Positions 1-64,000 of a DNA stretch of 64,000 nucleotides are shown one piece after another. Below the pieces are notes generated by a model. The model was not told where the DNA came from, searched no databases, and worked only from the letters and a program-made list of their open reading frames with translations. The translations under genes and the position numbers were made by a program. Position 1 is the stretch's first letter, and each line of letters starts with the position of its first letter. Origin of the DNA: an uncultured bacterium (GTDB lineage: Bacteria > Fidelibacterota > UBA2242). The stretch lies in contig CAZPRY010000015.1 of assembly GCA_964589175.1 (NCBI GenBank), forward strand, positions 18,530 to 82,529. The letters run 5' to 3'.

Positions 1-1171
1 AATCGATTTTGTGAAAAATATCAGTCCTACGACGGAAGTAATCGTCATTACTGCTTATGCGACCATCGAGACAGCTGTCAAAGCTATCAAATTAGGGGCC
101 TATGATTACATTTCGAAACCGATGCGGCGCGAAGAGATTATTCATACCGTTCAGAAAGCCCTGGAGAAATCCCGCCTGGTTGAAGAAATAAATATTTTAA
201 AAAAACAGGTGCGGGAGGAAAGTCTTCGGAATAGCATCATTGGGAAAAGTACACCCATGATGCAGGTCCTAAAATTGGTGAAAGAGGTCTCGAGCCTGGA
301 TGTGCCGGTGCTTATTTTAGGAGAAAGCGGAACCGGAAAAGAATTGATTGCCCGCGCGATACATAAACACAGCAATCGCAGCGAAAAATCTTTTATAGCT
401 ATCAATTGCGGTGCCCTCCCGGAAAATTTGCTGGAAAGCGAGCTATTCGGTCATGTGAAAGGTTCATTTACCGGTGCTTTTGAAAACAAACAAGGACTCT
501 TCAAAGAGGCCGATGGCGGTACATTATTTCTGGATGAAATTGGTGAAATGTCCTTAGCGGCGCAAGCGAAACTATTACGGACACTGGAATCGAATGAAAT
601 CAGGCCGGTCGGTGGAAATCAGACAATCAAGGTCAATACCAGGATTGTATGTGCCACGAATTGTGATTTGAAAAGAAAAGCTGAGGAGAAGAAGTTTCGC
701 AGTGATTTACTATTCCGGATTAATATATTTCCCATTACCTTGCCGCCGTTGCGAGAAAGAGTAACGGATATTAGGTTGTTAGCCAATTATTTCCTGGTAA
801 AATATGCGAAAAAATTCTCGAAAAATATCGGATATATAACCGAGTCGGTATACACCCAGTTTGAGAATTACGATTGGCCGGGTAATGTGCGCGAGTTGGA
901 AAATATTCTGGAACGGGCAGCTATTCTTACTAAATCCGACACAATCGATATCAAAGATATTTCCGCGGATATAACCGGAGTTGAGAATTCGAATATCGAA
1001 CATGTTGAATTCCATAATCCTACGAGTTTGTTAAATCTTGAGAGAAACGCTATCCGCCAAAAATTGCAGGAAAATGATTGGAATAAAACGGAAACAGCGA
1101 AAGCACTGGGAATTAGTACTACCACGCTCTGGCGGAAAATCAATAAATACAAACTTACTCCCGACGAATAA
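1..1171 (+). CDS. NtrC-family sigma-54-dependent response regulator (receiver-AAA+-Fis HTH), 5' end outside window
   Basis: Tail of a receiver domain (VIVITAYATIETAVKAIKLGAYDYISKP), Walker A GESGTGKE, GSFTGA (GAFTGA-like) loop, LFLDEIGE, WPGNVRELEN, C-terminal NKTETAKALGISTTTLWRKI HTH. The frame is open back to base 2, so the true start is upstream. Confidence 0.96.
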   Translation, partial: IDFVKNISPTTEVIVITAYATIETAVKAIKLGAYDYISKPMRREEIIHTVQKALEKSRLVEEINILKKQVREESLRNSIIGKSTPMMQVLKLVKEVSSLDVPVLILGESGTGKELIARAIHKHSNRSEKSFIAINCGALPENLLESELFGHVKGSFTGAFENKQGLFKEADGGTLFLDEIGEMSLAAQAKLLRTLESNEIRPVGGNQTIKVNTRIVCATNCDLKRKAEEKKFRSDLLFRINIFPITLPPLRERVTDIRLLANYFLVKYAKKFSKNIGYITESVYTQFENYDWPGNVRELENILERAAILTKSDTIDIKDISADITGVENSNIEHVEFHNPTSLLNLERNAIRQKLQENDWNKTETAKALGISTTTLWRKINKYKLTPDE

Positions 1172-1189
1172 CCTGATTTCATCGGTTCT

Positions 1190-1237
1190 CATTTCATTTT
1201 GAAATGCCAACACCTGGCAGTGTTTCAATCTGAAATG
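1190..1237. promoter_or_regulatory. Two inverted repeats, probable enhancer-binding-protein (UAS) sites
   Basis: CATTTCA-ttt-TGAAATG (1190-1206, perfect 7-bp arms) and TTTCA-atc-TGAAA (1223-1235); centres 31 bp apart; directly downstream of the sigma-54 activator gene. Confidence 0.55.
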
Positions 1238-1335
1238 TATTGAGATTGGACTATGTTGCAAATCCCCATCCGATTTGTCATCTGAAAAAATTATTATCTT
1301 CGAATATGCATCCCTAGCATTATGCATGACGTAGA

Positions 1336-1351
1336 TGGCATATTCTTTGAC
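1336..1351 (+). promoter_or_regulatory. Possible sigma-54 -24/-12 promoter (imperfect)
   Basis: TGGCATATTCTTTGAC: GG at 1337-38, 10-nt spacer, then GA instead of the consensus GC; 110-140 bp downstream of the paired palindromes. Confidence 0.35.
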
Positions 1352-1380
1352 TACTCTCAGAATTGATACTCGAAGAAATA

Positions 1381-1761
1381 ATGATGAAACAGACAGAAAA
1401 AAATATTTTGATTGTTGAGGATGAGCCCGGCTCTGCCGAGTCGCTGGCGATTGGACTCAAACGATCCGGGTACTTTCCGCAAATCGCAAATAGCGGTAAA
1501 GAAGGCTTACGGAAATTACATGAACGCGCGTTTAATTTTATCCTCTGCGATATAAATATGCCCGAGATGGATGGGTGGGAGTTTGCCGTAAAAGCCAAAC
1601 CACTTACATCGGCAGATTTCATATTTATAACGGCCGATTCTCGAACAAACAAGAAAGCGGAGTTTATTAGTTCTCCTTTATTGATTAAACCAATTGAATT
1701 GTACAGAATAATAGAATTACTAAATGAAAAAGGAGGGTATATAACGAAGGCTACGAGATGA
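1381..1761 (+). CDS. Stand-alone receiver (CheY-like) response regulator
   Basis: ILIVEDE, phosphoacceptor in ILCDINMPEMDGWE, FIFITA, LIKP; no output domain. Start could be 1363, 1381 or 1384. Confidence 0.9.
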   Translation: MMKQTEKNILIVEDEPGSAESLAIGLKRSGYFPQIANSGKEGLRKLHERAFNFILCDINMPEMDGWEFAVKAKPLTSADFIFITADSRTNKKAEFISSPLLIKPIELYRIIELLNEKGGYITKATR

Positions 1762-1807
1762 ATAAGATCCGGACGTTCCATGAAGAGTGTAACTTTAAAA
1801 GGAGGAA

Positions 1808-4345
1808 ATGATGAAAACGACTTTGTTATTTTGCAGGCTGATGGCATTATTCCTTTTGTTTTCTATGCCGTTGCTGCTACAAGCACAATTACCCAGTGAA
1901 TTTACCTTCACTGATCCGATCGGTGATACCGAACCAGCATGTGTAGATTATGTCGGGGGCTATTTCGTTCAGCAAGGAGATAGTGTGCTGGTCGGTTTTA
2001 CTATGAATGGTCCGTTCTCTGACAGGGTGTACGGGGAGAGTCTGAACTCATTTACTCTCGATACGGACAGCGATCCTAACACGGGACAGTATCGTGGTAA
2101 TGAAGACAATGTTGATTTTCATGACTACGGAGGCGGTCACTGGTTTGGAAGAATGTATTTAGAGTGGGATGGCACCGTAAATTCATTTATGACGAGAGCA
2201 GTTGTACCCGTTAAAGTAACCGAAGACGGCAAAACCATGTACTGGAAATTTTCTCTGGTCGGTACCGGTTGGGAGGAATTGGAGTACTTTCTCGATGGAT
2301 GGTACAAAGATGGTAATTATTGGCATCAGGTACCCCACTTTGGGGGGGATATGATGGAAGAGCCGGGCCTCTTTACTATCGATGTATCCCTGGTTGCACA
2401 GCTGACAGAAAAAGTCGGCACCAATTGCGTCATCGAAGTTCCGGAACTTTACTCCTCAACTGCAGATGCGAAAAATATTACCGGCGTAGTCGATGAGATG
2501 GTGGATCTGGTTAGATCCCAAATCGGTACTATTGCAGAGAGTGACAGGAAATTCCGGGTGGATTATGAGAATTATAACAGCTATGCAGCGCCTATCGTTT
2601 ATGGATCTGGTGGCGTCAATCAATTTGGCTGCCGTATTCCCGGACAGTATTGGGTGGATGAGCCCAATTGGTACGCAATGTTAGAAGGTGTTGTAGATCA
2701 AACTCTTTGCGCATTCAGCACTGGATTGAGAGAAGTAATGCTAACGCAGAAGAGTTATCAGCGACCGATTCCCGTCAACGGGGAAGGTTGGTATTGCACC
2801 CTTGAAGATAGTATAAATGGCTTTAAATGGGATGCCCACCATAAATGGACGATGAAAGCATTGCTGGCGAATGCCTATGAAAATTGCTATGTATACTATA
2901 TTGCGGAGAGCATGACGGATGGGGCTGCTAAAACCGCGATTATGAACAAGAAGGCGGATATACTCGCGGCCTGGAATAACTTTTCCGGTACAGCCCGAGA
3001 TTTAACTCCTGAGTTAATGACCGGCTTACTTCTCTCCCTGTCCGATGATCTGAGTTGGACGGCTACCGTGTTCGAAGAGATTATCCCGAATGCCTTCGAC
3101 ACCGCAGATTCCACAAATGCTTTCACCCAGATTGTGAATAATTACACACGTAATTCTGATTTTTCAATCAGCAGTTCGGATGATTTTCTGACCCAGGCTC
3201 ATCATAGATGGTATGGTGTAATTGCAGCGGTTCAAGCGGCAGCGATTGAGCTGGCTATGGGCGAAGATCTTTACAGTGTACTGGAAGGAATACCGGATTT
3301 TCCGATCGATCAGGCTGTATATGCAGATGTCAAGAGTCTCTTAGGTCCAGGCGAAGATCCCTATAGCATTGATGATACTGTCCCATATGTATGGAATGAC
3401 ATCAGCACAATTGGCACGGAAATACCACGCGCTGATTTTACAGCACCTTGGGCTACGGTTGATGTCGATGACGGCGGTACCAGTCCGATTGCGATGGGAA
3501 TGAGTTTTGACTTTTATGATGCCACATTCGATAGTATCCGTATCGGTATTAACGGTATATGTTCGTTTACCGATCCTATTGAGTGGATTACTTCAGGAAG
3601 CTACGGAACGACGATTCCCGGTATGGGTTGGGATAATATTTTATGCCCACTTGCGTGTGATATTATGGGAGACAAAGCATATAATTCTGCTCCATATAAT
3701 ACAGCGACAGGTGTAATTTATTACTACCATAATTCTACTGCCGGTACCTTTACCGTTCAGTATCATAATATGACCAATCATCATTACGTAACTGGTGAAG
3801 AGGGCAGTCAGGTATGTCCGGATACGACTCTAACATTTCAGATCGTTCTGGACCCCAGCGATGCCTCCATTACCTTCTATTACAAGGATTTGGGTATTGC
3901 ACCGGAACCATGCGCGAAGCGGGCAACTATCGGAATTCAACCCGGGAAAGACAGCGGTCTGGGGTGTCAGTATTATGGCAACAACCTACCGGCGGATGGT
4001 TATCCCCAAAATGAAACAGCGATCAAGTTTTATAAGGGGGGAGTGGCCATTAAGGATGTCAATGTGAATCGACCTGGCGAATTTTCACTGATGCAGAACT
4101 ACCCGAATCCGTTTAACCCGGTTACCAGTATAGCGTTTACCATCCCGATGCGTACCAAGGTGAGTTTGGTGGTGTACGATATGCTTGGACGTAAAGTCGC
4201 CGATCTGGTTGAGAACCAAGTTGTCGACAGCGGATATCACAGCTACTCCTGGGATGCTTCCAATCTGTCTTCAGGTATTTATTTCTATCGTTTAGAAGTT
4301 GATGGGCAGAGCAGTCTGACCAAGAAATGCGTTTTTATGAAGTAA
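1808..4345 (+). CDS. Secreted multidomain protein: DPxGD (DOMON/glucodextranase-like) domain, degenerate gluzincin-like domain, nidogen-like domain, C-terminal T9SS-type sorting domain
   Basis: Signal peptide; TDPIGD; aligns with 4444-6207 but has EGVVD in place of HELGH; DDGGTSPIAMGMSFDFY...INGICSF (NIDO-like); QNYPNPFNP...YDMLGRKV...SGIYFYRL...KKCVFMK CTD; RBS GGAGG. Confidence 0.75.
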   Translation: MMKTTLLFCRLMALFLLFSMPLLLQAQLPSEFTFTDPIGDTEPACVDYVGGYFVQQGDSVLVGFTMNGPFSDRVYGESLNSFTLDTDSDPNTGQYRGNEDNVDFHDYGGGHWFGRMYLEWDGTVNSFMTRAVVPVKVTEDGKTMYWKFSLVGTGWEELEYFLDGWYKDGNYWHQVPHFGGDMMEEPGLFTIDVSLVAQLTEKVGTNCVIEVPELYSSTADAKNITGVVDEMVDLVRSQIGTIAESDRKFRVDYENYNSYAAPIVYGSGGVNQFGCRIPGQYWVDEPNWYAMLEGVVDQTLCAFSTGLREVMLTQKSYQRPIPVNGEGWYCTLEDSINGFKWDAHHKWTMKALLANAYENCYVYYIAESMTDGAAKTAIMNKKADILAAWNNFSGTARDLTPELMTGLLLSLSDDLSWTATVFEEIIPNAFDTADSTNAFTQIVNNYTRNSDFSISSSDDFLTQAHHRWYGVIAAVQAAAIELAMGEDLYSVLEGIPDFPIDQAVYADVKSLLGPGEDPYSIDDTVPYVWNDISTIGTEIPRADFTAPWATVDVDDGGTSPIAMGMSFDFYDATFDSIRIGINGICSFTDPIEWITSGSYGTTIPGMGWDNILCPLACDIMGDKAYNSAPYNTATGVIYYYHNSTAGTFTVQYHNMTNHHYVTGEEGSQVCPDTTLTFQIVLDPSDASITFYYKDLGIAPEPCAKRATIGIQPGKDSGLGCQYYGNNLPADGYPQNETAIKFYKGGVAIKDVNVNRPGEFSLMQNYPNPFNPVTSIAFTIPMRTKVSLVVYDMLGRKVADLVENQVVDSGYHSYSWDASNLSSGIYFYRLEVDGQSSLTKKCVFMK

Positions 4346-4355
4346 AAAGCGCTTG

Positions 4356-4389
4356 CAAGGTCGGGTGGCTGGGCAGCCACCCGACCTTG
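4356..4389 (+). terminator. Strong hairpin: intrinsic terminator or transcript-stabilising stem
   Basis: CAAGGTCGGGTGGCT-gggc-AGCCACCCGACCTTG, perfect 15-bp stem 10 nt after the stop at 4345, followed by gttttgtggttttatt. Confidence 0.75.
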
Positions 4390-4443
4390 GTTTTGTGGTT
4401 TTATTCTCAATTATATAATGAAAAATGTGGATTTCAAGCTGCG

Positions 4444-6207
4444 ATGATTGGATCATATAAAAAGAACATTCTGATCTTGCTAATGGTGCTATTGGCTGCA
4501 GCGTTTCCAATAGTCTCACAGACCATTGAGGATCCAATCGGCGATGTTTCGACAGGCCATCCCGACTATGTGGATTTTGAAAAAGTAAAATTTTGGCAAT
4601 CCAGTGGTCAACCGGATGCAATGTATATTGATTTTTATACGAAGGGCGCCATCCCGAAAGGGAATCAGGCCGGAATTGGTGCAACTACAATCTTTGAAGT
4701 TTACATGGATGTTGATGATAACAGTAATACCGGCGTCAAGTTGGAGGATATCGGATACGATTATAAACTGTTTGCCAATCTCTACGATTGGAACGGGAAA
4801 AACTGGATCGACGGAACGGTTTACTGGGATTATGATGCCTCTGGCTCAGCGCATTCCCTGAGTGGATTTTATACTTTTGCCGAGGGTAATCCAAGATCTA
4901 CGGCGCCTTATCGATTCAGATGGGAATTTTCGCTAATCGGTTTGAAGTGTTCCCGGATCAAATGGATAGCAAGAACAAAATATGGCGTCTATTGGTCGGA
5001 TCAAATTCCCGATGAGGGACATGCTATCCTGGAGGTTGACACGACTGGTGTGGCGGATATTGATACCGTTCGGGGGGAACATATTGAATTCATTTGTCCA
5101 TCGACCTATAAAGAAGTCCTGGAGAGATGTGATGTCATCAAAGCCATTGACCTGGGAACTCAGATTCAGAGTCAGCTGTGTGGCACCGAATTTCACGGTA
5201 TCCAGGTTATCCAATATAATCCGTGGATGCATGGTGTCGCTTCTTGTGGCAATCCCGTAGATATGGGCTCATGGATGTGGAACGATAATCCGCCATGGTT
5301 TGTTGTTTTTCATGAATTAGGTCATAACTATACTCTGGCGGCGGATCGATTTAATAATCTATACCCTGCGCTTGGTTATGACACACTAATGGGGGGAGAT
5401 AATTGGGATTATGGAACGAACTATGTAGAAGCCTGGGCGAGCATGGTGGGCCTCTTTGCAGTCCATGAACTATTCAGCAAGAGTGGGCAGTATCAATTAA
5501 CAACCGAGGGTGCAGCAAGTCTGGAGCAGGGATTTAACGATCAAAAAAATTCATTTATGGGACAACTTCAAGGTTATGAGGAAGATCCCAATTTCCATAT
5601 TCTGACTCCCGATTTATTGGACGGTATGTTTATGTCTCTGGGGGAGGAGTACGGATATGAGATATTCCCTCGATTTTTCAGGATACTGCAGCCTCCGGAT
5701 CAATCCTGGGACGTTCTCACCGTTGTTAAAAATAATGTGAGAAGTAACTACGATCTGTCGAAAACGGTGGCAATGACTGTCACTTGTTGCGCCTTCAGCG
5801 TGGCAGCGGGAGCGGATCTCCGCACTCAGTTCAGGGATCAATGGGATTTCCCGATTGACAACGAGAAATATGAAGAGATCAAGCCGGAAATTGAGGCCAT
5901 GATGATGACCGGCGTCGACGAAAACCCGGGATTAGCGGATAAGATGCAGTTTAGGCTTTATCCCAACCATCCCAACCCTTTTAACTCGAGCACGATTATC
6001 AGTTACCAAATTGGACAACAATCAGAAGTAAGAATAAAAATTTATGACCTGTTGGGAAATCTGGTCAGGATTATAGATGAAGGTCATAGAAATGCCGGAG
6101 ATCATCATTTTATCTGGGACGCTTCAAATATTTCCAGTGGAATCTATATCTATTCTGTAGAAACCAACCAGGGGGTGAAGGCTAAAAAATGTGTATTCCT
6201 AAGATAA
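4444..6207 (+). CDS. Secreted gluzincin-like (HExxH) metallopeptidase with DPxGD domain and T9SS-type CTD
   Basis: Signal peptide from MIGSYKKNIL (the ORF-track start at 4327 overlaps the previous gene and hairpin); EDPIGD; WFVVFHELGHN plus downstream EAWA; PNHPNPFN...SGIYIY CTD. Confidence 0.8.
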   Translation: MIGSYKKNILILLMVLLAAAFPIVSQTIEDPIGDVSTGHPDYVDFEKVKFWQSSGQPDAMYIDFYTKGAIPKGNQAGIGATTIFEVYMDVDDNSNTGVKLEDIGYDYKLFANLYDWNGKNWIDGTVYWDYDASGSAHSLSGFYTFAEGNPRSTAPYRFRWEFSLIGLKCSRIKWIARTKYGVYWSDQIPDEGHAILEVDTTGVADIDTVRGEHIEFICPSTYKEVLERCDVIKAIDLGTQIQSQLCGTEFHGIQVIQYNPWMHGVASCGNPVDMGSWMWNDNPPWFVVFHELGHNYTLAADRFNNLYPALGYDTLMGGDNWDYGTNYVEAWASMVGLFAVHELFSKSGQYQLTTEGAASLEQGFNDQKNSFMGQLQGYEEDPNFHILTPDLLDGMFMSLGEEYGYEIFPRFFRILQPPDQSWDVLTVVKNNVRSNYDLSKTVAMTVTCCAFSVAAGADLRTQFRDQWDFPIDNEKYEEIKPEIEAMMMTGVDENPGLADKMQFRLYPNHPNPFNSSTIISYQIGQQSEVRIKIYDLLGNLVRIIDEGHRNAGDHHFIWDASNISSGIYIYSVETNQGVKAKKCVFLR

Positions 6208-6279
6208 CGAGATTCCATCATATAGATATATCCACAGGTTTGGCACAAGAAATATTTTATAACTTGGAGGTTCATCCAA

Positions 6280-9261
6280 ATGAAAAGCAAATATTTTAGC
6301 TATTTTCTAATCATCCTACTGATGATAACATCATCTACCCTAGTTTTTGCCGGTACAAAGGGCAAGATTGTCGGGCTTATTGTAGAGAAGGAGACCGGCC
6401 AACCACTGCCGGGCGCCAACATCGTTTTAGAGGGCACCTTGCTCGGCACAATGACCGACGTAGACGGACACTACTTTATCTTGAATATCCCGAGCGGAAC
6501 CTACTCCTTGAAAGTCAGCTATATAGGGTACAGCCCGGTAACCGTCAAGAACGTAGAAGTCATTCAGGATTTGCTTACCGAAATAAATGTTGAAATGCAA
6601 TCCAAGGTACTTGATATCGGTGTGGCGGTAGAGGTATATGCTGAACGTCCTCTGATCCATAAAGAGGTTTCTTCTTCCACCAGGACATTGTCTTCCGAAG
6701 AATTCGAAAATCTGATTGTGGAATCCGTTGGTTCAGTCATAAATACATCGGCGGGCGTTGTAGGCGGTAACTATATTCGGGGCAGCCGCTGGACAGAAGT
6801 CAGTTATATGGTGGATGGCCTATCGTTGACCAATCCGATTAGCGGCGGCATGATCACCGATATCAATAAGAATGCGGTGGAAGAGATTGTTTTACAGACG
6901 GGGGGATTTTCCGCAGAGTACGGAAATGCCATGGGCGGTATCGTCAATGTCGTCACCAAAGAGGGCGGTCCCGAGTACAGCGGGAGTCTGCGCTACAAAA
7001 CCGATAAAGTGAATTCGGGCAGTCAATTCTATCAGAACGCCAATATCTGGGATTTTACTTTTGGCGGTCCGATGGTAAAGAAGGGAAGAATATTTTTCAC
7101 CGGCTATCTGAATACCCGCGATATGAATTCCCAGCGAGAAGTGATCGCGCCGGACGGTACCAATCTCGGTCGCCATCCCCACGAAGGTTTTCAGGAATAC
7201 CGCACCAATTTCAAATATTCTCTGCCTGTCACATCCTCCCTGAAACTGAAAATGACCTGGTCAATGAACAGATCGCAAGGTCTCAACTATAATATGTTTT
7301 GGCGTTTTGGTGCCGATGAAAATCAATTGGATCGCTTGGGGGCCTGGTTGAATAAATCGAAATATGGCGCAATTATTCTGGAGCATGCCATCAGCTCCAG
7401 AGCCTACCATACGCTTAAAGTAGGGATGATGGATTGGCATTCGATCAGCGGACAGCGCGACCGTGCAGAATGGTCGGGGAATAAGGTAGGCGCCAATTGT
7501 GACTGGTGGAAAGATTTCACCTTCCGCAAACCCTTTATCGATCACAATTACCAGATACCCGGGGATGCCACCGGTACTCAATACAGTAAGTGGCGTTTGC
7601 GTGACAGTCAGGGCATAGATGATGTTTATCAGAGACGAACAACCGATTTGGTATCGCCAAGTAATCCTTATGGAATCACGGGCGGTATTCAAAATACAAT
7701 GGATGCTGATTATTTTGAAAATTTCATCTGGGCCGGCGATGGCGACTGGTTTTCAGAGAATCGAGACCGCAATTTCATCGTGAAATACGATCTGACCAGC
7801 CAGATCCATAAAAATCATGAGATCAAGGCTGGATTTGAGTTTAACAAGCACAACGTCAATCGCTTCGCGATCGGAGCAATGTCCGCTCTGAATGGTATCG
7901 GCGTCACTTACCCGCTTATCGATTTTTATGAAGAGTCGCCGAGCGATACGGCCTTGACAATTGAATCTGTCAATGATTTGGGTGATGGGTACCGGCCCCT
8001 GGAGTTCGCATCTTACGTCAACTACCAGCTTCAATTGGAGGGCATGTATTTGAATCTTGGATTGCGTTTTGACTATTTTAATGCAGTCACAGAATATCGT
8101 ATTGATCCGATTCAAAGCACTCCGTCAAATCCGTTTAAGCAAGACCGGACGAATCCCGATCCAAAATACCAATTAAGCCCGCGCTTAGGAATATCATTTC
8201 CGGTCACGGACAGGACGATGTTTAGATTTAACTACGGGCACTTTTTCCAAACTCCTCCGCTGGAACGGATGTTTGCGTACCTATGGTTTGATCGGAATCA
8301 GGCTGATTTAAACATGGGCAATCCTGATATTGAACCCCAAAAAACGATCGCCTATGAAGTAGGCCTCTCAACAATTTTAACCGAAAATGTCGCTTTGGAT
8401 CTTACTCTTTATCAGAAAAATATGTTTAACCTGGAAGGTTACAGGATCAGAAGATCTCCTACTTTAGACTGGTTTTTCCAGGCCTTCAATGAGGAATATG
8501 CTGAAGCCAAAGGCTTTGAACTCACTTTACGAAAGCGATACAGCCATTACTTTGGGGGCTCGATCAGTTATTCGTTCTGCACGGCTGAAGGTACTTCGTC
8601 CGATGTAACCCAAATTACGCGATACCCATTGCTGAGTCTCACCTATGCCAGACTATTGGGATATGAACCGCTTTATCCTCAGGATACTATGCCGATGGAT
8701 TTTGATCAAAACCACACGGTTTATATTAATCTGGACTTCAGAATCCCGTATGGCGAGGGACCTAGTATATTCAATAAAAAGCTGCTCTCCGGTTTTGGAG
8801 CAAATATCATGTCGACCTTTCATTCGGGCAGACCCTATACCCCGGTCACGGCATATACGATGAATGTCACCAGTGACCGTTTCAACTCAGCGCGTTATCC
8901 GTGGACATACACTGCCGACGGCAAATTTTACAAGGATTTTCGAATCCTGGGTCAAGAATTGACCTTGTTTGTAGAAGTATACAATCTGTTCAATTTACAA
9001 AAGCCGTTTTCCGTCTTTGAAGGTTCGGGCAATCCTGATCAGGATATGTACAATCTGACCGCAGGTTGTCTTTCCTCCGATACCTACCTGAAAGGAGAGA
9101 GTAATCTGTATTCCGAGTTGGCGGATTTGAATGGTGATGGCGCTTTGACGACGCAGGAGCGCGTAGTTGCATATCAGCGCTTTCGGGATGATATGTTGAA
9201 GTTCAAAAGAAATTATCCCAACCCCAGAACATTCATGATTGGCCTGGATATTAAATTTTGA
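6280..9261 (+). CDS. TonB-dependent receptor with N-terminal carboxypeptidase-regulatory-like domain
   Basis: Signal peptide, GKIVG...PLPGANIV...TDVDGHYFILNIPSGTY, plug (YIRGSR, YMVDG, GGFSAEYGNAMGGIVNVVTK), barrel motifs SPRLGISFP and GNPDIEPQKT, C-terminal NPRTFMIGLDIKF. Confidence 0.93.
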   Translation: MKSKYFSYFLIILLMITSSTLVFAGTKGKIVGLIVEKETGQPLPGANIVLEGTLLGTMTDVDGHYFILNIPSGTYSLKVSYIGYSPVTVKNVEVIQDLLTEINVEMQSKVLDIGVAVEVYAERPLIHKEVSSSTRTLSSEEFENLIVESVGSVINTSAGVVGGNYIRGSRWTEVSYMVDGLSLTNPISGGMITDINKNAVEEIVLQTGGFSAEYGNAMGGIVNVVTKEGGPEYSGSLRYKTDKVNSGSQFYQNANIWDFTFGGPMVKKGRIFFTGYLNTRDMNSQREVIAPDGTNLGRHPHEGFQEYRTNFKYSLPVTSSLKLKMTWSMNRSQGLNYNMFWRFGADENQLDRLGAWLNKSKYGAIILEHAISSRAYHTLKVGMMDWHSISGQRDRAEWSGNKVGANCDWWKDFTFRKPFIDHNYQIPGDATGTQYSKWRLRDSQGIDDVYQRRTTDLVSPSNPYGITGGIQNTMDADYFENFIWAGDGDWFSENRDRNFIVKYDLTSQIHKNHEIKAGFEFNKHNVNRFAIGAMSALNGIGVTYPLIDFYEESPSDTALTIESVNDLGDGYRPLEFASYVNYQLQLEGMYLNLGLRFDYFNAVTEYRIDPIQSTPSNPFKQDRTNPDPKYQLSPRLGISFPVTDRTMFRFNYGHFFQTPPLERMFAYLWFDRNQADLNMGNPDIEPQKTIAYEVGLSTILTENVALDLTLYQKNMFNLEGYRIRRSPTLDWFFQAFNEEYAEAKGFELTLRKRYSHYFGGSISYSFCTAEGTSSDVTQITRYPLLSLTYARLLGYEPLYPQDTMPMDFDQNHTVYINLDFRIPYGEGPSIFNKKLLSGFGANIMSTFHSGRPYTPVTAYTMNVTSDRFNSARYPWTYTADGKFYKDFRILGQELTLFVEVYNLFNLQKPFSVFEGSGNPDQDMYNLTAGCLSSDTYLKGESNLYSELADLNGDGALTTQERVVAYQRFRDDMLKFKRNYPNPRTFMIGLDIKF

Positions 9262-9345
9262 GAATGCAGTGTGCTGTAGATACAGATCACGAAATAGACT
9301 CCTGTTGGAGCTAGTGAAGTAGTTACAAAAAAGGGGAAGTGCATT

Positions 9346-12138
9346 ATGAGTTCTAAACAAATTACTAGATCAATTATGCCCGCGATTATGGTTCTTTTAT
9401 TTATTGGGCTGTGTATAAATGATTTGAGGATATGGGCACTGCCAAAAGACAACCGATCTTTAGATAAAATCACTATACATGATTTACGGCATATCTATGC
9501 CCGATATGATATTCCAATTGCTAATGACGGTCGTTTTGGCTGGGATCCGACGGCACAAACTCCCGGTGGCGGTATATGGCTGCGCGGAACCAATGAAGGA
9601 TATATTTTTGGCGCAGGCATCTGGATCGGTGCTAAAGTTGATGGGCGTAAACAGGTCACCGTCGGTTATAACACATCGAACTGTCAGACGGAATTGGTGC
9701 CGGGAAATCTTCCGAACGAACCGGGCTATACCGATCCGTCCGAAATTATTTTTGTAAGTACGGACTATCCCAATGCAGCTTTACCGCCATGGCCCGGTGG
9801 CTACGGCCAAGACGGGAATCCTATTGCTTTTTCCCAGATGGATTCCTGGTGTCAGTGTAATGATTTGGACGCTTCCCGGCAATTCGAGGCCGGCAAGCCG
9901 CTGGGCATTTTACTGACCGCCGAAACCTACTCCTGGACCAGCAGTTTCCGGGATGTGTGGGATATTGCCTTCGTTAAATATACCGTGAAAAATATCAATC
10001 CCGATCAGAAAACATTGGAAGACGCCTATATTGGTTTTGCTATGGATCCCGATATCGGTGATCCGACCAATGATTTGACAGGCTGCTTTCCCGATTTGAA
10101 TATTGGCTTCGCCTATAGTGCGGAGGAATTATCGGGCATAGAGAAAGACTTAGAGCATCCGCCCGGATATGTGGGCATCAAGTTTCTTGACGGACCGGCT
10201 AAGGATCCGGTTACCGGTGAGGCGAAAATGTCTTGCTTTCGTCGTTGGGCAACAGATCCCAGTACAGATGAGATGCGGTACGATTTACTGTCGGAAGAAT
10301 ATTATGATCTGGAAGATACCGAACCGGCTGACAAACGGATATTCTTATCCTCCGGTCCGTTCAATCTGGCCTATGGCGAATCGACCACCTTCGTGGTAGC
10401 GATGTGTTTCGCCTGGCCCATGTGGTACATCGATTCATCGGTCAAAGGGCAGCCGGAACATTACGCGGATTATCTGAAATTGGTCGCGGAAAACGCGCAG
10501 TTTGTTTATGATAATAACTATAGATTCCCACAGCCTCCGAATATGCCGCGGATTCGACTGAATCCCCAGGATCAGAAGATCATCGTGATCTGGGACAATA
10601 AAGCCGAAGAAACTGTCGAACGGATTCTCTCCTTGCCGGACTTCTCCGATTCATTGGACTTTGAAGGCTACAAACTCTGGAAAAGTACGACCGGCGATGA
10701 GGGCAGTTTCGAGATGCTGGGGCAATGGGACAAAGTAAGTTTTGACGATTTAGGCAATCCGATCGGTAAGAACACGGGCCTGGCGCACAGTTATGTCGAT
10801 GAGGATCTGATCAACGGGAAACTCTATTTCTACGCGGTCACTGCCTACGATAAGGGGGAATATCAACCGCTGGGCTATGGCGATCCCGAGTTCGAGGTTG
10901 TGCCTCCCATGGAAACGGGCACGGTTTTTGGCGTCAACCTGAACGCGGAGACTCCGAATTCACCACCCTCCAACTTCACCGAACCGCAGATGGAAGGATT
11001 GGAGCTAATCGCAGGCGACGCGGATGAGCTTCAGTTTATCGTCAGTCCCGAATATCTGATAGCGGACAGCGTGAAGAATAAGACCTTCCAGATACGATTC
11101 TCCGGTTTGCCGAGTTTCCGATACGATAAAGAAGTATCGGTTTACGGACCCGATATTTATCTTGTTAATACGGCAACGGAAGACACGGTCGTCAGCACCC
11201 TGAATTTTCCGATAGGCAGTCCGGCTGCAACGGTCAAGTCAGACCTGTTTGATGGGATGCTGTTGAGTTACACGGGTCCGAATATCCTGTTGAATGCAAT
11301 CGATACGGCCTACTTCAAGCAGGCGAAGACGGGCGTGACGATCCATCCGGAAACGGATTATGAGACCTATAATACCCCCCAAACAAGCATACCGCTGGAT
11401 TTACCGTACGGGGCCTATTTCCTACCGCATGAGTACTTGATCGAGTTTTATGAAGTTGCCGGTAAAAGAAGGGTGAATGTCTACGATCTGGACAACGGCG
11501 ATACATTGCAATACGAGGCCAAGTCTTTTGGTCGCGATTTTGCACTGGCCAGTTTTGAGAAGGTTGTCGCATCTGTGGATCCGGTTTCGGGGGATACGAC
11601 CTGGACCTGGTACAATAATCCGGTGGATTTCAGGAACAGTCTGTCCAATGAAGCGGGTGGTTACAAGATTTACGTACCGGGCGCCTTTATCTTTGTAGAA
11701 GACCCGGGTCATGAGGTGGTTGCGGGAGATTCACTGATTGTGAGACTTTCCGGGGTAAGTGCACCTCGGGGAGGGGATGTGTATCAATTTTCAACGGTGG
11801 CGAGCCAGGTGAATTATCATACCCAGTTGGATGTCAAAGTGGTTCCCAATCCCTATCTGGTGCGGGCGGCCTGGGATATCGATAATGATTACCAGAAGGT
11901 CCAGTTTATTAATCTGCCGACGGAATGCACAATCAGAATCTATACGATAGCGGGCGATCTGGTGCAGACAATCCATCACGGAGCACCGTACGGAACGGGC
12001 TTCGATAGTGAGACCGGGGGGACGGCCTTCTGGAATTTGATGACCCGTAATAATCAGAAAGCATCCACGGGAGTGTATGTCTTTTATCTCGATTCTCCTT
12101 TCGGAAAAGATGTCGGAAAGTTCGCAATCATTAGATAG
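9346..12138 (+). CDS. Large secreted protein with a fibronectin-III-like region and a VVPNPY-type C-terminal sorting-like domain; TBDR partner
   Basis: Signal-like N-terminus; DFEGYKLWKS...YVDEDLINGKLYFYAVTAYD (FN3-like); VKVVPNPY...FINLPTECTIRIYTIAGDLV...WNLMTRNNQKASTGVY...GKFAIIR. Confidence 0.7.
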   Translation: MSSKQITRSIMPAIMVLLFIGLCINDLRIWALPKDNRSLDKITIHDLRHIYARYDIPIANDGRFGWDPTAQTPGGGIWLRGTNEGYIFGAGIWIGAKVDGRKQVTVGYNTSNCQTELVPGNLPNEPGYTDPSEIIFVSTDYPNAALPPWPGGYGQDGNPIAFSQMDSWCQCNDLDASRQFEAGKPLGILLTAETYSWTSSFRDVWDIAFVKYTVKNINPDQKTLEDAYIGFAMDPDIGDPTNDLTGCFPDLNIGFAYSAEELSGIEKDLEHPPGYVGIKFLDGPAKDPVTGEAKMSCFRRWATDPSTDEMRYDLLSEEYYDLEDTEPADKRIFLSSGPFNLAYGESTTFVVAMCFAWPMWYIDSSVKGQPEHYADYLKLVAENAQFVYDNNYRFPQPPNMPRIRLNPQDQKIIVIWDNKAEETVERILSLPDFSDSLDFEGYKLWKSTTGDEGSFEMLGQWDKVSFDDLGNPIGKNTGLAHSYVDEDLINGKLYFYAVTAYDKGEYQPLGYGDPEFEVVPPMETGTVFGVNLNAETPNSPPSNFTEPQMEGLELIAGDADELQFIVSPEYLIADSVKNKTFQIRFSGLPSFRYDKEVSVYGPDIYLVNTATEDTVVSTLNFPIGSPAATVKSDLFDGMLLSYTGPNILLNAIDTAYFKQAKTGVTIHPETDYETYNTPQTSIPLDLPYGAYFLPHEYLIEFYEVAGKRRVNVYDLDNGDTLQYEAKSFGRDFALASFEKVVASVDPVSGDTTWTWYNNPVDFRNSLSNEAGGYKIYVPGAFIFVEDPGHEVVAGDSLIVRLSGVSAPRGGDVYQFSTVASQVNYHTQLDVKVVPNPYLVRAAWDIDNDYQKVQFINLPTECTIRIYTIAGDLVQTIHHGAPYGTGFDSETGGTAFWNLMTRNNQKASTGVYVFYLDSPFGKDVGKFAIIR

Positions 12139-12281
12139 AAAAGAGTCACCATTCTGGAATATTTTGACAGGAACAATATGATATTCGGGATACTCGAACG
12201 ACAATTAAATATTTTTCAGCGTGGTTATCCGGCAAGTCCCGGTCAAGGAAGATTACAATTTGTAAGAGAGTGAGGTACGAT

Positions 12282-13277
12282 ATGAGCGAAAGAATTAAAA
12301 TCATCGTCGCATTATTATTATTGTCAGTCCTGACTCCTGCCCGGCAGATAGATAATAAAGTCGGAACAGCGGGTTTTCAGTTTTTGAAGTTGGGAGTGGG
12401 AGCCCGGGAGATTGCATTAGGTGGAGCGAATACTGCAATGCCGGAAGGGCCAACAGCCATGTACTGGAATCCTGCGGGTATTTGCCTTGACGATAAAAAA
12501 AGCGCCACATTTTTCAACAACAGCTGGATTGCGGCTATTAATCACAATTTTGTCGGATTTAAATCACCTGTCTCCACCAGCGGATATTTCGGAGCCTCTG
12601 TTAATTTTATCACCATGGATGATATGGAAGAAACCACGATTCTACAACCCCAAGGTACAGGTAGAAAATTTACCGCATCTGACTTCGCGATTACGGCAAC
12701 TTATGGCCAACGAATCACGGATCGCTTCGGTGCGGCAATTTCCGCAAAATACGTCAATGAGACGATTTGGGATATGGTATCCGATGGGTGGGCTTTTGAT
12801 GTAGGCTTCATCTATAATTATAACAAATTACACATCGGGATGTCCTTCATCAACTTCGGAGTCGAAAAACAGATTTCGGGGGATCAGTTGCAATTGGAAT
12901 ATCAGATTTTCCCTGACTATAAGACGGATGATGTACTTTTAGAACATGTGGCGAACGAAATTCGTCTCCCCACCAGTTTTCGATTTGGGGCCGGATACGA
13001 TATCTTGAAAATGAACTATCACAAACTGGCGATAATGGGTAGTATCAACTACTTCAACGATATTGGACAAAATAGCAGCGCCGGTTTGGAGTATAAATTT
13101 ATGGAAAACTATATCCTGCGGGGCGGATATCAATTTAATCGCGATGGATTTGATTGGAGTGTGGGTGCAGGGGTTCGGTTTCATATAAAAAATACAGCCT
13201 TTGAGTTCGATTACGCAGCGCTGAACCTTCAGGATTTTGGTCTCCAGTCTCAGACCGGTCTATCGATTTCATTTTAG
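12282..13277 (+). CDS. PorV/PorQ-family (FadL-like) outer-membrane beta-barrel
   Basis: GTAGFQFLKLGVGAREIALGGA, AMYWNPAG, GLEY...LRGGY, FEFDYA, terminal aromatic F. Start set at the ATG after GAGG (ORF track gives GTG 12270). Confidence 0.88.
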   Translation: MSERIKIIVALLLLSVLTPARQIDNKVGTAGFQFLKLGVGAREIALGGANTAMPEGPTAMYWNPAGICLDDKKSATFFNNSWIAAINHNFVGFKSPVSTSGYFGASVNFITMDDMEETTILQPQGTGRKFTASDFAITATYGQRITDRFGAAISAKYVNETIWDMVSDGWAFDVGFIYNYNKLHIGMSFINFGVEKQISGDQLQLEYQIFPDYKTDDVLLEHVANEIRLPTSFRFGAGYDILKMNYHKLAIMGSINYFNDIGQNSSAGLEYKFMENYILRGGYQFNRDGFDWSVGAGVRFHIKNTAFEFDYAALNLQDFGLQSQTGLSISF

Positions 13278-13342
13278 CGACGAGTGATTATCGAACAAGG
13301 TCAACGAAAAACATAAACGTGAGAAAGTGGTAGCAATAAGAC

Positions 13343-14215
13343 ATGCAGAACAAACAAATAATGGATAAGATTGCCATCTCCGGAACCGAGTTTCCTTTCC
13401 GGCCGATCGAAGAGGTCTACGCCATGGCCAAGTATTTGGGCGTACCTAACCTGGAATTGTGGATTCCTCACAATTTTGAATATGCCGATCTCGCCCAGGT
13501 GAAATCAGATTTGGAAAGACTCGAACTGAGCACTATATGCGTCTCAACCTGGACGCAATTAAACCTGCCGGGTAACGTGAGCCAGAGACAGGCTCTGATA
13601 ATTCGCAGCATCAAAGCCGCAAAGGAACTCGGAGCTTCAATTGTAAACACTTATTTCGGCGCCGATTCCATGAAGACGCCGGAACAAGCCCTGCAGGCCT
13701 ATAAAGATAATATTTCTCCGTGCCTGGAATTGGCAGAGAAAGAAGATATTACGATTGTGCTGGAGAATGAATTCGATCCCAGCGGGGTCGATCCAACGCG
13801 AAGCGCAGATTTCGTTTTGGAACTTGTGCAGGCCATCAATTCAACGAAGTTCAGACTGACCTTCGATGGCTGCAATTTCTATTTTGCGGGTGAGGAACCT
13901 TACCCCTACGCCTATAATCTGTTACGGGACTATATAGGCTATGTCCATATTAAAGACGGAATGAAATACCATAAAGATCTCTATGCGGAACCTGGCGAAG
14001 GCTTCCTGTGGCAGGATAAATCCGGAGATTATATCTGTTGTGAGATGGGAACGGGAGCAATTCCGTATTCATCGCTTATCGAGCGTCTGCTGACAGATGG
14101 CTATGACGGATATTTGACAATGGAGCCACATATTCATCCCAATCAACTGAAAGAGATCTTCCAGAAAAACGTATCCAATATGATTCAAGTACTAAAACAA
14201 GGAGAATATCGATGA
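13343..14215 (+). CDS. Sugar phosphate isomerase/epimerase (xylose-isomerase-like TIM barrel)
   Basis: VLENE, LTFDGCN, YVHIKD, GTGAIPY, LTMEPH metal motifs. Confidence 0.88.
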   Translation: MQNKQIMDKIAISGTEFPFRPIEEVYAMAKYLGVPNLELWIPHNFEYADLAQVKSDLERLELSTICVSTWTQLNLPGNVSQRQALIIRSIKAAKELGASIVNTYFGADSMKTPEQALQAYKDNISPCLELAEKEDITIVLENEFDPSGVDPTRSADFVLELVQAINSTKFRLTFDGCNFYFAGEEPYPYAYNLLRDYIGYVHIKDGMKYHKDLYAEPGEGFLWQDKSGDYICCEMGTGAIPYSSLIERLLTDGYDGYLTMEPHIHPNQLKEIFQKNVSNMIQVLKQGEYR

Positions 14216-15204
14216 AAGCCGCAGTCCTGCACGAACCGATGCATTTGTCAATCGAAGATGTTCCGGATCCTAAATGCGGTCCGGATGAATTATTAATTAA
14301 AGTTCATCGTTCTGCAATATGTAACTCTACTGATACTCATATTTGGAATGGAACCTTTCGCCCCTATGCAACCCCTAAATTTCCGCATATTCTTGGTCAT
14401 GAGTGCTGCGGAGAAGTCGTGGAAGTGGGTAAAGAATGCACAAAGGATTATAGGGTAGGTGATCGTCTTGGATTTTGGGTCAAAATGACCGGAGGATTTG
14501 CTGAATACAATGCTATTAAACCAAATAGCCTCGGTATTTGTAAACTAAAGAATGATATGAGCTATGATGAGGGAGCGCTGTTAGAACTGGTATGCGGTAC
14601 GATTCGACTGGTCTATGATTCCGGTCTACATATAGGAGATAAAGTTTTAATGTTAGGGCAAGGACCAGCCGGTTTGTTTTTAGCTCAGGAAGCAAGATTA
14701 GCAGGTATCGATAAATTGTATACGGTGGATTTATATGCTAATCGTCTAGCTAAATCCAAAGAACTTGCAGCCGATGATACCTTGAATTTGGATGGTAAAA
14801 GTTATGGGGAAGCATTTGATATCCTCAGCCAGATGATTGGTAAGGTAGATGTCGTTATCGATGCAATGGGAGATAATAGGTGGACACAGGGAAATTCCAT
14901 TGATTTGGCACTGAATCTGTTAAAACGACACGGAAAATATATCATTTTTGGACATCGTGGTAAGAATGATTCTATTAATACCCAACTTATCAGTAATGAA
15001 GATATCACGATGAGAGGGTTTGAACCCGGATTAATTAAAACAAAAGAACTTACTGATTTCACTGTTGAATTAGTTTCATCGGGAAGAATAAGAGCCGCAG
15101 AACTCATCACCCATCATTTTCCCTTGGTTGATCTGGAGAAGGGTCTGCATAAATGTCTCCATGATTTGCATGAAACCATCAAGGTGATTATCAATATCGC
15201 ATAG
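14212..15204 (+). CDS. Zinc-binding (MDR) sugar/polyol dehydrogenase
   Basis: SAICNSDTH, LGHECCGEV, GQGPAG Rossmann motif, ITHHFPL; ATGA overlap with the previous gene; no 4-Cys structural-zinc loop. Confidence 0.88.
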   Translation: MKAAVLHEPMHLSIEDVPDPKCGPDELLIKVHRSAICNSTDTHIWNGTFRPYATPKFPHILGHECCGEVVEVGKECTKDYRVGDRLGFWVKMTGGFAEYNAIKPNSLGICKLKNDMSYDEGALLELVCGTIRLVYDSGLHIGDKVLMLGQGPAGLFLAQEARLAGIDKLYTVDLYANRLAKSKELAADDTLNLDGKSYGEAFDILSQMIGKVDVVIDAMGDNRWTQGNSIDLALNLLKRHGKYIIFGHRGKNDSINTQLISNEDITMRGFEPGLIKTKELTDFTVELVSSGRIRAAELITHHFPLVDLEKGLHKCLHDLHETIKVIINIA

Positions 15205-15272
15205 TTTTCAATCCGTGCATTATATCGACGGGTCTGTTTGAGATAAGTAAATAGTTTTTAAATTATACAAAA

Positions 15273-16178
15273 ATGGTACTCAGATTGTTTGGAACGAATA
15301 GTATTCAAAAAGAGAAAATTGCCGGTTATTGTTTTCTGTCTCCCAATCTGCTGGGATTCCTGATCTTTAGTTTTTTGCCAATAATTGCCAGCCTGTTTCT
15401 TACCTTTACCCGCTGGAATCTGGCCACTAATCCCAAATTTGTAGGGATTGAGAATTTCGTCAATGTCTTGAAGGATGAACTGTTCTGGAAATACCTCTGG
15501 AATACTTTTTATTATGCCATCGGGACCATACCGTTGACGATTATTCTGTCCTTTTTTTTGGCGTATATGCTGAACAGAAAAATTCACGGTGTAATATTCT
15601 TCCGCACGTTGTATTTTCTGCCCAGCGTAACCCTGCTGGTTGCCATTGCGATTGTTTGGTCATGGTTATATAATGCCGATTTCGGATTGTTTAATTATCT
15701 GCTTGGAAAATTAGGTATAACCGGTCCCCGCTGGCTGCAAAGCAAAACCTGGGCGATGCCGGCAATTATTATTATGAGTATCTGGAAAGGTACCGGCTAT
15801 TCCATGTTGATCTTCCTGGCCGGATTGCAGGGTATCCCGGAACGGTATTATGAAGCGGCCGAAATTGACGGAGCCAACTGGTGGCACAAAATAACTCATA
15901 TAACGATTCCGTTAATCTCACCCACGACCTTCTTTGTGCTGGTCACTACTTCGATTGGTGCCATCCAGGGTTTCGACCAATTTTACATCATGACCCGCGG
16001 CGGTCCTTCCGGGGCGACAACGACTCTGGTATATTATATTTTTCAAAATGCTTTCGAGTGGTTTAAAATGGGATATGCTGCCACGATCGCTTTGATGCTG
16101 TTCATCATCGTTCTGGGCTTAACTCTTTTCCAGTGGCGTTTCGCCCAAAAATGGGTTTACGATGAAGGGATGGAATGA
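15273..16178 (+). CDS. Carbohydrate ABC transporter permease (CUT1, MalF-like)
   Basis: FVGIENF, FFRTLYFLP, LAGLQGIP..YYEAAEIDGA (EAA motif), GYAA. Confidence 0.95.
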   Translation: MVLRLFGTNSIQKEKIAGYCFLSPNLLGFLIFSFLPIIASLFLTFTRWNLATNPKFVGIENFVNVLKDELFWKYLWNTFYYAIGTIPLTIILSFFLAYMLNRKIHGVIFFRTLYFLPSVTLLVAIAIVWSWLYNADFGLFNYLLGKLGITGPRWLQSKTWAMPAIIIMSIWKGTGYSMLIFLAGLQGIPERYYEAAEIDGANWWHKITHITIPLISPTTFFVLVTTSIGAIQGFDQFYIMTRGGPSGATTTLVYYIFQNAFEWFKMGYAATIALMLFIIVLGLTLFQWRFAQKWVYDEGME

Positions 16179-16184
16179 TCCAGT

Positions 16185-17027
16185 ATGCTGAATAAAAGTA
16201 CCTATAACAATATCGCCGATGGTTTTACTTATACGCTGTTGATTATTTTCAGCGTGATAGTGGTTCTGCCGTTTTTATGGATGATCCTTTCATCCTTAAA
16301 AACGGCCGGCGAGATCTGGACATTCCCCCCGGTATTTTTGCCTAAAAAGTTCCAATGGTCGAATTATCTGGAAGCCTGGAAAGCACTTCCGTTTGATCGG
16401 TTTTTATTTAATTCCCTATTTGTGACGGTCTGCGTGACGATCGGACAGTTGTTCACTTGCTCTCTGGGCGGATTTGCGTTCGCCCGCCTGCGGTTTCCCG
16501 GGCGCGATTCATTGTTTTTAATGTATATGGCAACAATGATGATTCCCTTTCCGGTATTGATGATCCCGCTTTTCATTATCATGCAGAACCTGGGGTGGAT
16601 CGATACTCTCAAATCCTTGATTATTCCCTGTCTGTTCAGTGCCTGGGGGACTTTTTTGATGCGTCAATTCATGATGGGAATTCCCCGGGCGCTGGAGGAT
16701 GCGGCGAAAATCGATGGTTGCAGCTACTGGGGACTCTATTGGAAAATTATTGTGCCTTTATGCAAACCGGTGTTTGCGACTCTAGGAATTTTCACATTTA
16801 TGGGAACCTGGAATCAGTTCTTCTGGCCCCTGATAATGATCAATACGATTTCGAACAAAACGCTGCCTTTGGGATTGGTGATGTTTCAAACCCGCATCGC
16901 GGCGGAAACACCCTGGCATTTTATCATGGCAGCTTCCTGCGCCACGATTTTACCGATCATCGTGCTTTTCATCATCGGCCAGAAATACTATGTAAAAGGG
17001 ATTGTCACCTCGGGGCTTAAGGGCTGA
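16185..17027 (+). CDS. Carbohydrate ABC transporter permease (CUT1, MalG-like)
   Basis: FAFARLRFPGR, LMRQFMMGIPRALEDAAKIDG, WNQFFWP, GQKYYVKGIV. Confidence 0.95.
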   Translation: MLNKSTYNNIADGFTYTLLIIFSVIVVLPFLWMILSSLKTAGEIWTFPPVFLPKKFQWSNYLEAWKALPFDRFLFNSLFVTVCVTIGQLFTCSLGGFAFARLRFPGRDSLFLMYMATMMIPFPVLMIPLFIIMQNLGWIDTLKSLIIPCLFSAWGTFLMRQFMMGIPRALEDAAKIDGCSYWGLYWKIIVPLCKPVFATLGIFTFMGTWNQFFWPLIMINTISNKTLPLGLVMFQTRIAAETPWHFIMAASCATILPIIVLFIIGQKYYVKGIVTSGLKG

Positions 17028-17074
17028 CCGCCAGTCAATGAAAACCTAAACCAGAATTTGCAGGGACTATTGAA

Positions 17075-18451
17075 ATGATCAGAAGAGATTTTTTAAAAAG
17101 GCTTGGACAGTTGGGAGTTGGTACATACGGTTTGTCGCTTTGGCGCTTATGCGGGAATGGAGACAAGTCCGAATTACGGAAGCCACTCAGCTTTGATGTC
17201 AAATACCCGCAGACCGAGTGGACAATGGGCGTTGTCGATCCGCAGATTTCCGGTGTTTTTAAGATTATGAGTTGGGAAAGTGCCTTCCAGTTCAAAAAGT
17301 GGAATCTGATCATCGATACATTTTTCAAAACCTATTATCCGAATCTGAAGGTGCAGCTGGACTGGGGAATCAGTTTCGGGAATTACAATACCAAACTGCC
17401 CGTACTGTTGGCAGGCGGCTCACCACCGGACCTGGTCTGGATGCATAACACTCGGGTGAAGTCGTTCGCCTCGATTGATTTGCTTCAGAAGTTGGATCCG
17501 TTCCTCGAATTTTTCAAACCGGAAGGCTGGCCGGAGGAATACTATGCAACGCAGGTAGGCGAATTTCAATACGAAAATAGTCAGTACGCTTATCCGTACG
17601 ATTATGCGACGGGCGGACTGTATATCAATCTGGACATGTATAAAGAGATCGACGAGGAATTGCCTAACGAAAACTGGACGTTTGACGATTTATTGCGGGT
17701 CGGGAAAAAGCTTAGCAAAGGTAATCGGCAATTCGGACTCAATTTCGGTAGCGAGGCGAGCGCCGAATATCAGTACTGGATCTTGCGCTCGTTCGGCGGT
17801 GACTGGTTTAATGCCGAGCGGACGGAGTCGAAATTCAATCTGCCCGAGACGATTGCGGCCTATCAATGGATGAATGACCTGCGCTGGAAGCATAAGGTTG
17901 CACCCTTACCCGAGGTTACCCAGGGCCGACCTCAACCTTTTGTCGATGGCGTTGTGGCGATTGATTTCAATCTTGGCGCGCCGGCTTTCGCGGATTTATT
18001 GGAAGATAAATTCAACTGGACCGTCGCTCCGACTCCCAGAGGAGACAAGGGACGCTTCCAGTTTATAGGAGGTTCGGCATTATCCATTCCGCAAAAAGCT
18101 GTTCATAAGCATATCGCCTACGAACTGATCCGCTATATGCTCAGCAACCCCGAGAATTTGAAGATTATCGGCAAGATGGGCAGAATGTTTGTAAGCCGGA
18201 TGTCGATGTATGAATATGGATTACCACAGGGCAAATTGGTTTCCAAATTGAGCAATTATAAAAAGGTATTTTATGATTTAGCCCGCCGCGATGGAGTTTC
18301 GGTGCCATTCATCAGCAAATATCAGGAATGGGAAAATATCTACAGGCGAAATATGGAATTGCTCTATTATGGTGAAGAACTCGACGCGAAAAAGGTCTGC
18401 CTGAAATTGCATGAGGCGACAAATAGATTCCTCGCAGATATGAATTCATAA
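17075..18451 (+). CDS. Sugar ABC transporter substrate-binding protein with Tat signal
   Basis: IRRDFLK twin-arginine motif, PPDLV, QYAYPY, LYINLDMY, WTFDDLL, GGSALSI. Confidence 0.9.
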   Translation: MIRRDFLKRLGQLGVGTYGLSLWRLCGNGDKSELRKPLSFDVKYPQTEWTMGVVDPQISGVFKIMSWESAFQFKKWNLIIDTFFKTYYPNLKVQLDWGISFGNYNTKLPVLLAGGSPPDLVWMHNTRVKSFASIDLLQKLDPFLEFFKPEGWPEEYYATQVGEFQYENSQYAYPYDYATGGLYINLDMYKEIDEELPNENWTFDDLLRVGKKLSKGNRQFGLNFGSEASAEYQYWILRSFGGDWFNAERTESKFNLPETIAAYQWMNDLRWKHKVAPLPEVTQGRPQPFVDGVVAIDFNLGAPAFADLLEDKFNWTVAPTPRGDKGRFQFIGGSALSIPQKAVHKHIAYELIRYMLSNPENLKIIGKMGRMFVSRMSMYEYGLPQGKLVSKLSNYKKVFYDLARRDGVSVPFISKYQEWENIYRRNMELLYYGEELDAKKVCLKLHEATNRFLADMNS

Positions 18452-18472
18452 AGGAAATCGTAATCTTTTTTA

Positions 18473-19984
18473 GTGACTAAAATGAGTAAAAAACAGAATC
18501 TTTTCATTTTCATGGTATTTATGGTTAAGTATTTATTCCTGACGGATGCAGCGGTGGCCCGGGACGCTGGCGGAGAAATCCGGGGTGCTTTTTTCGAAAA
18601 TGCCGATCCGTGCAGTTTGCGTATCAATATTCACAACGCGATTACCGGTTTGTATTTTGGCAAAACGGAGACGGACTCAAATGGTATTTTTGTGTTCTCG
18701 GATTTACCGTACGGCACGTACTATCTTATCACTCACCCCGCGGATGTCGGTGTGCGGATGCCGCTCCTATGGAAGACCGATAGTCTTGAGATAAGTGAAG
18801 AACGCCCGCAAAATGTTGTTCGGAAAGTGGATGGGTTTGCAACGCAAATAATCTACCCGCAAGATAGCGAGAGTATTGATCTGGAAAAAGTTACCGAACA
18901 AAATCCGCTGATTTTTCAATGGAAGCCATATTGTGATACCGCTGAATATGAGGTCGAAATCTACAGCACCGATAAGACTCAATATTTTAAGTCGGGACGG
19001 ATCGAATCACCGAGTTATTCTTTTAATGGTCTGTTTCCGGACGGATCACATTTCAGAAAACGATTGTATCGCTGGGAATTGAAAGTGTACCCGGAGGGGA
19101 CAGAATGGGTCGGAACCAGTAAGCCGCAGGATCTGGTCATCGGTGATTTAGGGGTGATCAAGTGCTACGAAGGCGAGTATATACAGCTGCAATTTCCCAA
19201 ATGGTACGAATCAACAATCGATTCGCTGGATTTGCTCCGGGTGCTGGACACCTGTTACCTGCTGGAAAGAGAACTTGCCGCGGGTCAGGTACCTACCCTG
19301 GGACCGCTGCCCGGCGAGAAACAGGCCTTTTTGTACGATCCGGCGATCACTTTTGCCTATAGCGGCAACCCCATTCATTTCGGCAAAACCCTTCTGAAAG
19401 AGAATAATTTTCCGTTCTTTCTCTCCTTTCATGAAGTGGGACATAATTTCCAGTTTGGCGGACTGCCGGGATTCGCTTATCTGCTGGGCGATGATAACTA
19501 TCAAAGGACGTCATTGACGTTCGGGTTCGCCGAGGGATTGGCGACCCTGGCGAGTCTTTATATTACCGAGCGAATCGATAAGGAAGTTTTAAAACCATCT
19601 GTTCAGAAGCTCTTCGAAGAAGAGAAGAAATCGATGCGTGAGAAATTCGGGACGGCCTTGGAATTCTATGAAGACCAGGAGCTGGACTGGACCCGCATCA
19701 CTCCGGATATCATCGATGGTATGTGCCTTCGTCTGGGTGACCGGTACGGCTGGGAAAAATTTCCCGTTTTTTTTCGCATTTTTTTAAAGAGTGACGTAAA
19801 CGATCAGATCTTGAACCTGGCCGGCGGTGACGATACCAAACGAACGACGATCTTCATTGCGGCCTTCAGCGTAGCGGTAGATGACGATCTCCGCGAACAG
19901 TTCCGCAAGTGGAATATACCGCTGGACGATCAGTATTATCAGGCAATATTGCCGCTGGTGGGGAAAAGTCTGAAAACGAGTTAA
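18473..19984 (+). CDS. Secreted gluzincin-like (HExxH) protein with N-terminal Cna-B/carboxypeptidase-regulatory-like and Ig-like domains
   Basis: TETDSNGIFVFSDLPYGTYYL; FHEVGHN...EGLA; C-terminal TPDIIDGM...AAFSVAVDDDLREQFRKWNIPLD matching 4444-6207; no CTD. Confidence 0.75.
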   Translation: MTKMSKKQNLFIFMVFMVKYLFLTDAAVARDAGGEIRGAFFENADPCSLRINIHNAITGLYFGKTETDSNGIFVFSDLPYGTYYLITHPADVGVRMPLLWKTDSLEISEERPQNVVRKVDGFATQIIYPQDSESIDLEKVTEQNPLIFQWKPYCDTAEYEVEIYSTDKTQYFKSGRIESPSYSFNGLFPDGSHFRKRLYRWELKVYPEGTEWVGTSKPQDLVIGDLGVIKCYEGEYIQLQFPKWYESTIDSLDLLRVLDTCYLLERELAAGQVPTLGPLPGEKQAFLYDPAITFAYSGNPIHFGKTLLKENNFPFFLSFHEVGHNFQFGGLPGFAYLLGDDNYQRTSLTFGFAEGLATLASLYITERIDKEVLKPSVQKLFEEEKKSMREKFGTALEFYEDQELDWTRITPDIIDGMCLRLGDRYGWEKFPVFFRIFLKSDVNDQILNLAGGDDTKRTTIFIAAFSVAVDDDLREQFRKWNIPLDDQYYQAILPLVGKSLKTS

Positions 19985-20007
19985 TGCAATGCAAATGGGA
20001 ACAGGAA

Positions 20008-21303
20008 ATGAGTATGAGTAAACGGTTAGATATATATACAGATATGAAAGAGGTCGTCGATACTTTACCAATTATCGAATCGCATGACCACTTTGCACCC
20101 GATCCAAACGGAGAATGGCCAAACTTCGATCTTTGCGATGTCCTTTTTCATAACCTGAATCCCGACCTGACGGCATCGGGAATGCCGGGCATCGGTACCC
20201 ACGCGCAAACGCCCTGGCCGCAGGGTACCCTGGAGGCAGCCAAGAAGTGGAGTGCCATTGCTCCCTATATGTGGCGAATCGAGAACATGGTTTCTTATCG
20301 GTCACTTTTACGCGGTTTCAAGACGGTTTACGAGTTTCCTTATGAGAACCTAGACGACAGCAATTGGGCGATGCTGAATGAACAGGTCGTCGCCGCCTAT
20401 CGACGGGAAGACTGGATCGATCATGTTCTTCGAACCAAAGCCAATATCCGTGCCGCTGTCGTGGATATGGATACGCTTGATACTGACAGGGAATATCTGC
20501 TGCCAAGTATGAAGATGGATTTTCTGATGATGCAGGGCAGTGATCCCACCGGTCTCAAAAAACTGGAAGAAAAGTACGACGTGAGTCTTTCCAAATTCCA
20601 GGATCTTCTGACGTTAATTCACCGCATATTCCGTCAATTTGTTGAAGGCGGAGCAGTGGCCATTAAGTCGGTAGCGGCGTACTATCGCTCGATTTATTAT
20701 TCGAATGTGGATGAGAACACCGCGAGCACTATTTTCGATAAAGGACTCGTCAATGCCTCAGCGGAAGAGCGATCGAAACTGCAGGATTTCATCATGCATG
20801 AAATCTGCCGATTGACGGCGGAGAGCGGTTTACCGATCCAATTCCATACCGGTAAGCTGGCCTGGAATTTTCAAAACGTTGAAAATACCAATCCGATGCA
20901 CTTGACCATTTTGTTGAAAAAGTATCCCAGACTACGCTTCGATATTTTTCATGGAGGCATTCCTTACACCGGCGAATTCGGAGTTATAGCGAATAACTAT
21001 CCCAATGCCTTTCTTGATCTTAACGGCATGTCCTGGACCTCTTTGGAGATACTCCGGCGTTGCCTGAGTGAATGGATCGAGATGGTACCGCAAAACAAAA
21101 TTTTATGGGGCGCGGATAGCTATCGGGTCTATGAAGGTACCCTTGGTCAGGTGCTCTATTTCAGGGAGATTTTAGCTGCGGTTCTGACTGAAAAGGTAAG
21201 CGGCGGTCTCTATGATTTTGATTTTGCCGTTGAACTGGCGAAGAAGATACTATTTGAAAATGCGTTGACATTTTTTGCGCTTCAGGAAAAAGTAAAAATA
21301 TAA
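20008..21303 (+). CDS. Amidohydrolase family protein (uronate-isomerase-like) no. 1
   Basis: IIESHDH (HxH), PIQFHTG, FDIFHGG, NAFLD, ILWGAD. Start may be 19984, 20008 or 20014. Confidence 0.85.
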   Translation: MSMSKRLDIYTDMKEVVDTLPIIESHDHFAPDPNGEWPNFDLCDVLFHNLNPDLTASGMPGIGTHAQTPWPQGTLEAAKKWSAIAPYMWRIENMVSYRSLLRGFKTVYEFPYENLDDSNWAMLNEQVVAAYRREDWIDHVLRTKANIRAAVVDMDTLDTDREYLLPSMKMDFLMMQGSDPTGLKKLEEKYDVSLSKFQDLLTLIHRIFRQFVEGGAVAIKSVAAYYRSIYYSNVDENTASTIFDKGLVNASAEERSKLQDFIMHEICRLTAESGLPIQFHTGKLAWNFQNVENTNPMHLTILLKKYPRLRFDIFHGGIPYTGEFGVIANNYPNAFLDLNGMSWTSLEILRRCLSEWIEMVPQNKILWGADSYRVYEGTLGQVLYFREILAAVLTEKVSGGLYDFDFAVELAKKILFENALTFFALQEKVKI

Positions 21304-21466
21304 TGGACAGGTTGTAATAATCGTCCATATTCTGGAATCCCGGTGCAAATAGAAGGTGATATGAATGGCAACTGGTAGGGAGTAATATGCTTAAATCGAT
21401 CGAATTTCCCGGTTTTTCATAATCGACTGAATGCCAACTTTGCTCCCGGTAGTTTGGAAAAGAAGG

Positions 21467-23038
21467 ATGAAAAAACTTATAGCTCTCGTTTTGCTGTTTG
21501 TATGTTACTCGACCGTAATCTATTCCCAGCAATCGTCCGGCGTGGTTTTATTACTGGTTGACTCAACTTTGGTAGAACAACTGGGTGATTCGTATCAGAC
21601 GTATAAACGCGATCTGATCAAAGAGGGTTACATCGTTTCCGAAGAGCTCGTGAATCCCAGCACACCGGCACCGCAAATAAAGACAATCATTCAGGAGTAT
21701 AGTACGAGTCTGAGCTCTGCCTCACTGAAGTTTGAAGGCGTGATCCTGATCGGCAACCTGAAAGCAGCTTATTCGATCGTAAGAAACGGAGATTACTCGA
21801 ATCCTAGTTCAGTGGAGTTATGGCTTTCACTTGATGCAACGGATATGTACTATGGCGATCTCGACGGAGATTGGGATTGTATTACGCCTGATGAATTTAA
21901 TGATATCGTCGATAATGCTCCTTCGTACGTGGCACAACTTCATAAAGAGCAAAGTTGCAGTGATTTTATCAATGAATATATCGTAGACCTGGAGAAAGAA
22001 AAGATATGGAATTACCAATCCATCAGCGATAAAAGTCAGTATTCGATTGAGATCTGGGTGGCCAGAATCATGGGGCACAACCTGTCCATATCCGGTAAAA
22101 CTGAAATTGATATTCTAAACGATTACTTTTCCTGGAATCATATCCTTCGCACCGGCGGATATAAAATCTCTGATACCTGCTATATGCTCAACGCTACCGG
22201 TTCCGGATGTAATGATCAGAGTATGGATTATTCATGGATCTTTGAGGAAGTTATCACAGCCGGGGATGTTACAAAACAGACCTATTTACCTTATTTGCAA
22301 GAAGAATCGGGAAGCAGACTATTTTATGCAACCATTCATTCATGCCCGGGATGGCATCAGTTCTCGGACGGTGCGCTACTTACAACCAACGAATTACTTA
22401 AAATAAAAAAGACAGGCGTGTTTTATCTGCTAAATTGCTGTTCAGGCTGTCGTTGGGATGAGTTTGTCGCGTTTCCGGCTAGTCCAAATTATCTTGGTGG
22501 TGTATATGTCTTTGACAAGTCTGACGATGGCGGAGGTTTTGGGGTAGGCGCGATCGGATTCACCGGTGTGGGTGGATTTAATAATCTGAATTACTTCACC
22601 GAACGTTATAATGATTTTCCCTTTGCAAATTATGGTGACATGTACGTTTACTGGTTCAACAAGAATCTGCAGATTAATTTCAGCACGCATAACTATGTAT
22701 TTCTGGGAGATCCGACGATCAGCCCGGATATGGCGTTCGAGGGCACTTCCGTTTCTGACAGTCCTGCTTTGATAAAAGAATTTCGTTTGTCACAGAACTA
22801 TCCTAATCCTTTTAATCCGACAACGACGATAAGTTTCTCCATTCCGGGTAATATGTTTGTGACATTAAAAGTCTATGATGCTCTTGGCAGGGAAATCGAA
22901 ACACTTGTCAGCGGGCATTGTCAGGCAGGAGAAAACCGAGCAGAATGGGGTACAAGCGGACTACCCTGCGGATTATACTTTTATCGTCTGGAAGCGGGCA
23001 AATTTTTGGCGACCAGGAAAATGATTTTAATAAGATGA
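21467..23038 (+). CDS. Gingipain-like (peptidase C25 fold) secreted protein with T9SS-type CTD
   Basis: Signal peptide MKKLIALVLL; GVILIG, DMYYGDLDG, WVARI, TIHS / LNCCSGC (candidate His/Cys dyad), YVFLGDP; QNYPNPFNP...CGLYFYRL...RKMILIR. Confidence 0.75.
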   Translation: MKKLIALVLLFVCYSTVIYSQQSSGVVLLLVDSTLVEQLGDSYQTYKRDLIKEGYIVSEELVNPSTPAPQIKTIIQEYSTSLSSASLKFEGVILIGNLKAAYSIVRNGDYSNPSSVELWLSLDATDMYYGDLDGDWDCITPDEFNDIVDNAPSYVAQLHKEQSCSDFINEYIVDLEKEKIWNYQSISDKSQYSIEIWVARIMGHNLSISGKTEIDILNDYFSWNHILRTGGYKISDTCYMLNATGSGCNDQSMDYSWIFEEVITAGDVTKQTYLPYLQEESGSRLFYATIHSCPGWHQFSDGALLTTNELLKIKKTGVFYLLNCCSGCRWDEFVAFPASPNYLGGVYVFDKSDDGGGFGVGAIGFTGVGGFNNLNYFTERYNDFPFANYGDMYVYWFNKNLQINFSTHNYVFLGDPTISPDMAFEGTSVSDSPALIKEFRLSQNYPNPFNPTTTISFSIPGNMFVTLKVYDALGREIETLVSGHCQAGENRAEWGTSGLPCGLYFYRLEAGKFLATRKMILIR

Positions 23039-23062
23039 GAAAACTCTTTAAAGGAAGATATA

Positions 23063-26000
23063 ATGTCCCAATCTAGTCTGGATAATCTTTTAAGATCAGA
23101 CGTACTGATCTGGTTTGTTAAGATCGGCTTAATGTCAACCTTTCTTCTGTTTGCTATTGCCAAATCCGCTGATAAAGCGATGCCGGCCCTGCGTCTCATT
23201 AAGATCGAGCCAACCGTGCTTTTTGTAAACGAGCAAGATCGCTTGCTGCAATTGGTGAAAATCTCAATTTCGAACGAACGCAGGGCTACTTCGATCCAGT
23301 TGGATATGCAGGTCGGTGAGTGGCAGCAATCGCTGAGTTTGGGGAAGGTGGTAAAAGGCGAATCGACTTTTGATGTCTTCGTTCCCGATATCAGCGCTCC
23401 GGCTTCAGCAGAATTCGTACTGAAAAGTGGCGATAAAATCCGGGATCGCCGCCAATTCGAGTTGCAGCCGCAGCGTCACTGGGAAGTCTTCATGGTTCCC
23501 ATTTCACACCACGATCTGGGCTATACCGATGCGATCGAAAATATTCTGCTCAGACACGATCGTTATTATGACGATGTTCTACGTTTCTGCGAAGAAACTG
23601 CGGATTTTCCCGATGAATCGAAATATCGCTATACCGCAGAGGTTGCTTGGTCCCTTCGGCATTTTCTCGAAAACCGGCCCAAAGAAGTCGTAGAAACAAT
23701 TGTAAAGTTCATAAAAGAAGGTCGAATCGAAGTTCATGCATTCCTGGGTAATGAGATTACCGGATTGTGCGGCCATGAAGAGCTAATCCGCCTGATGTAT
23801 CCCTCTTTCCAATTGAAACGGAAATATGGCATAACCGTTGGAGTTGGATCGGAAACCGATGTGGCCGGATTAAGCTGGGGCCTACCGACAATACTGGCTG
23901 GCGCGGGTATAAAGTATTTCTACGGCGGAATGCCCAATTACGGCGTCTTTTTCAAAAATGATGAATTTGCTTACTATCTCGATGAGAATGGAAACGATAT
24001 CCACCAGTTTTGGGATGAATCGGCAGTTTTGCGACACGGTCGCCAGCCCGAAGCATTCCGTTGGGAAGGTCCCGACGGAGAATCGGTTTTGTTCTATTAT
24101 GGCAGTACGGGTGGCGTCGGATGCTATGGCTGCTGGCGTCCCACCTCTTATGAAGATACCGCGAAAAATCTCCCCATTATGCTGAGGAAAATGGAGGATA
24201 ACGGCAGCCAATTTTCCGTCGTGCGGTATGGTACTTACGGCTGTTACGATAATGCGGCTCCCGAAATTCTTCCGAGTCTAATTGCCAGAGAGTGGAACAG
24301 TCAATGGGCCTATCCCAAACTCATCGTGGCAACGAGTTCCATGTTTTTTAAGGAATTGGAAAAGCAGTGCCAGGATGTGCGGGTGTTCCGCGGGGAGTTG
24401 CCGCACACCGATTATGTTCGGGGAGTCATGTCCACGGCCCGGGAAACGAGTATCAATCGCATCACCCATGACAAATTGACCACAGCGGAAAAATTCGCTA
24501 CAATAGCTTCGGTAATTAGCGATTATCCTTATCCTGCTGACGAGCTCCGCCAGGCTTATGAAAACATGCTTCTCTATGACGAGCATACTTGGGGCCTGGC
24601 GAATCCATCCGGGACGATCCAGGATTGGAACTGGAACGATAAAAGCCATTTTGCTTTGAAAGCCGCCGGGTTGACCGAATCAATTTTAAGCTCGAGCCTC
24701 GATAGAATTGCCCAGTCGATAGAGATTGAAGATGAAAATTCCCGCATCGTTGTTTTCAATCCGCTTTCGTTTTCGCGAACCGACTTGGTCCGGCTAAGCG
24801 GTTTTGATCGAAAAGAGCCATTCGAAATCAGAGATGCAGAAACCGGGCAGATAGTACCCCATCAAATTTGTGAAATCAATAGTCCCCGTGAGCTGATACC
24901 GTATGGCGGCCAGCGCTATGCGATGGGGCAGTTGAATCATTCGGAACTTTTTGATCTGATGTTTGTGGCGGAGAATGTTCCGCCTGTGGGGTACAAGACG
25001 TATCGTCTGATACCGATCGATAAAGCCACTACTCAGGCAGGTAATGTGGTAGTAGATAATACGATCATGGAAAATCGCTTTTTCAAAGTTGCGATTGATC
25101 CACATAGTGGTGCAATCGTAAGTATATATGATAAAGAACTCGATCGGGAAATTGTCGATAGAAACGCGCCCTATGCTTTGAACCAGTTCGTGACCCGGTC
25201 ATCCAAAACTCTTGAGCAACGGACCATCGAAAATGCGAAGATTATTGTGGGGCAAAATGGTTCCGTTTGCGGTAGTATTATCATCTCCGGTGAAGTCGTC
25301 GGCTGTCCGCAGATAACCCAGGAAATCATCCTCTATGATAAGATTAAACGGATCGATATCGCGAATAGGATTTTGAAGGATTACACGCCGCTTCAGGAGA
25401 TATATTTTGCTTTTCCGTTTGAGATGGACAATCCCAATTTTCGGTATGAAGGTTCCGATGCGGTCATTGAACCTATAGTAGATCAGTTTCCGGGTTCGAA
25501 TACCTGTTATTATGCAGTGCAACACTGGGCAGAAGTCAGTGACGGCAAGGTTGGCATCACGCTGTCGCCCGTCGAGTCGCATCTCCTCGAATTTGGGGGT
25601 CTGTGGCCATGTTATATTTCCCCAGGTATGCATATTGCGGTAATGCCTGACGACAGGTCCTGGCTTGATTCCATACCAACCTCATTTGATAAGGGGCATA
25701 TCTACGCCTATGTTCTGGACAGTAATTTTCGCACTAACTTTTCCTCCGCTCAGCAGGGTGATATGTTATTCCGTTATTCGATAACGACACATATGGACGA
25801 TTGGAAATCCGGGCAAGCACGCGATTTCGGCTGGGCGACCGGGAATCCGCTGATTGCGACGCTCCTGGATGGCCGAAATGAAGGTTCGTTGACCGAAAAA
25901 AGTGATTCTTTTATTCAAATAGACAAACCAAATGTCCTGGTTCTGACTTTAAAGCAAGCCGAAGATGAAGATGGATTGATTATCCGGTTGATCGAAACCG

Positions 26001-26170
26001 GTGGACAGGAAGTCAATGCCAGGGTCACGTTGCCCGGTTTGTCTATTCAAGGGGTTCGCGTGACGAACCTTGTCGAGGAAAATATCGGAGAAACGGCTTT
26101 CACCGAACATGAAATCGCAGTGCCGATCAGAGCTTTCGGGATTAGCACGGTTCGCGTGCAAACACAATAA
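23063..26170 (+). CDS. GH38-like glycoside hydrolase (alpha-mannosidase family)
   Basis: ISHHDLGYTD, FIKEGRIEV, FRWEGPDG, DEHTWG, VFNPLSFSRT, VPPVGYKTY, LKQAED...IRLIE. Confidence 0.85.
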   Translation: MSQSSLDNLLRSDVLIWFVKIGLMSTFLLFAIAKSADKAMPALRLIKIEPTVLFVNEQDRLLQLVKISISNERRATSIQLDMQVGEWQQSLSLGKVVKGESTFDVFVPDISAPASAEFVLKSGDKIRDRRQFELQPQRHWEVFMVPISHHDLGYTDAIENILLRHDRYYDDVLRFCEETADFPDESKYRYTAEVAWSLRHFLENRPKEVVETIVKFIKEGRIEVHAFLGNEITGLCGHEELIRLMYPSFQLKRKYGITVGVGSETDVAGLSWGLPTILAGAGIKYFYGGMPNYGVFFKNDEFAYYLDENGNDIHQFWDESAVLRHGRQPEAFRWEGPDGESVLFYYGSTGGVGCYGCWRPTSYEDTAKNLPIMLRKMEDNGSQFSVVRYGTYGCYDNAAPEILPSLIAREWNSQWAYPKLIVATSSMFFKELEKQCQDVRVFRGELPHTDYVRGVMSTARETSINRITHDKLTTAEKFATIASVISDYPYPADELRQAYENMLLYDEHTWGLANPSGTIQDWNWNDKSHFALKAAGLTESILSSSLDRIAQSIEIEDENSRIVVFNPLSFSRTDLVRLSGFDRKEPFEIRDAETGQIVPHQICEINSPRELIPYGGQRYAMGQLNHSELFDLMFVAENVPPVGYKTYRLIPIDKATTQAGNVVVDNTIMENRFFKVAIDPHSGAIVSIYDKELDREIVDRNAPYALNQFVTRSSKTLEQRTIENAKIIVGQNGSVCGSIIISGEVVGCPQITQEIILYDKIKRIDIANRILKDYTPLQEIYFAFPFEMDNPNFRYEGSDAVIEPIVDQFPGSNTCYYAVQHWAEVSDGKVGITLSPVESHLLEFGGLWPCYISPGMHIAVMPDDRSWLDSIPTSFDKGHIYAYVLDSNFRTNFSSAQQGDMLFRYSITTHMDDWKSGQARDFGWATGNPLIATLLDGRNEGSLTEKSDSFIQIDKPNVLVLTLKQAEDEDGLIIRLIETGGQEVNARVTLPGLSIQGVRVTNLVEENIGETAFTEHEIAVPIRAFGISTVRVQTQ

Positions 26171-26209
26171 TAGACGCAGCTCCATTTGGACAATTTGTAA
26201 GAGATCGAA

Positions 26210-27526
26210 GTGAAAATGAATGTAGCCCGAATATATCAAATATTGTTAACCGAGATCGGCCGGATTCCAATAACGGATACCCACGAGCACCTGCTCCCGG
26301 AGAGAGAATATTTACACAACAAGTCCGGTTTCTGGAATCTGTTTTTTCAACATTACGCGTCGAGCGATTTGGTCTCGGCTGGCATGGACAGTAAAACTCT
26401 AGAATATTTGCGGGTGAGCGACGATTCCTCCGAAAGGAAATGGCAAAAGTTTGCTCCTTTCTGGCAGAACATGCAGAACACCTCTTTCGCCCGGGTGCTG
26501 AAAATTGCAGCGCAAGATTTGTTTGAGATTGAGGAAATCGACGCAGATACGATTAATGATCTGTGTACGAGGATTCATGCTAGCTATAAACCGGGCTGGT
26601 ATGATTACGTGCTACGTGAAAAAGCCGGGATTGAGACGGTTTTCGTCAGAAGCACGATTGAAGGTATAAAGTCCTACCCCGATTATTTTTTGCCGATTGT
26701 GGCAAGCGATCTGATTCTGGACATCAGGTCCGCAACGGAAATCGCCCGGCTTGAAGAGGATTTGAAGGTTACCATCCATTCGCTGAATGATTTACTGATT
26801 GCGATCGAGAAATTCTACCGGCAAGCCAAACAGAATGGCGCCGTTGGAATAAAGATCACCCAAGCCTATAAGGGTAGCCTGAACTTCGAAAAACGAACGT
26901 TTTCCGAAGCAGAATCGACCTTTAATAAAATGTTTCGGGGAATGGGATTGGTGCCGCATTGGAATCAATTTACCGGTTTGAGTTATGAAGAACGAAAGCC
27001 GTTGTTGGATTTTTTGGTACATGCGATTGTCCGGCTGGCCGGTGAAATAGGATTGGTGGTTCAAGTCCATACCGGTTTTCAGGAGGGGCAGGGCAATTAT
27101 ATCACCAATGCCAATCCGACTCTTCTCACCAATCTTTTCCTGGAATACCGCCAAACCCGTTTTGACATCCTGCACTGCGGTTTTCCCTATTATCTGGAGC
27201 TCGCTTGCCTGGCTAAAAATTTCCCCAATGTCTACCCCAATATGACCTGGATTTATTGTATCGGCGATGCGGTTTCCAGGCGAATACTGGATGAATGGCT
27301 CGATATTATTCCGATCAATAAAATCCTCGGATTTGGCGGCGACTACCACTTTGTCGAGGGGGTCTACGGGCATGCGCAGTTAGCACGTCAATCTGTGGCT
27401 TGGGTGTTGGCGCAGAAGATTGCGGAAGGACTTTGCTCCGAGAAACAGGCGTTGCTTTACGGACGGAAATTACTGAGTGAGAATGCCGGGTCGGTTTATA
27501 ATACGGAAAAAAGGGGAACTTCTTGA
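26210..27526 (+). CDS. Amidohydrolase family protein (uronate-isomerase-like) no. 2
   Basis: ITDTHEH, VQVHTG, FDILHCG, NVYPN, ILGFGGD. Confidence 0.85.
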   Translation: MKMNVARIYQILLTEIGRIPITDTHEHLLPEREYLHNKSGFWNLFFQHYASSDLVSAGMDSKTLEYLRVSDDSSERKWQKFAPFWQNMQNTSFARVLKIAAQDLFEIEEIDADTINDLCTRIHASYKPGWYDYVLREKAGIETVFVRSTIEGIKSYPDYFLPIVASDLILDIRSATEIARLEEDLKVTIHSLNDLLIAIEKFYRQAKQNGAVGIKITQAYKGSLNFEKRTFSEAESTFNKMFRGMGLVPHWNQFTGLSYEERKPLLDFLVHAIVRLAGEIGLVVQVHTGFQEGQGNYITNANPTLLTNLFLEYRQTRFDILHCGFPYYLELACLAKNFPNVYPNMTWIYCIGDAVSRRILDEWLDIIPINKILGFGGDYHFVEGVYGHAQLARQSVAWVLAQKIAEGLCSEKQALLYGRKLLSENAGSVYNTEKRGTS

Positions 27527-27587
27527 ACCACCTTGGGGCGAATATCGTGAGGACATTTTCAATGAAATCGTCAAGGTGTGGGAGTAA

Positions 27588-28139
<552 letters not shown>

Positions 28140-28140
28140 A

Positions 28141-29337
28141 GTGGCGCAGAAAGAAATCAATGTAGTGGTAGCCGGACACATTTGTCTGGATATGTTTCCG
28201 GAATTAGTAGATACTGAGCGAGCGTTGTTTGAAGAACTGCTTGTGCCAGGAAAACTAACAAATGTAGGCGGGTTGAAAATTTCAACAGGCGGTTCCGTTT
28301 CAAACACAGGAATTGCGATGCAGGTTTTAGGGGCTAACACTTCTCTTATCGCGAAAGTGGGAGATGATTTTATTGGGAAAGCTATCCTGGACTTCTTGAG
28401 AAATAAATCCTCAGTCAAAGGCATAAAAATTGTTGAAGGAGAGTTTTCCTCGTATACGATCGTGATTGCCCCAAAGAATATCGACCGCATGTTTCTTCAC
28501 AATCCCGGCACAAATGATACCTTCGGCTATGATGATATCGATTTCGATTTGGTAAGAAATTCCAGATTGTTTCATCTTGGCTACCCCCCTTTAATGAAGA
28601 GGTTATACCAGGATGATGGAGATCAGCTGCAAAAGATTTTCAGGAAAGTGAAGGAATTCGGTGTCATTACATCATTGGATTTTGCGCTTCCAGATCCTAG
28701 TAGTCCTTCAGGCAAGGTGAACTGGAATACAATATTGAAAAAAGTTATGCCCTATGTGGATATTTTTCTTCCCAGTGTGGAAGAAGCGCAATTTGTGCTT
28801 GACAAAGAAAAATTCTTAGAGATACGTGAAAGAGCTAATGGGAAGGAATTGCTGCACTCATTTAGTGCAGAAGGGCTGACTCAGTTATCAAAAAAACTTC
28901 TCGATTATGGCGGTAAAATTGTTGGCTTGAAATGTGGCAGCAAAGGATTTTATATAAAAACAGCCTCGCGAGAAAAGCTAAATAATATTAGCGGTATCGA
29001 TCCGGACAACTGGTCGGAGCGTCAATTGTGGGAGCCGACCTACCATGTGGAGAATTTTGCTTCGGCTGCCGGTTCCGGTGATTGTGCAATCGCCGGATTT
29101 CTGGTTGCGCTGCTGAAAGGCGAGACAGTTGAACAGTGTCTTCGATATGCCTGTATGTGCGGCGCCCAGAATGTTCAGGCGTTAGACGCGATCGACGGGA
29201 TAAGAAATTGGGAGGAAACAACAAGAAAGATAAGAGGCGATTGGAAGAAAAATGTGTTAGAAATAAATGCACCGGGATGGGAATTTGACTTGCATGAAAA
29301 ACTATGGCACGGACCTGAAGATAAAAAATCGTCATAA
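28141..29337 (+). CDS. PfkB family carbohydrate kinase
   Basis: GGSVSNTG, KVGDD, LFHLGYP, SAAGSGDCAIAGFL (PfkB signature 2). Confidence 0.9.
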   Translation: MAQKEINVVVAGHICLDMFPELVDTERALFEELLVPGKLTNVGGLKISTGGSVSNTGIAMQVLGANTSLIAKVGDDFIGKAILDFLRNKSSVKGIKIVEGEFSSYTIVIAPKNIDRMFLHNPGTNDTFGYDDIDFDLVRNSRLFHLGYPPLMKRLYQDDGDQLQKIFRKVKEFGVITSLDFALPDPSSPSGKVNWNTILKKVMPYVDIFLPSVEEAQFVLDKEKFLEIRERANGKELLHSFSAEGLTQLSKKLLDYGGKIVGLKCGSKGFYIKTASREKLNNISGIDPDNWSERQLWEPTYHVENFASAAGSGDCAIAGFLVALLKGETVEQCLRYACMCGAQNVQALDAIDGIRNWEETTRKIRGDWKKNVLEINAPGWEFDLHEKLWHGPEDKKSS

Positions 29338-29394
29338 TTGGTCTATAAAGATTTTCAGGATGAAAAGGATAGATCTGAAAAAAGAGAAAATATT

Positions 29395-31497
29395 ATGAAA
29401 CTCGGTACACAATATTATCGTCCTCCGTTTCCGGAACAGAAATACTGGGAGGAAGATTTCACCCGCATCAAGGATTCCGGATTGAACACAGTGCAACTCT
29501 GGGTAGTGTGGGCCTGGGTGGAATCCAAACCGGGAGTGTTCAATTTCGACGACTATGATCACCTGGTCGAACTTGCCGACCGGAAGGGATTGGGCGTCAT
29601 TCTCAGCACCATTGCAGAAATCCAACCTTACTGGATTTCCCGCGTCGTACCCGAGAGTGAATTAGTCGATTACCTGGGGCGGAAAGTGATATCGACCAAT
29701 CGCGACGAATGCAATTTTGGACTCACACCTGGTGGTTGCACTGACCACCCCGGCGTTTGGGACAGAATGAAGAGCTTTTTAACCGAGGTCGTAACCCACT
29801 ATCGTTCGGCGCCCAACCTCCTGGGCTGGGATGCCTGGAACGAACTCCGCTGGAACGTGCAGGCTGACGGCTTGGTCTGTTTCTGTCCTCACACTTTAGC
29901 GGCTTTTCGGAACTGGCTGAACCGGAAATACGGTAGGCTTGACGGATTGAACGAAGCCTGGAAACGACGCTACGGTTGTTGGGAAGAGGTGATGCCCGGA
30001 AAACTTCCCGGTCGTCCCTACACCGAAATGATGGCATTCCAGCATTTCCTTACCTGGCGCGCGAATCAGCACGGTAAAAACCGGTACGACGTGATGAAAT
30101 CGCTGGATCCCGGCCATCCCATTACCGTGCATGCTTGCTATCCAAGCTCCCACGCCGGGGGCGACAGTCAAAACCATGCCGTAAACAGAGGCAACGACTG
30201 GTTCTTTGCCGACGACTTAGACGGAGTAGGATGTTCTTCTTTCCCCAAATGGTGGGGGCAGGACGACATCGGTTTCAGTATCCGGGTCGATTCGATCAAG
30301 TCTGCCGCCGGGAACAAATTGATCTGGTTGAGTGAGGTGCAGGGCGGACGTTCCAGTATAGGTTTTGATACGTTCAAAGCGGTCGATGCCCCTTCTCAAC
30401 AACGCTGGATCTGGAATGGTATTGCCTGCGGTGCCGATGCAATTCTTTTCTGGTGCTGGCGTGACGAGATTTTTGGCAAGGAGTCGTCCGGATTTGGAAT
30501 TATAGGCAATGACGGTCTTGCTCCGGAGCGGTTAGCCGCAATGAAGGTAACCGGTCGATTGATAGAAGAATATAAGGACATTATCTCAGCGTATAGACCG
30601 GAAAAACCTGAAGTGGGAGTGATGTTCAGCCCCCAATCCTACTATCTTTATTGGGCTCAGGAGGGCAGTGCCGGTCGCTCAATGCAGGCCTTCCAGGGCT
30701 ATACCCGCAGCCTGGTACGGAAATCCATACCCTACTCGGTCATAGAGGAGGAACATCTCGGTGCATTATCGGGGCTGAAGATATTATTCTTACCTCGTAC
30801 CATCGTGACTGACAGTGCGATTGAAAAAGCACTCGAGAATTTTGTTAAAGAGGGCGGTACTCTCGTCTGTGAATCGGAATGCGGTGCTTTCAGTTCGCAA
30901 GGCTTTTATCGCTATCCGAAAGACCGCTTCCTTTCCCGCCTGAGCGGCATCCATGAAATCGGAAGACGCGGTCTTAGCGACGATTGTATTATAGTGAAAA
31001 TTGGTGACAAGGAATTGAACCTGGGTGCAACACAATGGCTGACACCCTATTGTAAAGGCGATGGAGAAGTTTTATCTGAAGGTGAAGATGGACCTTTGAT
31101 GGTCGAGGTTCCGGTAGGCAAAGGAAAGCTGGTTCTTTGCGGAGCATATCTGGGAGACGCCTATCTGCACAATCGGACGGCGGACTTCGAGAATTTTGTC
31201 GAACTGACGGTCCGCCGGGCAGGCTGGCGGCCTGAGATTGAACTCGTCTCCCCCCTTCCCGGCATGGATTCTTTCGTTTATATAAAAAGCGGGCAATCCG
31301 GTGACAAGAGAGTTACGTTTGTTTTCTTCCCACCAGACTTGGATACGGCTCATCTCAGATTTAACGGAAATTTCTTTTCAGGAAGCCACGCAACGGACAT
31401 CATATCAGGTAAAAAAATAAATTTGGAAAAAAGAGGGTCCGGTCAGGAATGTACACTCACCGCTCCGGATTGGAGATTTTGTGTTCTGGTCGGGTAA
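29395..31497 (+). CDS. GH42-like beta-galactosidase family protein with trimerisation domain
   Basis: LGTQYYRPP, WAWVESKPGVFNFD, WDAWNE, CFCPH, WLSEVQGG, LFWCWR. Start set at ATG 29395. Confidence 0.85.
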   Translation: MKLGTQYYRPPFPEQKYWEEDFTRIKDSGLNTVQLWVVWAWVESKPGVFNFDDYDHLVELADRKGLGVILSTIAEIQPYWISRVVPESELVDYLGRKVISTNRDECNFGLTPGGCTDHPGVWDRMKSFLTEVVTHYRSAPNLLGWDAWNELRWNVQADGLVCFCPHTLAAFRNWLNRKYGRLDGLNEAWKRRYGCWEEVMPGKLPGRPYTEMMAFQHFLTWRANQHGKNRYDVMKSLDPGHPITVHACYPSSHAGGDSQNHAVNRGNDWFFADDLDGVGCSSFPKWWGQDDIGFSIRVDSIKSAAGNKLIWLSEVQGGRSSIGFDTFKAVDAPSQQRWIWNGIACGADAILFWCWRDEIFGKESSGFGIIGNDGLAPERLAAMKVTGRLIEEYKDIISAYRPEKPEVGVMFSPQSYYLYWAQEGSAGRSMQAFQGYTRSLVRKSIPYSVIEEEHLGALSGLKILFLPRTIVTDSAIEKALENFVKEGGTLVCESECGAFSSQGFYRYPKDRFLSRLSGIHEIGRRGLSDDCIIVKIGDKELNLGATQWLTPYCKGDGEVLSEGEDGPLMVEVPVGKGKLVLCGAYLGDAYLHNRTADFENFVELTVRRAGWRPEIELVSPLPGMDSFVYIKSGQSGDKRVTFVFFPPDLDTAHLRFNGNFFSGSHATDIISGKKINLEKRGSGQECTLTAPDWRFCVLVG

Positions 31498-31525
31498 TGA
31501 GAAAAAAAATAATGAGGGAAATTTC

Positions 31526-32860
31526 ATGAAACATAGCATTCTTTTTTTAGCATCGAGTATTATTATCATTCTTTTATTTGGCTGTCAATCTCATCCGGGG
31601 AGTCAAAAAAGTAAAATAACCTTCAATTACTCAAAGTTCATTTCCGACAAGGCCGCCACATTTTTTGCGTATGTCAAATCTGTGGATTATGATACCGGAA
31701 AAGTTATCATCGCCGGTGGTGACAAGCGCGAATCCGTTACGCCGTTTTCATTGCAATGGGGAGACGGTTCCGTCCAGGAAGGCTTATTTCCTCAGGAACA
31801 TGTCTATGCTGATCTGACAAAAAACTATAGCATTCGCGTAATCTCCCAGTATTCCGAGGATGAATCGGATACGGCAGAATTATTCATCCGTTTTGCAGCG
31901 CCGGTAATTATTCAGAAGGCTCTCCCGGCAAATATAATGGTCTCAATACCGGACTCCTTGGTTATGCTTGAAAGCAGGATGCCAAAAGTGGAAATGTACG
32001 AATTCTCAAAAGAGCTGGCCTGTTTTGGAGACCAATTTTTTCCTATCACACCCAGGACAACCATCGAATATATACTCAGCGTGGCAGCCGCAATCCAGAT
32101 GGATTTGGTCAACGATAATGTCTACATGGACGATGGTACATTTCGGCAGATTATGCTGAGAGACGCCGGATTTGGCGGAATGTATTCGCTCTGGTATACC
32201 AACCCGGTGAGCTTTGGTGTTGGTGATTGGGGCTTCCGGGGGGCGATTCAGTGGTCTTCGTTTTTTCATGAAATGGGCCACAATTTTACACTGAACACAC
32301 CGGCTGATTACTATTTCGGCGGAAAAACGGACGGCAACGCCAACGCGATATATTCCGAAGCAATGGCCCAGATATTTCAACATGTGACGGCATATGAGAT
32401 AATTAATAATTATAAAAAATATGGCTTAAGCGAAGACCTTGCATATGAAATAAGATTATCTGCAAATGCTTCTTTTTTTTGGACAGTAACATCATATAAT
32501 AGATATATCACTTCTGGAAAGAACTTCAGATCTTGGAATGATCCCAATGTTCCCCAAGATGAAACAGTTGGTACTTTCATGACTCTCGCATACAAGTTTT
32601 TTGAACATGCAGAACGCGAAAAAGCCGACTATCGTGCGACACTAAAACGGATGATGTCCTTTCTGCAAAATTTCAATGAAGATTGGCATCGTCAGTATGA
32701 ACCTGATAAAGACTCCGTGGAAGGTGAGAGTTTTCGGGCTACAATGATGGTGTCGGCATTGTCTTATGCGTTTGATAAAGATTTAAGACAAGAATTTAAA
32801 GATCTTAATTTCCCTGTAAATGATGATGTTTATTTGGAATTATTGGCATGTACAAATTGA
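31526..32860 (+). CDS. Lipoprotein with PKD-like domain and gluzincin-like HExxH domain
   Basis: Lipobox LLFG-C; LQWGDGS...QEHVY (PKD); FFHEMGHN...SEAMAQ; C-terminal DLRQEFKDLNFPV; no CTD. Confidence 0.8.
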   Translation: MKHSILFLASSIIIILLFGCQSHPGSQKSKITFNYSKFISDKAATFFAYVKSVDYDTGKVIIAGGDKRESVTPFSLQWGDGSVQEGLFPQEHVYADLTKNYSIRVISQYSEDESDTAELFIRFAAPVIIQKALPANIMVSIPDSLVMLESRMPKVEMYEFSKELACFGDQFFPITPRTTIEYILSVAAAIQMDLVNDNVYMDDGTFRQIMLRDAGFGGMYSLWYTNPVSFGVGDWGFRGAIQWSSFFHEMGHNFTLNTPADYYFGGKTDGNANAIYSEAMAQIFQHVTAYEIINNYKKYGLSEDLAYEIRLSANASFFWTVTSYNRYITSGKNFRSWNDPNVPQDETVGTFMTLAYKFFEHAEREKADYRATLKRMMSFLQNFNEDWHRQYEPDKDSVEGESFRATMMVSALSYAFDKDLRQEFKDLNFPVNDDVYLELLACTN

Positions 32861-32945
32861 AGTATATCAACATAATGGCAATTATTATCAAAATGACCGT
32901 GGAGACATTAAATAAATTCAAATAATCAATCCAAGGAGCAATTAG

Positions 32946-34265
32946 ATGATAAAAGCAAATAATTCTGTTTTTACTGAAATAAGAGAATATATAAGTGGTA
33001 TTCCATTAATTGATACACATGAACATTATCTAGGGATTACTGAACCGGTAAAAAATATCTGGAATTTTATTATGTCGGGATATCACGACTCAGATATGCA
33101 ATCAGCATCGTTTGGTAATGAAATTTATTATAAAAATATATTTGATAATACATTGTCATTTGATGAACGGTATAGTGCTTTTGAAAAAATATATAAAAAA
33201 ATAAAAAATACTGCATATGTAAAAGCATTTGAAATAGGATTAAAGAGATGTTGGGATATAGATGAAATCAATCTATCAACAATAAAAGATCTTTGTACGA
33301 AATTATTATCAAGAGAACAAAATTTTTATAATGCTTTAATAGAAAAGCACAATATTTTAATTAAGATTGTAGATGTATGTGATGCAGATAAATTTGTTGA
33401 AATAATTAACGGAACAAATAAAAACTATTCTAAATATTGTAGATTTGCATTTCCACTTCCATCTTTCCATAACATACATTCTTGTCAAGATATTAAAAAA
33501 TTGGAAAAGTATAATGAAGGAATGATAATTAAATCGCTGGATGATTACATCGATAATTTTAGTGTTTTACTAAAAAAAGCAGTTGATTTTGGAATCGTAT
33601 GCCTTAAAGATCAGACCGCTTATAGACGGATAATTGATTATAATAATCCAAGTAAAACTGAAGCGGAAAGTATTTTTAATAAAATAATATCAAATCCAAG
33701 AGACATTTTTTCATCAAATGAAGTTCGACCTCTTGATGATTGGCTTTTTCATAATTTTATTAATCTTGCGAAACAGTACAAATTACCAATACAAATTCAT
33801 ACAGGCCATATGGCTGGAATAAGAAATGATATTGTAAAAGCAAATGCAGCTCATTTAATAAAAGTAATAGAACTGCACTCGGATGTAGCTTTTGATTTAT
33901 TTCATGGAAATTGGCCGTATATGGGTGAATATTTGTTTATTGGTAAGAATTATCCAAACGCTTATCTTGATTTATGTTGGGTACAAACGATTGATCCCTT
34001 GTATTCTATAGAATTAATGAAAAGAGCAATTGTAACAGTACCACATAACAAAATAATGATATTTGGTGGCGATACAAACAAAATTGAAAATACTATAGGT
34101 TACTTAGAACTTGCAAAAGATAATGTTGCTTATGCTTTAAGTGAAATGATTGAAATGGATTATTTATCAAAAAATGAAGCAGGACAAATAGCAGTAGATT
34201 GGTTTTTTAATAATCCTAATGAACTATTTAATTTGGGATTAAAAAAACTAGAAAGAAAAATCTAA
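32946..34265 (+). CDS. Amidohydrolase family protein (uronate-isomerase-like) no. 3, strongly AT-rich
   Basis: LIDTHEH, PIQIHTG, FDLFHG, NAYLD, IFGGD; the sample line 33121-33180 is 12/60 G+C. Confidence 0.85.
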   Translation: MIKANNSVFTEIREYISGIPLIDTHEHYLGITEPVKNIWNFIMSGYHDSDMQSASFGNEIYYKNIFDNTLSFDERYSAFEKIYKKIKNTAYVKAFEIGLKRCWDIDEINLSTIKDLCTKLLSREQNFYNALIEKHNILIKIVDVCDADKFVEIINGTNKNYSKYCRFAFPLPSFHNIHSCQDIKKLEKYNEGMIIKSLDDYIDNFSVLLKKAVDFGIVCLKDQTAYRRIIDYNNPSKTEAESIFNKIISNPRDIFSSNEVRPLDDWLFHNFINLAKQYKLPIQIHTGHMAGIRNDIVKANAAHLIKVIELHSDVAFDLFHGNWPYMGEYLFIGKNYPNAYLDLCWVQTIDPLYSIELMKRAIVTVPHNKIMIFGGDTNKIENTIGYLELAKDNVAYALSEMIEMDYLSKNEAGQIAVDWFFNNPNELFNLGLKKLERKI

Positions 34266-35941
34266 TGATTAATAAAATAGATATGAAAAATTCAGCGGCA
34301 ATTTCGAAATTAAGATTTTACTTCTCACGAAACCTGTCCAGTATATCGTTAAGCCGAGCAATCATTTTAATCCTGCTTATAATAGCAATAAATCTAAATT
34401 TATACGCTAAAGAACAGGATGATCATTTTGATTTTAAAAAGTATCTATTTGGAGAAATTTCGACTTTATCTGTATATATACAGGATATTAATTATACCAC
34501 TGGTGAAGTTAATATCAGCGGATCTGATTCACAATGTCCTACTACTCCATTTACGTGGGATTGGGGAGATGGAACTATTAATGATGGATTTTTCCCTAAG
34601 CAACACACTTATTCCGATTTGACCAAAATATACAGTGTCAAGGTTACTGCACATTATTTTGATGGGGGAACGGATTCAGCGGAAATAACGATTCTTTTTG
34701 TTCCTCCTACTCCTCCTATCATTACTCCGGTATCTTTATCTCCAGATATAGCGATATCAATACCTGCTTCTAAGGTTACGCTAACAAGTAGACTATATGG
34801 TATCCCGAGCGGTTTAACTTACTTTGATGATAGTTTTTTTAATATCATCCCAAGATCAACAATTGAATATGTTTTAACGGCTGCAGCATCCATTCAAAGA
34901 GATTTTGTTAATGACGATGTATATCAAATCGATGGAGGTTTTAAACAGGTTCTTTTAAGATACCCTGGATTTGGCGGAATGTGTTCACTCTGGTATACGA
35001 ATCCTGTTAGTTTTGGCGTTGGGGATTATGGATTTCAAGGAACGATCCAGTGGTCATCTTTTTTTCATGAAATGGGCCACAATTTTACTTTGAATACGCC
35101 GGCCGATTACTATTTCGGAGGAAAGATTGATGGCAACGCGAATGCGATCTATTCCGAAACAATGGCCCAGATATTTCAACATGCCACGGCTTATGAGATC
35201 ATCAACAACGCCAGTAGCTATGGTCTAGGCGAAGATATCGTTGCGGATATAAAGGAGAGTGCCATTTCTTCCATCGCAATTGTCAGGAATTTCTACGAGG
35301 ACTATTGTAATTCCGGGATGAATTTTACTTCGTGGAACGATCCTATTACAGGTAGTGATGAGACGATAAAGATTTTCATGACTATTGCCTACAAATTCTT
35401 AGAACATGCTGAAAATTCGGATTTGGAATACCGAATTCCGTTGAAAAGAATGCTGACGCTTCTACAGGGATTTAATCAAGATCTCCGAAGTAGATATGAT
35501 CAAGCTAACAATACAATCGCTACCGATTTCTTCAGAGCGACCCTCATGGTATCTGCGGTCTCGTATGCTTTTGAGACTGACTTACGGGCGGAGTTCCGGG
35601 ATTTGAATTTTCCGGTGGATGATGAGACCTATGAAGAGTTGTTGAGTACGGTGACGGACGTTAGAGAATTCGATAATCCGGTAATGTCAAATTTTGAACT
35701 GCAACAAAATTATCCGAATCCTTTCAATCCAACGACTTCAATCGATTTTTCCATTGAAACCGGCAAAAAAGGAGTTCTTTCCGTTTTCAATATCAATGGA
35801 CAAATACTTGAGGTATGCAGATTTGATGAAGGAAATCACAGATTTTACTGGGATGGTTCAAAGTATGCCTCCGGAATTTATTTTTATAAATTGGAATCGG
35901 ATAATCGTTATGAAGTCAGAAAGATGTTAATGATATGGTGA
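34265..35941 (+). CDS. Secreted PKD + gluzincin-like HExxH protein with T9SS-type CTD; close paralog of 31526-32860
   Basis: WDWGDG...QHTY, FFHEMGHN...SETMAQ, DLRAEFRDLNFPVD, QNYPNPFNP...SGIYFYKL...RKMLMIW. Confidence 0.8.
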   Translation: MINKIDMKNSAAISKLRFYFSRNLSSISLSRAIILILLIIAINLNLYAKEQDDHFDFKKYLFGEISTLSVYIQDINYTTGEVNISGSDSQCPTTPFTWDWGDGTINDGFFPKQHTYSDLTKIYSVKVTAHYFDGGTDSAEITILFVPPTPPIITPVSLSPDIAISIPASKVTLTSRLYGIPSGLTYFDDSFFNIIPRSTIEYVLTAAASIQRDFVNDDVYQIDGGFKQVLLRYPGFGGMCSLWYTNPVSFGVGDYGFQGTIQWSSFFHEMGHNFTLNTPADYYFGGKIDGNANAIYSETMAQIFQHATAYEIINNASSYGLGEDIVADIKESAISSIAIVRNFYEDYCNSGMNFTSWNDPITGSDETIKIFMTIAYKFLEHAENSDLEYRIPLKRMLTLLQGFNQDLRSRYDQANNTIATDFFRATLMVSAVSYAFETDLRAEFRDLNFPVDDETYEELLSTVTDVREFDNPVMSNFELQQNYPNPFNPTTSIDFSIETGKKGVLSVFNINGQILEVCRFDEGNHRFYWDGSKYASGIYFYKLESDNRYEVRKMLMIW

Positions 35942-36014
35942 AATTAGAGCCAAAGCCCGAGTTACTATTTTAATGACGAGACAAAAAGAAATCTTTTAAG
36001 AAAGGGAGGAATAT

Positions 36015-37292
36015 ATGAATTCTATGTTCAGCGGTAAGAGAGCGTTCGAGTTTGTGAAAGAGATAGACTTTATGCGCCTGGGGGGAACCTTGGGGGAAAA
36101 AAAGGCTGCCGAAATTATCGCCAATCGCTTCCGGGAGATCGGTCTGGAAGCAGAGTATCACGACTTTCCATTGGCGACGAGTCATGAATTTTCTTCGAGC
36201 ATGAAAATTCTGAGTCCCTATGAGAAGGAAATCAGGATAACCCATCGCGTGATTTCGGGCGGGACAGCTCCGGAAGGTTTGACGGCTGATTTCAAATATA
36301 TCGATTCAGGCGGTGAGCGATTTTGCCAGGATATTGCCGGTAAGGTCGTTATGACGACCGGAAATGTGGATCGCATCCTCTACGAGAGATTGATTAGACA
36401 CCAGGCCGCCGCAGTCATCATTCCGATGGAACATAATAAGGAATTATTGAGCATACCGTTTAACGGCGATTATGTCGAGAAGTGGGGTAATTTACCGGTC
36501 TGTTATGTCAGTTATGACGACGCCCTGGAAATGATGAAGCGGAAGGCTTCGAAAGTGTTGCTGAAGATTCAGGACGAATCGGAACTGAAGGGTAAGGGGC
36601 GCAATGTCATCGCTGAAATCAAGGGATCATTTCGCCCTGAAGAAGAGTTCATATTTTGCGGGCACTATGATTCGACCTTGACTCACGGTATCTATGATAA
36701 TGCCGCCGGTACGGCGACGGTGCTGGAGCTGGCTCGTTTTTATCAAGCGCATCCACCCAAAAGAACGTTACGCTTTATCCTCTTCTCAGGCGAGGAATTG
36801 GGTTTGAGAGGATCAAAAGCCTATGTGAAGTCGTTGGGGGAATCGGAAGATGCTCTCAAGAAGATCAGAATGGTTTTCAACTTCGATCTGGGTGGGACGA
36901 TCCTGGGCAAAAACTGTGTGCGTGTAACGGCGGGCAAAACAGTTTATCATTACCTGGATGCCATTAACAAAATCGAAGATCTGGACCTGACGGTCGAGTA
37001 CGACATTTACTCCAGTGATAACATGCCGTTTTGCGGAGAGGGTATCCCGGCGGTCAATTTTTATCGCCAGGCACTGGGGTTGGGACATTCCTGGAACGAC
37101 ACGATTGAGAATATATCCCCGGAATCCTTTGAGTTCATCGGCAATTTCGGGTTGCGCTTTACTGCGGGAATCGTGAATGCCTCGGTTTTGCCTTTCAAGA
37201 GGATGATCGATAAAGATATGAAAAAGAAGGTCAGAGAATATCTGCGGAGATTCTCAGTCGAAGAGCCGGAACCGACGGAAGATGATGAATAG
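36015..37292 (+). CDS. M28 family metallopeptidase with PA domain
   Basis: CGHYDS, YDNAAG, FSGEELGLRGS, NFD, SSDNMPF, HSWND; no obvious signal peptide. Confidence 0.88.
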   Translation: MNSMFSGKRAFEFVKEIDFMRLGGTLGEKKAAEIIANRFREIGLEAEYHDFPLATSHEFSSSMKILSPYEKEIRITHRVISGGTAPEGLTADFKYIDSGGERFCQDIAGKVVMTTGNVDRILYERLIRHQAAAVIIPMEHNKELLSIPFNGDYVEKWGNLPVCYVSYDDALEMMKRKASKVLLKIQDESELKGKGRNVIAEIKGSFRPEEEFIFCGHYDSTLTHGIYDNAAGTATVLELARFYQAHPPKRTLRFILFSGEELGLRGSKAYVKSLGESEDALKKIRMVFNFDLGGTILGKNCVRVTAGKTVYHYLDAINKIEDLDLTVEYDIYSSDNMPFCGEGIPAVNFYRQALGLGHSWNDTIENISPESFEFIGNFGLRFTAGIVNASVLPFKRMIDKDMKKKVREYLRRFSVEEPEPTEDDE

Positions 37293-37365
37293 AAAGATCG
37301 AAAATAAGGCGCGGTTCTAAAGGAGCTGCTTTGGGCTGGAATTTGAAATAGGTTGGTAATTCGTC

Positions 37366-39393
37366 ATGAAAATAACGTGTGTAATAGCAATATTTTGTAT
37401 TGGAATGATGGGAAATGCTATGGGAAAAGTGAAGTTAACATACATTGACTTGGTCAAGAAACTGACTGATCTGGAAGGTCTTGCGGTGCTGCCGGTACCG
37501 GAAGAGAACTGTGCACAATGGTCGAGCTACGATCGGGCAAGTCAATATGATCCCGAGACTGACAAGTACATCGCCTGGGATGCCAACGCTGACGGGGATG
37601 GCATAATCAGGAAAGAAGGCGATGTTTCGGTTCTTGCTGAAATGGAAGGCCCCGGCTGTATATGGCGTATCTGGTCGGCAAAGGCGGGCAGCGGACATGT
37701 CAAGATTTACCTTGACGGTGCTGATGAACCTGCTGTTGACCTGCCTTTCAGTGACTACTTTAATTGTACGACTCCGCCTTTTATATACCGATCTCTGGTG
37801 CATTGCACTGCCAAAGGACTCAATTGCTATGTTCCCATTCCCTATCAGAAATCGTGTAAAATCGTTGCCGAGGGAGGCTGGGGATTGTATTATCACTTTA
37901 CCTACGCTTCGTACCCCAAAGATACGGTAGTCCCGATTTTCAAACTTGATCTATCTCCAGACGAAATGGCAGCATTGGAAGCTGCCGATGAATTTCTCGG
38001 AAATAAATTGGGGAACGATCCGGCAGGTAAACGTAAAGGTGAAGACACTGAATCGAAGAGCGTTTCGATTCCTGCCGGCAAGACGGTTACAATTGCCGAT
38101 CTAAGCGGAGAACGCGCAATCACCGCCTTGAAGGTTAAGGTGAATCGGGCATCCATTGGTGAAGATGAAATCGATATACTACGTGAATTGGTTCTGCGTA
38201 TCCGCTGGGATAATGAAGAAAATCCGAGTGTGTGGGTTCCGCTGGGTGATTTTTTCGGAACCACACCCGGAATAAACCAATACAAATCGTTACCGCTGGG
38301 GGTTACTGATGACGAGTTTTACTCTTACTGGTACATGCCGTTCGCACGTCGTGCCTTGATCGAGGTGGCCAATGATGGTAAGTCGGAACGTTCGGTTGAA
38401 TTCAGTATCACCCATGCGCCTCTTTCGTTCCCTGTTGAGCGACTTGGCCGTCTCCATGCGAAGTGGCATCGCGACGCATTTTTGCCGGTCGAACCGGAAC
38501 GTAAAATTGACTGGACGATGCTTAAAAGTCAGGGCAGTGGACGATACTGTGGGGTGATGCTTCATGTCTGGAACCCGAAAGGTGGTTGGTGGGGTGAAGG
38601 CGATGAGAAATTTTTCGTTGATGGCGAGAAATTTCCATCGACTTTCGGAACCGGATCAGAAGATTATTTTGGTTACGCCTGGTGTTGCCCCTCTTTATTT
38701 CAAAACGCATATCATAACCAAACCTTTAATAGTGGAGATAATCGCGGGCATATATCGTTAAACCGCTGGCAAGTTGCCGACAACGTTCCGTTCCAGACAT
38801 CCTTCGAGGGCGCCATTGAAAAGTATTTTCCCAATGATATAGCGACATTTTATGCCTGCACTGTTTATTGGTATCTGGCTTCCGGCGGCGTTGATCCGTA
38901 CAGACCAGTGCCAATTGAGGAGCGCATCGGGTACTGTGTGCAATCCCAGGTTTTTGAGGTTCCGGGTGCCCTGGAGGGAGAAAATCTGAGGATTCTCGAA
39001 AAAACGAAGGGAAGTCTACAAAAACAGGATATGTGGCAGTTTGGTCAAAATTGGAGCAACGATGCACAATTATGGTGGACCGGAGCAGAACCGGGCGACA
39101 AGATTGTTCTTGCAGTTCCCGTCGAAGACAGCGGTTGCTATGATTTAACAATGCAACTCACCAAAGCCAATGACTACGGCATTGTACAGTTTTTTCTGGA
39201 TGACGATAAAATTGGAGAACCAATCGATCTGTACAATACTTCGGTAATACCATCGGGAGTATTATCATTCGGAAAACATGAACTTAATAAGGGTGAGCAT
39301 AGACTGTCTGTTGAGATCATTGGCGCCAATTCTAATGCTATCAAAGAGTATATGTTTGGACTCGATTATTTGAAGATGGAATCGGATACTTAG
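37366..39393 (+). CDS. DUF2961 / GH172-like glycoside hydrolase with C-terminal CBM-like jelly roll, no. 1
   Basis: SSYDR, GPGCIWRIW, VPLGDFFG, GRYCG, WWGEGDEKFFVDGE..PS..GTGSEDYFGYAW; signal peptide. Confidence 0.85.
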   Translation: MKITCVIAIFCIGMMGNAMGKVKLTYIDLVKKLTDLEGLAVLPVPEENCAQWSSYDRASQYDPETDKYIAWDANADGDGIIRKEGDVSVLAEMEGPGCIWRIWSAKAGSGHVKIYLDGADEPAVDLPFSDYFNCTTPPFIYRSLVHCTAKGLNCYVPIPYQKSCKIVAEGGWGLYYHFTYASYPKDTVVPIFKLDLSPDEMAALEAADEFLGNKLGNDPAGKRKGEDTESKSVSIPAGKTVTIADLSGERAITALKVKVNRASIGEDEIDILRELVLRIRWDNEENPSVWVPLGDFFGTTPGINQYKSLPLGVTDDEFYSYWYMPFARRALIEVANDGKSERSVEFSITHAPLSFPVERLGRLHAKWHRDAFLPVEPERKIDWTMLKSQGSGRYCGVMLHVWNPKGGWWGEGDEKFFVDGEKFPSTFGTGSEDYFGYAWCCPSLFQNAYHNQTFNSGDNRGHISLNRWQVADNVPFQTSFEGAIEKYFPNDIATFYACTVYWYLASGGVDPYRPVPIEERIGYCVQSQVFEVPGALEGENLRILEKTKGSLQKQDMWQFGQNWSNDAQLWWTGAEPGDKIVLAVPVEDSGCYDLTMQLTKANDYGIVQFFLDDDKIGEPIDLYNTSVIPSGVLSFGKHELNKGEHRLSVEIIGANSNAIKEYMFGLDYLKMESDT

Positions 39394-39500
39394 CGTACCG
39401 AAGATATCCCTTTCCCATAGAGATTTTCCGCCCTGGCAGAGTCCCGGGCGAACTTCGAAACAAGATAATTCACAATTTGAAATAATGAAAGGATGGACAG

Positions 39501-40517
39501 ATGGAAGAAAAGTGGATAGGAAAATTGAAATCAAGTCCGGTAGTGACAAGACATCCGGCAAATCCCATTTTAAAAGAGAGCGATGTTCCATACAAGACAG
39601 ACCTGGTTTTGAATGCAGGAGTTGTAAAATATCAGGGTAAATATGTAATGGTATTCAGAAACGATGAGCGGGTCGATGAGTTTACGGTAGGCGAGGGCAT
39701 TAATCTGGGGCTTGCCTATAGCGATGATGGCATCAAATGGGACGTCGTTCCGAAGCCCTGTTTCGATATGAAAAATGATGAGTTCCTGAATACGTACGAT
39801 CCGAGACTGATGGTAATTGACGGTAAATGCTATATGACTTTTGCGATGGAAACCCGTCACGGTGTAAGAGGGGGCATAGCGGTTACCGAAGATTTTGAAA
39901 AATTTGAGGTCATCTCAATCGATGTTCCGGACAATCGTAATTTCGTCCTCTTAACCGAAAAATATAACGACAAGTACATACGCCTGGAACGCCCCTTTCC
40001 GATTTACGGTCGCCCGGGCTATCCCGAACGGTTCGATATATGGATTTCGGAATCACCGGATCTGGTGTACTGGGGCAAAGCGGATTTACTGCTGGGAGTC
40101 GAACATGTGCCGTTCGCAAACCTGAAAATTGGTCCGGGAGCGCCACCGATTAAAACGCCTAAGGGGTGGCTGACGGTTTTTCATGCCTCGGATTATAATC
40201 CTTCCCGGGAACGCAGAGGCTATGAAAGGACCTGGAAAAAAAGATATTGTGCTGGGATCATGTTGCTGGATCTGGAAGATCCGAGGAAAATCGTCGGAAT
40301 GAGTAAGCAGCCCTTATTGGCACCCGAAGCCGAATACGAAACCACCGGCGGTTATCGCAACGAAGTCATTTTTCCGACCGGTAATATCCTGGAAGAATCC
40401 GGCGAGTTTAAAATCTACTATGGAGCCGCAGATACGTACATGTGCCTTGCGACGGCGCATGTCGATGACTTGATCGGGCTGTGTACGGAATCGCGAGAAA
40501 GTCAGTCCGAATGGTAG
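39501..40517 (+). CDS. GH130 glycoside hydrolase/phosphorylase (beta-mannoside phosphorylase-like)
   Basis: NPIL, LNAGV, DPRL, PDNRN, RLERP, KIGPGAPPI, YCAGIMLLDL, VIFPTG, YYGAAD. Confidence 0.92.
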   Translation: MEEKWIGKLKSSPVVTRHPANPILKESDVPYKTDLVLNAGVVKYQGKYVMVFRNDERVDEFTVGEGINLGLAYSDDGIKWDVVPKPCFDMKNDEFLNTYDPRLMVIDGKCYMTFAMETRHGVRGGIAVTEDFEKFEVISIDVPDNRNFVLLTEKYNDKYIRLERPFPIYGRPGYPERFDIWISESPDLVYWGKADLLLGVEHVPFANLKIGPGAPPIKTPKGWLTVFHASDYNPSRERRGYERTWKKRYCAGIMLLDLEDPRKIVGMSKQPLLAPEAEYETTGGYRNEVIFPTGNILEESGEFKIYYGAADTYMCLATAHVDDLIGLCTESRESQSEW

Positions 40518-40578
40518 AGAAAAAAGTCGCCGGTGAACGAAGCCGTGAAGGTTGATTGTTAATTACACTTTAGGATGA

Positions 40579-41667
40579 ATGATGGCTGAAATTCAATATA
40601 AAAATGTTACGAAGTATTTCGGACCAACCAAGGTAATCGAAAACCTGCATTTACACGTTGATGACGGGGAATTTATCGTCTTGGTCGGACCGTCCGGCTG
40701 CGGAAAATCAACCACACTCCGGCTCCTGGCTGGCCTGGAAGAGATAAGCGCCGGTGAGATTCAGATTGACGGCAGGATTGTCAACGATATCGCTCCCAAA
40801 GATCGTAATATCTCGATGGTATTCCAGAACTACGCCCTGTATCCGCACATGACCGTCTATGATAATATGGCCTTCGGTCTCAAACTCAGAAAGTACAAGA
40901 AAGATGAAATCAGAAAATTGGTCAGAGAGACGGCAGAAATACTTGAACTGCAGAATCTTCTGTACCGAAAACCGAAGCAATTGTCTGGCGGCCAGAGCCA
41001 GCGAGTAGCCCTAGGTCGCGCCATCGTCCGTAAACCGAAGGTATTCCTCTTCGATGAGCCTTTATCCAATCTGGATGCAAAATTACGTACCCAGATGCGT
41101 ATCGAAATTAAAAAACTGCACGCGCGTCTGAAAACGACAATGATATACGTGACTCACGATCAAACCGAGGCAATGACAATGGGCGATCGAATCGTTGTTA
41201 TGAAAGACGGCGTCATCCACCAAATTGGTACACCAATAGAAGTTTACAATAATCCCTGTGATTTATTTGTAGCTGGATTCATTGGCAGTCCGAGAATGAA
41301 TCTAATTGAAATGTCGGTGACAGATAGTGGTATGCTAATCGCGGCAGACAGTGGAATTAAGTTAAACGTACCCGAGGAAGTATTCGTTAAAATTAAACAT
41401 CAGAACGTGAAAAAGGTTATTATAGGTATTCGACCGGAAGACATATATCTTAAGAGTAGAGAATCATGTTCCCACCCCATTGAAGTGAAAATTGATGTAC
41501 TCGAACCACTGGGAAATGAGACCCTGCTCTATGTGAATTCACGGGATGTCACATGTATCTGTAAAGAAGTAGGTTTTATCGAAGCGAAGCAGGGGGATTC
41601 TGTGTTAATTTATTTTAATCTGAAAAGAATAAAATATTTTAACGCTGATACCCAAAATGCGCTTTGA
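40579..41667 (+). CDS. ugpC: CUT1 sugar ABC transporter ATP-binding protein (MalK/UgpC)
   Basis: GPSGCGKSTT, VFQNYALYPH, LSGGQ.QRVALGRA, LFDEPLSNLD, YVTHDQ, FVAGFIGSP. Confidence 0.93.
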   Translation: MMAEIQYKNVTKYFGPTKVIENLHLHVDDGEFIVLVGPSGCGKSTTLRLLAGLEEISAGEIQIDGRIVNDIAPKDRNISMVFQNYALYPHMTVYDNMAFGLKLRKYKKDEIRKLVRETAEILELQNLLYRKPKQLSGGQSQRVALGRAIVRKPKVFLFDEPLSNLDAKLRTQMRIEIKKLHARLKTTMIYVTHDQTEAMTMGDRIVVMKDGVIHQIGTPIEVYNNPCDLFVAGFIGSPRMNLIEMSVTDSGMLIAADSGIKLNVPEEVFVKIKHQNVKKVIIGIRPEDIYLKSRESCSHPIEVKIDVLEPLGNETLLYVNSRDVTCICKEVGFIEAKQGDSVLIYFNLKRIKYFNADTQNAL

Positions 41668-41856
41668 AGATAAACTATAAATTTTGATATATCAAAGGGG
41701 TAGGAGACAATGATTTTGGCCAGTTTCTGGTAGGGGCGATATTTTTCCCTATATTGCCACATAAGTAATCAGCGATGATCGTAACCTATTGAAAATACGA
41801 GCCGATGCTGCCAGAATTGGAATGTGGTGCAAATTAATAATTTTCAAGGAGTATTA

Positions 41857-43197
41857 ATGAACCACTCAGACGAGGGAAATACCCTATATGTCTATTTTGT
41901 TTCAATCGTCGCCGCCGTCGGCGGTCTGTTATTCGGATTTGATACCGGAGTGATTTCGGGAGCTATCCCCTTTGTAACCCAGCATTTTGGCCTCAACGTA
42001 TATCAGGAAGGATTTACAGTCAGCGTCCTTATCATTGCATGTATCATTGGTGCAAGCGGTGTAGGTGCTTTAAGCGATAGATTCGGTGAGAAGAAGATTC
42101 TTATTTATATTGCGCTGCTTTTTACGATTTCGGCGGTTCTATCCGCTCTTGCCAGAACGCATCTGGAATTGATTATAGCCCGACTTATCGGTGGCCTTGC
42201 AGTAGGCGCATCATCGGTACTATCCCCGATGTATATTTCCGAAATATCGCCGGCACGAATACGCGGCCGTCTGGTCTCGCTCAATCAATTCACCATTGTT
42301 TTAGGAATCTTATTGACCTATATCTCCAACTGGCTTCTGGTGGATATCGGACCGAATAACTGGCGATGGATGTTTGCAGTCGAAGCCGTTCCGGCAGGAT
42401 TTTTTATCATCCTGCTTTTTCTTGTCCCCGAGAGCCCGCGCTGGTTGGCGAAAAAGGGTAATCAAAATGGTGCCGTGGCCATCCTTAGCAAAATCAGTGG
42501 TCGAAAACAGGCTGAGACAGAGATGAATGAAATAGCGACGGCGCTTAAAGGGGAAGAGGGTTCTTTTTACGAACTTTTACAGCCGGGGCTCAGGAAAATT
42601 CTGATTGTAGCCGTTCTTCTCGGTTTTTTCTCCCAAATTTGCGGCATCGATGCCGTAATCTACTATGCACCGAAAATATTTTTGCGGAGTGGTTATGCAA
42701 GCGCTTCTTCGGCATTTCTCGCCTCTGTAATGGTCGCAGTGATCAATTTTTTATTTACATTTATTGCCCTCATCTATGTTGACAAATTTGGCCGAAAACC
42801 GCTTTTACTGGTTGGTCTGGCGGGCATGACAATTTCGTTTATATTTGCCGGTTATGCGATGCAATCGGGCACTACCCGGACTTATCTGGTTTTAATCCCC
42901 TTTTTATCCTATATCGCATTTTTTTCGTTCAGTATGGGTCCGATTCCCTGGATATTCATATCGGAAGTATTCCCGAATAAAATCAGGGGGCGGGTGGTAT
43001 CCATCGCGACGATGGCATTGTGGGTTTCCAATTTTATCGTTGTTCAGAATTTTCCCTGGATGGTTGAGGCTATCGGTGGCGGGAGCTTCTATATCTTCTC
43101 ACTGGTTTGTTTTGTCACTTTTCTGTTTGTACTGCTGATGATAACGGAGACCAAGGGCAAGACGCTGGAAGAAATCGAACGTATGTGGAAGCGATAA
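41857..43197 (+). CDS. Sugar porter family MFS transporter
   Basis: GGLLFGFDTGVISGA, SDRFG, YISEISP..IRG.LV, PESPRWL, DKFGRK, SEVFP, ETKGKTLEEI. Start 41857 (ATG) or 41824 (GTG). Confidence 0.95.
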   Translation: MNHSDEGNTLYVYFVSIVAAVGGLLFGFDTGVISGAIPFVTQHFGLNVYQEGFTVSVLIIACIIGASGVGALSDRFGEKKILIYIALLFTISAVLSALARTHLELIIARLIGGLAVGASSVLSPMYISEISPARIRGRLVSLNQFTIVLGILLTYISNWLLVDIGPNNWRWMFAVEAVPAGFFIILLFLVPESPRWLAKKGNQNGAVAILSKISGRKQAETEMNEIATALKGEEGSFYELLQPGLRKILIVAVLLGFFSQICGIDAVIYYAPKIFLRSGYASASSAFLASVMVAVINFLFTFIALIYVDKFGRKPLLLVGLAGMTISFIFAGYAMQSGTTRTYLVLIPFLSYIAFFSFSMGPIPWIFISEVFPNKIRGRVVSIATMALWVSNFIVVQNFPWMVEAIGGGSFYIFSLVCFVTFLFVLLMITETKGKTLEEIERMWKR

Positions 43198-43234
43198 AAA
43201 TCCGTAGTATTGTACTTTCTAAATAGGAGAGGAA

Positions 43235-45058
43235 ATGACAGTCTATTATTCTGCTAAAAGTAGAACCGCCAACCGCCCTCAAGTCTCAAAAACAACCATT
43301 GATACCATAGTCGTTGGAAAACGGGAAGTCTGTGAATCAATTGTTGACTCAATAAGTGGACATCTTGATCGGAATAAAACTCCCTGCTTTTTAGCACTCG
43401 ACGGTTATTTAGGTATTGAATGGATGAAGATAATCCGGGAATTGAGCGATATTTTAGAAGAAAAACAGATAGCGATCAAGACCCTGGATATAGAATCATG
43501 TTTTAAGAAGCCTCACGAAATAGATGAGATGATTCAGCGCTACCTGGAATGCGATCCTGATTTCGGGTACGTATTTGACGGTCAGCTAGAACAATTTTTC
43601 GATTCGATTAAGTTAAATGATTTGGAAAAGGAGTTATACAATCTCAGACTGATCAGCTTAAAAAATCCAAAGACGGCAGTAATATGTTACGGGTGCGGTG
43701 CAGATTTAGAGCGGCTTAAAGTCTTATTTGACCGGATAGTGTATTTTGACTTGACACGGGAGGAACTATTCAATCGTTCCGAGATAAATTCGATTTCCTG
43801 CCTGGGCGCTAAGGACGGTGACTGGCCGGTGCATGCAAATCTAAAAAGATTCTGCTATGTGGATTCTCAGGTGCTGGACAAACATAAAAGAAGAGCTCTC
43901 AAAGAAATGGATTGCTACGTAGATGCTAACAGCACGGATGAACTAAAAATCGTCCCGCGCAGCTCTTATGAGGAGATTTTATCTGATGTTGCCCAGGCGC
44001 CTATCATTATGAAACAGCTGTATTGCCCGGTCGTCTGGGGCGGCAACTGGCAAAAAGAATTGAAGAAACTTTCCAAATCAATCACGAACTCGGGACAGGG
44101 TTCCATCGTACCGACCGAGAACAGTATCGAAATAGTCCTGGATAAAATTTGTCTGGACGTCACCTTTCAAAATCTCCTCTGGCAGGAACCCATCAGGATA
44201 TTAGGCGACTACGCATTTAAAATAACTCAAGGTAAGTTCCCACTTTGCTATTATTACGATGACGAGATCGACGGAGGCCACATGGCGATCCAGGTTCATC
44301 CGAATGATAGTTATATTAGGAAAAATTTCAACGAAGCGATGCGGCAGGATGAAAGTTACTATATCGTGCATACCGGACCCGGCGCCAAAACCTTCCTGGG
44401 TCTTAAAGAAGATGCCGACATCGACCAGTTTCAAAGAGATGCCGTCATGAGTGAAAAGGAAAACGTAGCTATTGATTATGAGCGCTACGTCGACAGTATC
44501 GAAACCAAACCCGGAGATTTTCTCTTAATCCCGGCGGGTACGCTGCACGCTTCGGGTAGAAATCAGATGGTTATCGAGATCGACTGGATCATTGCCGCTC
44601 ACACGCCCGGATATACATTTCACATATACGATTATATGAGACCCGATCTGGACGGAACTTTCCGAACGATGCACATCAAGCACTCTTTCAATGTCCTGAA
44701 AGAGGAGCGCAGAAGCAGCTGGGTGAAGGCGAATCTGAAACAAACTCCCAGGTTAATCCGCGAAGGAGAAGGCTGGGCCGAGTTTGTCATCGGCAGCCGG
44801 GAGGACATGTTCTTAGAAGTTCGCCGGCTTGAATTTCAAAAAAAGATTCACGACGAGACAGATGGGAGAAAAATGTTTCATGCTTTGACGCTGGTCGAAG
44901 GCGAAAGCGTTATCATCCAGTCTCTCGAAAATCCCGAAAGACAATGTCATCTGAATTTTCCTGACACGCTTATTGTACCGGCCTGCCTCGGCAAATATAG
45001 CATCATCAACCTGGGAAAGAAACCCTGTAAAGTCGTTAAGGCCCTGGTGAGATCGTGA
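43235..45058 (+). CDS. manA: Class I mannose-6-phosphate isomerase, long Bacteroidetes-type (N-terminal extension + cupin)
   Basis: VVWGGNW, MAIQVHP, RQDESYY, LIPAGTLHASG, EI...YTFHIYDY.RPDLDG..R..HI.H. Confidence 0.75.
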   Translation: MTVYYSAKSRTANRPQVSKTTIDTIVVGKREVCESIVDSISGHLDRNKTPCFLALDGYLGIEWMKIIRELSDILEEKQIAIKTLDIESCFKKPHEIDEMIQRYLECDPDFGYVFDGQLEQFFDSIKLNDLEKELYNLRLISLKNPKTAVICYGCGADLERLKVLFDRIVYFDLTREELFNRSEINSISCLGAKDGDWPVHANLKRFCYVDSQVLDKHKRRALKEMDCYVDANSTDELKIVPRSSYEEILSDVAQAPIIMKQLYCPVVWGGNWQKELKKLSKSITNSGQGSIVPTENSIEIVLDKICLDVTFQNLLWQEPIRILGDYAFKITQGKFPLCYYYDDEIDGGHMAIQVHPNDSYIRKNFNEAMRQDESYYIVHTGPGAKTFLGLKEDADIDQFQRDAVMSEKENVAIDYERYVDSIETKPGDFLLIPAGTLHASGRNQMVIEIDWIIAAHTPGYTFHIYDYMRPDLDGTFRTMHIKHSFNVLKEERRSSWVKANLKQTPRLIREGEGWAEFVIGSREDMFLEVRRLEFQKKIHDETDGRKMFHALTLVEGESVIIQSLENPERQCHLNFPDTLIVPACLGKYSIINLGKKPCKVVKALVRS

Positions 45059-45969
45059 GGCTTACAATTGAAAATGATTTTTATGTGACGCTGGATGTCG
45101 GCGGAAGTTTTGTAAAGGCCGCCCTGTTAAGCAGCGAATATGAAGTAGTCGCAGGCTCGTTTTCAAATACGCCGATCGATACAAGCGGGCCCTCAAAACA
45201 GGTAATCGATACGATAATTGCTGTGATTGCGGAAAAATTCCGGATAGTGAAAGCATTCGGGGAAGTCAAGGCAATCGGGCTCTGTTTCCCGGAATTCTCC
45301 GACTACAGCAAGGGTACAATCGCGATGATGAAGGATAAGTTTCAACAATGCTGCGGAATCGTGCTGAGGGACGAAATCATCAACGGATTGAGATTATCCC
45401 CTGATTTTCAGATTGTATTCGAAGAGGATTCGCTCGCCTTTATGAGAGGAGCGCTAAGACGGGGGAAGGCTGAAGCCTATGACCGGATCATCGGCCTTAC
45501 GCTTGGTACGGGCCTCGGGTCGGCCTTCATGGAAAAGGGAAAAATAATACGGAACGCTCCGGGCGTCCCGCCGGATGGCGAACTTGGCTGTCTTCCGTTA
45601 AAAGGTGGAATCATTGAAGACATCATCTCCATCAAAGGCATACTCCGGATTTACAGGGGAATTAGCAGAAAGCCGGAGAATGATGTAAAAACTATCGCTC
45701 TTCAGGCGCAAAAAGGGGATGCCGCTGCAATGCGAAGCTTCGACGAATTCGGAAAAACGATGGGGCAAATACTCAAAAAATACGTCGAAGACTTCAGGGC
45801 TGAGTGCATCATTTTGGGCGGCCAGATTGCCAAAAGCTTTGAACTTTTCGCGACGCCGTTGAGGAGCGAGTTGTCGGGCGTCGTCTCGCTTCAGGAAATC
45901 GTTCCGGCTGCATCGATTAATTTCAGTTCATTTTACGGTTTACTCAGCATGATAAAAGACGTACGATAA
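45055..45969 (+). CDS. ROK family sugar kinase
   Basis: LDVGGSFVKA, EDSLAF..G, LTLGTGLGSAF, GELG, IILGGQIA; GTGA overlap with the upstream gene. Confidence 0.9.
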   Translation: MRLTIENDFYVTLDVGGSFVKAALLSSEYEVVAGSFSNTPIDTSGPSKQVIDTIIAVIAEKFRIVKAFGEVKAIGLCFPEFSDYSKGTIAMMKDKFQQCCGIVLRDEIINGLRLSPDFQIVFEEDSLAFMRGALRRGKAEAYDRIIGLTLGTGLGSAFMEKGKIIRNAPGVPPDGELGCLPLKGGIIEDIISIKGILRIYRGISRKPENDVKTIALQAQKGDAAAMRSFDEFGKTMGQILKKYVEDFRAECIILGGQIAKSFELFATPLRSELSGVVSLQEIVPAASINFSSFYGLLSMIKDVR

Positions 45970-46020
45970 GGTACGCCCAAAGAGAACAGTGTTCATTTCA
46001 GTATCCTTTGGCGGCGGTTT

Positions 46021-46154
46021 CAGCTAACGTTCGGAACTATATGCAGTACGGGATTTCGGAGCAGTTTCCTATCGAGTTACACGATACTACTTGCGAGAAC
46101 CGCATTACGAATACAGATGCAACCCGTATTGACATATAGTTTTTGTTATGCCCA
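46021..46154 (-). mobile_element. attC-like integron recombination site (attC-2)
   Basis: Minus strand: TGGGCATAAC (inverse core, 46154-46145) ... GTTAGCTG (core, 46028-46021). Inner arms AACTATATG-CAGTACGGG (46035-52) and CCCGTATTGACATATAGTT (46123-41) pair with one extra base and one mismatch; about 130 bp; begins about 11 bp after the stop of 46165-46686. Confidence 0.75.
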
Positions 46155-46164
46155 GGCTTTTTTT

Positions 46165-46686
46165 TCAATGCCATCTATAATCTGTATCTTTTAAAGGGTC
46201 AATATTTTTAAAATCATTAAAATCTTTGTATTTGTTATTCTCCCACCAATCATAATAGGCTTTTGCAGCAATTGCATGAGATACACTATCTGTGACTAAA
46301 TCTAATTCATCAGAATCTCGGAGTGCCAATATTGGATTTTGAGAAGGAAATCTCATTATCAAGTATTCGCTATTAATTGATAATGCTCGAATCGATTCAA
46401 TAGTCCATAAAACATACATCCCTAATTTGCATTCAGGTGCATATAATGATGAAATAGGATTATGAGGAAAATTAGTAATAATTTGAGTTTCATTTCTATA
46501 CTGGAGCAAGACAGGGATGTCACTATAAGTAAATGACGGAAGATTTAATGAATCATATTGACTTGATTTTAATAACTCGATATAAGTCGGGACATCAAGA
46601 TTAATTGTTTCATCATTGTCTTTTTTATCACAACCTATCAAGCCGATCAAAGAAGTCAGAAAGATTAAAAATTTCAACGTTTTCAT
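46165..46686 (-). CDS. Lipoprotein, DUF4943-like; single-gene cassette
   Basis: Lipobox LIG-C, RBS AAGGAG; P.F...DIP.LL...FP.NPISS....C.LG...LWTIESIR pattern recalled from Bacteroidetes DUF4943 proteins. Confidence 0.6.
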   Translation of the reverse strand: MKTLKFLIFLTSLIGLIGCDKKDNDETINLDVPTYIELLKSSQYDSLNLPSFTYSDIPVLLQYRNETQIITNFPHNPISSLYAPECKLGMYVLWTIESIRALSINSEYLIMRFPSQNPILALRDSDELDLVTDSVSHAIAAKAYYDWWENNKYKDFNDFKNIDPLKDTDYRWH

Positions 46687-46757
46687 ATTTTACTCCTTAC
46701 GATTACAAAGCCTTTATAGGATGCTCAAAATGTCAATTGGTTGCGTTTTTTAAGCTT

Positions 46758-46892
46758 GGGCATAACGGTTGGCGGTATGAAATCGTTGGGGATTGCGGGC
46801 TACTTTCCCGTCCACGACGACTGAAGTTTGAGCGGTGCAGAATGCTTGAATTACCACTGAAACCCTTATTGCATATAGCCTTTGTTACCTGC
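46758..46892 (-). mobile_element. attC-like integron recombination site (attC-1)
   Basis: Minus strand: GCAGGTAAC (46892-46884) ... GTTATGCCC (46766-46758), 135 bp, with imperfect inner arms (GGCTATATGCAAT vs ATTTCATACCGCC). Confidence 0.7.
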
Positions 46893-46965
46893 TGGTTTTA
46901 ATTCTTTTTAATCTAAAAGTAGGGGAGTTCATTTATCTCATTTAATAGTAATACTATTTTCCACA

Positions 46966-48198
46966 TTACAACATATTATGCCGCTTAATTATATCCGTTG
47001 TTACAACATCAATGTTGCCATTAGTCACTGTAATATAACCATCAATGGTACCAAAAATACCGTCAACATCCCCGTAATCAGTTCTTAAAAACATTATTGA
47101 CTCATTATTTCTCTGATTCATTAAATCTCTGATTGCTCTCCATTCCAAACCACACCACTCTTTTACATTATATTTACTGCATAGACAAACAACTATTAAA
47201 TCAGACTCATCATGATAAAGTTTTTGTAAATGTGTATCTAAATTTGGTCTTGCAAATTCTGCACTATGAAATTCATCATATAGAATTTCATCTTTAGGAA
47301 AATGTGTTGTTAATTTGTTAGCAATCCCTTTAATAATTTTCCTGTATTCGCCGGGAAACGACAATGCAACTCTAAATCGTTTTTGTTTATTTTTCATTTT
47401 TGTATTTAATAAATTATCTATTTGATTTGCAATGTTTTTTACATTTGATTGCAAGTTTCTAAAACTCTTTGCTGATTCTTCGTATTTTATTTGACAATTA
47501 CCAGCCGTCTCACAGTTCTTTGTATCTATAAGTAGTTGTGAAAAAACTCTTTGTAAATTGTTTTTTTGTTCTTCTATTTTAGATTTTAATGATGATATTT
47601 CTCTTTTATCTTTCAGATTCAAATTGCCATCTCTACTCTTTTTATTCAAGACATCTAACAATTTATCGCATAAAGCAGTTAATGTGTCTTTTTCTTTGTT
47701 AGCATTATCTAAAATTTTACCTCTCTCTTTTATTCTTTCAAATCGTTTGAGTTCGTCTTCAACATTAATTTTAACACCCATTTCCGCTTGAAGAGGCTCT
47801 GAGGTTTCAACATCAAATACTCTAAAACAATGAGTGTATAAAGTTTTAATACCATGCCCAAAACAATCTTTGTCTTCTGCCAAGTTGTGCATATGTTGCC
47901 CAGTAGTAATAATAGTTTCGCAATCTTCTATCGCATCTTCTTTTTCATATTGAGCAACAAATTCATCGACAAAATCTTTGCCTAAAACTTGTTCTTTTTT
48001 TCTATCATATACTGTTTCACATTTGCCTTCCCATAATTTTATTTTGCGATTTTTAGCACATGCCCAAATTGTAAAAGGGGCTTCGTCTAAAAATGCTAAC
48101 TTCATTCTGTCTTCATAACTGACTGCCCTCTGACTGATTAAATTTATTATGTATTCAATCAGTTCTTTTTTACTCATTTTATTATAGTCTATATCCAT
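46966..48198 (-). CDS. PAS domain - coiled coil - TIR domain protein
   Basis: N-terminal PAS-like segment (FLDEAPFTIWAC...LWEGKCETVYDRKKEQVLGKDF), heptad-rich middle, C-terminal TIR (VALSFPGE, LYDEF, LDTHLQKLY, VVCLCSKYNVKEWCGLEW with the conserved Glu). Confidence 0.8.
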   Translation of the reverse strand: MDIDYNKMSKKELIEYIINLISQRAVSYEDRMKLAFLDEAPFTIWACAKNRKIKLWEGKCETVYDRKKEQVLGKDFVDEFVAQYEKEDAIEDCETIITTGQHMHNLAEDKDCFGHGIKTLYTHCFRVFDVETSEPLQAEMGVKINVEDELKRFERIKERGKILDNANKEKDTLTALCDKLLDVLNKKSRDGNLNLKDKREISSLKSKIEEQKNNLQRVFSQLLIDTKNCETAGNCQIKYEESAKSFRNLQSNVKNIANQIDNLLNTKMKNKQKRFRVALSFPGEYRKIIKGIANKLTTHFPKDEILYDEFHSAEFARPNLDTHLQKLYHDESDLIVVCLCSKYNVKEWCGLEWRAIRDLMNQRNNESIMFLRTDYGDVDGIFGTIDGYITVTNGNIDVVTTDIIKRHNML

Positions 48199-48217
48199 AA
48201 TAAATAAACTTTATACG

Positions 48218-49000
48218 TTACTCTTGAATTGTACGCCCCGATTCTCTCATAAATGTATAATCAACACAGTTAAAACCACCGTCAATTATATAGGTTGTAC
48301 CTGTTATAAAGGATGCTTTTTCGGAAGCCAAGAAACTCACTAATTCTGCTATTTCCTTCGGTTCTGCAAACCTGCCTAATGGAGTGAGTTGTGGGGCAAT
48401 TTTCCATGAAATTTCAGGTATCATATTGACATCTGTTTTAACCCAGCCGGGTGCTATTGCAACAACCCTGATATGCTTTTCATCATAACCAAAATTGATA
48501 GCCAAACTTTGCGTAGCATTTATTAACGCTGCCTTACTTGCCGCATAGGACATACTCGAAAACGAGCCTTTCAGCCCATCTGTACTTGCAATATTGATAA
48601 TTACTCCATTATCAATGAGCGAGTTTTTTAATCCTGTACTTATAGCGAAAGGTGCTGTTACATTTACGGAAAAAATGGTATCCCATATTGCCATGTCGTA
48701 ATTGTTGTAATCTTCGCCATCAGGGAAAGTACCAGCATTATTGACGATTAAACTGAAGGTTTCCTTTTTCATTTCGTCAATAAAAGCCATAAGCAGTTCT
48801 CTGTCGGTAAAATCGGCTTTGTGCATTTTGTACTTATTCGGATACAATTTTGCGAAATCTTTTTCACACAGATTTTCCGAATTATAAACTGCGTGAACGA
48901 AATAGCCTTCCGAAAGTAAATGCTTACAGATTGCAAAACCAATTCCGGTTGTTCTCGAAACACCGGTAACTAATGCTGTTTTTTTTACTTTTTGACTCAT
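48218..49000 (-). CDS. Short-chain dehydrogenase/reductase (FabG-like)
   Basis: VTGVSRTTGIG, VNNAG, INIAS, YAASK, APGW, GRFAEP.EIA..V.FLAS. Confidence 0.93.
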   Translation of the reverse strand: MSQKVKKTALVTGVSRTTGIGFAICKHLLSEGYFVHAVYNSENLCEKDFAKLYPNKYKMHKADFTDRELLMAFIDEMKKETFSLIVNNAGTFPDGEDYNNYDMAIWDTIFSVNVTAPFAISTGLKNSLIDNGVIINIASTDGLKGSFSSMSYAASKAALINATQSLAINFGYDEKHIRVVAIAPGWVKTDVNMIPEISWKIAPQLTPLGRFAEPKEIAELVSFLASEKASFITGTTYIIDGGFNCVDYTFMRESGRTIQE

Positions 49001-49007
49001 AATATAA

Positions 49008-50156
49008 TCATTTAAAATTATTTACAGGAACTTGTTGCAATATACAATGAACACCACCACCGCCTAAAAGTAATTCGCGTGACGGTATTGGTATAATTTT
49101 TCTGCCTTTAAAAACAGAGGCAAATATTTTGTATGCGTTTTCGTCATATTCCAATGTTATTTTGTCTTCGGCAGAAGCAAACGAAGGAATTAGAACTGCA
49201 CCATTACAAACATAAGAGTTCATGTATGAAGCTGGAAGTCTATCGCCAGGCAATCTTGGAATTGCATATTCAGAAGAATCTACTCCGATATGTTCTTCTT
49301 CTGTTGTACACTGAACAGGAGGTTGCGAAACTTTAATCACATTATATTTCTCGCCAAAAGCATTTTTAGCATTCACTAAAATTATGTATGCCTCAAGCGA
49401 AATATCATATTGAGGGTCTGTTTCATCATCGCACCAATTCATAAGAATTGTTTTTGAATCTGCAAAACAGCACATATTGTCAATATGTCCGTTGTTTTCC
49501 TCTATATATAAACCACGTTCCAACCAAATGAAATTTGTTACACCCAAATATTTGGTAAAAATTACTTCAATTTCTTGCAAAGAAAGATTGTTATTTCGCT
49601 TTAAAATACACTCTTTTGTTGCAATTAATGTTCCTTTGCCATCCACTTGAATTGCTCCTCCCTCCAAAACCAAAGGACAGCGGTAACGGTTAGCTTTCTC
49701 AATTTCCAAAACTTTTCTTGCAACCATATCATCTAATTTCCATGGAAAATAGGAGCCTGTTAATTCCCACGGATTTATATTGCTATTGCGCCCAATTCCG
49801 CCCCATGCATTAAAGTGCCAATCAACACCTCGTAGTTCTTTTTTATCATTTACGACAAAAGTTGGTCCTGTATCTCTAATCCAAGCATCGTCATACGAAA
49901 TTTCAACAACTCTGATACTTGGGTTTAATCTATTTCGTGAATTTTCATATTGGGATTGCGTAACTCCCACTACAACATCTTCATAATTAGCAATAGCATT
50001 CGCTATTTCAGCAAATATTTTTTGTGCGGGTTTGGCACCCAATCGCCAAATATCATTTCTTTCGGGCCACAGCATCCAAGTCGCTGAATGTTGTTCAAAC
50101 TCGGCGGGCATAAAGAAACCTTCAACATGAGGATATTTATCAATAATAGTCATCAT
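49008..50156 (-). CDS. aguA: Agmatine deiminase / peptidyl-arginine deiminase family protein
   Basis: MPAEFE.H..TWMLWP, DAWIRDTGP, LEGG, GHIDN, ASYMN, GGGVHCILQQVP with the catalytic Cys. Confidence 0.9.
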   Translation of the reverse strand: MMTIIDKYPHVEGFFMPAEFEQHSATWMLWPERNDIWRLGAKPAQKIFAEIANAIANYEDVVVGVTQSQYENSRNRLNPSIRVVEISYDDAWIRDTGPTFVVNDKKELRGVDWHFNAWGGIGRNSNINPWELTGSYFPWKLDDMVARKVLEIEKANRYRCPLVLEGGAIQVDGKGTLIATKECILKRNNNLSLQEIEVIFTKYLGVTNFIWLERGLYIEENNGHIDNMCCFADSKTILMNWCDDETDPQYDISLEAYIILVNAKNAFGEKYNVIKVSQPPVQCTTEEEHIGVDSSEYAIPRLPGDRLPASYMNSYVCNGAVLIPSFASAEDKITLEYDENAYKIFASVFKGRKIIPIPSRELLLGGGGVHCILQQVPVNNFK

Positions 50157-50659
50157 AAAATATTGTTTTTAATTTTTTCTTTCAAATATGTTGCAAAATA
50201 CTCAAAATATTTTTCTTGTATTTCTTTTAATTTCCAATCTCTTCCGGTTATAACTTTCCGACAATTAGTTGCCCCACAAGTACATCCAAAGGAATAATCT
50301 TCATTATCTAAAAAGGCGTAATCAATTGTAAGTTCGTCATCAATTTCAATGTCAAGTATGGCAACAAATGTAATTTCCCCTCTAATTCCACAGTTAGGAT
50401 TACATGAATGATTTACATATAGTTTAATCTTATCTTCTTCTTCAGCATTAGTGGCACCTAAATAATATGTATCATCAATAGGGTGATAACTATTGATAAC
50501 TCCAGAAGAAAATATTTGCTCTCTTTTAAGAATGTGTCCACCTTTTATAAACACTATTTCCCCTTTTTGAAAAGACTCTTTTGCAAACATTCCTTTTTTA
50601 TGAGTGCTACTTTCGCGAATTTCAACTTTGTCCGATAATATTGATTTTACCATATCCAA
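50153..50659 (-). CDS. SET-domain methyltransferase with post-SET zinc motif
   Basis: KGMFAK, NHSCNPN, ELTIDY, CTCGATNCR. Confidence 0.93.
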   Translation of the reverse strand: MDMVKSILSDKVEIRESSTHKKGMFAKESFQKGEIVFIKGGHILKREQIFSSGVINSYHPIDDTYYLGATNAEEEDKIKLYVNHSCNPNCGIRGEITFVAILDIEIDDELTIDYAFLDNEDYSFGCTCGATNCRKVITGRDWKLKEIQEKYFEYFATYLKEKIKNNIL

Positions 50660-50667
50660 AATAAATT

Positions 50668-51786
50668 TTATGGGTGCATATAATCAAATTTTTCAGACGC
50701 TCCAAGTTCTTTATACAAAGTCCGTATTGCTTTGCATGCAATCGGTATTTGTCCATCTAATTTACCTGTTTCGTTCATTACTTCACCAAGACAATATCCG
50801 CTACAATGCAATTTGGCAACACAAGTTTTACAATGAGCGATATTATCTACATTGCGGCTTTGCAATGCTTTAATCTTTTCTGGATAATATTCAAATTGCT
50901 TTGTCTGTTCGTCCCATTTGCCATAAATAAAACAATCCATGTGATTTGCATTTGCTCCAAGTACCACCAAATCACAGGCAGAAACATAACCATCGGGCGT
51001 TAAATGCGGAACAGGGGTACAGGAACGACAATTTATTTTTGCTTCGCCGTCGAAATTACAAGTCAGAAAACTACCGTAAAACACGCCTGTCTGTTTAGCG
51101 TATCGGTGTGCCTCAACAAAGTTTTGAATGTATGTGCCCATGTCAAAATGAAAGTTTGCAAGTTTTTCCTTGTCATCGCAAACGGGAATTTTATCCACAG
51201 CAGGAAATTCGGGGTCTGTCCAAATATATTTTATTCCTAAACTGTTAAAATAATCAACCATTTCTTTTTGTCGGCGTATGTTTAAGTCGGTCATCGTAAC
51301 CCTTACACCTACCATTAAATTATGCTTATCCCGATTGACAAACAACCATTTTATATTTTCTTCGATTTTGGGTGCGGAAGGTTTTTTGTGTGGGAAAGGT
51401 CGTTGTGTATTTTGAATATCGGGCGTTCCGTCAAACGACACCCATACGATATTTATGTTGTCCAAAATCCATTTCAGAACTCTCGGACTGAAAGCGCCGT
51501 TTGTTTGAAGTTCTGCCGTAACTTCGTTTCCGCCCTTTTGTCGGGCATAGTCGGTTATTTGCCGCATTAGGTCAAATTCTTGCGTTGGCTCACCAGGTCC
51601 GTAAAAACGGATATGCCTGCTTTTATTTTTAGCAAAATATTCATCTATCCCCGCCTTTGCAATTTCCAAAGGCAGAGACTTTTCTTCAAGTTCGCCTCTT
51701 TCCTTGCTGTTATAGCAATATATACAACGCAAATTGCATTTCGTTGTCAGAAAGAATGAAATCATTTGTTTATTGCAATGCGGCAT
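50668..51786 (-). CDS. Radical SAM protein with SPASM domain
   Basis: CNLRCIYC, GPGEPT, QTNG, VSFDG; C-terminal CRSC...ACD...CKTCVAKLHCSGYC...C auxiliary-cluster cysteines. Confidence 0.93.
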   Translation of the reverse strand: MPHCNKQMISFFLTTKCNLRCIYCYNSKERGELEEKSLPLEIAKAGIDEYFAKNKSRHIRFYGPGEPTQEFDLMRQITDYARQKGGNEVTAELQTNGAFSPRVLKWILDNINIVWVSFDGTPDIQNTQRPFPHKKPSAPKIEENIKWLFVNRDKHNLMVGVRVTMTDLNIRRQKEMVDYFNSLGIKYIWTDPEFPAVDKIPVCDDKEKLANFHFDMGTYIQNFVEAHRYAKQTGVFYGSFLTCNFDGEAKINCRSCTPVPHLTPDGYVSACDLVVLGANANHMDCFIYGKWDEQTKQFEYYPEKIKALQSRNVDNIAHCKTCVAKLHCSGYCLGEVMNETGKLDGQIPIACKAIRTLYKELGASEKFDYMHP

Positions 51787-51910
51787 AATTTTATCGTTTT
51801 TTCATAATATTTCTTCATTGGAGTCGTTATATATCCCTGTTACTTCCCAATTTTTTAGATAATAAAAACATTTTATTTCTTTTATATTGCTTTGGTTCTT
51901 TGTTAAACTT

Positions 51911-51928
51911 GCAGGTAACCATTGGCTA
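51911..51928 (-). mobile_element. Cassette 5' core site / possible attI-like or secondary insertion site
   Basis: Minus strand TAGCCAATG-GTTACCTGC. The 9-mer GTTACCTGC is the exact complement of the inverse core of attC-1; no partner inverse core is seen within 140 bp upstream. Confidence 0.55.
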
Positions 51929-51939
51929 AACGCATTTCG

Positions 51940-52019
51940 TACCCGCCTGACCCCCGACTGGTCGGGGCGGGCAGGTATCCTTCCAATTTGGCACGATATA
52001 CGTCCCGAAATTTCGGGAC
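51940..52019. repeat. Two GC-rich palindromic elements (REP-like)
   Basis: CCCCGAC-tg-GTCGGGG inside TACCCGCCTGA...GGGCAGGTA (51940-51977) and the perfect 18-bp palindrome GTCCCGAAATTTCGGGAC (52002-52019). Confidence 0.6.
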
Positions 52020-52211
52020 ATTTATTTTTCTTATGGATGATGCCTTGCCGCATCGATGGGATTGACAATCTTTCCCAATTTTTGTTTGCTGAAAGGGGTC
52101 TATATTTCAGTCGCATTTCCTGCCGAACTGTCTCGAAAAAGGCAAACTGTAAAACGCTTACGTCCAAGCCCTGGCTTTTCACTGGGTCAACATCCTTGTA
52201 CATTTGTCTGA

Positions 52212-52241
52212 ACTTTACGCATAAAAAACGAATAATGTCAA
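52212..52241 (-). promoter_or_regulatory. Sigma-70-type promoter facing the cassette array (Pc-like)
   Basis: Minus strand TTGACA (52241-36), 18 nt, TAAAGT (52217-12). Confidence 0.5.
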
Positions 52242-52290
52242 TCAAAATCATTCTTTTTACGGACAATTCCGCATTTTCTTCAATTTCCTG

Positions 52291-52319
52291 TTGACAATTT
52301 CGCGCCCAGCCCTTATTAT
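52291..52319 (+). promoter_or_regulatory. Near-consensus sigma-70 promoter, divergent from the previous one
   Basis: TTGACA (52291-96), 17 nt, TATTAT (52314-19). Confidence 0.7.
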
Positions 52320-52520
52320 CTTAATGTACACATAAACGCATTGCAGTTCGCCCTGGCGGCTGCCGCTTTTTGTCATTGCTTTGACAGCTTCCCTTATGGG
52401 CCTTATAGACCCGACTATAGAATCCGGCGGCGCATAGGCGTAATCCGCCGGTAAATCTCTGGGAGTAAGTGTAACATGGTCGGCCGGAGAGCCCGGCCCG
52501 CCGCAACCAAGGAGGATATC

Positions 52521-53207
52521 ATGCCCGGCAATTTCAAGTTCTCTTACAAAGTGGTTGAAATGCTCATCGGTGCGCGCGCCCTGTGCGACATTTTCGGGGA
52601 GAACAGGGAACCGCTCGTCGCCGCACGCAGCACCTGGGTAGACCCGTTCATCGATAATTACCGCACCCGCATCGACACCGCCATGGAGCAATATCTGGGG
52701 CACGACTTCCGGAAACGGCTGCGTGACGTCTCCCTGGAAGTCCGCACTATCATGGGCCTCGTCCTTCCCAAACTCGCGCTCTTCAAGAGCCAGATCGAAT
52801 ACGATTATAGCGGCGCAGCCCTGAAAAACCTGCTGGATTCCCTGGGATATTCCCGTTTCTACAAATCCGTACAGAACAAGAACCAGGAAGCGACAATCCA
52901 GATGCTCTACCAGTTCAGACAGAATATGACCGATGAACTGAAGGCCGAACTGGTCGCCAAAGGCATGGCCGCCGACCTGATCGATGGTATTATCAGCCAG
53001 ATCGATGCGCTCAAAGAGGCCGATACTCTCCAGGAAAGCCTGAAAGCCTCCGGCAGCGGATTCCCCCGGGAAGCAGTGGACGAATTCAACGCTATTTACA
53101 AGGAGGCCATCGGCATCTGTAAAATCGCCCGCCAGGTCTTCCGGGCCAATCCCGAAAAACGGGCCCTTTTCACCTTTTCCCGGCTGGTCAAGCGGATGAG
53201 CGCCTGA
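52521..53207 (+). CDS. Hypothetical all-alpha protein
   Basis: Strong RBS AAGGAGG 5 nt before ATG 52521; GC-rich, coding-like codon usage; no recognisable catalytic motif and no tyrosine-recombinase R-H-R-Y pattern. Confidence 0.8.
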   Translation: MPGNFKFSYKVVEMLIGARALCDIFGENREPLVAARSTWVDPFIDNYRTRIDTAMEQYLGHDFRKRLRDVSLEVRTIMGLVLPKLALFKSQIEYDYSGAALKNLLDSLGYSRFYKSVQNKNQEATIQMLYQFRQNMTDELKAELVAKGMAADLIDGIISQIDALKEADTLQESLKASGSGFPREAVDEFNAIYKEAIGICKIARQVFRANPEKRALFTFSRLVKRMSA

Positions 53208-53300
53208 ACCGTTAGCCTTTATGTGGGCCGGACACCGGTTTCCGGCCAAAGGAAGGACATTCCGGGACCCGCTTACGAATTTTGCTAAACGGGATAGGGA

Positions 53301-53495
53301 TTCCGGCGACTCAGATTCTCATTCCGGAACTTAGATATGTTTTCCGGTAACTTGGCTGTGGATTCCGGAATATGGAAACGGATTTCGGTAACTTAGATAT
53401 GCTTTCCGGCAACCTGGATAGCGATTCCGGAACATGGAAATGCTTTCCGGCAATTCAGGTGTGGATTCCGAAACCCGGACGCCCATTTCGAAAGC
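53301..53495. repeat. Degenerate tandem repeat, 20-21 bp period, about 9-10 units, core TTCCGG(N)AAC
   Basis: Core G positions at 53305, 53326, 53346, 53367, 53387, 53408, 53429, 53449, 53470; linkers partly recur (TTAGATATG twice, ATGGAAA twice, GTGGA twice). Confidence 0.8.
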
Positions 53496-53557
53496 AAAGA
53501 AGCCGGTTCCGGGCATCGCAGACTGAAGTTTAAAAACCGGACCAAAGTGAATTTCGA

Positions 53558-53700
53558 TCAATTTTTGTACAAATTAGCCTTCCTGTAATTGTATCTAAAC
53601 TCCAGTTCTTTGAGGTACGAATAAAAGTGATTTCTGCTAACTTCATGACAACTTCTTAAATGGTCTAAACACATTGATAATGAGCAACTTTCGGTAATGC
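53558..53700 (-). pseudogene. IS1595-family (ISXO2-like) transposase C-terminal relic
   Basis: HEVSRNHFYSYLKELEFRYNYR matches the family's C-terminal HGVS..H...YL.E..FRYN.R motif; the upstream part is degenerate. Confidence 0.7.
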
Positions 53701-54560
53701 TCAAAATGTCAGGGTTGGTGCAGAAATTGAGTGTTTTGAATAGCAAGGTACCGGAAAGCGGGTGACTATTAGGGGGAATAATAAATGGGATTACGTAGAG
53801 AGCATATATAGCAAAGCAGTTCTTTACAAGGAATCTAAGGAGTGCCCTTTAGCATATCGAATCTTTTTAGAAGACTATTTTTTCGTTCTATAGTATAGTC
53901 TTAAATGCGTTTGCACATATAAAGATTCAATGGCTGAGCCTATCAAGGTAATTGCTGATCCTTTAGCAAAGCGCAGGTGTCCCTGCTGCATGAGCAATAG
54001 ATGGAAATGGATTGAGACTGGTCATCGTCATTACTTTCGATTTTCTGGACCACGGCGTATAAGGCGATCTTGATACCATCCTGGTACGATTAATGTAGCA
54101 AAATCGCATGTTTTCTGATAGCCCCTGAATGTCATCCCGGCAGATAAACAATTTTAGGCCGATCGAGGTTTTTTCCGAATGGCAATCGTCAATAATAATC
54201 AGCCAATAAAAGAGAAAAATCCCAATCTTATCGGGTACAATTGCGACAAGTATTCTTATTAATATCGTTTAAAAATAGTATTTGCGAGTGCTTGGAGCAG
54301 TGCTATTAGTGTATCTGCAGGTTGCGATTGATAGGCTAATATGATATCTGTCTTATTCGCTGTGACCGTAGTTGCTGAACATATCCCGAGGAACATAGGT
54401 TGCGGAATATTGCTTAAAAAATTATCGTCTTATTGCCGAGCCAGAAGACAAACCAGATGAATTGCTTAACATGTTGTAATATATGGGGAAATAGCATTTG
54501 ATTCTATTAGATCCAGACCTTTTAAGACGGGAAAAACCAGAAATAAAATGCCATTTGTAC

Positions 54561-54589
54561 TTGACATTTGGAAAAATTATGTATAAAAT
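54561..54589 (+). promoter_or_regulatory. Sigma-70 promoter of the LacI-family gene
   Basis: TTGACA (54561-66), 17 nt, TAAAAT (54584-89). Confidence 0.7.
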
Positions 54590-54627
54590 GCAATCGTTTG
54601 CAGGAAACGTTTGCGGTAAACGTTTGT
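54589..54627. promoter_or_regulatory. Three tandem LacI-type operators
   Basis: TGCAATCGTTTGCA, GGAAACGTTTGC, GTAAACGTTTGT; central CG at 54595, 54608 and 54621 (13-bp spacing). Confidence 0.75.
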
Positions 54628-54663
54628 ACTGATTCGAATACTCGGAATAAAAGTGTCGATAAA

Positions 54664-55674
54664 ATGAAAAGTTCGCAGGTAACCATTAAAGATATTGCCG
54701 AAAAGCTGGGTATCTCAGCTTCGACGGTATCAAGAGCGTTGCGAGACCATCCCGATATCAGCCTTTCTACGAAAAAAATCGTCCACTCAGTCGCGGAAGA
54801 GCTGGATTATCATCCGGATTCTATCGCCCAGAGCTTAAAGCACCGAAAAACGAACCTGATTGGCGTCATCGTTCCCGAAATCAAACATAATTTTTTCTCG
54901 GCCGCGATCAGCGGAATTGAAGATGTTGCCTATAGCGCCGGTTACGCGATCATCGTGTCTCAATCAAACGAAAGTTATGAAAGAGAGTGTCTGAATATCA
55001 GTGCTTTAATATCGAATCGCGTTGCCGGATTACTCATCTCAATCTCAGAAACAACCACAAACGACGATCAATTCCGGCTTTTGGAACGTCAGGGAATCCC
55101 CTTTGTTTTTTTCGATCGGGTTTGCGAAAATATTGATTCTAGCAAAGTTGTTGTGGATGATTTCGGTGGAGCGTTTAAGGCCGTTGAGTACCTGATACTG
55201 TCAGGATACAAAAGAATCGCTCATTTCGCAGGCCCGAAACATTTATCCATCAGTCAACAACGGCTTGAAGGTTATCGGGCCGCTCTGAAAAAACACAAGA
55301 TTCCGTTCGATGGCCGGCTTGTCATCTACAGTGGGTTGAACGAAGAAGACGGGTACACCAGCTTTTCCCAACTTCTTGAGTTAGATCAACTGCCGGATGC
55401 CCTTTTCGCCGTTAACGATCCGGTTGCCATCGGGGCATTTGAAAATATCAGAAAACACGGCTTGAAAATCCCTGAAAATATTGCACTCGTTGGTTTTTCC
55501 AATAATCCCGTTTCCGAATTAATTGAACCTGCCCTGACCACCATAGAACAGTCCCCTTATCAGGTAGGGAAAATAGCGGCTCAGTTATTGATCGAACAGA
55601 TCAGCAATCCTGAAAATTTTATACCAAGGAAAGAGATACTAAGAACCGAACTGATTATTCGTGATTCTACGTAA
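54664..55674 (+). CDS. LacI family transcriptional regulator
   Basis: VTIKDIAEKLGISASTVSRAL HTH, IGVIVPE, FVFFDR, RIAHFAG, PDALFAVND, LVGFS, LTTIEQ, LIIRDS. Start set at ATG 54664. Confidence 0.96.
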   Translation: MKSSQVTIKDIAEKLGISASTVSRALRDHPDISLSTKKIVHSVAEELDYHPDSIAQSLKHRKTNLIGVIVPEIKHNFFSAAISGIEDVAYSAGYAIIVSQSNESYERECLNISALISNRVAGLLISISETTTNDDQFRLLERQGIPFVFFDRVCENIDSSKVVVDDFGGAFKAVEYLILSGYKRIAHFAGPKHLSISQQRLEGYRAALKKHKIPFDGRLVIYSGLNEEDGYTSFSQLLELDQLPDALFAVNDPVAIGAFENIRKHGLKIPENIALVGFSNNPVSELIEPALTTIEQSPYQVGKIAAQLLIEQISNPENFIPRKEILRTELIIRDST

Positions 55675-55884
55675 CAGGTTTTTAGAGAAAAAAAGGATAA
55701 GGAGAATGTTTCGGACCAGAAAGAGGATTTTACCGTTATGAAAGTCAATTTATTCGATCTATTTCCTGATATCGAGCTTGGGTGAATGAAACCGGGTTAA
55801 TTCCATTCGGTGCAGCAAAGGAAGTCTATTGCATAATTTAGCCAGGGAAGAAAACCGATGAGAAATACACGAAAATGCAAATTA

Positions 55885-55898
55885 TGCGAACATTCGCT
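55885..55898. promoter_or_regulatory. Possible LacI-type operator upstream of the catabolic operon
   Basis: TGCGAACATTCGCT, a one-mismatch palindrome resembling the sites at 54589-54627. Confidence 0.4.
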
Positions 55899-56009
55899 TT
55901 GGGATGAGAAATAGGAGAAGGCAGTGTATGATCTCGGATTTCTTCTACATCACTATAAGGATGTTTGGGTGTGAGGGATACTTAACAGATTACAAAGGGA
56001 GGCAAACCT

Positions 56010-58001
56010 ATGCTTTTCAGAAAAAGCAGGTTATTTCTTATTACAGTCCATATAATATTTACTCTTTTGATGAGCGGGCTGGCTCAGGAGAAGACTGTAC
56101 TGCAAACTCAACCGGATAATGAACTTCGAACCTATCCATCCTATGCACTTTTCGAAAGATTGATGCAAGTGCCCGGGCAAATCGCCGTCCGTCAATTTTC
56201 CAGTCATAACAAAAAAGGTATGAACAGTGATGAAAATTGGCCAGTTTACACAGATCCAAACGGAGATGAAGTTATTTTCGATGCGACCGGTCCCGGTTGT
56301 ATCCGGAGCATGTGGGCAACCTATCTTGATTCATCTGCGATTGTCAAATTTTATTTTGATGGTGAAAAAAAGCCACGCTACAGTATGAATTATATCGACT
56401 TTTATAAAGGGGAAAATGAAGGTTTTCCCACTCCACTTATTTCTTTTGAAAAACGGGGAACATGCTGTATCGAGGAACCTAATGCCGGCAATAATTTTAT
56501 CCCGATCCCTTATGAGAAATCATTAAAAATAGCCATTCAGGGACTGTCCCGGTTTTTCCATATAATCTATGAGGAATACCCGTATAAAACGCCCATAAAG
56601 ACATTTTCCGGTGCTGAAGATCTTTCGGCTTTAGAAGACTGTTTTAAACGATTTGGAGATGCTCCGCTGGATTCTGAGGGTTTGGATGTTTATGAAACCA
56701 CGCAGGAAGAAATCGCACCCCTGCAAGCGATTCCTCTTTTGAACTTGGAAAACACTGCCGGCATTATCCGCGAAATCGATATTGAGGCGGACGGCTCGGT
56801 GGAATTTTTTCGGGAAGCACGCATTCGCATGCGCTGGGATGGGCACTCACGCCGCGATGTGCTGGCGCCTATCGGGATCTTTTTCGGATCTGCCGTTGAG
56901 GCGGATGATATGCGTTCGCTGCCGCTGCGGGTAGAGAAACTTGAAAGCGGACGGGTACGACTGAGGTGTTACTTCCCGATGCCGTTCTGGGAAAAGGCCG
57001 AGATTGATCTGGTGAATTTATCCCGGCAACACAAGGGCCCGCTCAATGTGAAAATCTATGTCAGCCCCAATCCGCTTGAAAAATCTACGGGAACCTATTT
57101 CACGACCCTCTATCACGAGGGTGAAACGGTCTATGGCCATGATTGGTTGTTATTTGAAGGCAGCGGTTCGGGATGGTTTGTCGGGGTGGTTCAGTCGATG
57201 CAATATGAGCATTATTGTGAAGGGGATGAGCGCTTCTACATCGATGGCGCCATATCGCCTCAGATTAACGGAACCGGTACTGAGGATTACTATCTGGCCT
57301 GTTTCTGGTCGAATGTTGATTTTGATATGCCGTTCGGTTGCGTCGTCGGAGACATATTGAAAAAAGGCGGCGGTGATTGGCGGGGTACGTACTATGTTCC
57401 CAGCTGTTATAGCCGCTTTCACCTGGAGGCGCCCATTCCTTTTCATTCGTCCATCAATGCCCGTATCCAGCACGGAGGACTTAGCAATATCCGATCCGAC
57501 TACCGCAGTCTTGCTTTCTGCTATCTGAATAAACAGGAAATGATCCGACAAACCGACTTTATTGACGTCGGTAACGCGGCAAGCGAAAAAACGCATGCCT
57601 ACCGGGCGACAAACCAGGGCGATATCCGTAGCCTGGAAGCCTTCCCCGAAGGAGAATATTTCGAAACGTTGGTGAGGGACGATGGGCGCTATCATCAAAA
57701 AGGAGCGATTACTTTCAAAGTTGCCATCGATCCCGAAAATCAAGGCGTACGGCTGCGCAGGCGAATCGATCAATCTATACCATGCCAAAAAGCGCAGGTC
57801 TATGTCGATGGAAAGTATGCCGGTTGCTGGTACTACGGCTACCAAAATGAATATCTCCGCTGGTTTGATCTGGACTTCGCGATTCACCCGGATTTGACGC
57901 GGGGAAAGAATGCTCTCGAAGTAAAACTCGTACTGGAACCGGGTGAGGGCGTAGATACATTCACCGATTTTTGGTATGGCGTTTATTGCTACAGATTTTA
58001 A
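56010..58001 (+). CDS. DUF2961 / GH172-like glycoside hydrolase no. 2
   Basis: Signal peptide; GPGCIRSMW, APIGIFFG, GWFVG, CEGDERFYIDG..SP..NGTGTEDYY, SRFHLEAPIPF. Confidence 0.85.
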   Translation: MLFRKSRLFLITVHIIFTLLMSGLAQEKTVLQTQPDNELRTYPSYALFERLMQVPGQIAVRQFSSHNKKGMNSDENWPVYTDPNGDEVIFDATGPGCIRSMWATYLDSSAIVKFYFDGEKKPRYSMNYIDFYKGENEGFPTPLISFEKRGTCCIEEPNAGNNFIPIPYEKSLKIAIQGLSRFFHIIYEEYPYKTPIKTFSGAEDLSALEDCFKRFGDAPLDSEGLDVYETTQEEIAPLQAIPLLNLENTAGIIREIDIEADGSVEFFREARIRMRWDGHSRRDVLAPIGIFFGSAVEADDMRSLPLRVEKLESGRVRLRCYFPMPFWEKAEIDLVNLSRQHKGPLNVKIYVSPNPLEKSTGTYFTTLYHEGETVYGHDWLLFEGSGSGWFVGVVQSMQYEHYCEGDERFYIDGAISPQINGTGTEDYYLACFWSNVDFDMPFGCVVGDILKKGGGDWRGTYYVPSCYSRFHLEAPIPFHSSINARIQHGGLSNIRSDYRSLAFCYLNKQEMIRQTDFIDVGNAASEKTHAYRATNQGDIRSLEAFPEGEYFETLVRDDGRYHQKGAITFKVAIDPENQGVRLRRRIDQSIPCQKAQVYVDGKYAGCWYYGYQNEYLRWFDLDFAIHPDLTRGKNALEVKLVLEPGEGVDTFTDFWYGVYCYRF

Positions 58002-58097
58002 TGGACATGTTGATAAATCAGGGCAAAGCATTTTGTCTGTAACTTCGAACAGAGAGAACATCCATGGAAATCAGAATAAACGGGATCGACATACAGT

Positions 58098-59021
58098 ATG
58101 AATAAACTTTTCATCAATCTCGTTGCCGTCTGCATTTTTATCAGCATGCTGGAGGCCAAAGAGTACAAAGTGTACTACCTGGGCGGGCAATCCAACATGG
58201 AAGGCCTGGGGCGTGTCGAAGAATTGCCGAATGATCTGCCCTCTGCCGTAAAGGATGTAATGATTTTTCACGGTAATAGTGCCGCAGATGATTCGCCTGT
58301 GGACGGCCGGGGCTTATGGTCACAACTTTCGCCCGGACACGGTGATGGCTTTCATACTGATGGGATCAGGAATCTGTACACGGATAGATTTGGGATTGAA
58401 TTGACCTTTGCGCAGAAGATAAAGGAACTGACGCCGGAATATCCGATCGCGCTGATCAAATATTCTCGCGGAGCTACCTCGCTTTCTGAAGAAGCTGCCG
58501 GATCTGCCGGCTGCTGGGCGCCTGATTACCGTGGTTGTGATGGAATCAATCAATACGATCATTTTCTTGCGACGCTCAGGAATGCATTCTCTGTCAGAGA
58601 TATTGATTCTGACGGGGAAGAGGATGTGCTTATTCCCGCCGGAATTATTTGGATGCAGGGTGAGAGCGATGCCTCTTTTACGGAGGAAATTGCCGGTCGT
58701 TATGAGCAAAATCTGAAACGACTGATGGATTTGATCAGAGCTGCCTTGCGCGTCGATGATCTGCCGGTAGTGATAGGACTGATTACCGATTCGGGTCAGT
58801 ATGATGACGGTAAAGTGTGGGATTACGGAGAAATTGTACAGAAGGCCCAGGCATCCTACGTCGAACAGGATTGCTGTGCGGCTCTGGTTACCAGCACGAA
58901 GAATTATAGCTATTCGGATCCTTGGCATTATGACAGTCAAGGTTTTCTTGATTTGGGTCTCGAGTTTGCCAAAGAGGTGGTTCAACTCCAAAAACGCGCC
59001 GATAAGAAATTTAGCAATTAG
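58098..59021 (+). CDS. SGNH sialate-O-acetylesterase-like (SASA/CE6-like) esterase
   Basis: GGQSNMEG, IIWMQGESDA, DPWHY (DxxH); signal peptide. Confidence 0.88.
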   Translation: MNKLFINLVAVCIFISMLEAKEYKVYYLGGQSNMEGLGRVEELPNDLPSAVKDVMIFHGNSAADDSPVDGRGLWSQLSPGHGDGFHTDGIRNLYTDRFGIELTFAQKIKELTPEYPIALIKYSRGATSLSEEAAGSAGCWAPDYRGCDGINQYDHFLATLRNAFSVRDIDSDGEEDVLIPAGIIWMQGESDASFTEEIAGRYEQNLKRLMDLIRAALRVDDLPVVIGLITDSGQYDDGKVWDYGEIVQKAQASYVEQDCCAALVTSTKNYSYSDPWHYDSQGFLDLGLEFAKEVVQLQKRADKKFSN

Positions 59022-59035
59022 AAGGCGAAAGAACG

Positions 59036-60583
59036 ATGCAGCATGATGTTTACGTTTTGGGTATCGATTCGGGTACACAGAGCCTGCGCGCAGGGATTTT
59101 TGATTTACAGGGCAATCCGGTCATTTTCGCAACCAAAGAATACTCCATTTCCCACGCTCAGGTAGGCTGGGCTGAGCAGTCGGCGAACGACTGGTGGGAA
59201 GCTGCGAAAATCACGGTTAATGAATGCATGCAAAAATCCCGGATCGATCCCGAAAAAATTGTGGGAATGAGTGTCGACGGCACATCCTGCACAGTTCTTC
59301 CGGTTGACCGGCAGGGGAATCCGCTGCGGAATGCATTTCTTTGGATGGACATCCGGGCCCATAAAGAGGCGGAATTGGTAAACGCTACCGGCCATCCGAT
59401 TTTGAAGTACGTCGGTGGCCAGGAATCTCCTGAATGGATGATTCCGAAAGCATTATGGCTCAAAAAGAATGAGCCCGATATTTATAAATCAGCCTTTCGA
59501 ATCATCGAAAGTACCGATTGGCTTATGTTTAAACTAACCGGGCGCTGGACTGCTTCGAAGTGTAATGTCACCTGCAAATGGAATTATGCCTCTCCCGAAG
59601 GCGGCTGGGCCGATGATTTTTTGAAGGAAGTCGGTTTGGAGGATATCAGGGAAAAGTGGCCGACGGACGTATTGAATATGGGCGATTATGCCGGGGAACT
59701 TACGGAACAAACCGCCAAAGAGTTGGGGCTGAAAAAAGGTACCATCGTTGCTCAAGGTGGCATCGACGCCTATGCCGGGATGCTGGGTTTGGCTACGGTC
59801 AAGCCGGGACGCCTGGCTCTCGTGATTGGAACCTCTACATGTCATATGGCCTTTTCGGATAAACCGATCTGGGATTCCGGTGTCTGGGGTCCGTACCCTG
59901 ACGCAATCCTTCCGAATTCATGGGTGCTGGAGGGTGGGCAGACGGCGACCGGTTCTATCGTTCAGTGGTTCATCGATAATTTCGCCTATAAAGAGAAATT
60001 TGAAGCCGAAGCAAAAGGAATCAATATATATCAATTACTTGATCAAAAAGCGGCGGAAGTCGGAATCGGCGCTGAAGGATTGGTGCTGCTGGATTATTGG
60101 CAAGGGAACCGGACTCCGATAAGAGACTCATTGTTAAGGGGCGCTATCTGGGGGCTTAGCCTGAAGCATACCGGCGGACATATTTTCCGGTCCATTTATG
60201 AGGGAACTGCCTTCGGCACCAGGGATATACTTGAGAATCTTGACCAGCATGGATTTAAGGCCCGGCAGATCTATGCCTGCGGAGGAGGAGCCAAGAGCGA
60301 TCTCTGGTTACAGATTCACGCCGACGTATGCAACGTGCCGATCTACCTGACCAAAGTCTCGGAAGCCGTTGCCTTAGGAACAGCTATCTGCGCGGCGGTA
60401 GGCGCCGGGAAATTTACGAATTTGGTTGAAGCTGCGGAATCCATGGTCCAGATATCGAAGAAAATCGAACCCAATCCCGACAATCAAAAGGCGTACGATT
60501 TCTATTTTGATAAATACAAAAGGACCTATCCAGGCCTGAAAGATTTAATGCATGAAGTAACTCAAAAAGTGGAATCGATGTAA
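59036..60583 (+). CDS. FGGY family pentulose kinase (ribulokinase-like)
   Basis: LGIDSGTQSLRAG, WAEQ...DWW, WMDIRA, IDAYAG, GTSTC, EGGQTATG, DYWQGNRTP, GGGAKS..W.QIHADV. Confidence 0.9.
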   Translation: MQHDVYVLGIDSGTQSLRAGIFDLQGNPVIFATKEYSISHAQVGWAEQSANDWWEAAKITVNECMQKSRIDPEKIVGMSVDGTSCTVLPVDRQGNPLRNAFLWMDIRAHKEAELVNATGHPILKYVGGQESPEWMIPKALWLKKNEPDIYKSAFRIIESTDWLMFKLTGRWTASKCNVTCKWNYASPEGGWADDFLKEVGLEDIREKWPTDVLNMGDYAGELTEQTAKELGLKKGTIVAQGGIDAYAGMLGLATVKPGRLALVIGTSTCHMAFSDKPIWDSGVWGPYPDAILPNSWVLEGGQTATGSIVQWFIDNFAYKEKFEAEAKGINIYQLLDQKAAEVGIGAEGLVLLDYWQGNRTPIRDSLLRGAIWGLSLKHTGGHIFRSIYEGTAFGTRDILENLDQHGFKARQIYACGGGAKSDLWLQIHADVCNVPIYLTKVSEAVALGTAICAAVGAGKFTNLVEAAESMVQISKKIEPNPDNQKAYDFYFDKYKRTYPGLKDLMHEVTQKVESM

Positions 60584-60586
60584 AAG

Positions 60587-61027
60587 ATGCTGAAGTACAA
60601 GTTGACTAATCCTGACATCATCTCGGCGCTCGCCGCTGCCGGTCACGGGGCAAAAGTGCTGATTGCCGATTCGAACTATCCGGCAAGTACCAAAATTGGC
60701 GAAAAAGCGCAACTGGTCTATTTAAATGTGACAGCGGGAATTCCTTCGGCTATGGAGGTACTGAAGGTTCTGCTTGATGCAATTGAGGTTGAATCCGCTC
60801 AGGTAATGCAGCCCGACGACGGCAGTGAACCGACGATTTTCAAAGAATTCAGAAACATTCTCCCTAACAAGATTCAAATTGAAAAGTTGGCAAGGAATGA
60901 ATTTTATAACGCCGTTTACAGTCCGGATACCTGTCTGGTAATCCAAACCGGCGAACAGAGACTATATGCAAATTTGTTAATAACAATCGGCGCAATTGCC
61001 CTCAATGAAAAGGAGAATAACCGATGA
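60587..61027 (+). CDS. RbsD/FucU family mutarotase/pyranase
   Basis: MLK, AAGHGAKVLIADSNYP, FY, VIQTGEQRLYANLLITIG. Confidence 0.92.
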   Translation: MLKYKLTNPDIISALAAAGHGAKVLIADSNYPASTKIGEKAQLVYLNVTAGIPSAMEVLKVLLDAIEVESAQVMQPDDGSEPTIFKEFRNILPNKIQIEKLARNEFYNAVYSPDTCLVIQTGEQRLYANLLITIGAIALNEKENNR

Positions 61028-62580
61028 AAATGAAAGTTGGCGTATTTTCACCGAATGATCCCAGGCCCTGGGTTAGGGAAGAAAATATTGAAATGATGTT
61101 GTCTCATGAAAAGTCCCTTGTGGACACCCTGGAAGGAGAAGGGATAGAGGTAGTGCGCGGAGGAGAGGGATTTCCACGTGAAGATCAGATAGCCTGGAAT
61201 ACCGGATTGGTCAGGGCGCAGGTCAAGAATATCGCCAGGACAAAGCCGGATGCCCTGATTATAAATCAAGGTTCGTGGACATTTCCCTATGATTCGGTGG
61301 ATGCCGTGAAAGCATTTATGCGTGAGACCAATGATATTGCCCGTGTAATCATGTTTTCTTATAAAGATACGCAATATCCCGGATTAGTCGCCGGCATGGC
61401 TGCCGGAGGTGGTTTAAAGAGAATTGGTATTCCATTTTCATCGTGTTATGGCATTATTGATAAGGACCCGGAGACCAAAAAATGGCTGCTCGACATTTTG
61501 AGCTTTTATAAGAGAAGAGCCGAATCGGAAAAGGTAGTGAAGGATGCTATCTACAAATTAGGAGATCAGAAATACTTGTCGTTGGGCGGAATGGCTTTGA
61601 AAATGTCAACGACAACCGCCGATGTTGATCTGTGGCAAAAACTATTCGGGATCAGCTTTGAGACGCTTGATCAATCAGAGATGACCATCCGCGCATTAAA
61701 GATGGTCGATTGGGAGGGAAAACCGGGCGAAAGCGATTATTCAATTAAAGACAGCCGGGTAAAGGCTGCTATTGATTACATTTGGGTGAATAAACACGGC
61801 ACATTTGATTTTTCCCGTGACAAGCTCAAAAATATTAACAAATTTATCTACCAGATGTCGTTTTATTATGCAGCCTTGGATCTGGTTGCTGAATATGGAA
61901 TTACTTTCCTGGGCGTTAAATGCCAGGATGAAATATCGGCTCGTGAATGCACAGCCTGTTTGGTGACCTCGTTTATGAGTAATGATGTCGGGCCGGATGG
62001 CTGTCGGAAACAGATTATTCCATCCGCCTGTGAAAACGATATGGATTCGGCTTTAACTCAGCTTTGGCTGAACTTGTTATCGGGTAAACCGGCCGGATTT
62101 GGCGATTTTCGTGATGTCGATGGGGATATTCTGGCGATTGTCAACTGCGGCCAGCATCCTCCGTACTTTTTCGGCGGGCCGGAAGAAGATTCGGTGAAAA
62201 AACTGGATAATGTGGAATACATGGGACAGGAAATATTCTATGCTGCCGGCGGTTCTTCGGTTCGCGGTAGGACACCCGGTGGGCACAAGATGACGATTGC
62301 GCGGCTGGGCAGAGAAAATCTCCGCTATCAGCTTGTCGCTACGGTAATGGATACGATTAATGTATCTCCTGAAGAACATAATAATTATGATTTTTCATGG
62401 CCTATTATCCGGGGAAAAGTGCCGATCCCTGGAAAGGTTTTGATTGATATCTGGCCATGCAATCATTTAGGTTTTGCGTTTGGTGATTACACACCGCAAC
62501 TGGTGGAAATGGCGCAGCAATTGGACATTGGATTCAGGATATATGATGAAAAAGGCCGCGAGTACTACAAAGCGACCTAA
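61024..62580 (+). CDS. L-fucose/D-arabinose isomerase-like protein
   Basis: GVKCQDE, ACENDMDSALT, NCGQHP, GHKMTIARL, WP...G, NH..FAFGD; ATGA overlap. Confidence 0.75.
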   Translation: MKMKVGVFSPNDPRPWVREENIEMMLSHEKSLVDTLEGEGIEVVRGGEGFPREDQIAWNTGLVRAQVKNIARTKPDALIINQGSWTFPYDSVDAVKAFMRETNDIARVIMFSYKDTQYPGLVAGMAAGGGLKRIGIPFSSCYGIIDKDPETKKWLLDILSFYKRRAESEKVVKDAIYKLGDQKYLSLGGMALKMSTTTADVDLWQKLFGISFETLDQSEMTIRALKMVDWEGKPGESDYSIKDSRVKAAIDYIWVNKHGTFDFSRDKLKNINKFIYQMSFYYAALDLVAEYGITFLGVKCQDEISARECTACLVTSFMSNDVGPDGCRKQIIPSACENDMDSALTQLWLNLLSGKPAGFGDFRDVDGDILAIVNCGQHPPYFFGGPEEDSVKKLDNVEYMGQEIFYAAGGSSVRGRTPGGHKMTIARLGRENLRYQLVATVMDTINVSPEEHNNYDFSWPIIRGKVPIPGKVLIDIWPCNHLGFAFGDYTPQLVEMAQQLDIGFRIYDEKGREYYKAT

Positions 62581-62600
62581 AGAGGAATGAAGCGAACACT

Positions 62601-64000
62601 ATGCTTTCCATGAGGGGTGTTACCAAAGAATTTTCCGGGATATTTGCACTTCAAAATGTCGATTTTGAAGTGCTGCCCGGTGAAGTCATGGCTCTTATGG
62701 GCGAAAACGGCGCCGGCAAATCCACCCTAATGAAAATTCTGGCAGGAGTTTACACAGATTGGGGTGGCAAAATATCAGTTGACCAAAAGGAACTGCGATT
62801 TAAAAATACCCGGGAAGCGGAAGATGCCGGAATCGGGATTATTTACCAGGAACTGAATCTGGTACCGGAACTTACGGTAGCTGAGAACATGTTTTTAGGG
62901 CGAGAGCCAACCCGATTCGGCACAGTGATCGATTTTCCTCAAATGAACAGAATGGCTAGTGATATTCTCACTGAATTGCATTTTACGGAACCGGTGATGA
63001 CGCCGGTGTCACGATTGCGGGTTGGGCGTCAACAGCTAGTGGAAATTGGTAAAGCGCTTTCATTAAATGCCCGCGTTCTGATTATGGATGAACCGACTTC
63101 GGCGCTCTCTGAAAAAGAATCCCAAATCCTTCTGAAGGTAGTAAAACAGCTCCGGGATCGGGGCGTTTCGATCATCTATATTACTCATCGGATTGCAGAA
63201 GTATTTGAGATTGCGGACCGGGTTACGGTTTTGCGGGATGGATGTCTCGTGGCAGTAGAGGCGATTCAGAATATGGACCGTCAAAAACTGATCCGGCTGA
63301 TGGTTGGCCGGGACTTTAAGAAGTTCTATTTCAAAGCTGGAAAACCGAAAGATGATGTATTGGTCAAGGTTACGAACTTGACCAGGAAACATACCAATCC
63401 ATCACGAAAACCGCTGGTTGATAATGTCAGTTTTGAAGTGCGCAAAGGGGAGCAATTTGGGATCGCCGGGCTTCTGGGGGCCGGGCGAACAGAATTGCTT
63501 GAGACCCTTTTTGGCGTCGATCCGTCGCACACTACTGGAACCATCGAGATGAACAGTGAGGAAATAAGATTATCGAATCCCAAGCAGGCGATTGAGGCGG
63601 GAATCGGATTCATAACGGAGGATCGCAAAGGCAGTGGCCTTGTGCTGAGTATGGATATTTGCCAGAATCTGACGCTGGCAGCCCTTGATTCACTCCTGCA
63701 ATATTCAATTCTTTCAAGGAAAAAAGAAAACGCCGTTGTCGATCAATACATCGATCAATTGTCGATCCAAACCAAGAATCCCAAAAATTCAATCAATTCG
63801 CTTTCCGGCGGAAATCAGCAGAAAGTACTCTTGGCGAAATGGCTGGCGACTGAACCCAAATTGCTCCTGCTGGACGAACCGACCCGCGGCATCGATGTGG
63901 GCGCGAAACATCAGATTTATGTGTTACTGTCCGAACTCGCCAACCAGGGAATTTCAATCATTATGGCATCTTCTGAACTACTGGAACTGCTTTCAATCTG
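62601..64000 (+). CDS. Monosaccharide (CUT2) ABC transporter ATP-binding protein, RbsA/MglA-like; runs off the window end
   Basis: Not in the ORF track. Read manually: MLSMRGVTKEFSGIFALQNVDF...GENGAGKSTLMK, MDEPTSAL, second cassette LSGGNQQKVLLAKW...LLDEPTRGIDVGAK. Confidence 0.93.
   Translation, partial: MLSMRGVTKEFSGIFALQNVDFEVLPGEVMALMGENGAGKSTLMKILAGVYTDWGGKISVDQKELRFKNTREAEDAGIGIIYQELNLVPELTVAENMFLGREPTRFGTVIDFPQMNRMASDILTELHFTEPVMTPVSRLRVGRQQLVEIGKALSLNARVLIMDEPTSALSEKESQILLKVVKQLRDRGVSIIYITHRIAEVFEIADRVTVLRDGCLVAVEAIQNMDRQKLIRLMVGRDFKKFYFKAGKPKDDVLVKVTNLTRKHTNPSRKPLVDNVSFEVRKGEQFGIAGLLGAGRTELLETLFGVDPSHTTGTIEMNSEEIRLSNPKQAIEAGIGFITEDRKGSGLVLSMDICQNLTLAALDSLLQYSILSRKKENAVVDQYIDQLSIQTKNPKNSINSLSGGNQQKVLLAKWLATEPKLLLLDEPTRGIDVGAKHQIYVLLSELANQGISIIMASSELLELLSI

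What the first reader, a model, noticed from the sequence alone, without database searches (positions are those of the whole stretch)
46966..51786. Candidate new system: radical SAM/SPASM - SET - deiminase - SDR - PAS/TIR operon
Seen: five tightly coupled genes (gaps 8, -4, 7 and 19 nt), all with intact catalytic motifs, ending in a sensor-effector fusion and bounded by cassette ends. No precursor-peptide ORF is evident. Established: SPASM rSAMs mostly modify peptides or proteins; SET domains methylate Lys/His or small molecules; the AguA/PPAD fold deiminates agmatine or peptidyl-Arg; bacterial TIRs are often NADases in anti-phage defence; integron cassettes can carry defence genes. I recognise no named system with this combination. 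Inference: (i) the four enzymes make a modified polyamine or amino-acid signal read by the PAS domain to gate the TIR (metabolite antitoxin or infection alarm); (ii) they post-translationally modify the PAS-TIR protein or a host/phage protein; or (iii) a small-molecule biosynthetic cluster with a TIR-based regulator.
Basis: partly seen in the sequence, partly recalled or inferred. Interest (0 to 1): 0.88.

Follow-up and report, generated by a model that had tools for sequence, protein, structure and literature searches.

The report
New rSAM–PAS–TIR candidate defence operon
Four metabolic-type enzymes and a sensor protein carrying a TIR domain (a type that kills cells in known systems) travel together as one unit in at least five bacterial phyla, with the TIR swapped for small membrane proteins in most relatives, so this looks like an undescribed, probably anti-phage, system whose chemistry is unknown.

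Summary
The five minus-strand genes are real, tightly packed and catalytically intact: radical SAM/SPASM, SET, agmatine deiminase, SDR, and a PAS–coiled-coil–TIR protein. They sit in a 30–36 % GC island within ~45 % GC Bacteroidota sugar-utilisation genes. The "cassette ends" were not confirmed as an integron.

The genes are co-conserved. Fifteen independent loci from Bacteroidota, Chlorobiales, Bacillota, Chloroflexota, Melainabacteria and Actinomycetota carry the PAS protein. Wherever the contig allows, they also carry rSAM, AguA and SDR, and all but one carry SET. Four different gene orders occur.

The TIR is not core. Most relatives have PAS–coiled-coil plus a separate 3-TM or 1-TM protein instead, the effector swapping typical of abortive-infection systems. 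Neighbours include AbiEii, CBASS, SPARTA-type TIR-APAZ, type I RM specificity subunits, MADS components and integrases.

The rSAM (45–80 % identical over its full length across loci) is the hub of a larger family. There it pairs with SDRs, SET, GNATs and unrelated TM-anchored proteins of unknown fold. No PADLOC model or paper in the held library matches.

Best reading (about 0.45): the enzymes make or consume an agmatine-derived small molecule that the PAS domain reads to gate a TIR or membrane effector. Function is untested.

The parts
50668..51786 (-). Radical SAM/SPASM enzyme, 372 aa. It is the hub of the system. The CxxxCxxC motif lies at nt 51715-51738 and the SPASM cysteines at nt 50734-51060. 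There is no N-terminal RiPP-recognition domain.
   Evidence: Pfam Radical_SAM 45.8 bits. The best NCBIfam hits are all far below cut-off: PapB 99 vs 340, SCIFF maturase 83 vs 425, anSME 67 vs 349, HxsB 66 vs 370, viperin 37 vs 180. The closest solved structure is CteB, 5wgg. There are 829 homologues, and the best 120 are all at least 61 % identical. 102 columns are invariant in 14 diverse members.
50153..50659 (-). SET-domain methyltransferase, 168 aa from the TTG start or 166 aa from the ATG at 50653, with a post-SET zinc-cysteine motif.
   Evidence: Pfam SET 53.2 bits. The closest PDB sequences are the MLL1 and ASH1L SET domains, and also BurB, a bacterial SET-domain protein (9l4t). It is 50-73 % identical in related loci.
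49008..50156 (-). Agmatine deiminase (AguA) family enzyme, 382 aa.
   Evidence: TIGR03380 equivalog score 451.8, above the 381.8 cut-off. E = 1e-104 to Arabidopsis agmatine iminohydrolase 1vkp, with the catalytic Cys aligned. System copies in other phyla score 342-569 bits on the same model.
48218..49000 (-). Classical short-chain dehydrogenase/reductase, 260 aa.
   Evidence: adh_short_C2 150.4 bits. Only generic FabG-like or glucose-dehydrogenase-like NCBIfam hits below cut-off. It is 38-76 % identical in loci with the full system, against 26-37 % for the different SDR that sits next to the rSAM in loci without PAS.
46966..48198 (-). PAS–coiled-coil–TIR protein, 410 aa. N-terminal helices nt 48082-48198; PAS core nt 47770-48081; three long helices nt 47392-47763; TIR nt 46969-47391.
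   Evidence: AlphaFold2 pLDDT 87. Foldseek finds PAS domains and PAS–coiled-coil sensor kinases. The TIR-only model, pLDDT 88, matches solved TIR domains. TIR_2 scores 27.8 bits, and the Chlorobiales orthologue 31.5. PAS invariants across 20 proteins of all classes are W45, W56, C60, Y64, D30, E85, D109, D129 and E139.
46165..51800 (.). Low-GC island (0.30-0.39) holding the five genes plus an unrelated DUF4943 lipoprotein gene, set between sugar-utilisation operons of about 0.44-0.46 GC.
   Evidence: The flanks are a ROK kinase, MFS and ABC sugar transporters, GH130 and GH172, and a LacI regulator.
46753..46885 (.). Repeat element just downstream of the operon. Its 5' half resembles the palindrome at 46025-46151. 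Its 3' half is 75 % identical to an element 6 kb downstream of a related rSAM cluster in a Bacteroidales MAG.
   Evidence: It is not a hairpin itself (z = 0.2).

Best explanation
This is a horizontally mobile, modular conflict system, most likely anti-phage and of the abortive-infection type. It has two halves.

The enzyme half (rSAM/SPASM, SDR, SET, agmatine deiminase, sometimes a GNAT) acts on a small cationic metabolite that starts from agmatine.

The output half is a PAS–coiled-coil protein. Its PAS pocket reads that metabolite and, through the coiled coil, switches a toxic output: a fused TIR domain here (expected to be an NAD-consuming enzyme), or a partner membrane protein in most relatives.

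I cannot tell whether the ligand is an infection-induced activator or a constitutively made brake that disappears when a phage disturbs SAM, NAD(P)H or polyamine pools.

Shown: gene linkage, domain identities, the effector swap, the mobile and defence-rich neighbourhoods, and the lack of a precursor peptide.

Inferred: the defence role, the small-molecule ligand, PAS gating and NADase activity.
For: 1. Linkage. In 53 genome loci found through the rSAM, every locus with AguA (9 of 9) also has the PAS protein and the window-type SDR, and 8 of 9 have SET. Five further metagenome lineages found through the PAS or TIR protein carry the same set. Four gene orders occur: rSAM-SET-AguA-SDR-PAS/TIR; rSAM-AguA-SDR-PAS/TIR-SET; rSAM-PAS-TM-SDR-AguA-SET; rSAM-AguA-PAS-TM-SDR.

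2. Effector swap. The PAS domain is conserved, but its C-terminal partner varies. It is a fused TIR in 5 lineages, a long coiled coil plus a ~125-155 aa 3-TM protein in 8, and a short coiled coil plus a 167-183 aa 1-TM protein in 2. TIR/TM interchange is documented for a signalling defence system, Pucsar (bioRxiv 10.64898/2026.08.12.744502).

3. Context. Of 105 flanking ORFs in 12 full-system loci, some hit AbiEii (1e-90, directly upstream in L012), a complete CBASS set (cyclase 2e-107, E1-E2 5e-144, 2TM effector 6e-54), SoFic, PD-Lambda-3, MADS components, integrases, a relaxase and TnpV. Flanks of the wider rSAM family include a SPARTA-type TIR-APAZ gene (7e-137) that begins about 40 nt after the cluster in L011, type I RM specificity subunits, MADS components and a PglX-like gene.

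4. Small-molecule substrate.
- AguA copies in all lineages score 342-569 bits on the agmatine deiminase equivalog model, yet the copies in other lineages are only 36-48 % identical to the window's. Agmatine deiminase activity itself therefore seems to be what is retained.
- The window's rSAM is 78 % identical to that of a Bacteroidales locus with no AguA or PAS, and 75 % identical to that of a locus with the same architecture. Its substrate is therefore unlikely to be the PAS protein.
- The PAS invariants are three aromatics, one Cys and five or six acidic residues. There is no invariant Lys or Arg that SET or a deiminase could target.
- No conserved precursor peptide exists.

5. Patchy spread over at least five phyla, and low GC here, indicate horizontal transfer.

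6. Precedent for a constitutively made ligand restraining an effector: Panoptes (PMC12657218).
Against: - There is no experimental datum of any kind.
- In the window itself the island sits among sugar-utilisation genes, not in a defence island.
- The defence-gene neighbours were counted but not tested against a genomic background.
- PADLOC and PHROGs give no hit for the PAS, SET or AguA parts.
- The enzyme set looks like ordinary secondary or polyamine metabolism. A 38 % identical rSAM sits in a plainly biosynthetic plasmid cluster with an MFS transporter, SDR, AsnB, an AMP-binding enzyme and a second rSAM.
- The TIR is divergent: Pfam is just below cut-off and there is no sequence hit to any solved TIR. 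Its NADase activity is assumed from one conserved Glu.
- The reaction of the rSAM is unknown, and its nearest characterised relatives modify peptides.
Confidence: 0.45

Rival explanations
1. Effector maturation. The rSAM/SPASM enzyme, with SET, the PAD-fold enzyme, SDR and GNAT, post-translationally modifies the PAS protein, its TM partner or another protein, as HxsB/HxsC mature HxsA in the HXS anti-phage system. It would still be a defence system, but with no diffusible ligand.
For: The nearest characterised relatives of the rSAM are peptide or protein maturases: PapB, the SCIFF maturase CteB, and anSME. An rSAM-matured protein effector in phage defence has been shown for HXS (PMC13128918). 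The closest solved SET relatives are protein-lysine methyltransferases; GNAT enzymes and, in other families, PAD-fold enzymes are known to modify proteins (my own knowledge). One Cys (C60) is invariant in the PAS domain.
Against: All maturase models score far below cut-off. There is no RRE domain and no conserved peptide. The same rSAM (up to 78 % identical) serves loci whose partner proteins are unrelated to PAS and have no invariant Cys. The PAS domain has no invariant Lys or Arg. AguA copies behave as bona fide agmatine deiminases.
Confidence: 0.15
2. Not immunity. This is a small biosynthetic or catabolic cluster for an agmatine- or polyamine-derived metabolite (osmolyte, signal, antibiotic). 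The PAS–coiled-coil protein is its regulator or a membrane-associated scaffold, and the defence-like neighbours only reflect shared residence on mobile DNA.
For: All four enzymes belong to families common in metabolism. A distant rSAM relative lies in a typical natural-product cluster on a Clostridium perfringens plasmid. In the window the flanks are metabolic genes.
Against: No transporter, resistance gene or DNA-binding regulator is conserved with the set. In known systems a TIR domain or a tiny multi-TM protein attached to a sensor domain acts as a toxic effector rather than a metabolic regulator (my own knowledge; TIR and TM effectors in Pucsar, bioRxiv 10.64898/2026.08.12.744502). Interchange of TIR with two kinds of TM protein is hard to explain by regulation. 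Strong defence genes lie directly adjacent in several loci.
Confidence: 0.2
3. Viperin-like logic. The rSAM+SDR pair, with SET and AguA as accessories, is itself the antiviral arm and makes a toxic or chain-terminating analogue. The PAS–TIR or TM proteins are sensors or a second arm.
For: The rSAM is extremely conserved across phyla, as expected for an enzyme acting on a universal metabolite. An SDR sits next to the rSAM in 35 of 53 loci. There is weak partial similarity to pVip models (43 bits). From memory only, as a lead: the rSAM dehydratase plus reductase pair AprD4/AprD3 deoxygenates a sugar.
Against: It is not a viperin: 36.9 bits against a cut-off of 180, and it has a full SPASM domain. 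This reading explains neither the strict AguA–PAS coupling nor the effector swap.
Confidence: 0.1
4. Chance adjacency of unrelated genes on an island.
For: None beyond the absence of experiments.
Against: The same set occurs in 15 independent loci, in four gene orders and at least five phyla.
Confidence: 0.01

Closest known systems
Signalling abortive-infection systems with interchangeable TIR/TM effectors (Thoeris, CBASS, Pycsar, Pucsar)
   Same: Enzyme module plus a sensor-linked toxic output; TIR and transmembrane outputs replace each other between relatives; patchy, mobile distribution next to other defence genes.
   Different: No cyclase, CD-NTase or ThsB-type signal producer. The sensor is a PAS domain, not SAVED, SLOG, Macro or a cNMP-binding domain. 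The enzyme set (rSAM/SPASM, SET, AguA, SDR) has no counterpart in those systems, and the presumed ligand would be amine-derived rather than nucleotide-derived. There are no PADLOC hits.
Panoptes (constitutive decoy signal restrains a membrane effector; PMC12657218)
   Same: Offers a working precedent for the version in which the ligand is a brake.
   Different: Panoptes uses a minimal CRISPR polymerase and cyclic nucleotides, and shares no homologous parts. The brake versus activator question is undecided here.
HXS system (HxsB/HxsC rSAM-SPASM maturases; PMC13128918)
   Same: An rSAM/SPASM enzyme inside a phage-defence operon.
   Different: The HxsB model scores 65.7 against a cut-off of 370. 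There is no HxS-repeat protein, no second rSAM and no periplasmic effector. Here the partners are small-molecule-type enzymes.
Prokaryotic viperins (pVip)
   Same: An rSAM enzyme in antiviral defence; partial core similarity.
   Different: Far below the family cut-off, and this enzyme has a SPASM domain with auxiliary clusters that pVip lacks.
RiPP rSAM/SPASM maturases (PapB, CteB/SCIFF) and anSME
   Same: The best sequence and PDB relatives of the rSAM, with the same cysteine architecture.
   Different: No precursor peptide, no RRE, and scores of 67-99 bits against cut-offs of 340-425.
AguA of the agmatine-to-putrescine pathway
   Same: The deiminase passes the equivalog cut-off and aligns over its full length, including the catalytic Cys, with plant and bacterial agmatine deiminases.
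   Different: No N-carbamoylputrescine amidohydrolase (AguB) is encoded in the operon, whose five products are the rSAM, SET, AguA, SDR and PAS-TIR proteins; the operon lies on a low-GC island and is strictly coupled to the PAS protein.

Membership tests
Any system in PADLOC-DB v2.0.0 | Component proteins match that system's HMMs | tested here: not met
   The only hits are a partial pVip match to the rSAM (43 bits) and a spurious JetC coiled-coil match. There is nothing for SET, AguA, SDR, PAS or the partner proteins of related loci.
Prokaryotic viperin | Score at or above the NCBIfam viperin_w_prok cut-off of 180 bits | tested here: not met
   36.9 bits, covering residues 7-127 only.
HXS system | HxsB equivalog (cut-off 370), plus an HxsC and an HxS-repeat protein | tested here: not met
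   65.7 bits. The operon holds no second rSAM and no repeat protein.
RiPP cluster with an rSAM/SPASM maturase | A conserved precursor peptide gene next to the maturase | tested here: not met
   Clustering of 804 short ORFs in 15 loci gave only alternative-frame artefacts inside genes.
RiPP cluster with an rSAM/SPASM maturase | The maturase reaches a family cut-off (PapB 340, SCIFF 425) | tested here: not met
   99.2 and 82.7 bits. The alignment with CteB starts at CteB residue 101, so the N-terminal recognition domain is absent.
Radical SAM/SPASM superfamily | CxxxCxxC plus the seven-Cys SPASM motif | tested here: met
   C17, C21 and C24, and C256x9Gx4C271, C319x2Cx5Cx3C332 and C351, are all invariant in 14 homologues.
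Agmatine deiminase (TIGR03380) | Score at or above the equivalog cut-off of 381.8; catalytic Cys, His and Asp present | tested here: met
   451.8 bits, with the catalytic Cys aligned to 1vkp. Copies in other loci score 342-569 bits, so some fall below the cut-off. Enzyme activity was not assayed.
SET-domain methyltransferase | Pfam SET above the gathering score; NHSC and ELxxDY motifs | tested here: met
   53.2 bits against 22.4. The motifs were read in the translation. The substrate class, protein or small molecule, cannot be told from sequence.
TIR domain | Pfam TIR_2 gathering score of 28 | tested here: inconclusive
   27.8 bits here and 31.5 bits for the 65 % identical Chlorobiales orthologue.
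TIR domain | TIR fold | tested here: met
   The domain model has pLDDT 88. The top Foldseek hits are the TIR domains of MAL, MyD88, RPS4, TIR-STING, RUN1, SPARTA and SpbK, with TM 0.55-0.68.
TIR NADase | Catalytic glutamate; NAD+ cleavage | not testable with these tools
   E352 in WCGLEW is invariant in 30 homologues. Activity needs an assay.
PAS domain | PAS fold, or a Pfam PAS hit | tested here: met
   No Pfam hit in the window protein, and orthologues score 19-24 bits, below cut-off. The fold is met: TM 0.77-0.83 to solved PAS domains.
Integron gene cassette | An attC site at the 3' end of the cassette and an array or integrase nearby | tested here: not met
   No integrase-like ORF was found in the window. 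The element after the operon is not a hairpin (z = 0.2). Only the element after the next gene is palindromic, with AAC...GTT ends. No element lies upstream.

The most novel reading that the evidence does not exclude
The rSAM, SDR, SET and agmatine deiminase build a new methylated or oxidised agmatine/polyamine-type molecule. This would be the first non-nucleotide, amine-derived immune messenger (or metabolite antitoxin) in bacteria. A dedicated PAS domain with an aromatic and acidic pocket would read it and fire a TIR or membrane effector. The same rSAM hub, paired with unrelated TM-anchored sensor-like domains of unknown fold, would define a whole superfamily of such systems (829 homologues with E <= 1e-5, the best 120 all at least 61 % identical).
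Probability: 0.25. Interest if true: 0.9.

Novelty: categorically new. Interest (0 to 1): 0.8.

Why it matters
If it is a defence system, it adds a new kind of chemistry to bacterial immunity: radical SAM plus SET plus deiminase plus SDR acting on an amine. That would link polyamine/agmatine or SAM metabolism directly to abortive infection.

The strict AguA–PAS coupling, the conserved pocket residues and the swappable TIR/TM outputs make this directly testable with a cloned 5-kb operon.

Independently of function, the rSAM is the hub of a large, highly conserved, uncharacterised family with several unknown partner domains. The family is common in gut Clostridia and Bacteroidales, so solving one member would annotate hundreds of loci.

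Tried and rejected
- Integron reading. I looked for an integrase (phmmer with tyrosine and serine recombinases from related loci, no hit). I also looked for repeated boundary elements. Only 3'-side attC-like elements around the neighbouring DUF4943 gene turned up, so I dropped the integron reading.
- Empty site. I searched for contigs carrying the identical ROK gene without the island. All seven carry the island or end before it.
- PAS versus the unknown partner domains. I tested whether the PAS domain is related to the partner domains of the other rSAM loci (hhalign). It is not. Only c3~U2 (93 %) and c7~c9 (97 %) are related to each other.
- Identity of the 'U' domain. Pfam, PADLOC, PHROGs and a PDB profile search all returned nothing.
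- N-terminus of the 761-aa rSAM fusions. I tested whether it is TIR-like. There is no support (hhalign probability 0.5 %).
- GNAT neighbours. They classify only as generic ElaA-like enzymes, not SpeG or PaiA.
- Rfam scan of the region: nothing.
- Phage collection: no homologue of the rSAM.
- Upstream ORF. The 149-154 aa ORF at 51802-52266 is called on identical contigs but is absent from every other lineage and has a different GC, so I did not count it as part of the system.

Full report
**1. What is in the window**

Five minus-strand ORFs lie at 50668-51786, 50153-50659, 49008-50156, 48218-49000 and 46966-48198. Their spacings are 8, -4, 7 and 19 nt.

- Pfam assigns Radical_SAM, SET, PAD_porph and adh_short_C2 above cut-off. 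TIR_2 scores 27.8 bits against a cut-off of 28.
- NCBIfam places the third protein above the equivalog cut-off for agmatine deiminase (451.8 vs 381.8). The rSAM falls far below every curated rSAM/SPASM family: PapB 99/340, SCIFF 83/425, anSME 67/349, HxsB 66/370, viperin 37/180.
- The block has 0.347 GC. The left-hand ORFs at 43235-45969 have 0.459. On the right, 51787-52266 has 0.388 and the block beyond it (52267-53250) has 0.548.
- The flanks are sugar-utilisation genes of a Bacteroidota genome: a ROK kinase, MFS and ABC transporters, GH130, GH172 and LacI, with a T9SS-tailed protein on a sister contig.
- The same island with the same flanks occurs on 14 metagenome contigs. No island-free version of the site was found.

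**2. The sensor–effector protein**

AlphaFold2 with a 33-sequence alignment gives a confident model (pLDDT 87). It has two N-terminal helices, a PAS fold (residues 40-143), three long helices (146-269) and a flavodoxin-like domain (275-409).

- Foldseek matches PAS domains at TM 0.77-0.83. It also matches PAS–coiled-coil sensor kinases such as YF1.
- The C-terminal domain modelled alone (pLDDT 88) matches the TIR domains of MAL, MyD88, RPS4, TIR-STING, RUN1, SPARTA and SpbK.
- This TIR belongs to a large subfamily fused to many other domains (AAA_16, SUMF1, hydrolases). The WCGLEW glutamate is invariant.

So "PAS/TIR fusion" is correct. PAS is supported by fold only, and TIR by fold plus a borderline Pfam score.

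**3.

The rSAM has 829 homologues. The best 120 are all at least 61 % identical, and they come from Bacteroidia, Chlorobiales, Clostridia and others.

A scan of one genome per species returned 53 loci. I ran tblastn with the window proteins and clustered all neighbouring ORFs. The result:

- Every locus with an AguA homologue (9 of 9) also has a homologue of the PAS protein and the window-type SDR.
- 8 of those 9 also have SET.
- Searching from the PAS/TIR side found five more lineages with the same set.

Four gene orders occur:

| Order | Loci |
|---|---|
| rSAM-SET-AguA-SDR-PAS/TIR | window, L012, L066, L068; also L070 and L071 with a short PAS protein |
| rSAM-AguA-SDR-PAS/TIR-SET | L064 |
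| rSAM-PAS-TM-SDR-AguA-SET | L014, L023, L031, L033, L036, L037, L059 |
| rSAM-AguA-PAS-TM-SDR | L049 |

Hosts span Bacteroidota, Chlorobiales, Lachnospiraceae and other Clostridia, Anaerolineales, Gastranaerophilales and Actinomycetes. Retention through rearrangement and across phyla is strong evidence for one functional unit.

An exhaustive HMM search with the PAS region finds 190 clusters (at 50 % identity) with E <= 1e-10. Their lengths peak near 265-285 and 390-410 aa.

**4. The TIR is one of three interchangeable outputs**

- In the Clostridia-type loci the PAS protein is about 400 aa of PAS plus coiled coil, with no TIR. It is followed by a 123-156 aa protein with three predicted TM helices.
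- In L070 and L071 a 255-266 aa PAS protein is followed by a 167-183 aa protein with one C-terminal TM helix.
- Only five lineages carry the fused TIR.

Exchange of TIR for small membrane proteins behind a conserved sensor is characteristic of abortive-infection systems. It has been described for a cGMP-signalling system, Pucsar (bioRxiv 10.64898/2026.08.12.744502, found).

**5. The neighbourhood**

Among 105 ORFs flanking 12 full-system loci, PADLOC finds:

- AbiEii (1e-90, directly upstream in L012);
- a complete CBASS set (cyclase, E1-E2, 2TM effector);
- SoFic, PD-Lambda-3_B, mad2, a HEPN protein, a type II methylase and two PDC candidates.

Pfam adds integrases, a relaxase, TnpV, a KAP NTPase and Hypoth_Ymh.

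Among 125 ORFs flanking the other rSAM loci, the cluster in the Bacteroidales MAG L011 is followed about 40 nt later by a SPARTA-type TIR-APAZ gene (7e-137). Type I RM specificity subunits, MADS components and a PglX-like gene also occur.

I did not test these counts against a background, and the window's own flanks are metabolic. This is therefore supportive evidence, not proof.

**6. The rSAM is the hub of a wider family**

An SDR sits next to the rSAM in 35 of 53 loci. In loci without PAS it is a different SDR subfamily (26-37 % identity to the window's). It is followed by TM-anchored proteins with unknown C-terminal domains.

- Two such groups exist: c3 and U2, which are related to each other (hhalign 93 %), and c7 and c9 (97 %). 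Neither is related to PAS.
- SET and GNAT are optional.
- In four loci the U domain is fused to the rSAM itself (630-762 aa).
- None of these partner domains matches Pfam, PADLOC, PHROGs or PDB sequences.

**7. Small molecule or protein substrate?**

Four observations favour a small molecule.

- (a) The system's AguA copies all look like true agmatine deiminases (342-569 bits on TIGR03380), although the copies in other lineages are only 36-48 % identical to the window's. L049's copy passes both curated cut-offs. That fits repeated retention or recruitment of the same activity.
- (b) The window's rSAM is 78 % identical to that of L011, which has no AguA and no PAS. It is 75 % identical to that of L012, which has the same architecture. 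The enzyme is therefore the same whatever the partner protein, which argues against the partner being its substrate.
- (c) Across 20 PAS proteins of all classes the invariant residues are W45, W56, Y64, C60, D30, E85, D109, D129 and E139 (D92 in 19 of 20). No Lys or Arg is invariant. This pattern suits a pocket for a cationic ligand. That is my inference, because I had no access to the model coordinates to check it.
- (d) No conserved short ORF exists.

Against this, the nearest characterised rSAM relatives are peptide maturases. An rSAM-matured protein effector is now known in phage defence, in HXS (PMC13128918). I therefore keep protein maturation as a rival at 0.15.

**8. Mechanism I commit to (0.45)**

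- AguA converts agmatine to N-carbamoylputrescine, or acts on a close analogue.
- SET, the rSAM and the SDR methylate and oxidise or reduce this or a related amine.
- The PAS domain binds the product or a substrate. Through the coiled coil it controls oligomerisation and activation of the TIR (NAD+ depletion) or of the membrane partner (membrane damage), which stops phage replication.
- Two SAM-dependent steps and one NAD(P)-dependent step would make ligand supply sensitive to phage interference with these pools. Panoptes (PMC12657218) is a precedent for this brake version. I cannot decide between brake and activator.

Sub-probabilities:

| Claim | Probability |
|---|---|
| Linked system | about 0.95 |
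| Conflict or defence role | about 0.6-0.65 |
| Small-molecule ligand read by PAS, given a defence role | about 0.65 |

**9. Cassette ends**

No integrase-like ORF was detected in the window.

Downstream of the operon, two roughly 125-nt elements flank the DUF4943 gene.

- The distal one (46025-46151) is an imperfect palindrome. Its minus strand reads GCATAAC-5 nt-L''...L'-8 nt-GTTAGCT, and the fold z-score is -2.6 to -3.1. It is therefore attC-like.
- The proximal one (46753-46885) is not a hairpin. Its 3' half is 75 % identical to an element 6 kb downstream of the L011 cluster.
- Nothing comparable lies upstream of the rSAM gene.

An integron origin is possible but not shown.

**10. Novelty**

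PADLOC v2 has no model for it. Seven full-text searches combining the domain names with phage-defence terms returned nothing relevant.

The overall logic resembles known signalling defence systems. The enzyme set, the PAS reader and the presumed amine chemistry have no described counterpart. I rate it categorically new as a gene system, with the caveat that its function is untested.

Noticed in passing
window 46025-46151 and 46753-46885; L011:17356-17468: Two roughly 125-nt elements flank the DUF4943 lipoprotein gene. The distal one is an attC-like imperfect palindrome with AAC...GTT ends. The proximal one is a chimera whose 3' half recurs (75 % identity) downstream of a related rSAM cluster in a Bacteroidales MAG. 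This may be a CALIN-like or REP-like mobile boundary element.
   Followed up: partly
window 53321-53474: A tandem array with nested periods of 21, 41 and 62 nt, rich in TTCCGGAA-like motifs, in the non-coding stretch between the island side and the LacI gene. It could be a set of regulator-binding repeats.
   Followed up: no
window 52257-53249: A block of 0.55 GC carries long overlapping ORFs on both strands (330 aa on the minus strand, 243 aa on the plus strand). Gene callers choose differently on sister contigs, and there is no Pfam hit for the 243-aa product.
   Followed up: partly
window 51802-52266 (-): A 149-154 aa ORF lies 15 nt upstream of the rSAM gene. It is called on all identical contigs, but it is absent from every other lineage of the system, has no Pfam hit and has a different GC. 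It is probably not part of the system.
   Followed up: partly
window 33000-35000: A second low-GC stretch (0.28-0.32) covers the ORFs at 32946-34265 and 34265-35941. It may be another acquired segment.
   Followed up: no
L050:8819-11104, L051, L053, L055: These are 630-762 aa fusion proteins made of an N-terminal ~170-aa domain (starting KIFIASSGDEKEER), the unknown 'U' domain and the rSAM/SPASM enzyme. U is therefore physically linked to the rSAM. The N-terminal domain is not detectably TIR.
   Followed up: partly
L026 and L028, about 10000-16800: Two different rSAM-centred clusters sit back to back in Eubacterium-type MAGs: rSAM-SDR'-U2, and SDR-c9-c9-rSAM.
   Followed up: no
L011:13228-16097: A SPARTA-type TIR-APAZ gene (PADLOC 455 bits) and a 507-aa ORF, presumably a short Argonaute, begin about 40 nt after the rSAM-SDR-U2-GNAT cluster.
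   Followed up: partly
L072 (NZ_CP102303.1 63230-75433): A mobilizable Clostridium perfringens plasmid carries a 38 % identical rSAM in a cluster with an MFS transporter, SDR, AsnB, an AMP-binding enzyme and a second rSAM. It looks like a natural-product pathway that uses a distant relative of the hub enzyme.
   Followed up: partly
L025 (JAITCR010000189.1): An rSAM-SDR-c3-GNAT cluster lies on a contig binned as a Nitrososphaerota archaeon. This is either a transfer to archaea or a binning error.
   Followed up: no
P0245, P0246, P0288: Giant proteins (1960-4799 aa) match profile positions about 36-88 of the PAS alignment 10-32 times each. This is a repeated module sharing the W..W.G.C motif region; its origin is unknown.
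   Followed up: no

What the first reader, a model, noticed from the sequence alone, without database searches (positions are those of the whole stretch)
46966..48198. PAS-coiled coil-TIR fusion: a ligand-gated TIR effector
Seen: the N-terminus resembles the PAS input region of a histidine kinase (DYNKMSKKELIEYI then PAS), a long heptad linker follows, and the output is a TIR with the WCxxE glutamate instead of a kinase. Established: TIR NADases activate on oligomerisation, and PAS domains bind small ligands and transmit signals through coiled coils. Inference: a one-component NAD+-depleting or signal-generating switch.
Basis: partly seen in the sequence, partly recalled or inferred. Interest (0 to 1): 0.68.

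Follow-up and report, generated by a model that had tools for sequence, protein, structure and literature searches.

The report
PAS-gated TIR effector in five-gene cassette
This is a real gene that joins a small-molecule-sensor (PAS) domain through a coiled coil to a TIR domain of the kind that destroys NAD+; it always travels with four metabolic enzymes in a mobile cassette found in bacterial defence islands, so it is probably the killing arm of an undescribed anti-virus system.

Summary
Window 46966-48198 (-) encodes a 410-aa protein with four parts: an N-terminal helix, a PAS fold (res 41-145), a heptad coiled coil (146-268) and a TIR domain (272-410). The TIR domain keeps the W-x3-E glutamate (E352).

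The "one-component switch" reading is only partly right. The gene is the last of a tight five-gene operon in a low-GC island: radical-SAM/SPASM, SET methyltransferase, agmatine-deiminase homologue, SDR, PAS-CC-TIR.

All 41 non-redundant related PAS-CC loci I recovered carry these enzymes, across Bacteroidia, Chlorobiales, Clostridia and Anaerolineales, and despite gene-order changes. The TIR is a minority output, seen in the window and 6 of the 41 other loci. In 25 loci the PAS-CC protein has no TIR and is followed by a small membrane protein instead, which is an effector swap. Neighbouring genes include Gabija, pAgo, CBASS, AbiE and SoFic.

Best reading (about 0.45): this is an undescribed abortive-infection-type system. 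The enzymes make or process an agmatine-related small molecule, the PAS domain senses it, and the coiled coil switches the TIR NADase.

No NADase activity, ligand or phage protection was tested. I found no published description.

The parts
46966..48198 (-). PAS-coiled-coil-TIR protein, 410 aa (the finding)
   Evidence: ORF. Full-length relatives at 36-73% identity. AF2 model with pLDDT 78.
48079..48198 (-). N-terminal helices (res 1-40, conserved MSKKELIEYI...RAxxYEDRMKL) ahead of the PAS core
   Evidence: Conserved across TIR-type and TM-type relatives. AF2 gives helices at 10-23 and 28-39, with low confidence for res 20-39.
47764..48078 (-). PAS domain (res 41-145)
   Evidence: Secondary-structure order of two strands, four helices, three strands at pLDDT 86-92. 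Foldseek hits to PAS domains at TMt 0.76-0.85. Homologues pass Pfam PAS. Invariant residues in alignment A6 include W45, W56, C60, Y64, N105, T122, C124 and E139.
47395..47763 (-). Heptad coiled-coil linker (res 146-268), with a C229-x5-C235 loop between helices 2 and 3
   Evidence: AF2 helices at 146-188, 195-227 and 232-268. Period-3.5 power is 68 against 11 +/- 11 in shuffles. C235 is invariant among the 8 full-length relatives, but the C-x5-C motif is present in only 12 of 46 long PAS-CC representatives.
46969..47385 (-). TIR domain (res 272-410) with the motifs RFRVALSFPGEYR and EWCGLEWRAIR
   Evidence: Pfam TIR_2 at 27.8 bits. TIR-only model with pLDDT 87 matches MyD88, AbTir, RPS4, SPARTA and TIR-STING. 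Both motifs are nearly invariant in 30 diverse homologues.
47143..47145 (-). Codon of E352, the putative catalytic glutamate (W348-x3-E352)
   Evidence: Aligns with the Glu of RPS4 WCVRELEKI in the profile-versus-PDB alignment. Invariant in the family. Codon position verified.
48218..49000 (-). Short-chain dehydrogenase/reductase (260 aa), cassette gene 4
   Evidence: Pfam adh_short_C2 at 1e-43. Co-occurs with PAS-CC in all loci long enough to show it.
49008..50156 (-). Agmatine-deiminase homologue (382 aa), cassette gene 3
   Evidence: NCBIfam TIGR03380 agmatine deiminase at 451.8 bits, above the 381.8 cut-off. E 1e-104 to the solved plant agmatine iminohydrolase 1vkp. The C-terminal GGGGVHCILQQ motif holds the position of the family's catalytic Cys.
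50153..50659 (-). SET-domain methyltransferase (about 166 aa; the likely start is the ATG at 50653), cassette gene 2
   Evidence: Pfam SET at 4e-14. The NHSCNPNC and ELTIDY motifs and post-SET cysteines are invariant. Nearest solved structures are the MLL1 SET domain and, more weakly, BurB. Fused to the deiminase in L083-L085.
50668..51786 (-). Radical-SAM/SPASM enzyme (372 aa, no RRE domain), cassette gene 1
   Evidence: Pfam Radical_SAM; CX3CX2C at C17/C21/C24 plus conserved C-terminal cysteines. Far below every NCBIfam cut-off (best is PapB, 99 against 340). Nearest solved structure is CteB (5wgg), residues 99-427.
46100..51900 (.). Low-GC island: the only minus-strand block in a window of plus-strand glycan-use genes
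   Evidence: GC is 0.343 against 0.450 for the rest of the window. All long ORFs outside it are on the plus strand. In DNA runs the cassette contigs are identical to the window while the flanks differ by SNPs.

Best explanation
The gene encodes the sensor-effector of an undescribed five-gene, horizontally mobile cassette that most likely works as an abortive-infection-type defence module.

Shown: the protein is a PAS domain, a heptad coiled coil and a TIR domain with the catalytic-type glutamate. It is operonic with a radical-SAM/SPASM enzyme, a SET methyltransferase, a close homologue of agmatine deiminase and an SDR. This gene set is conserved across phyla. The TIR alternates with small membrane proteins as the output. 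The cassettes sit among known defence systems.

Inferred: the four enzymes make or process a small molecule, probably built on the 4-aminobutyl-guanidine/urea skeleton of agmatine or N-carbamoylputrescine. The aminobutyl amine of that skeleton mimics a lysine side chain, which would suit a SET enzyme. The PAS domain binds this molecule, or registers its loss. The signal passes along the dimeric coiled coil, as in PAS-histidine kinases, and changes how the C-terminal TIR domains associate. The assembled TIRs hydrolyse NAD+, and the infected cell stops growing or dies. In relatives without a TIR, the same PAS-CC module would act on a 2-3-TM or a helical 1-TM partner that damages the membrane.
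For: Anatomy.

Operon: gaps of 19 nt or less, or an overlap, between the five genes. All five are covered by metatranscriptome contigs while the adjacent sugar genes have none.

Conservation: the same five genes occur at 36-88% identity in Chlorobiales and other metagenome loci, with SET moved in L009. All 41 non-redundant PAS-CC loci have cassette enzymes alongside, and 30 have all four.

Effector swap: 6 loci are TIR-fused and 25 have a small TM protein as the next gene, including loci with the same gene order as the window (L081, L090, L093). A third form is a short PAS-CC plus a helical 1-TM protein (L073, L074).

Small-molecule chemistry:
- The deiminase passes the agmatine-deiminase equivalog model and matches solved agmatine deiminases at E 1e-104.
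- The deiminase and SET are fused in L083-85.
- GNAT is the commonest flanking family.
- The rSAM lacks an RRE domain.
- The same rSAM+SDR pair elsewhere sits next to two other families of 2-TM proteins.
- A 38%-identical rSAM lies in a small-molecule-type cluster on a C. perfringens plasmid.

Defence context: the 125 proteins flanking 14 cassettes include GajA/GajB, pAgo with a SIR2 partner, CBASS cyclase/E1-E2/CapH, SoFic, AbiEii, an nSTAND3 nuclease, integrases and HTH regulators.

Mobility: low-GC island. The cassette is identical between co-existing strains whose flanks differ.

TIR subfamily: it is fused to many other sensor or NTPase modules, for example AAA_16.
Against: - No experiment: NADase activity, ligand binding, toxicity and phage protection are all untested.
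- No PADLOC model hits any cassette protein except weak viperin-model hits to the rSAM core. No PHROG hit.
- Nothing in the cassette is an obvious infection sensor, so how the signal would be tied to infection is unknown.
- The SET domain is closest to protein-lysine methyltransferases, and the rSAM to a peptide thioether maturase. This also fits protein modification.
- In the window itself no other defence gene flanks the island.
- The AF2 inter-domain geometry is unreliable (pTM 0.40).
- I did not test the defence-gene count in the flanks against a background rate.
Confidence: 0.45

Rival explanations
1. Protein-modification system. The SET enzyme methylates a lysine, the deiminase converts a guanidino group and the rSAM/SPASM enzyme cross-links or oxidises a cysteine, on the PAS-CC protein itself (for example the C229-x5-C235 loop) or on a phage or host protein. 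The TIR fires according to that modification state.
For: The SET profile is closest to histone-lysine methyltransferases such as MLL1. The rSAM is closest to the thioether maturases CteB and PapB. C235 is invariant among the 8 full-length relatives. The coiled coil is rich in Lys and Arg.
Against: The deiminase is an equivalog-level match to free-agmatine deiminases. The rSAM has no RRE peptide-recognition domain, and no precursor-peptide gene sits in a conserved position. The C-x5-C motif is present in only 12 of 46 long PAS-CC representatives and 2 of 53 short ones. The rSAM+SDR pair also occurs with unrelated 2-TM proteins that have no conserved Cys motif.
Confidence: 0.15
2. Metabolic guard, or addiction module. 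The enzymes constitutively make a SAM-dependent metabolite that keeps the PAS-CC-TIR off. When infection (for example phage SAM-degrading enzymes or host shut-off) or loss of the cassette stops synthesis, the unliganded PAS releases the TIR. This has the same parts as the best explanation but the opposite sign of regulation.
For: Two of the four enzymes need SAM. No dedicated infection sensor is visible in the cassette. The cassette is transcribed at a low level in situ without known infection.
Against: There is no direct evidence for either sign of regulation. Known ligand-gated TIR effectors (TIR-SAVED, TIR-STING, PycTIR; from the literature, not tested here) are switched on by their ligand, not off.
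Confidence: 0.15
3. Specialised-metabolite gene cluster (antibiotic, osmolyte or polyamine derivative) in which PAS-CC-TIR is a regulator or a self-protection or quality-control factor. On this reading it is not an anti-phage system.
For: All four enzymes are of kinds typical of biosynthetic clusters. A 38%-identical rSAM sits in an MFS-SDR-AsnB-adenylase-rSAM-rSAM cluster on a C. perfringens plasmid.
Against: The cassette has no exporter and no scaffold-building enzyme. The variable position is filled by cell-killing-type modules (TIR, small TM proteins), not by DNA-binding outputs. The neighbours are rich in defence and mobile-element genes.
Confidence: 0.12
4. Stand-alone one-component switch. 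The PAS senses an environmental or cellular cue (O2, redox, light, heme, flavin) and the neighbouring enzymes are functionally unrelated.
For: The PAS is most similar to the input PAS of PAS-GAF-histidine kinases. Structurally it resembles LOV/FixL-type PAS-coiled-coil sensors.
Against: Across several phyla and at least three gene orders the PAS-CC gene is never found without the enzymes where the contig allows a look. The family is rare: 19 clusters in the word-indexed search of 5.8 billion, and 200 representatives at E<=0.001 in the exhaustive search of 1.84 billion. It is confined to this cassette.
Confidence: 0.05

Closest known systems
Ligand-gated TIR effectors of signalling defence systems: TIR-SAVED and TIR-STING (CBASS), PycTIR (Pycsar)
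   Same: A small-molecule-sensor domain is fused to a TIR with the catalytic glutamate, and TM effectors are interchangeable with it in sister operons. The TIR model matches TIR-STING (9lmq) and other NADase TIRs.
   Different: The sensor here is a PAS domain followed by a roughly 120-residue coiled coil, not SAVED, STING or a cNMP-binding domain. The TIR is C-terminal. No nucleotide cyclase or CD-NTase is in the operon. The partner enzymes are rSAM, SET, deiminase and SDR, so any ligand would not be a cyclic nucleotide.
Thoeris (ThsB TIR + ThsA or Macro-TM effector)
   Same: A TIR protein in a defence-island operon. Type II Thoeris also uses TM effectors.
   Different: No ThsA (SIR2-SLOG) or Macro partner is present, and there is no PADLOC ThsB hit. 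In Thoeris the TIR makes the signal; here it sits in the effector position, the one that alternates with TM proteins.
PAS-coiled-coil sensor histidine kinases (FixL, YF1 / 4gcz, PAS-GAF-HK)
   Same: An N-terminal helix, PAS domain and long coiled coil lead to the output. These are the best Foldseek hits and the nearest sequence outgroup (32-38% identity over the PAS).
   Different: There is no DHp or HATPase domain. The output is a TIR, or in relatives more helix plus a TM partner.
Prokaryotic viperins (pVip)
   Same: A radical-SAM enzyme inside a defence-type locus. Weak hits to the PADLOC pVip models (43 bits).
   Different: The NCBIfam viperin model scores 36.9 against a cut-off of 180. This enzyme has a SPASM C-terminal domain and is nearest to CteB and PapB.
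Agmatine deiminase AguA (polyamine synthesis / AgDI pathway)
   Same: Gene 3 passes the equivalog model and matches solved AguA structures at E 1e-104, with the C-terminal Cys motif.
   Different: The cassette has no AguB, putrescine carbamoyltransferase, carbamate kinase or antiporter. Instead the gene is co-inherited with, and sometimes fused to, a SET methyltransferase.

Membership tests
PAS domain superfamily | Five-stranded antiparallel sheet flanked by helices (PAS fold) | tested here: met
   AF2 gives strands at 42-47, 52-58, 103-107, 120-128 and 135-143 with four helices between them, at pLDDT 86-92. Foldseek TMt is 0.76-0.85 to ARNT PAS-B, PpANR PAS and others.
PAS domain superfamily | Sequence match to a curated PAS model above its cut-off | tested here: inconclusive
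   This protein scores 12.5 bits against a cut-off of 22.6. Homologues of the same family pass: 29.3 bits, and precomputed PF00989 on P0005 and P0123-P0129.
PAS domain superfamily | Binds a ligand or cofactor in the core pocket | not testable with these tools
TIR-domain NADases | TIR (flavodoxin-like) fold | tested here: met
   The TIR-only model (pLDDT 87, pTM 0.83) gives 36 straight TIR or TIR-like (SEFIR) hits, including AbTir 7uxu at TMt 0.73.
TIR-domain NADases | Match to Pfam TIR/TIR_2 above the cut-off | tested here: inconclusive
   27.8 bits against a gathering score of 28 for this protein. Nearly all of the 120 listed homologues carry PF13676.
TIR-domain NADases | Catalytic glutamate in the W-x-x-x-E motif of helix C | tested here: met
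   E352 of W348-C-G-L-E352 aligns with the Glu of RPS4 WCVRE. It is invariant in alignments A1 and A2. That this Glu is catalytic in plant and bacterial TIRs comes from published knowledge, not from a test here.
TIR-domain NADases | NAD+ cleavage that depends on self-association | not testable with these tools
   This needs enzyme assays and structures of the oligomer.
Thoeris | ThsB-type TIR together with ThsA (SIR2/SLOG) or a Macro-TM effector | tested here: not met
   No such partner appears in the window or in related loci. No PADLOC Thoeris hit.
CBASS / Pycsar | CD-NTase or pyrimidine cyclase in the operon | tested here: not met
   The four partner genes are rSAM, SET, PAD_porph and SDR.
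Prokaryotic viperin | Match to the viperin family model above its cut-off | tested here: not met
   NF038283 scores 36.9 against 180.
RiPP maturation cluster (rSAM/SPASM) | RRE domain or partner, plus an adjacent precursor-peptide gene | tested here: not met
   The alignment to CteB starts at its residue 99, after the RRE. There is no intergenic room inside the operon and no conserved small ORF upstream.
Agmatine deiminase (AguA, TIGR03380) | Equivalog model above its cut-off, plus the catalytic Cys motif | tested here: met
   451.8 bits against 381.8. GGGGVHCILQQ aligns with GGNIHCITQQ of 1vkp. The substrate itself was not tested.
Sensor histidine kinase | DHp and HATPase_c output domains | tested here: not met
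   Neither domain is present. Only the PAS and coiled-coil input resembles these kinases.

The most novel reading that the evidence does not exclude
The cassette is a new class of bacterial immune signalling. Its messenger is not a nucleotide but a polyamine-type metabolite: an agmatine or N-carbamoylputrescine derivative tailored by a SET methyltransferase, a radical-SAM enzyme and an SDR. A PAS domain reads it and drives either a TIR NADase or a membrane effector. Sister cassettes that use the same rSAM+SDR core with other 2-TM receptor-effectors would then be further branches of the same signalling family.
Probability: 0.25. Interest if true: 0.9.

Novelty: new variant of a known kind. Interest (0 to 1): 0.7.

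Why it matters
All well-understood signalling defence systems (CBASS, Pycsar, Thoeris, type III CRISPR) use nucleotide-derived messengers. A system whose enzymes are a radical-SAM protein, a SET methyltransferase, an agmatine-deiminase homologue and an SDR would bring new chemistry into bacterial immunity. It would also give the SET domain a small-molecule or defence role in bacteria, and add PAS to the list of immune sensor domains.

The fusion is a convenient experimental handle. TIR NADase activity is easy to read out, so the protein could serve as a biosensor to fish out the unknown ligand.

The cassette is rare, is found mostly in anaerobes (gut, rumen, termite, anoxic lake) and does not appear to be in the defence catalogues I could query.

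Tried and rejected
- Sequence search of the whole protein and of the TIR segment against PDB found nothing useful. Only a 30-sequence profile reached TIR structures, and weakly.
- PADLOC, PHROGs and NCBIfam gave no family for the protein.
- Seven literature searches on the gene combination, on PAS-TIR, and on rSAM, SDR or agmatine deiminase in phage defence found no description. The eLife 2020 conflict-systems paper does not mention it.
- A Cys-x5-Cys loop as the rSAM target looked attractive, but the motif is not conserved in the c4 proteins nor in most PAS-CC relatives.
- The soluble domains of the alternative 2-TM partners (c4/c6, c9/c13) are not PAS-like (hhalign probability below 1%) and match nothing in Pfam or PDB.
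- No tRNA gene, Rfam RNA or flanking direct repeat marks the island borders.
- The promoter and terminator scans were no better than shuffled sequence.
- The rSAM has no relative in the phage collection.
- A 3.9-kb "joint" in the DNA runs rests on only 21 letters, so I disregarded it.
Full report
THE OBJECT

The coordinates given are exactly those of a 410-codon ORF on the minus strand. It lies in a block of six minus-strand genes (46165-51786) inside a window that otherwise carries only plus-strand genes. Those other genes encode glycan-use functions: TonB-dependent receptors, GH38, ROK kinase, a LacI regulator and T9SS-sorted proteins, which points to a Bacteroidota/FCB-group host. The block has 34% G+C against 45% for the rest of the window. 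The sequence comes from lake-water metagenomes. Metatranscriptome contigs from the same lake cover every gene of the block at low depth, while the adjacent sugar genes have none.

CHECKING THE THREE PARTS

PAS. The Pfam PAS hit on this protein alone is not significant (E 0.16), so I tested the claim by structure.
- An AlphaFold2 model built on eight full-length relatives (mean pLDDT 78) gives residues 41-145 the PAS order of two strands, four helices and three strands, at pLDDT 86-92.
- Foldseek against the PDB returns almost only PAS proteins. Isolated PAS domains align at TMt 0.76-0.85 and rmsd 2.0-2.7 A. The very best hits are the PAS-coiled-coil histidine kinase YF1 and its relatives.
- Relatives of the protein pass the Pfam PAS gathering score.
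- In an exhaustive HMMER search of 1.84 billion representatives, the nearest proteins outside the family are PAS-GAF-histidine kinases whose N-terminal PAS is 32-38% identical.

Linker. AF2 predicts three long helices at 146-188, 195-227 and 232-268. Their hydrophobic periodicity at 3.5 residues is in phase over the whole stretch. The power is 68, against 11 +/- 11 in shuffles, and only 8 at period 3.6. That is the signature of a coiled coil.

TIR. The C-terminal 140 residues score 27.8 bits on TIR_2, with a cut-off of 28. They share 50-60% identity with hundreds of TIR_2 proteins. Modelled alone they reach pLDDT 87 and match MyD88, AbTir, RPS4, SPARTA, TIR-STING, SpbK and SARM1. E352 in W348-C-G-L-E352 aligns with the glutamate of RPS4 WCVRE. 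By the numbering in that alignment this is E88, the residue known from the literature to be catalytic in TIR NADases. It is invariant in the family.

THE CONTEXT CHANGES THE INTERPRETATION

The gene is the last of five tightly packed genes, with gaps of 19 nt or less, or a 4-nt overlap:
- a radical-SAM/SPASM enzyme without an RRE domain;
- a SET-domain methyltransferase with intact NHSCxPN and ELxxDY motifs;
- a protein that passes the NCBIfam equivalog model for agmatine deiminase and matches solved agmatine deiminases at E 1e-104;
- a classical SDR;
- the PAS-CC-TIR protein.

The same five genes accompany every full-length relative whose contig is long enough. These relatives are 36-73% identical. 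In the most distant one, SET has moved to the other side of the TIR gene. One Spirochaetia protein shares only the last helix plus the TIR and sits in a different context.

WIDER SAMPLING

I scanned one genome per species with the rSAM (61 loci) and the metagenome collection with the PAS region (25 loci). I then mapped the cassette proteins onto all ORFs.
- Of 41 non-redundant loci with a PAS-CC gene, all have cassette enzymes beside it and 30 have all four. The others are mostly truncated contigs.
- Only 6 of these, plus the window, carry the TIR.
- In 25 loci the PAS-CC protein is about 400 aa with a longer helical tail and no TIR, and the next gene encodes a 125-155-aa protein with two or three predicted TM helices. 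This holds both in Clostridia-type loci (order rSAM, PAS-CC, TM, SDR, deiminase, SET) and in loci with the window's own gene order (L081, L090, L093).
- A third form has a 255-277-aa PAS-CC followed by a helical protein with one C-terminal TM helix.
- In L083-L085 the deiminase and SET are fused into one protein.
- Among the top 150 exhaustive-search representatives, 5 are TIR fusions, about 100 are PAS-CC without a TIR and 16 are histidine kinases.

The TIR is thus one of several interchangeable cell-damaging outputs attached to a constant PAS-CC module. That module in turn is tied to the four enzymes.

THE rSAM BEYOND THIS CASSETTE

In about three quarters of the 61 genome loci (47 of 61; only 14 have PAS-CC) the rSAM has no PAS-CC gene. 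It then usually has its own SDR, sometimes SET or a GNAT, and one of two further families of proteins with two N-terminal TM helices and an unknown soluble domain. Families c4 and c6 are homologous to each other, as are c9 and c13. None is PAS-like or matches Pfam or PDB. A 38%-identical rSAM sits in a small-molecule-type cluster on a Clostridium perfringens plasmid: MFS transporter, SDR, AsnB, adenylating enzyme and two rSAMs. This pattern is a constant enzyme core, tailoring enzymes that vary together with the receptor type, and TM- or TIR-bearing receptors. It is the pattern seen in small-molecule signalling defence systems.

NEIGHBOURHOODS

The Chlorobiales locus is flanked by AbiEi/AbiEii, an nSTAND3 protein with a nuclease head, Fic/SoFic and HTH genes. 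Over 14 cassettes, the 125 flanking proteins include GajA and GajB, a long pAgo with SIR2-type partners, a CBASS cyclase with E1-E2 and CapH, SoFic, mad2, RmrA, integrases, a T4SS coupling protein and many small HTH regulators. GNAT acetyltransferases are the most frequent family. I did not compute a background rate, so this evidence is qualitative.

In the window itself the island has no other recognisable defence gene. In DNA runs from the lake, the cassette contigs are identical to the window, while the flanking genes show 2-3% differences and, in one run, about twice the depth. There are also variant junctions at the island edge. This fits a recently transferred accessory element.

MECHANISM

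Shown: the domain anatomy, the conserved catalytic-type residue, the operon, the co-inheritance with four apparently intact enzymes, the effector alternation, and the mobile and defence-rich context.

Inferred: the enzymes make or process a small molecule related to agmatine or N-carbamoylputrescine. Four observations support this.
- The deiminase is close to true agmatine deiminases.
- The aminobutyl amine of these compounds is chemically a lysine side chain, the natural substrate shape for a SET enzyme. BurB appeared among the SET matches; from my own knowledge of the literature, not checked here, BurB is a SET enzyme that acts on a free amino acid.
- The deiminase-SET fusion ties those two steps together.
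- GNATs, the family that includes polyamine acetyltransferases, are frequent add-ons.

The PAS domain would sense this compound and the coiled coil would transmit the change, as in PAS kinases. The TIR domains would then be brought into, or released from, the association they need for NAD+ hydrolysis, and the cell would stop growing or die.

Whether the ligand switches the TIR on (CBASS-like) or keeps it off (a guard on SAM-dependent metabolism) cannot be decided from sequence. Neither can what couples synthesis to infection. I put about 0.45 on this overall picture. The rest is divided among the guard variant, a protein-modification system, a metabolite cluster and the stand-alone switch.

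COMPARISON WITH KNOWN SYSTEMS

The protein works like the ligand-gated TIR effectors TIR-SAVED, TIR-STING and PycTIR, but it is not a member of CBASS, Pycsar or Thoeris. There is no cyclase and no ThsA, and no PADLOC model hits. The rSAM is not a viperin. The input half is built like a PAS histidine kinase without the kinase.

Seven full-text searches found no paper describing this gene combination or a PAS-TIR protein. The library is incomplete, so this does not prove absence.

I rate the fusion itself as a new variant of a known kind, a sensor-TIR effector. The cassette may be something more novel.

Noticed in passing
window 52400-53420 (+ strand ORF 52476-53207) and 53321-53474: A roughly 1-kb stretch just upstream of the cassette has the highest metatranscriptome contig depth in the region (6-11, against 2-5 on the cassette). 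It holds a 243-aa ORF with no hit in Pfam, NCBIfam, PADLOC or PHROGs. It is followed by a 21-nt tandem array of 7.5 copies with consensus ATTCCGGAACTTAGATATGG. One DNA run shows a 42-nt length variant in the array.
   Followed up: partly
window 46165-46686 (-): A DUF4943 lipoprotein gene (E 7e-42) lies in the same low-GC, minus-strand island directly downstream of the TIR gene. It is not found next to the cassette in any related locus, so it is probably a passenger.
   Followed up: partly
L013, L017, L019-L035, L046-L054 and others (genome loci): The same radical-SAM family, usually with its own SDR, also sits next to two other families of proteins with two N-terminal TM helices and unknown soluble domains. 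Families c4 and c6 are homologous (hhalign 96%), as are c9 and c13 (97.7%). No Pfam or PDB match. These look like sister systems with different receptor-effectors.
   Followed up: partly
L083:~5400-7000, L084, L085: The agmatine-deiminase homologue and the SET methyltransferase are fused into one 520-aa ORF. This gene-fusion argument suggests the two act on the same substrate.
   Followed up: no
L001:11224-11661, L015:6694-7131, L074:11298-11729, L009:5380-5811: A GNAT acetyltransferase gene often follows the cassette, and in L001 its start overlaps the TIR gene's stop. GNAT is the most frequent Pfam family among the 125 flanking proteins (6 members). The window lacks it.
   Followed up: no
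window 47491-47511 (res C229-x5-C235); same motif in P0002-P0005, P0007 and many Clostridia-type PAS-CC proteins: A Cys-x5-Cys loop lies between the second and third coiled-coil helices. C235 is invariant among the 8 full-length relatives, but the motif is present in only 12 of 46 long and 2 of 53 short PAS-CC representatives. Its role (metal site, disulfide or modification site) is unknown.
   Followed up: partly
L011:1994-3268 (Spirochaetia, GCA_026002105.1): P0007 has the same last helix plus TIR (71% identity in the TIR) but a different, non-PAS N-terminal half. It sits beside an unannotated 624-aa protein and has none of the four enzymes. The helix-TIR unit therefore moves between sensors.
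   Followed up: no
L100 (Clostridium perfringens plasmid NZ_CP102303.1, 63230-75433): A 38%-identical radical-SAM gene lies in a cluster of MFS transporter, SDR, AsnB-type amidotransferase, AMP-binding enzyme and a second radical-SAM gene. This looks like a small-molecule biosynthetic cluster on a mobilizable plasmid.
   Followed up: no
window 43500-55500 in DNA runs X1, X8, X10, X11: Cassette contigs are identical to the window (0 differences over 3582 + 1406 nt). The flanking genes carry 2-3% SNPs and have about twice the depth in X1. Loose ends at 46827/46887, 50209/50226 and 51229 point to variant junctions or mosaic relatives of the cassette in the same lake.
   Followed up: partly
window 32001-36000: A second low-GC stretch (0.33-0.36) carries an amidohydrolase-family gene and a T9SS-sorted protein. 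There is no sign of a link to the cassette.
   Followed up: partly
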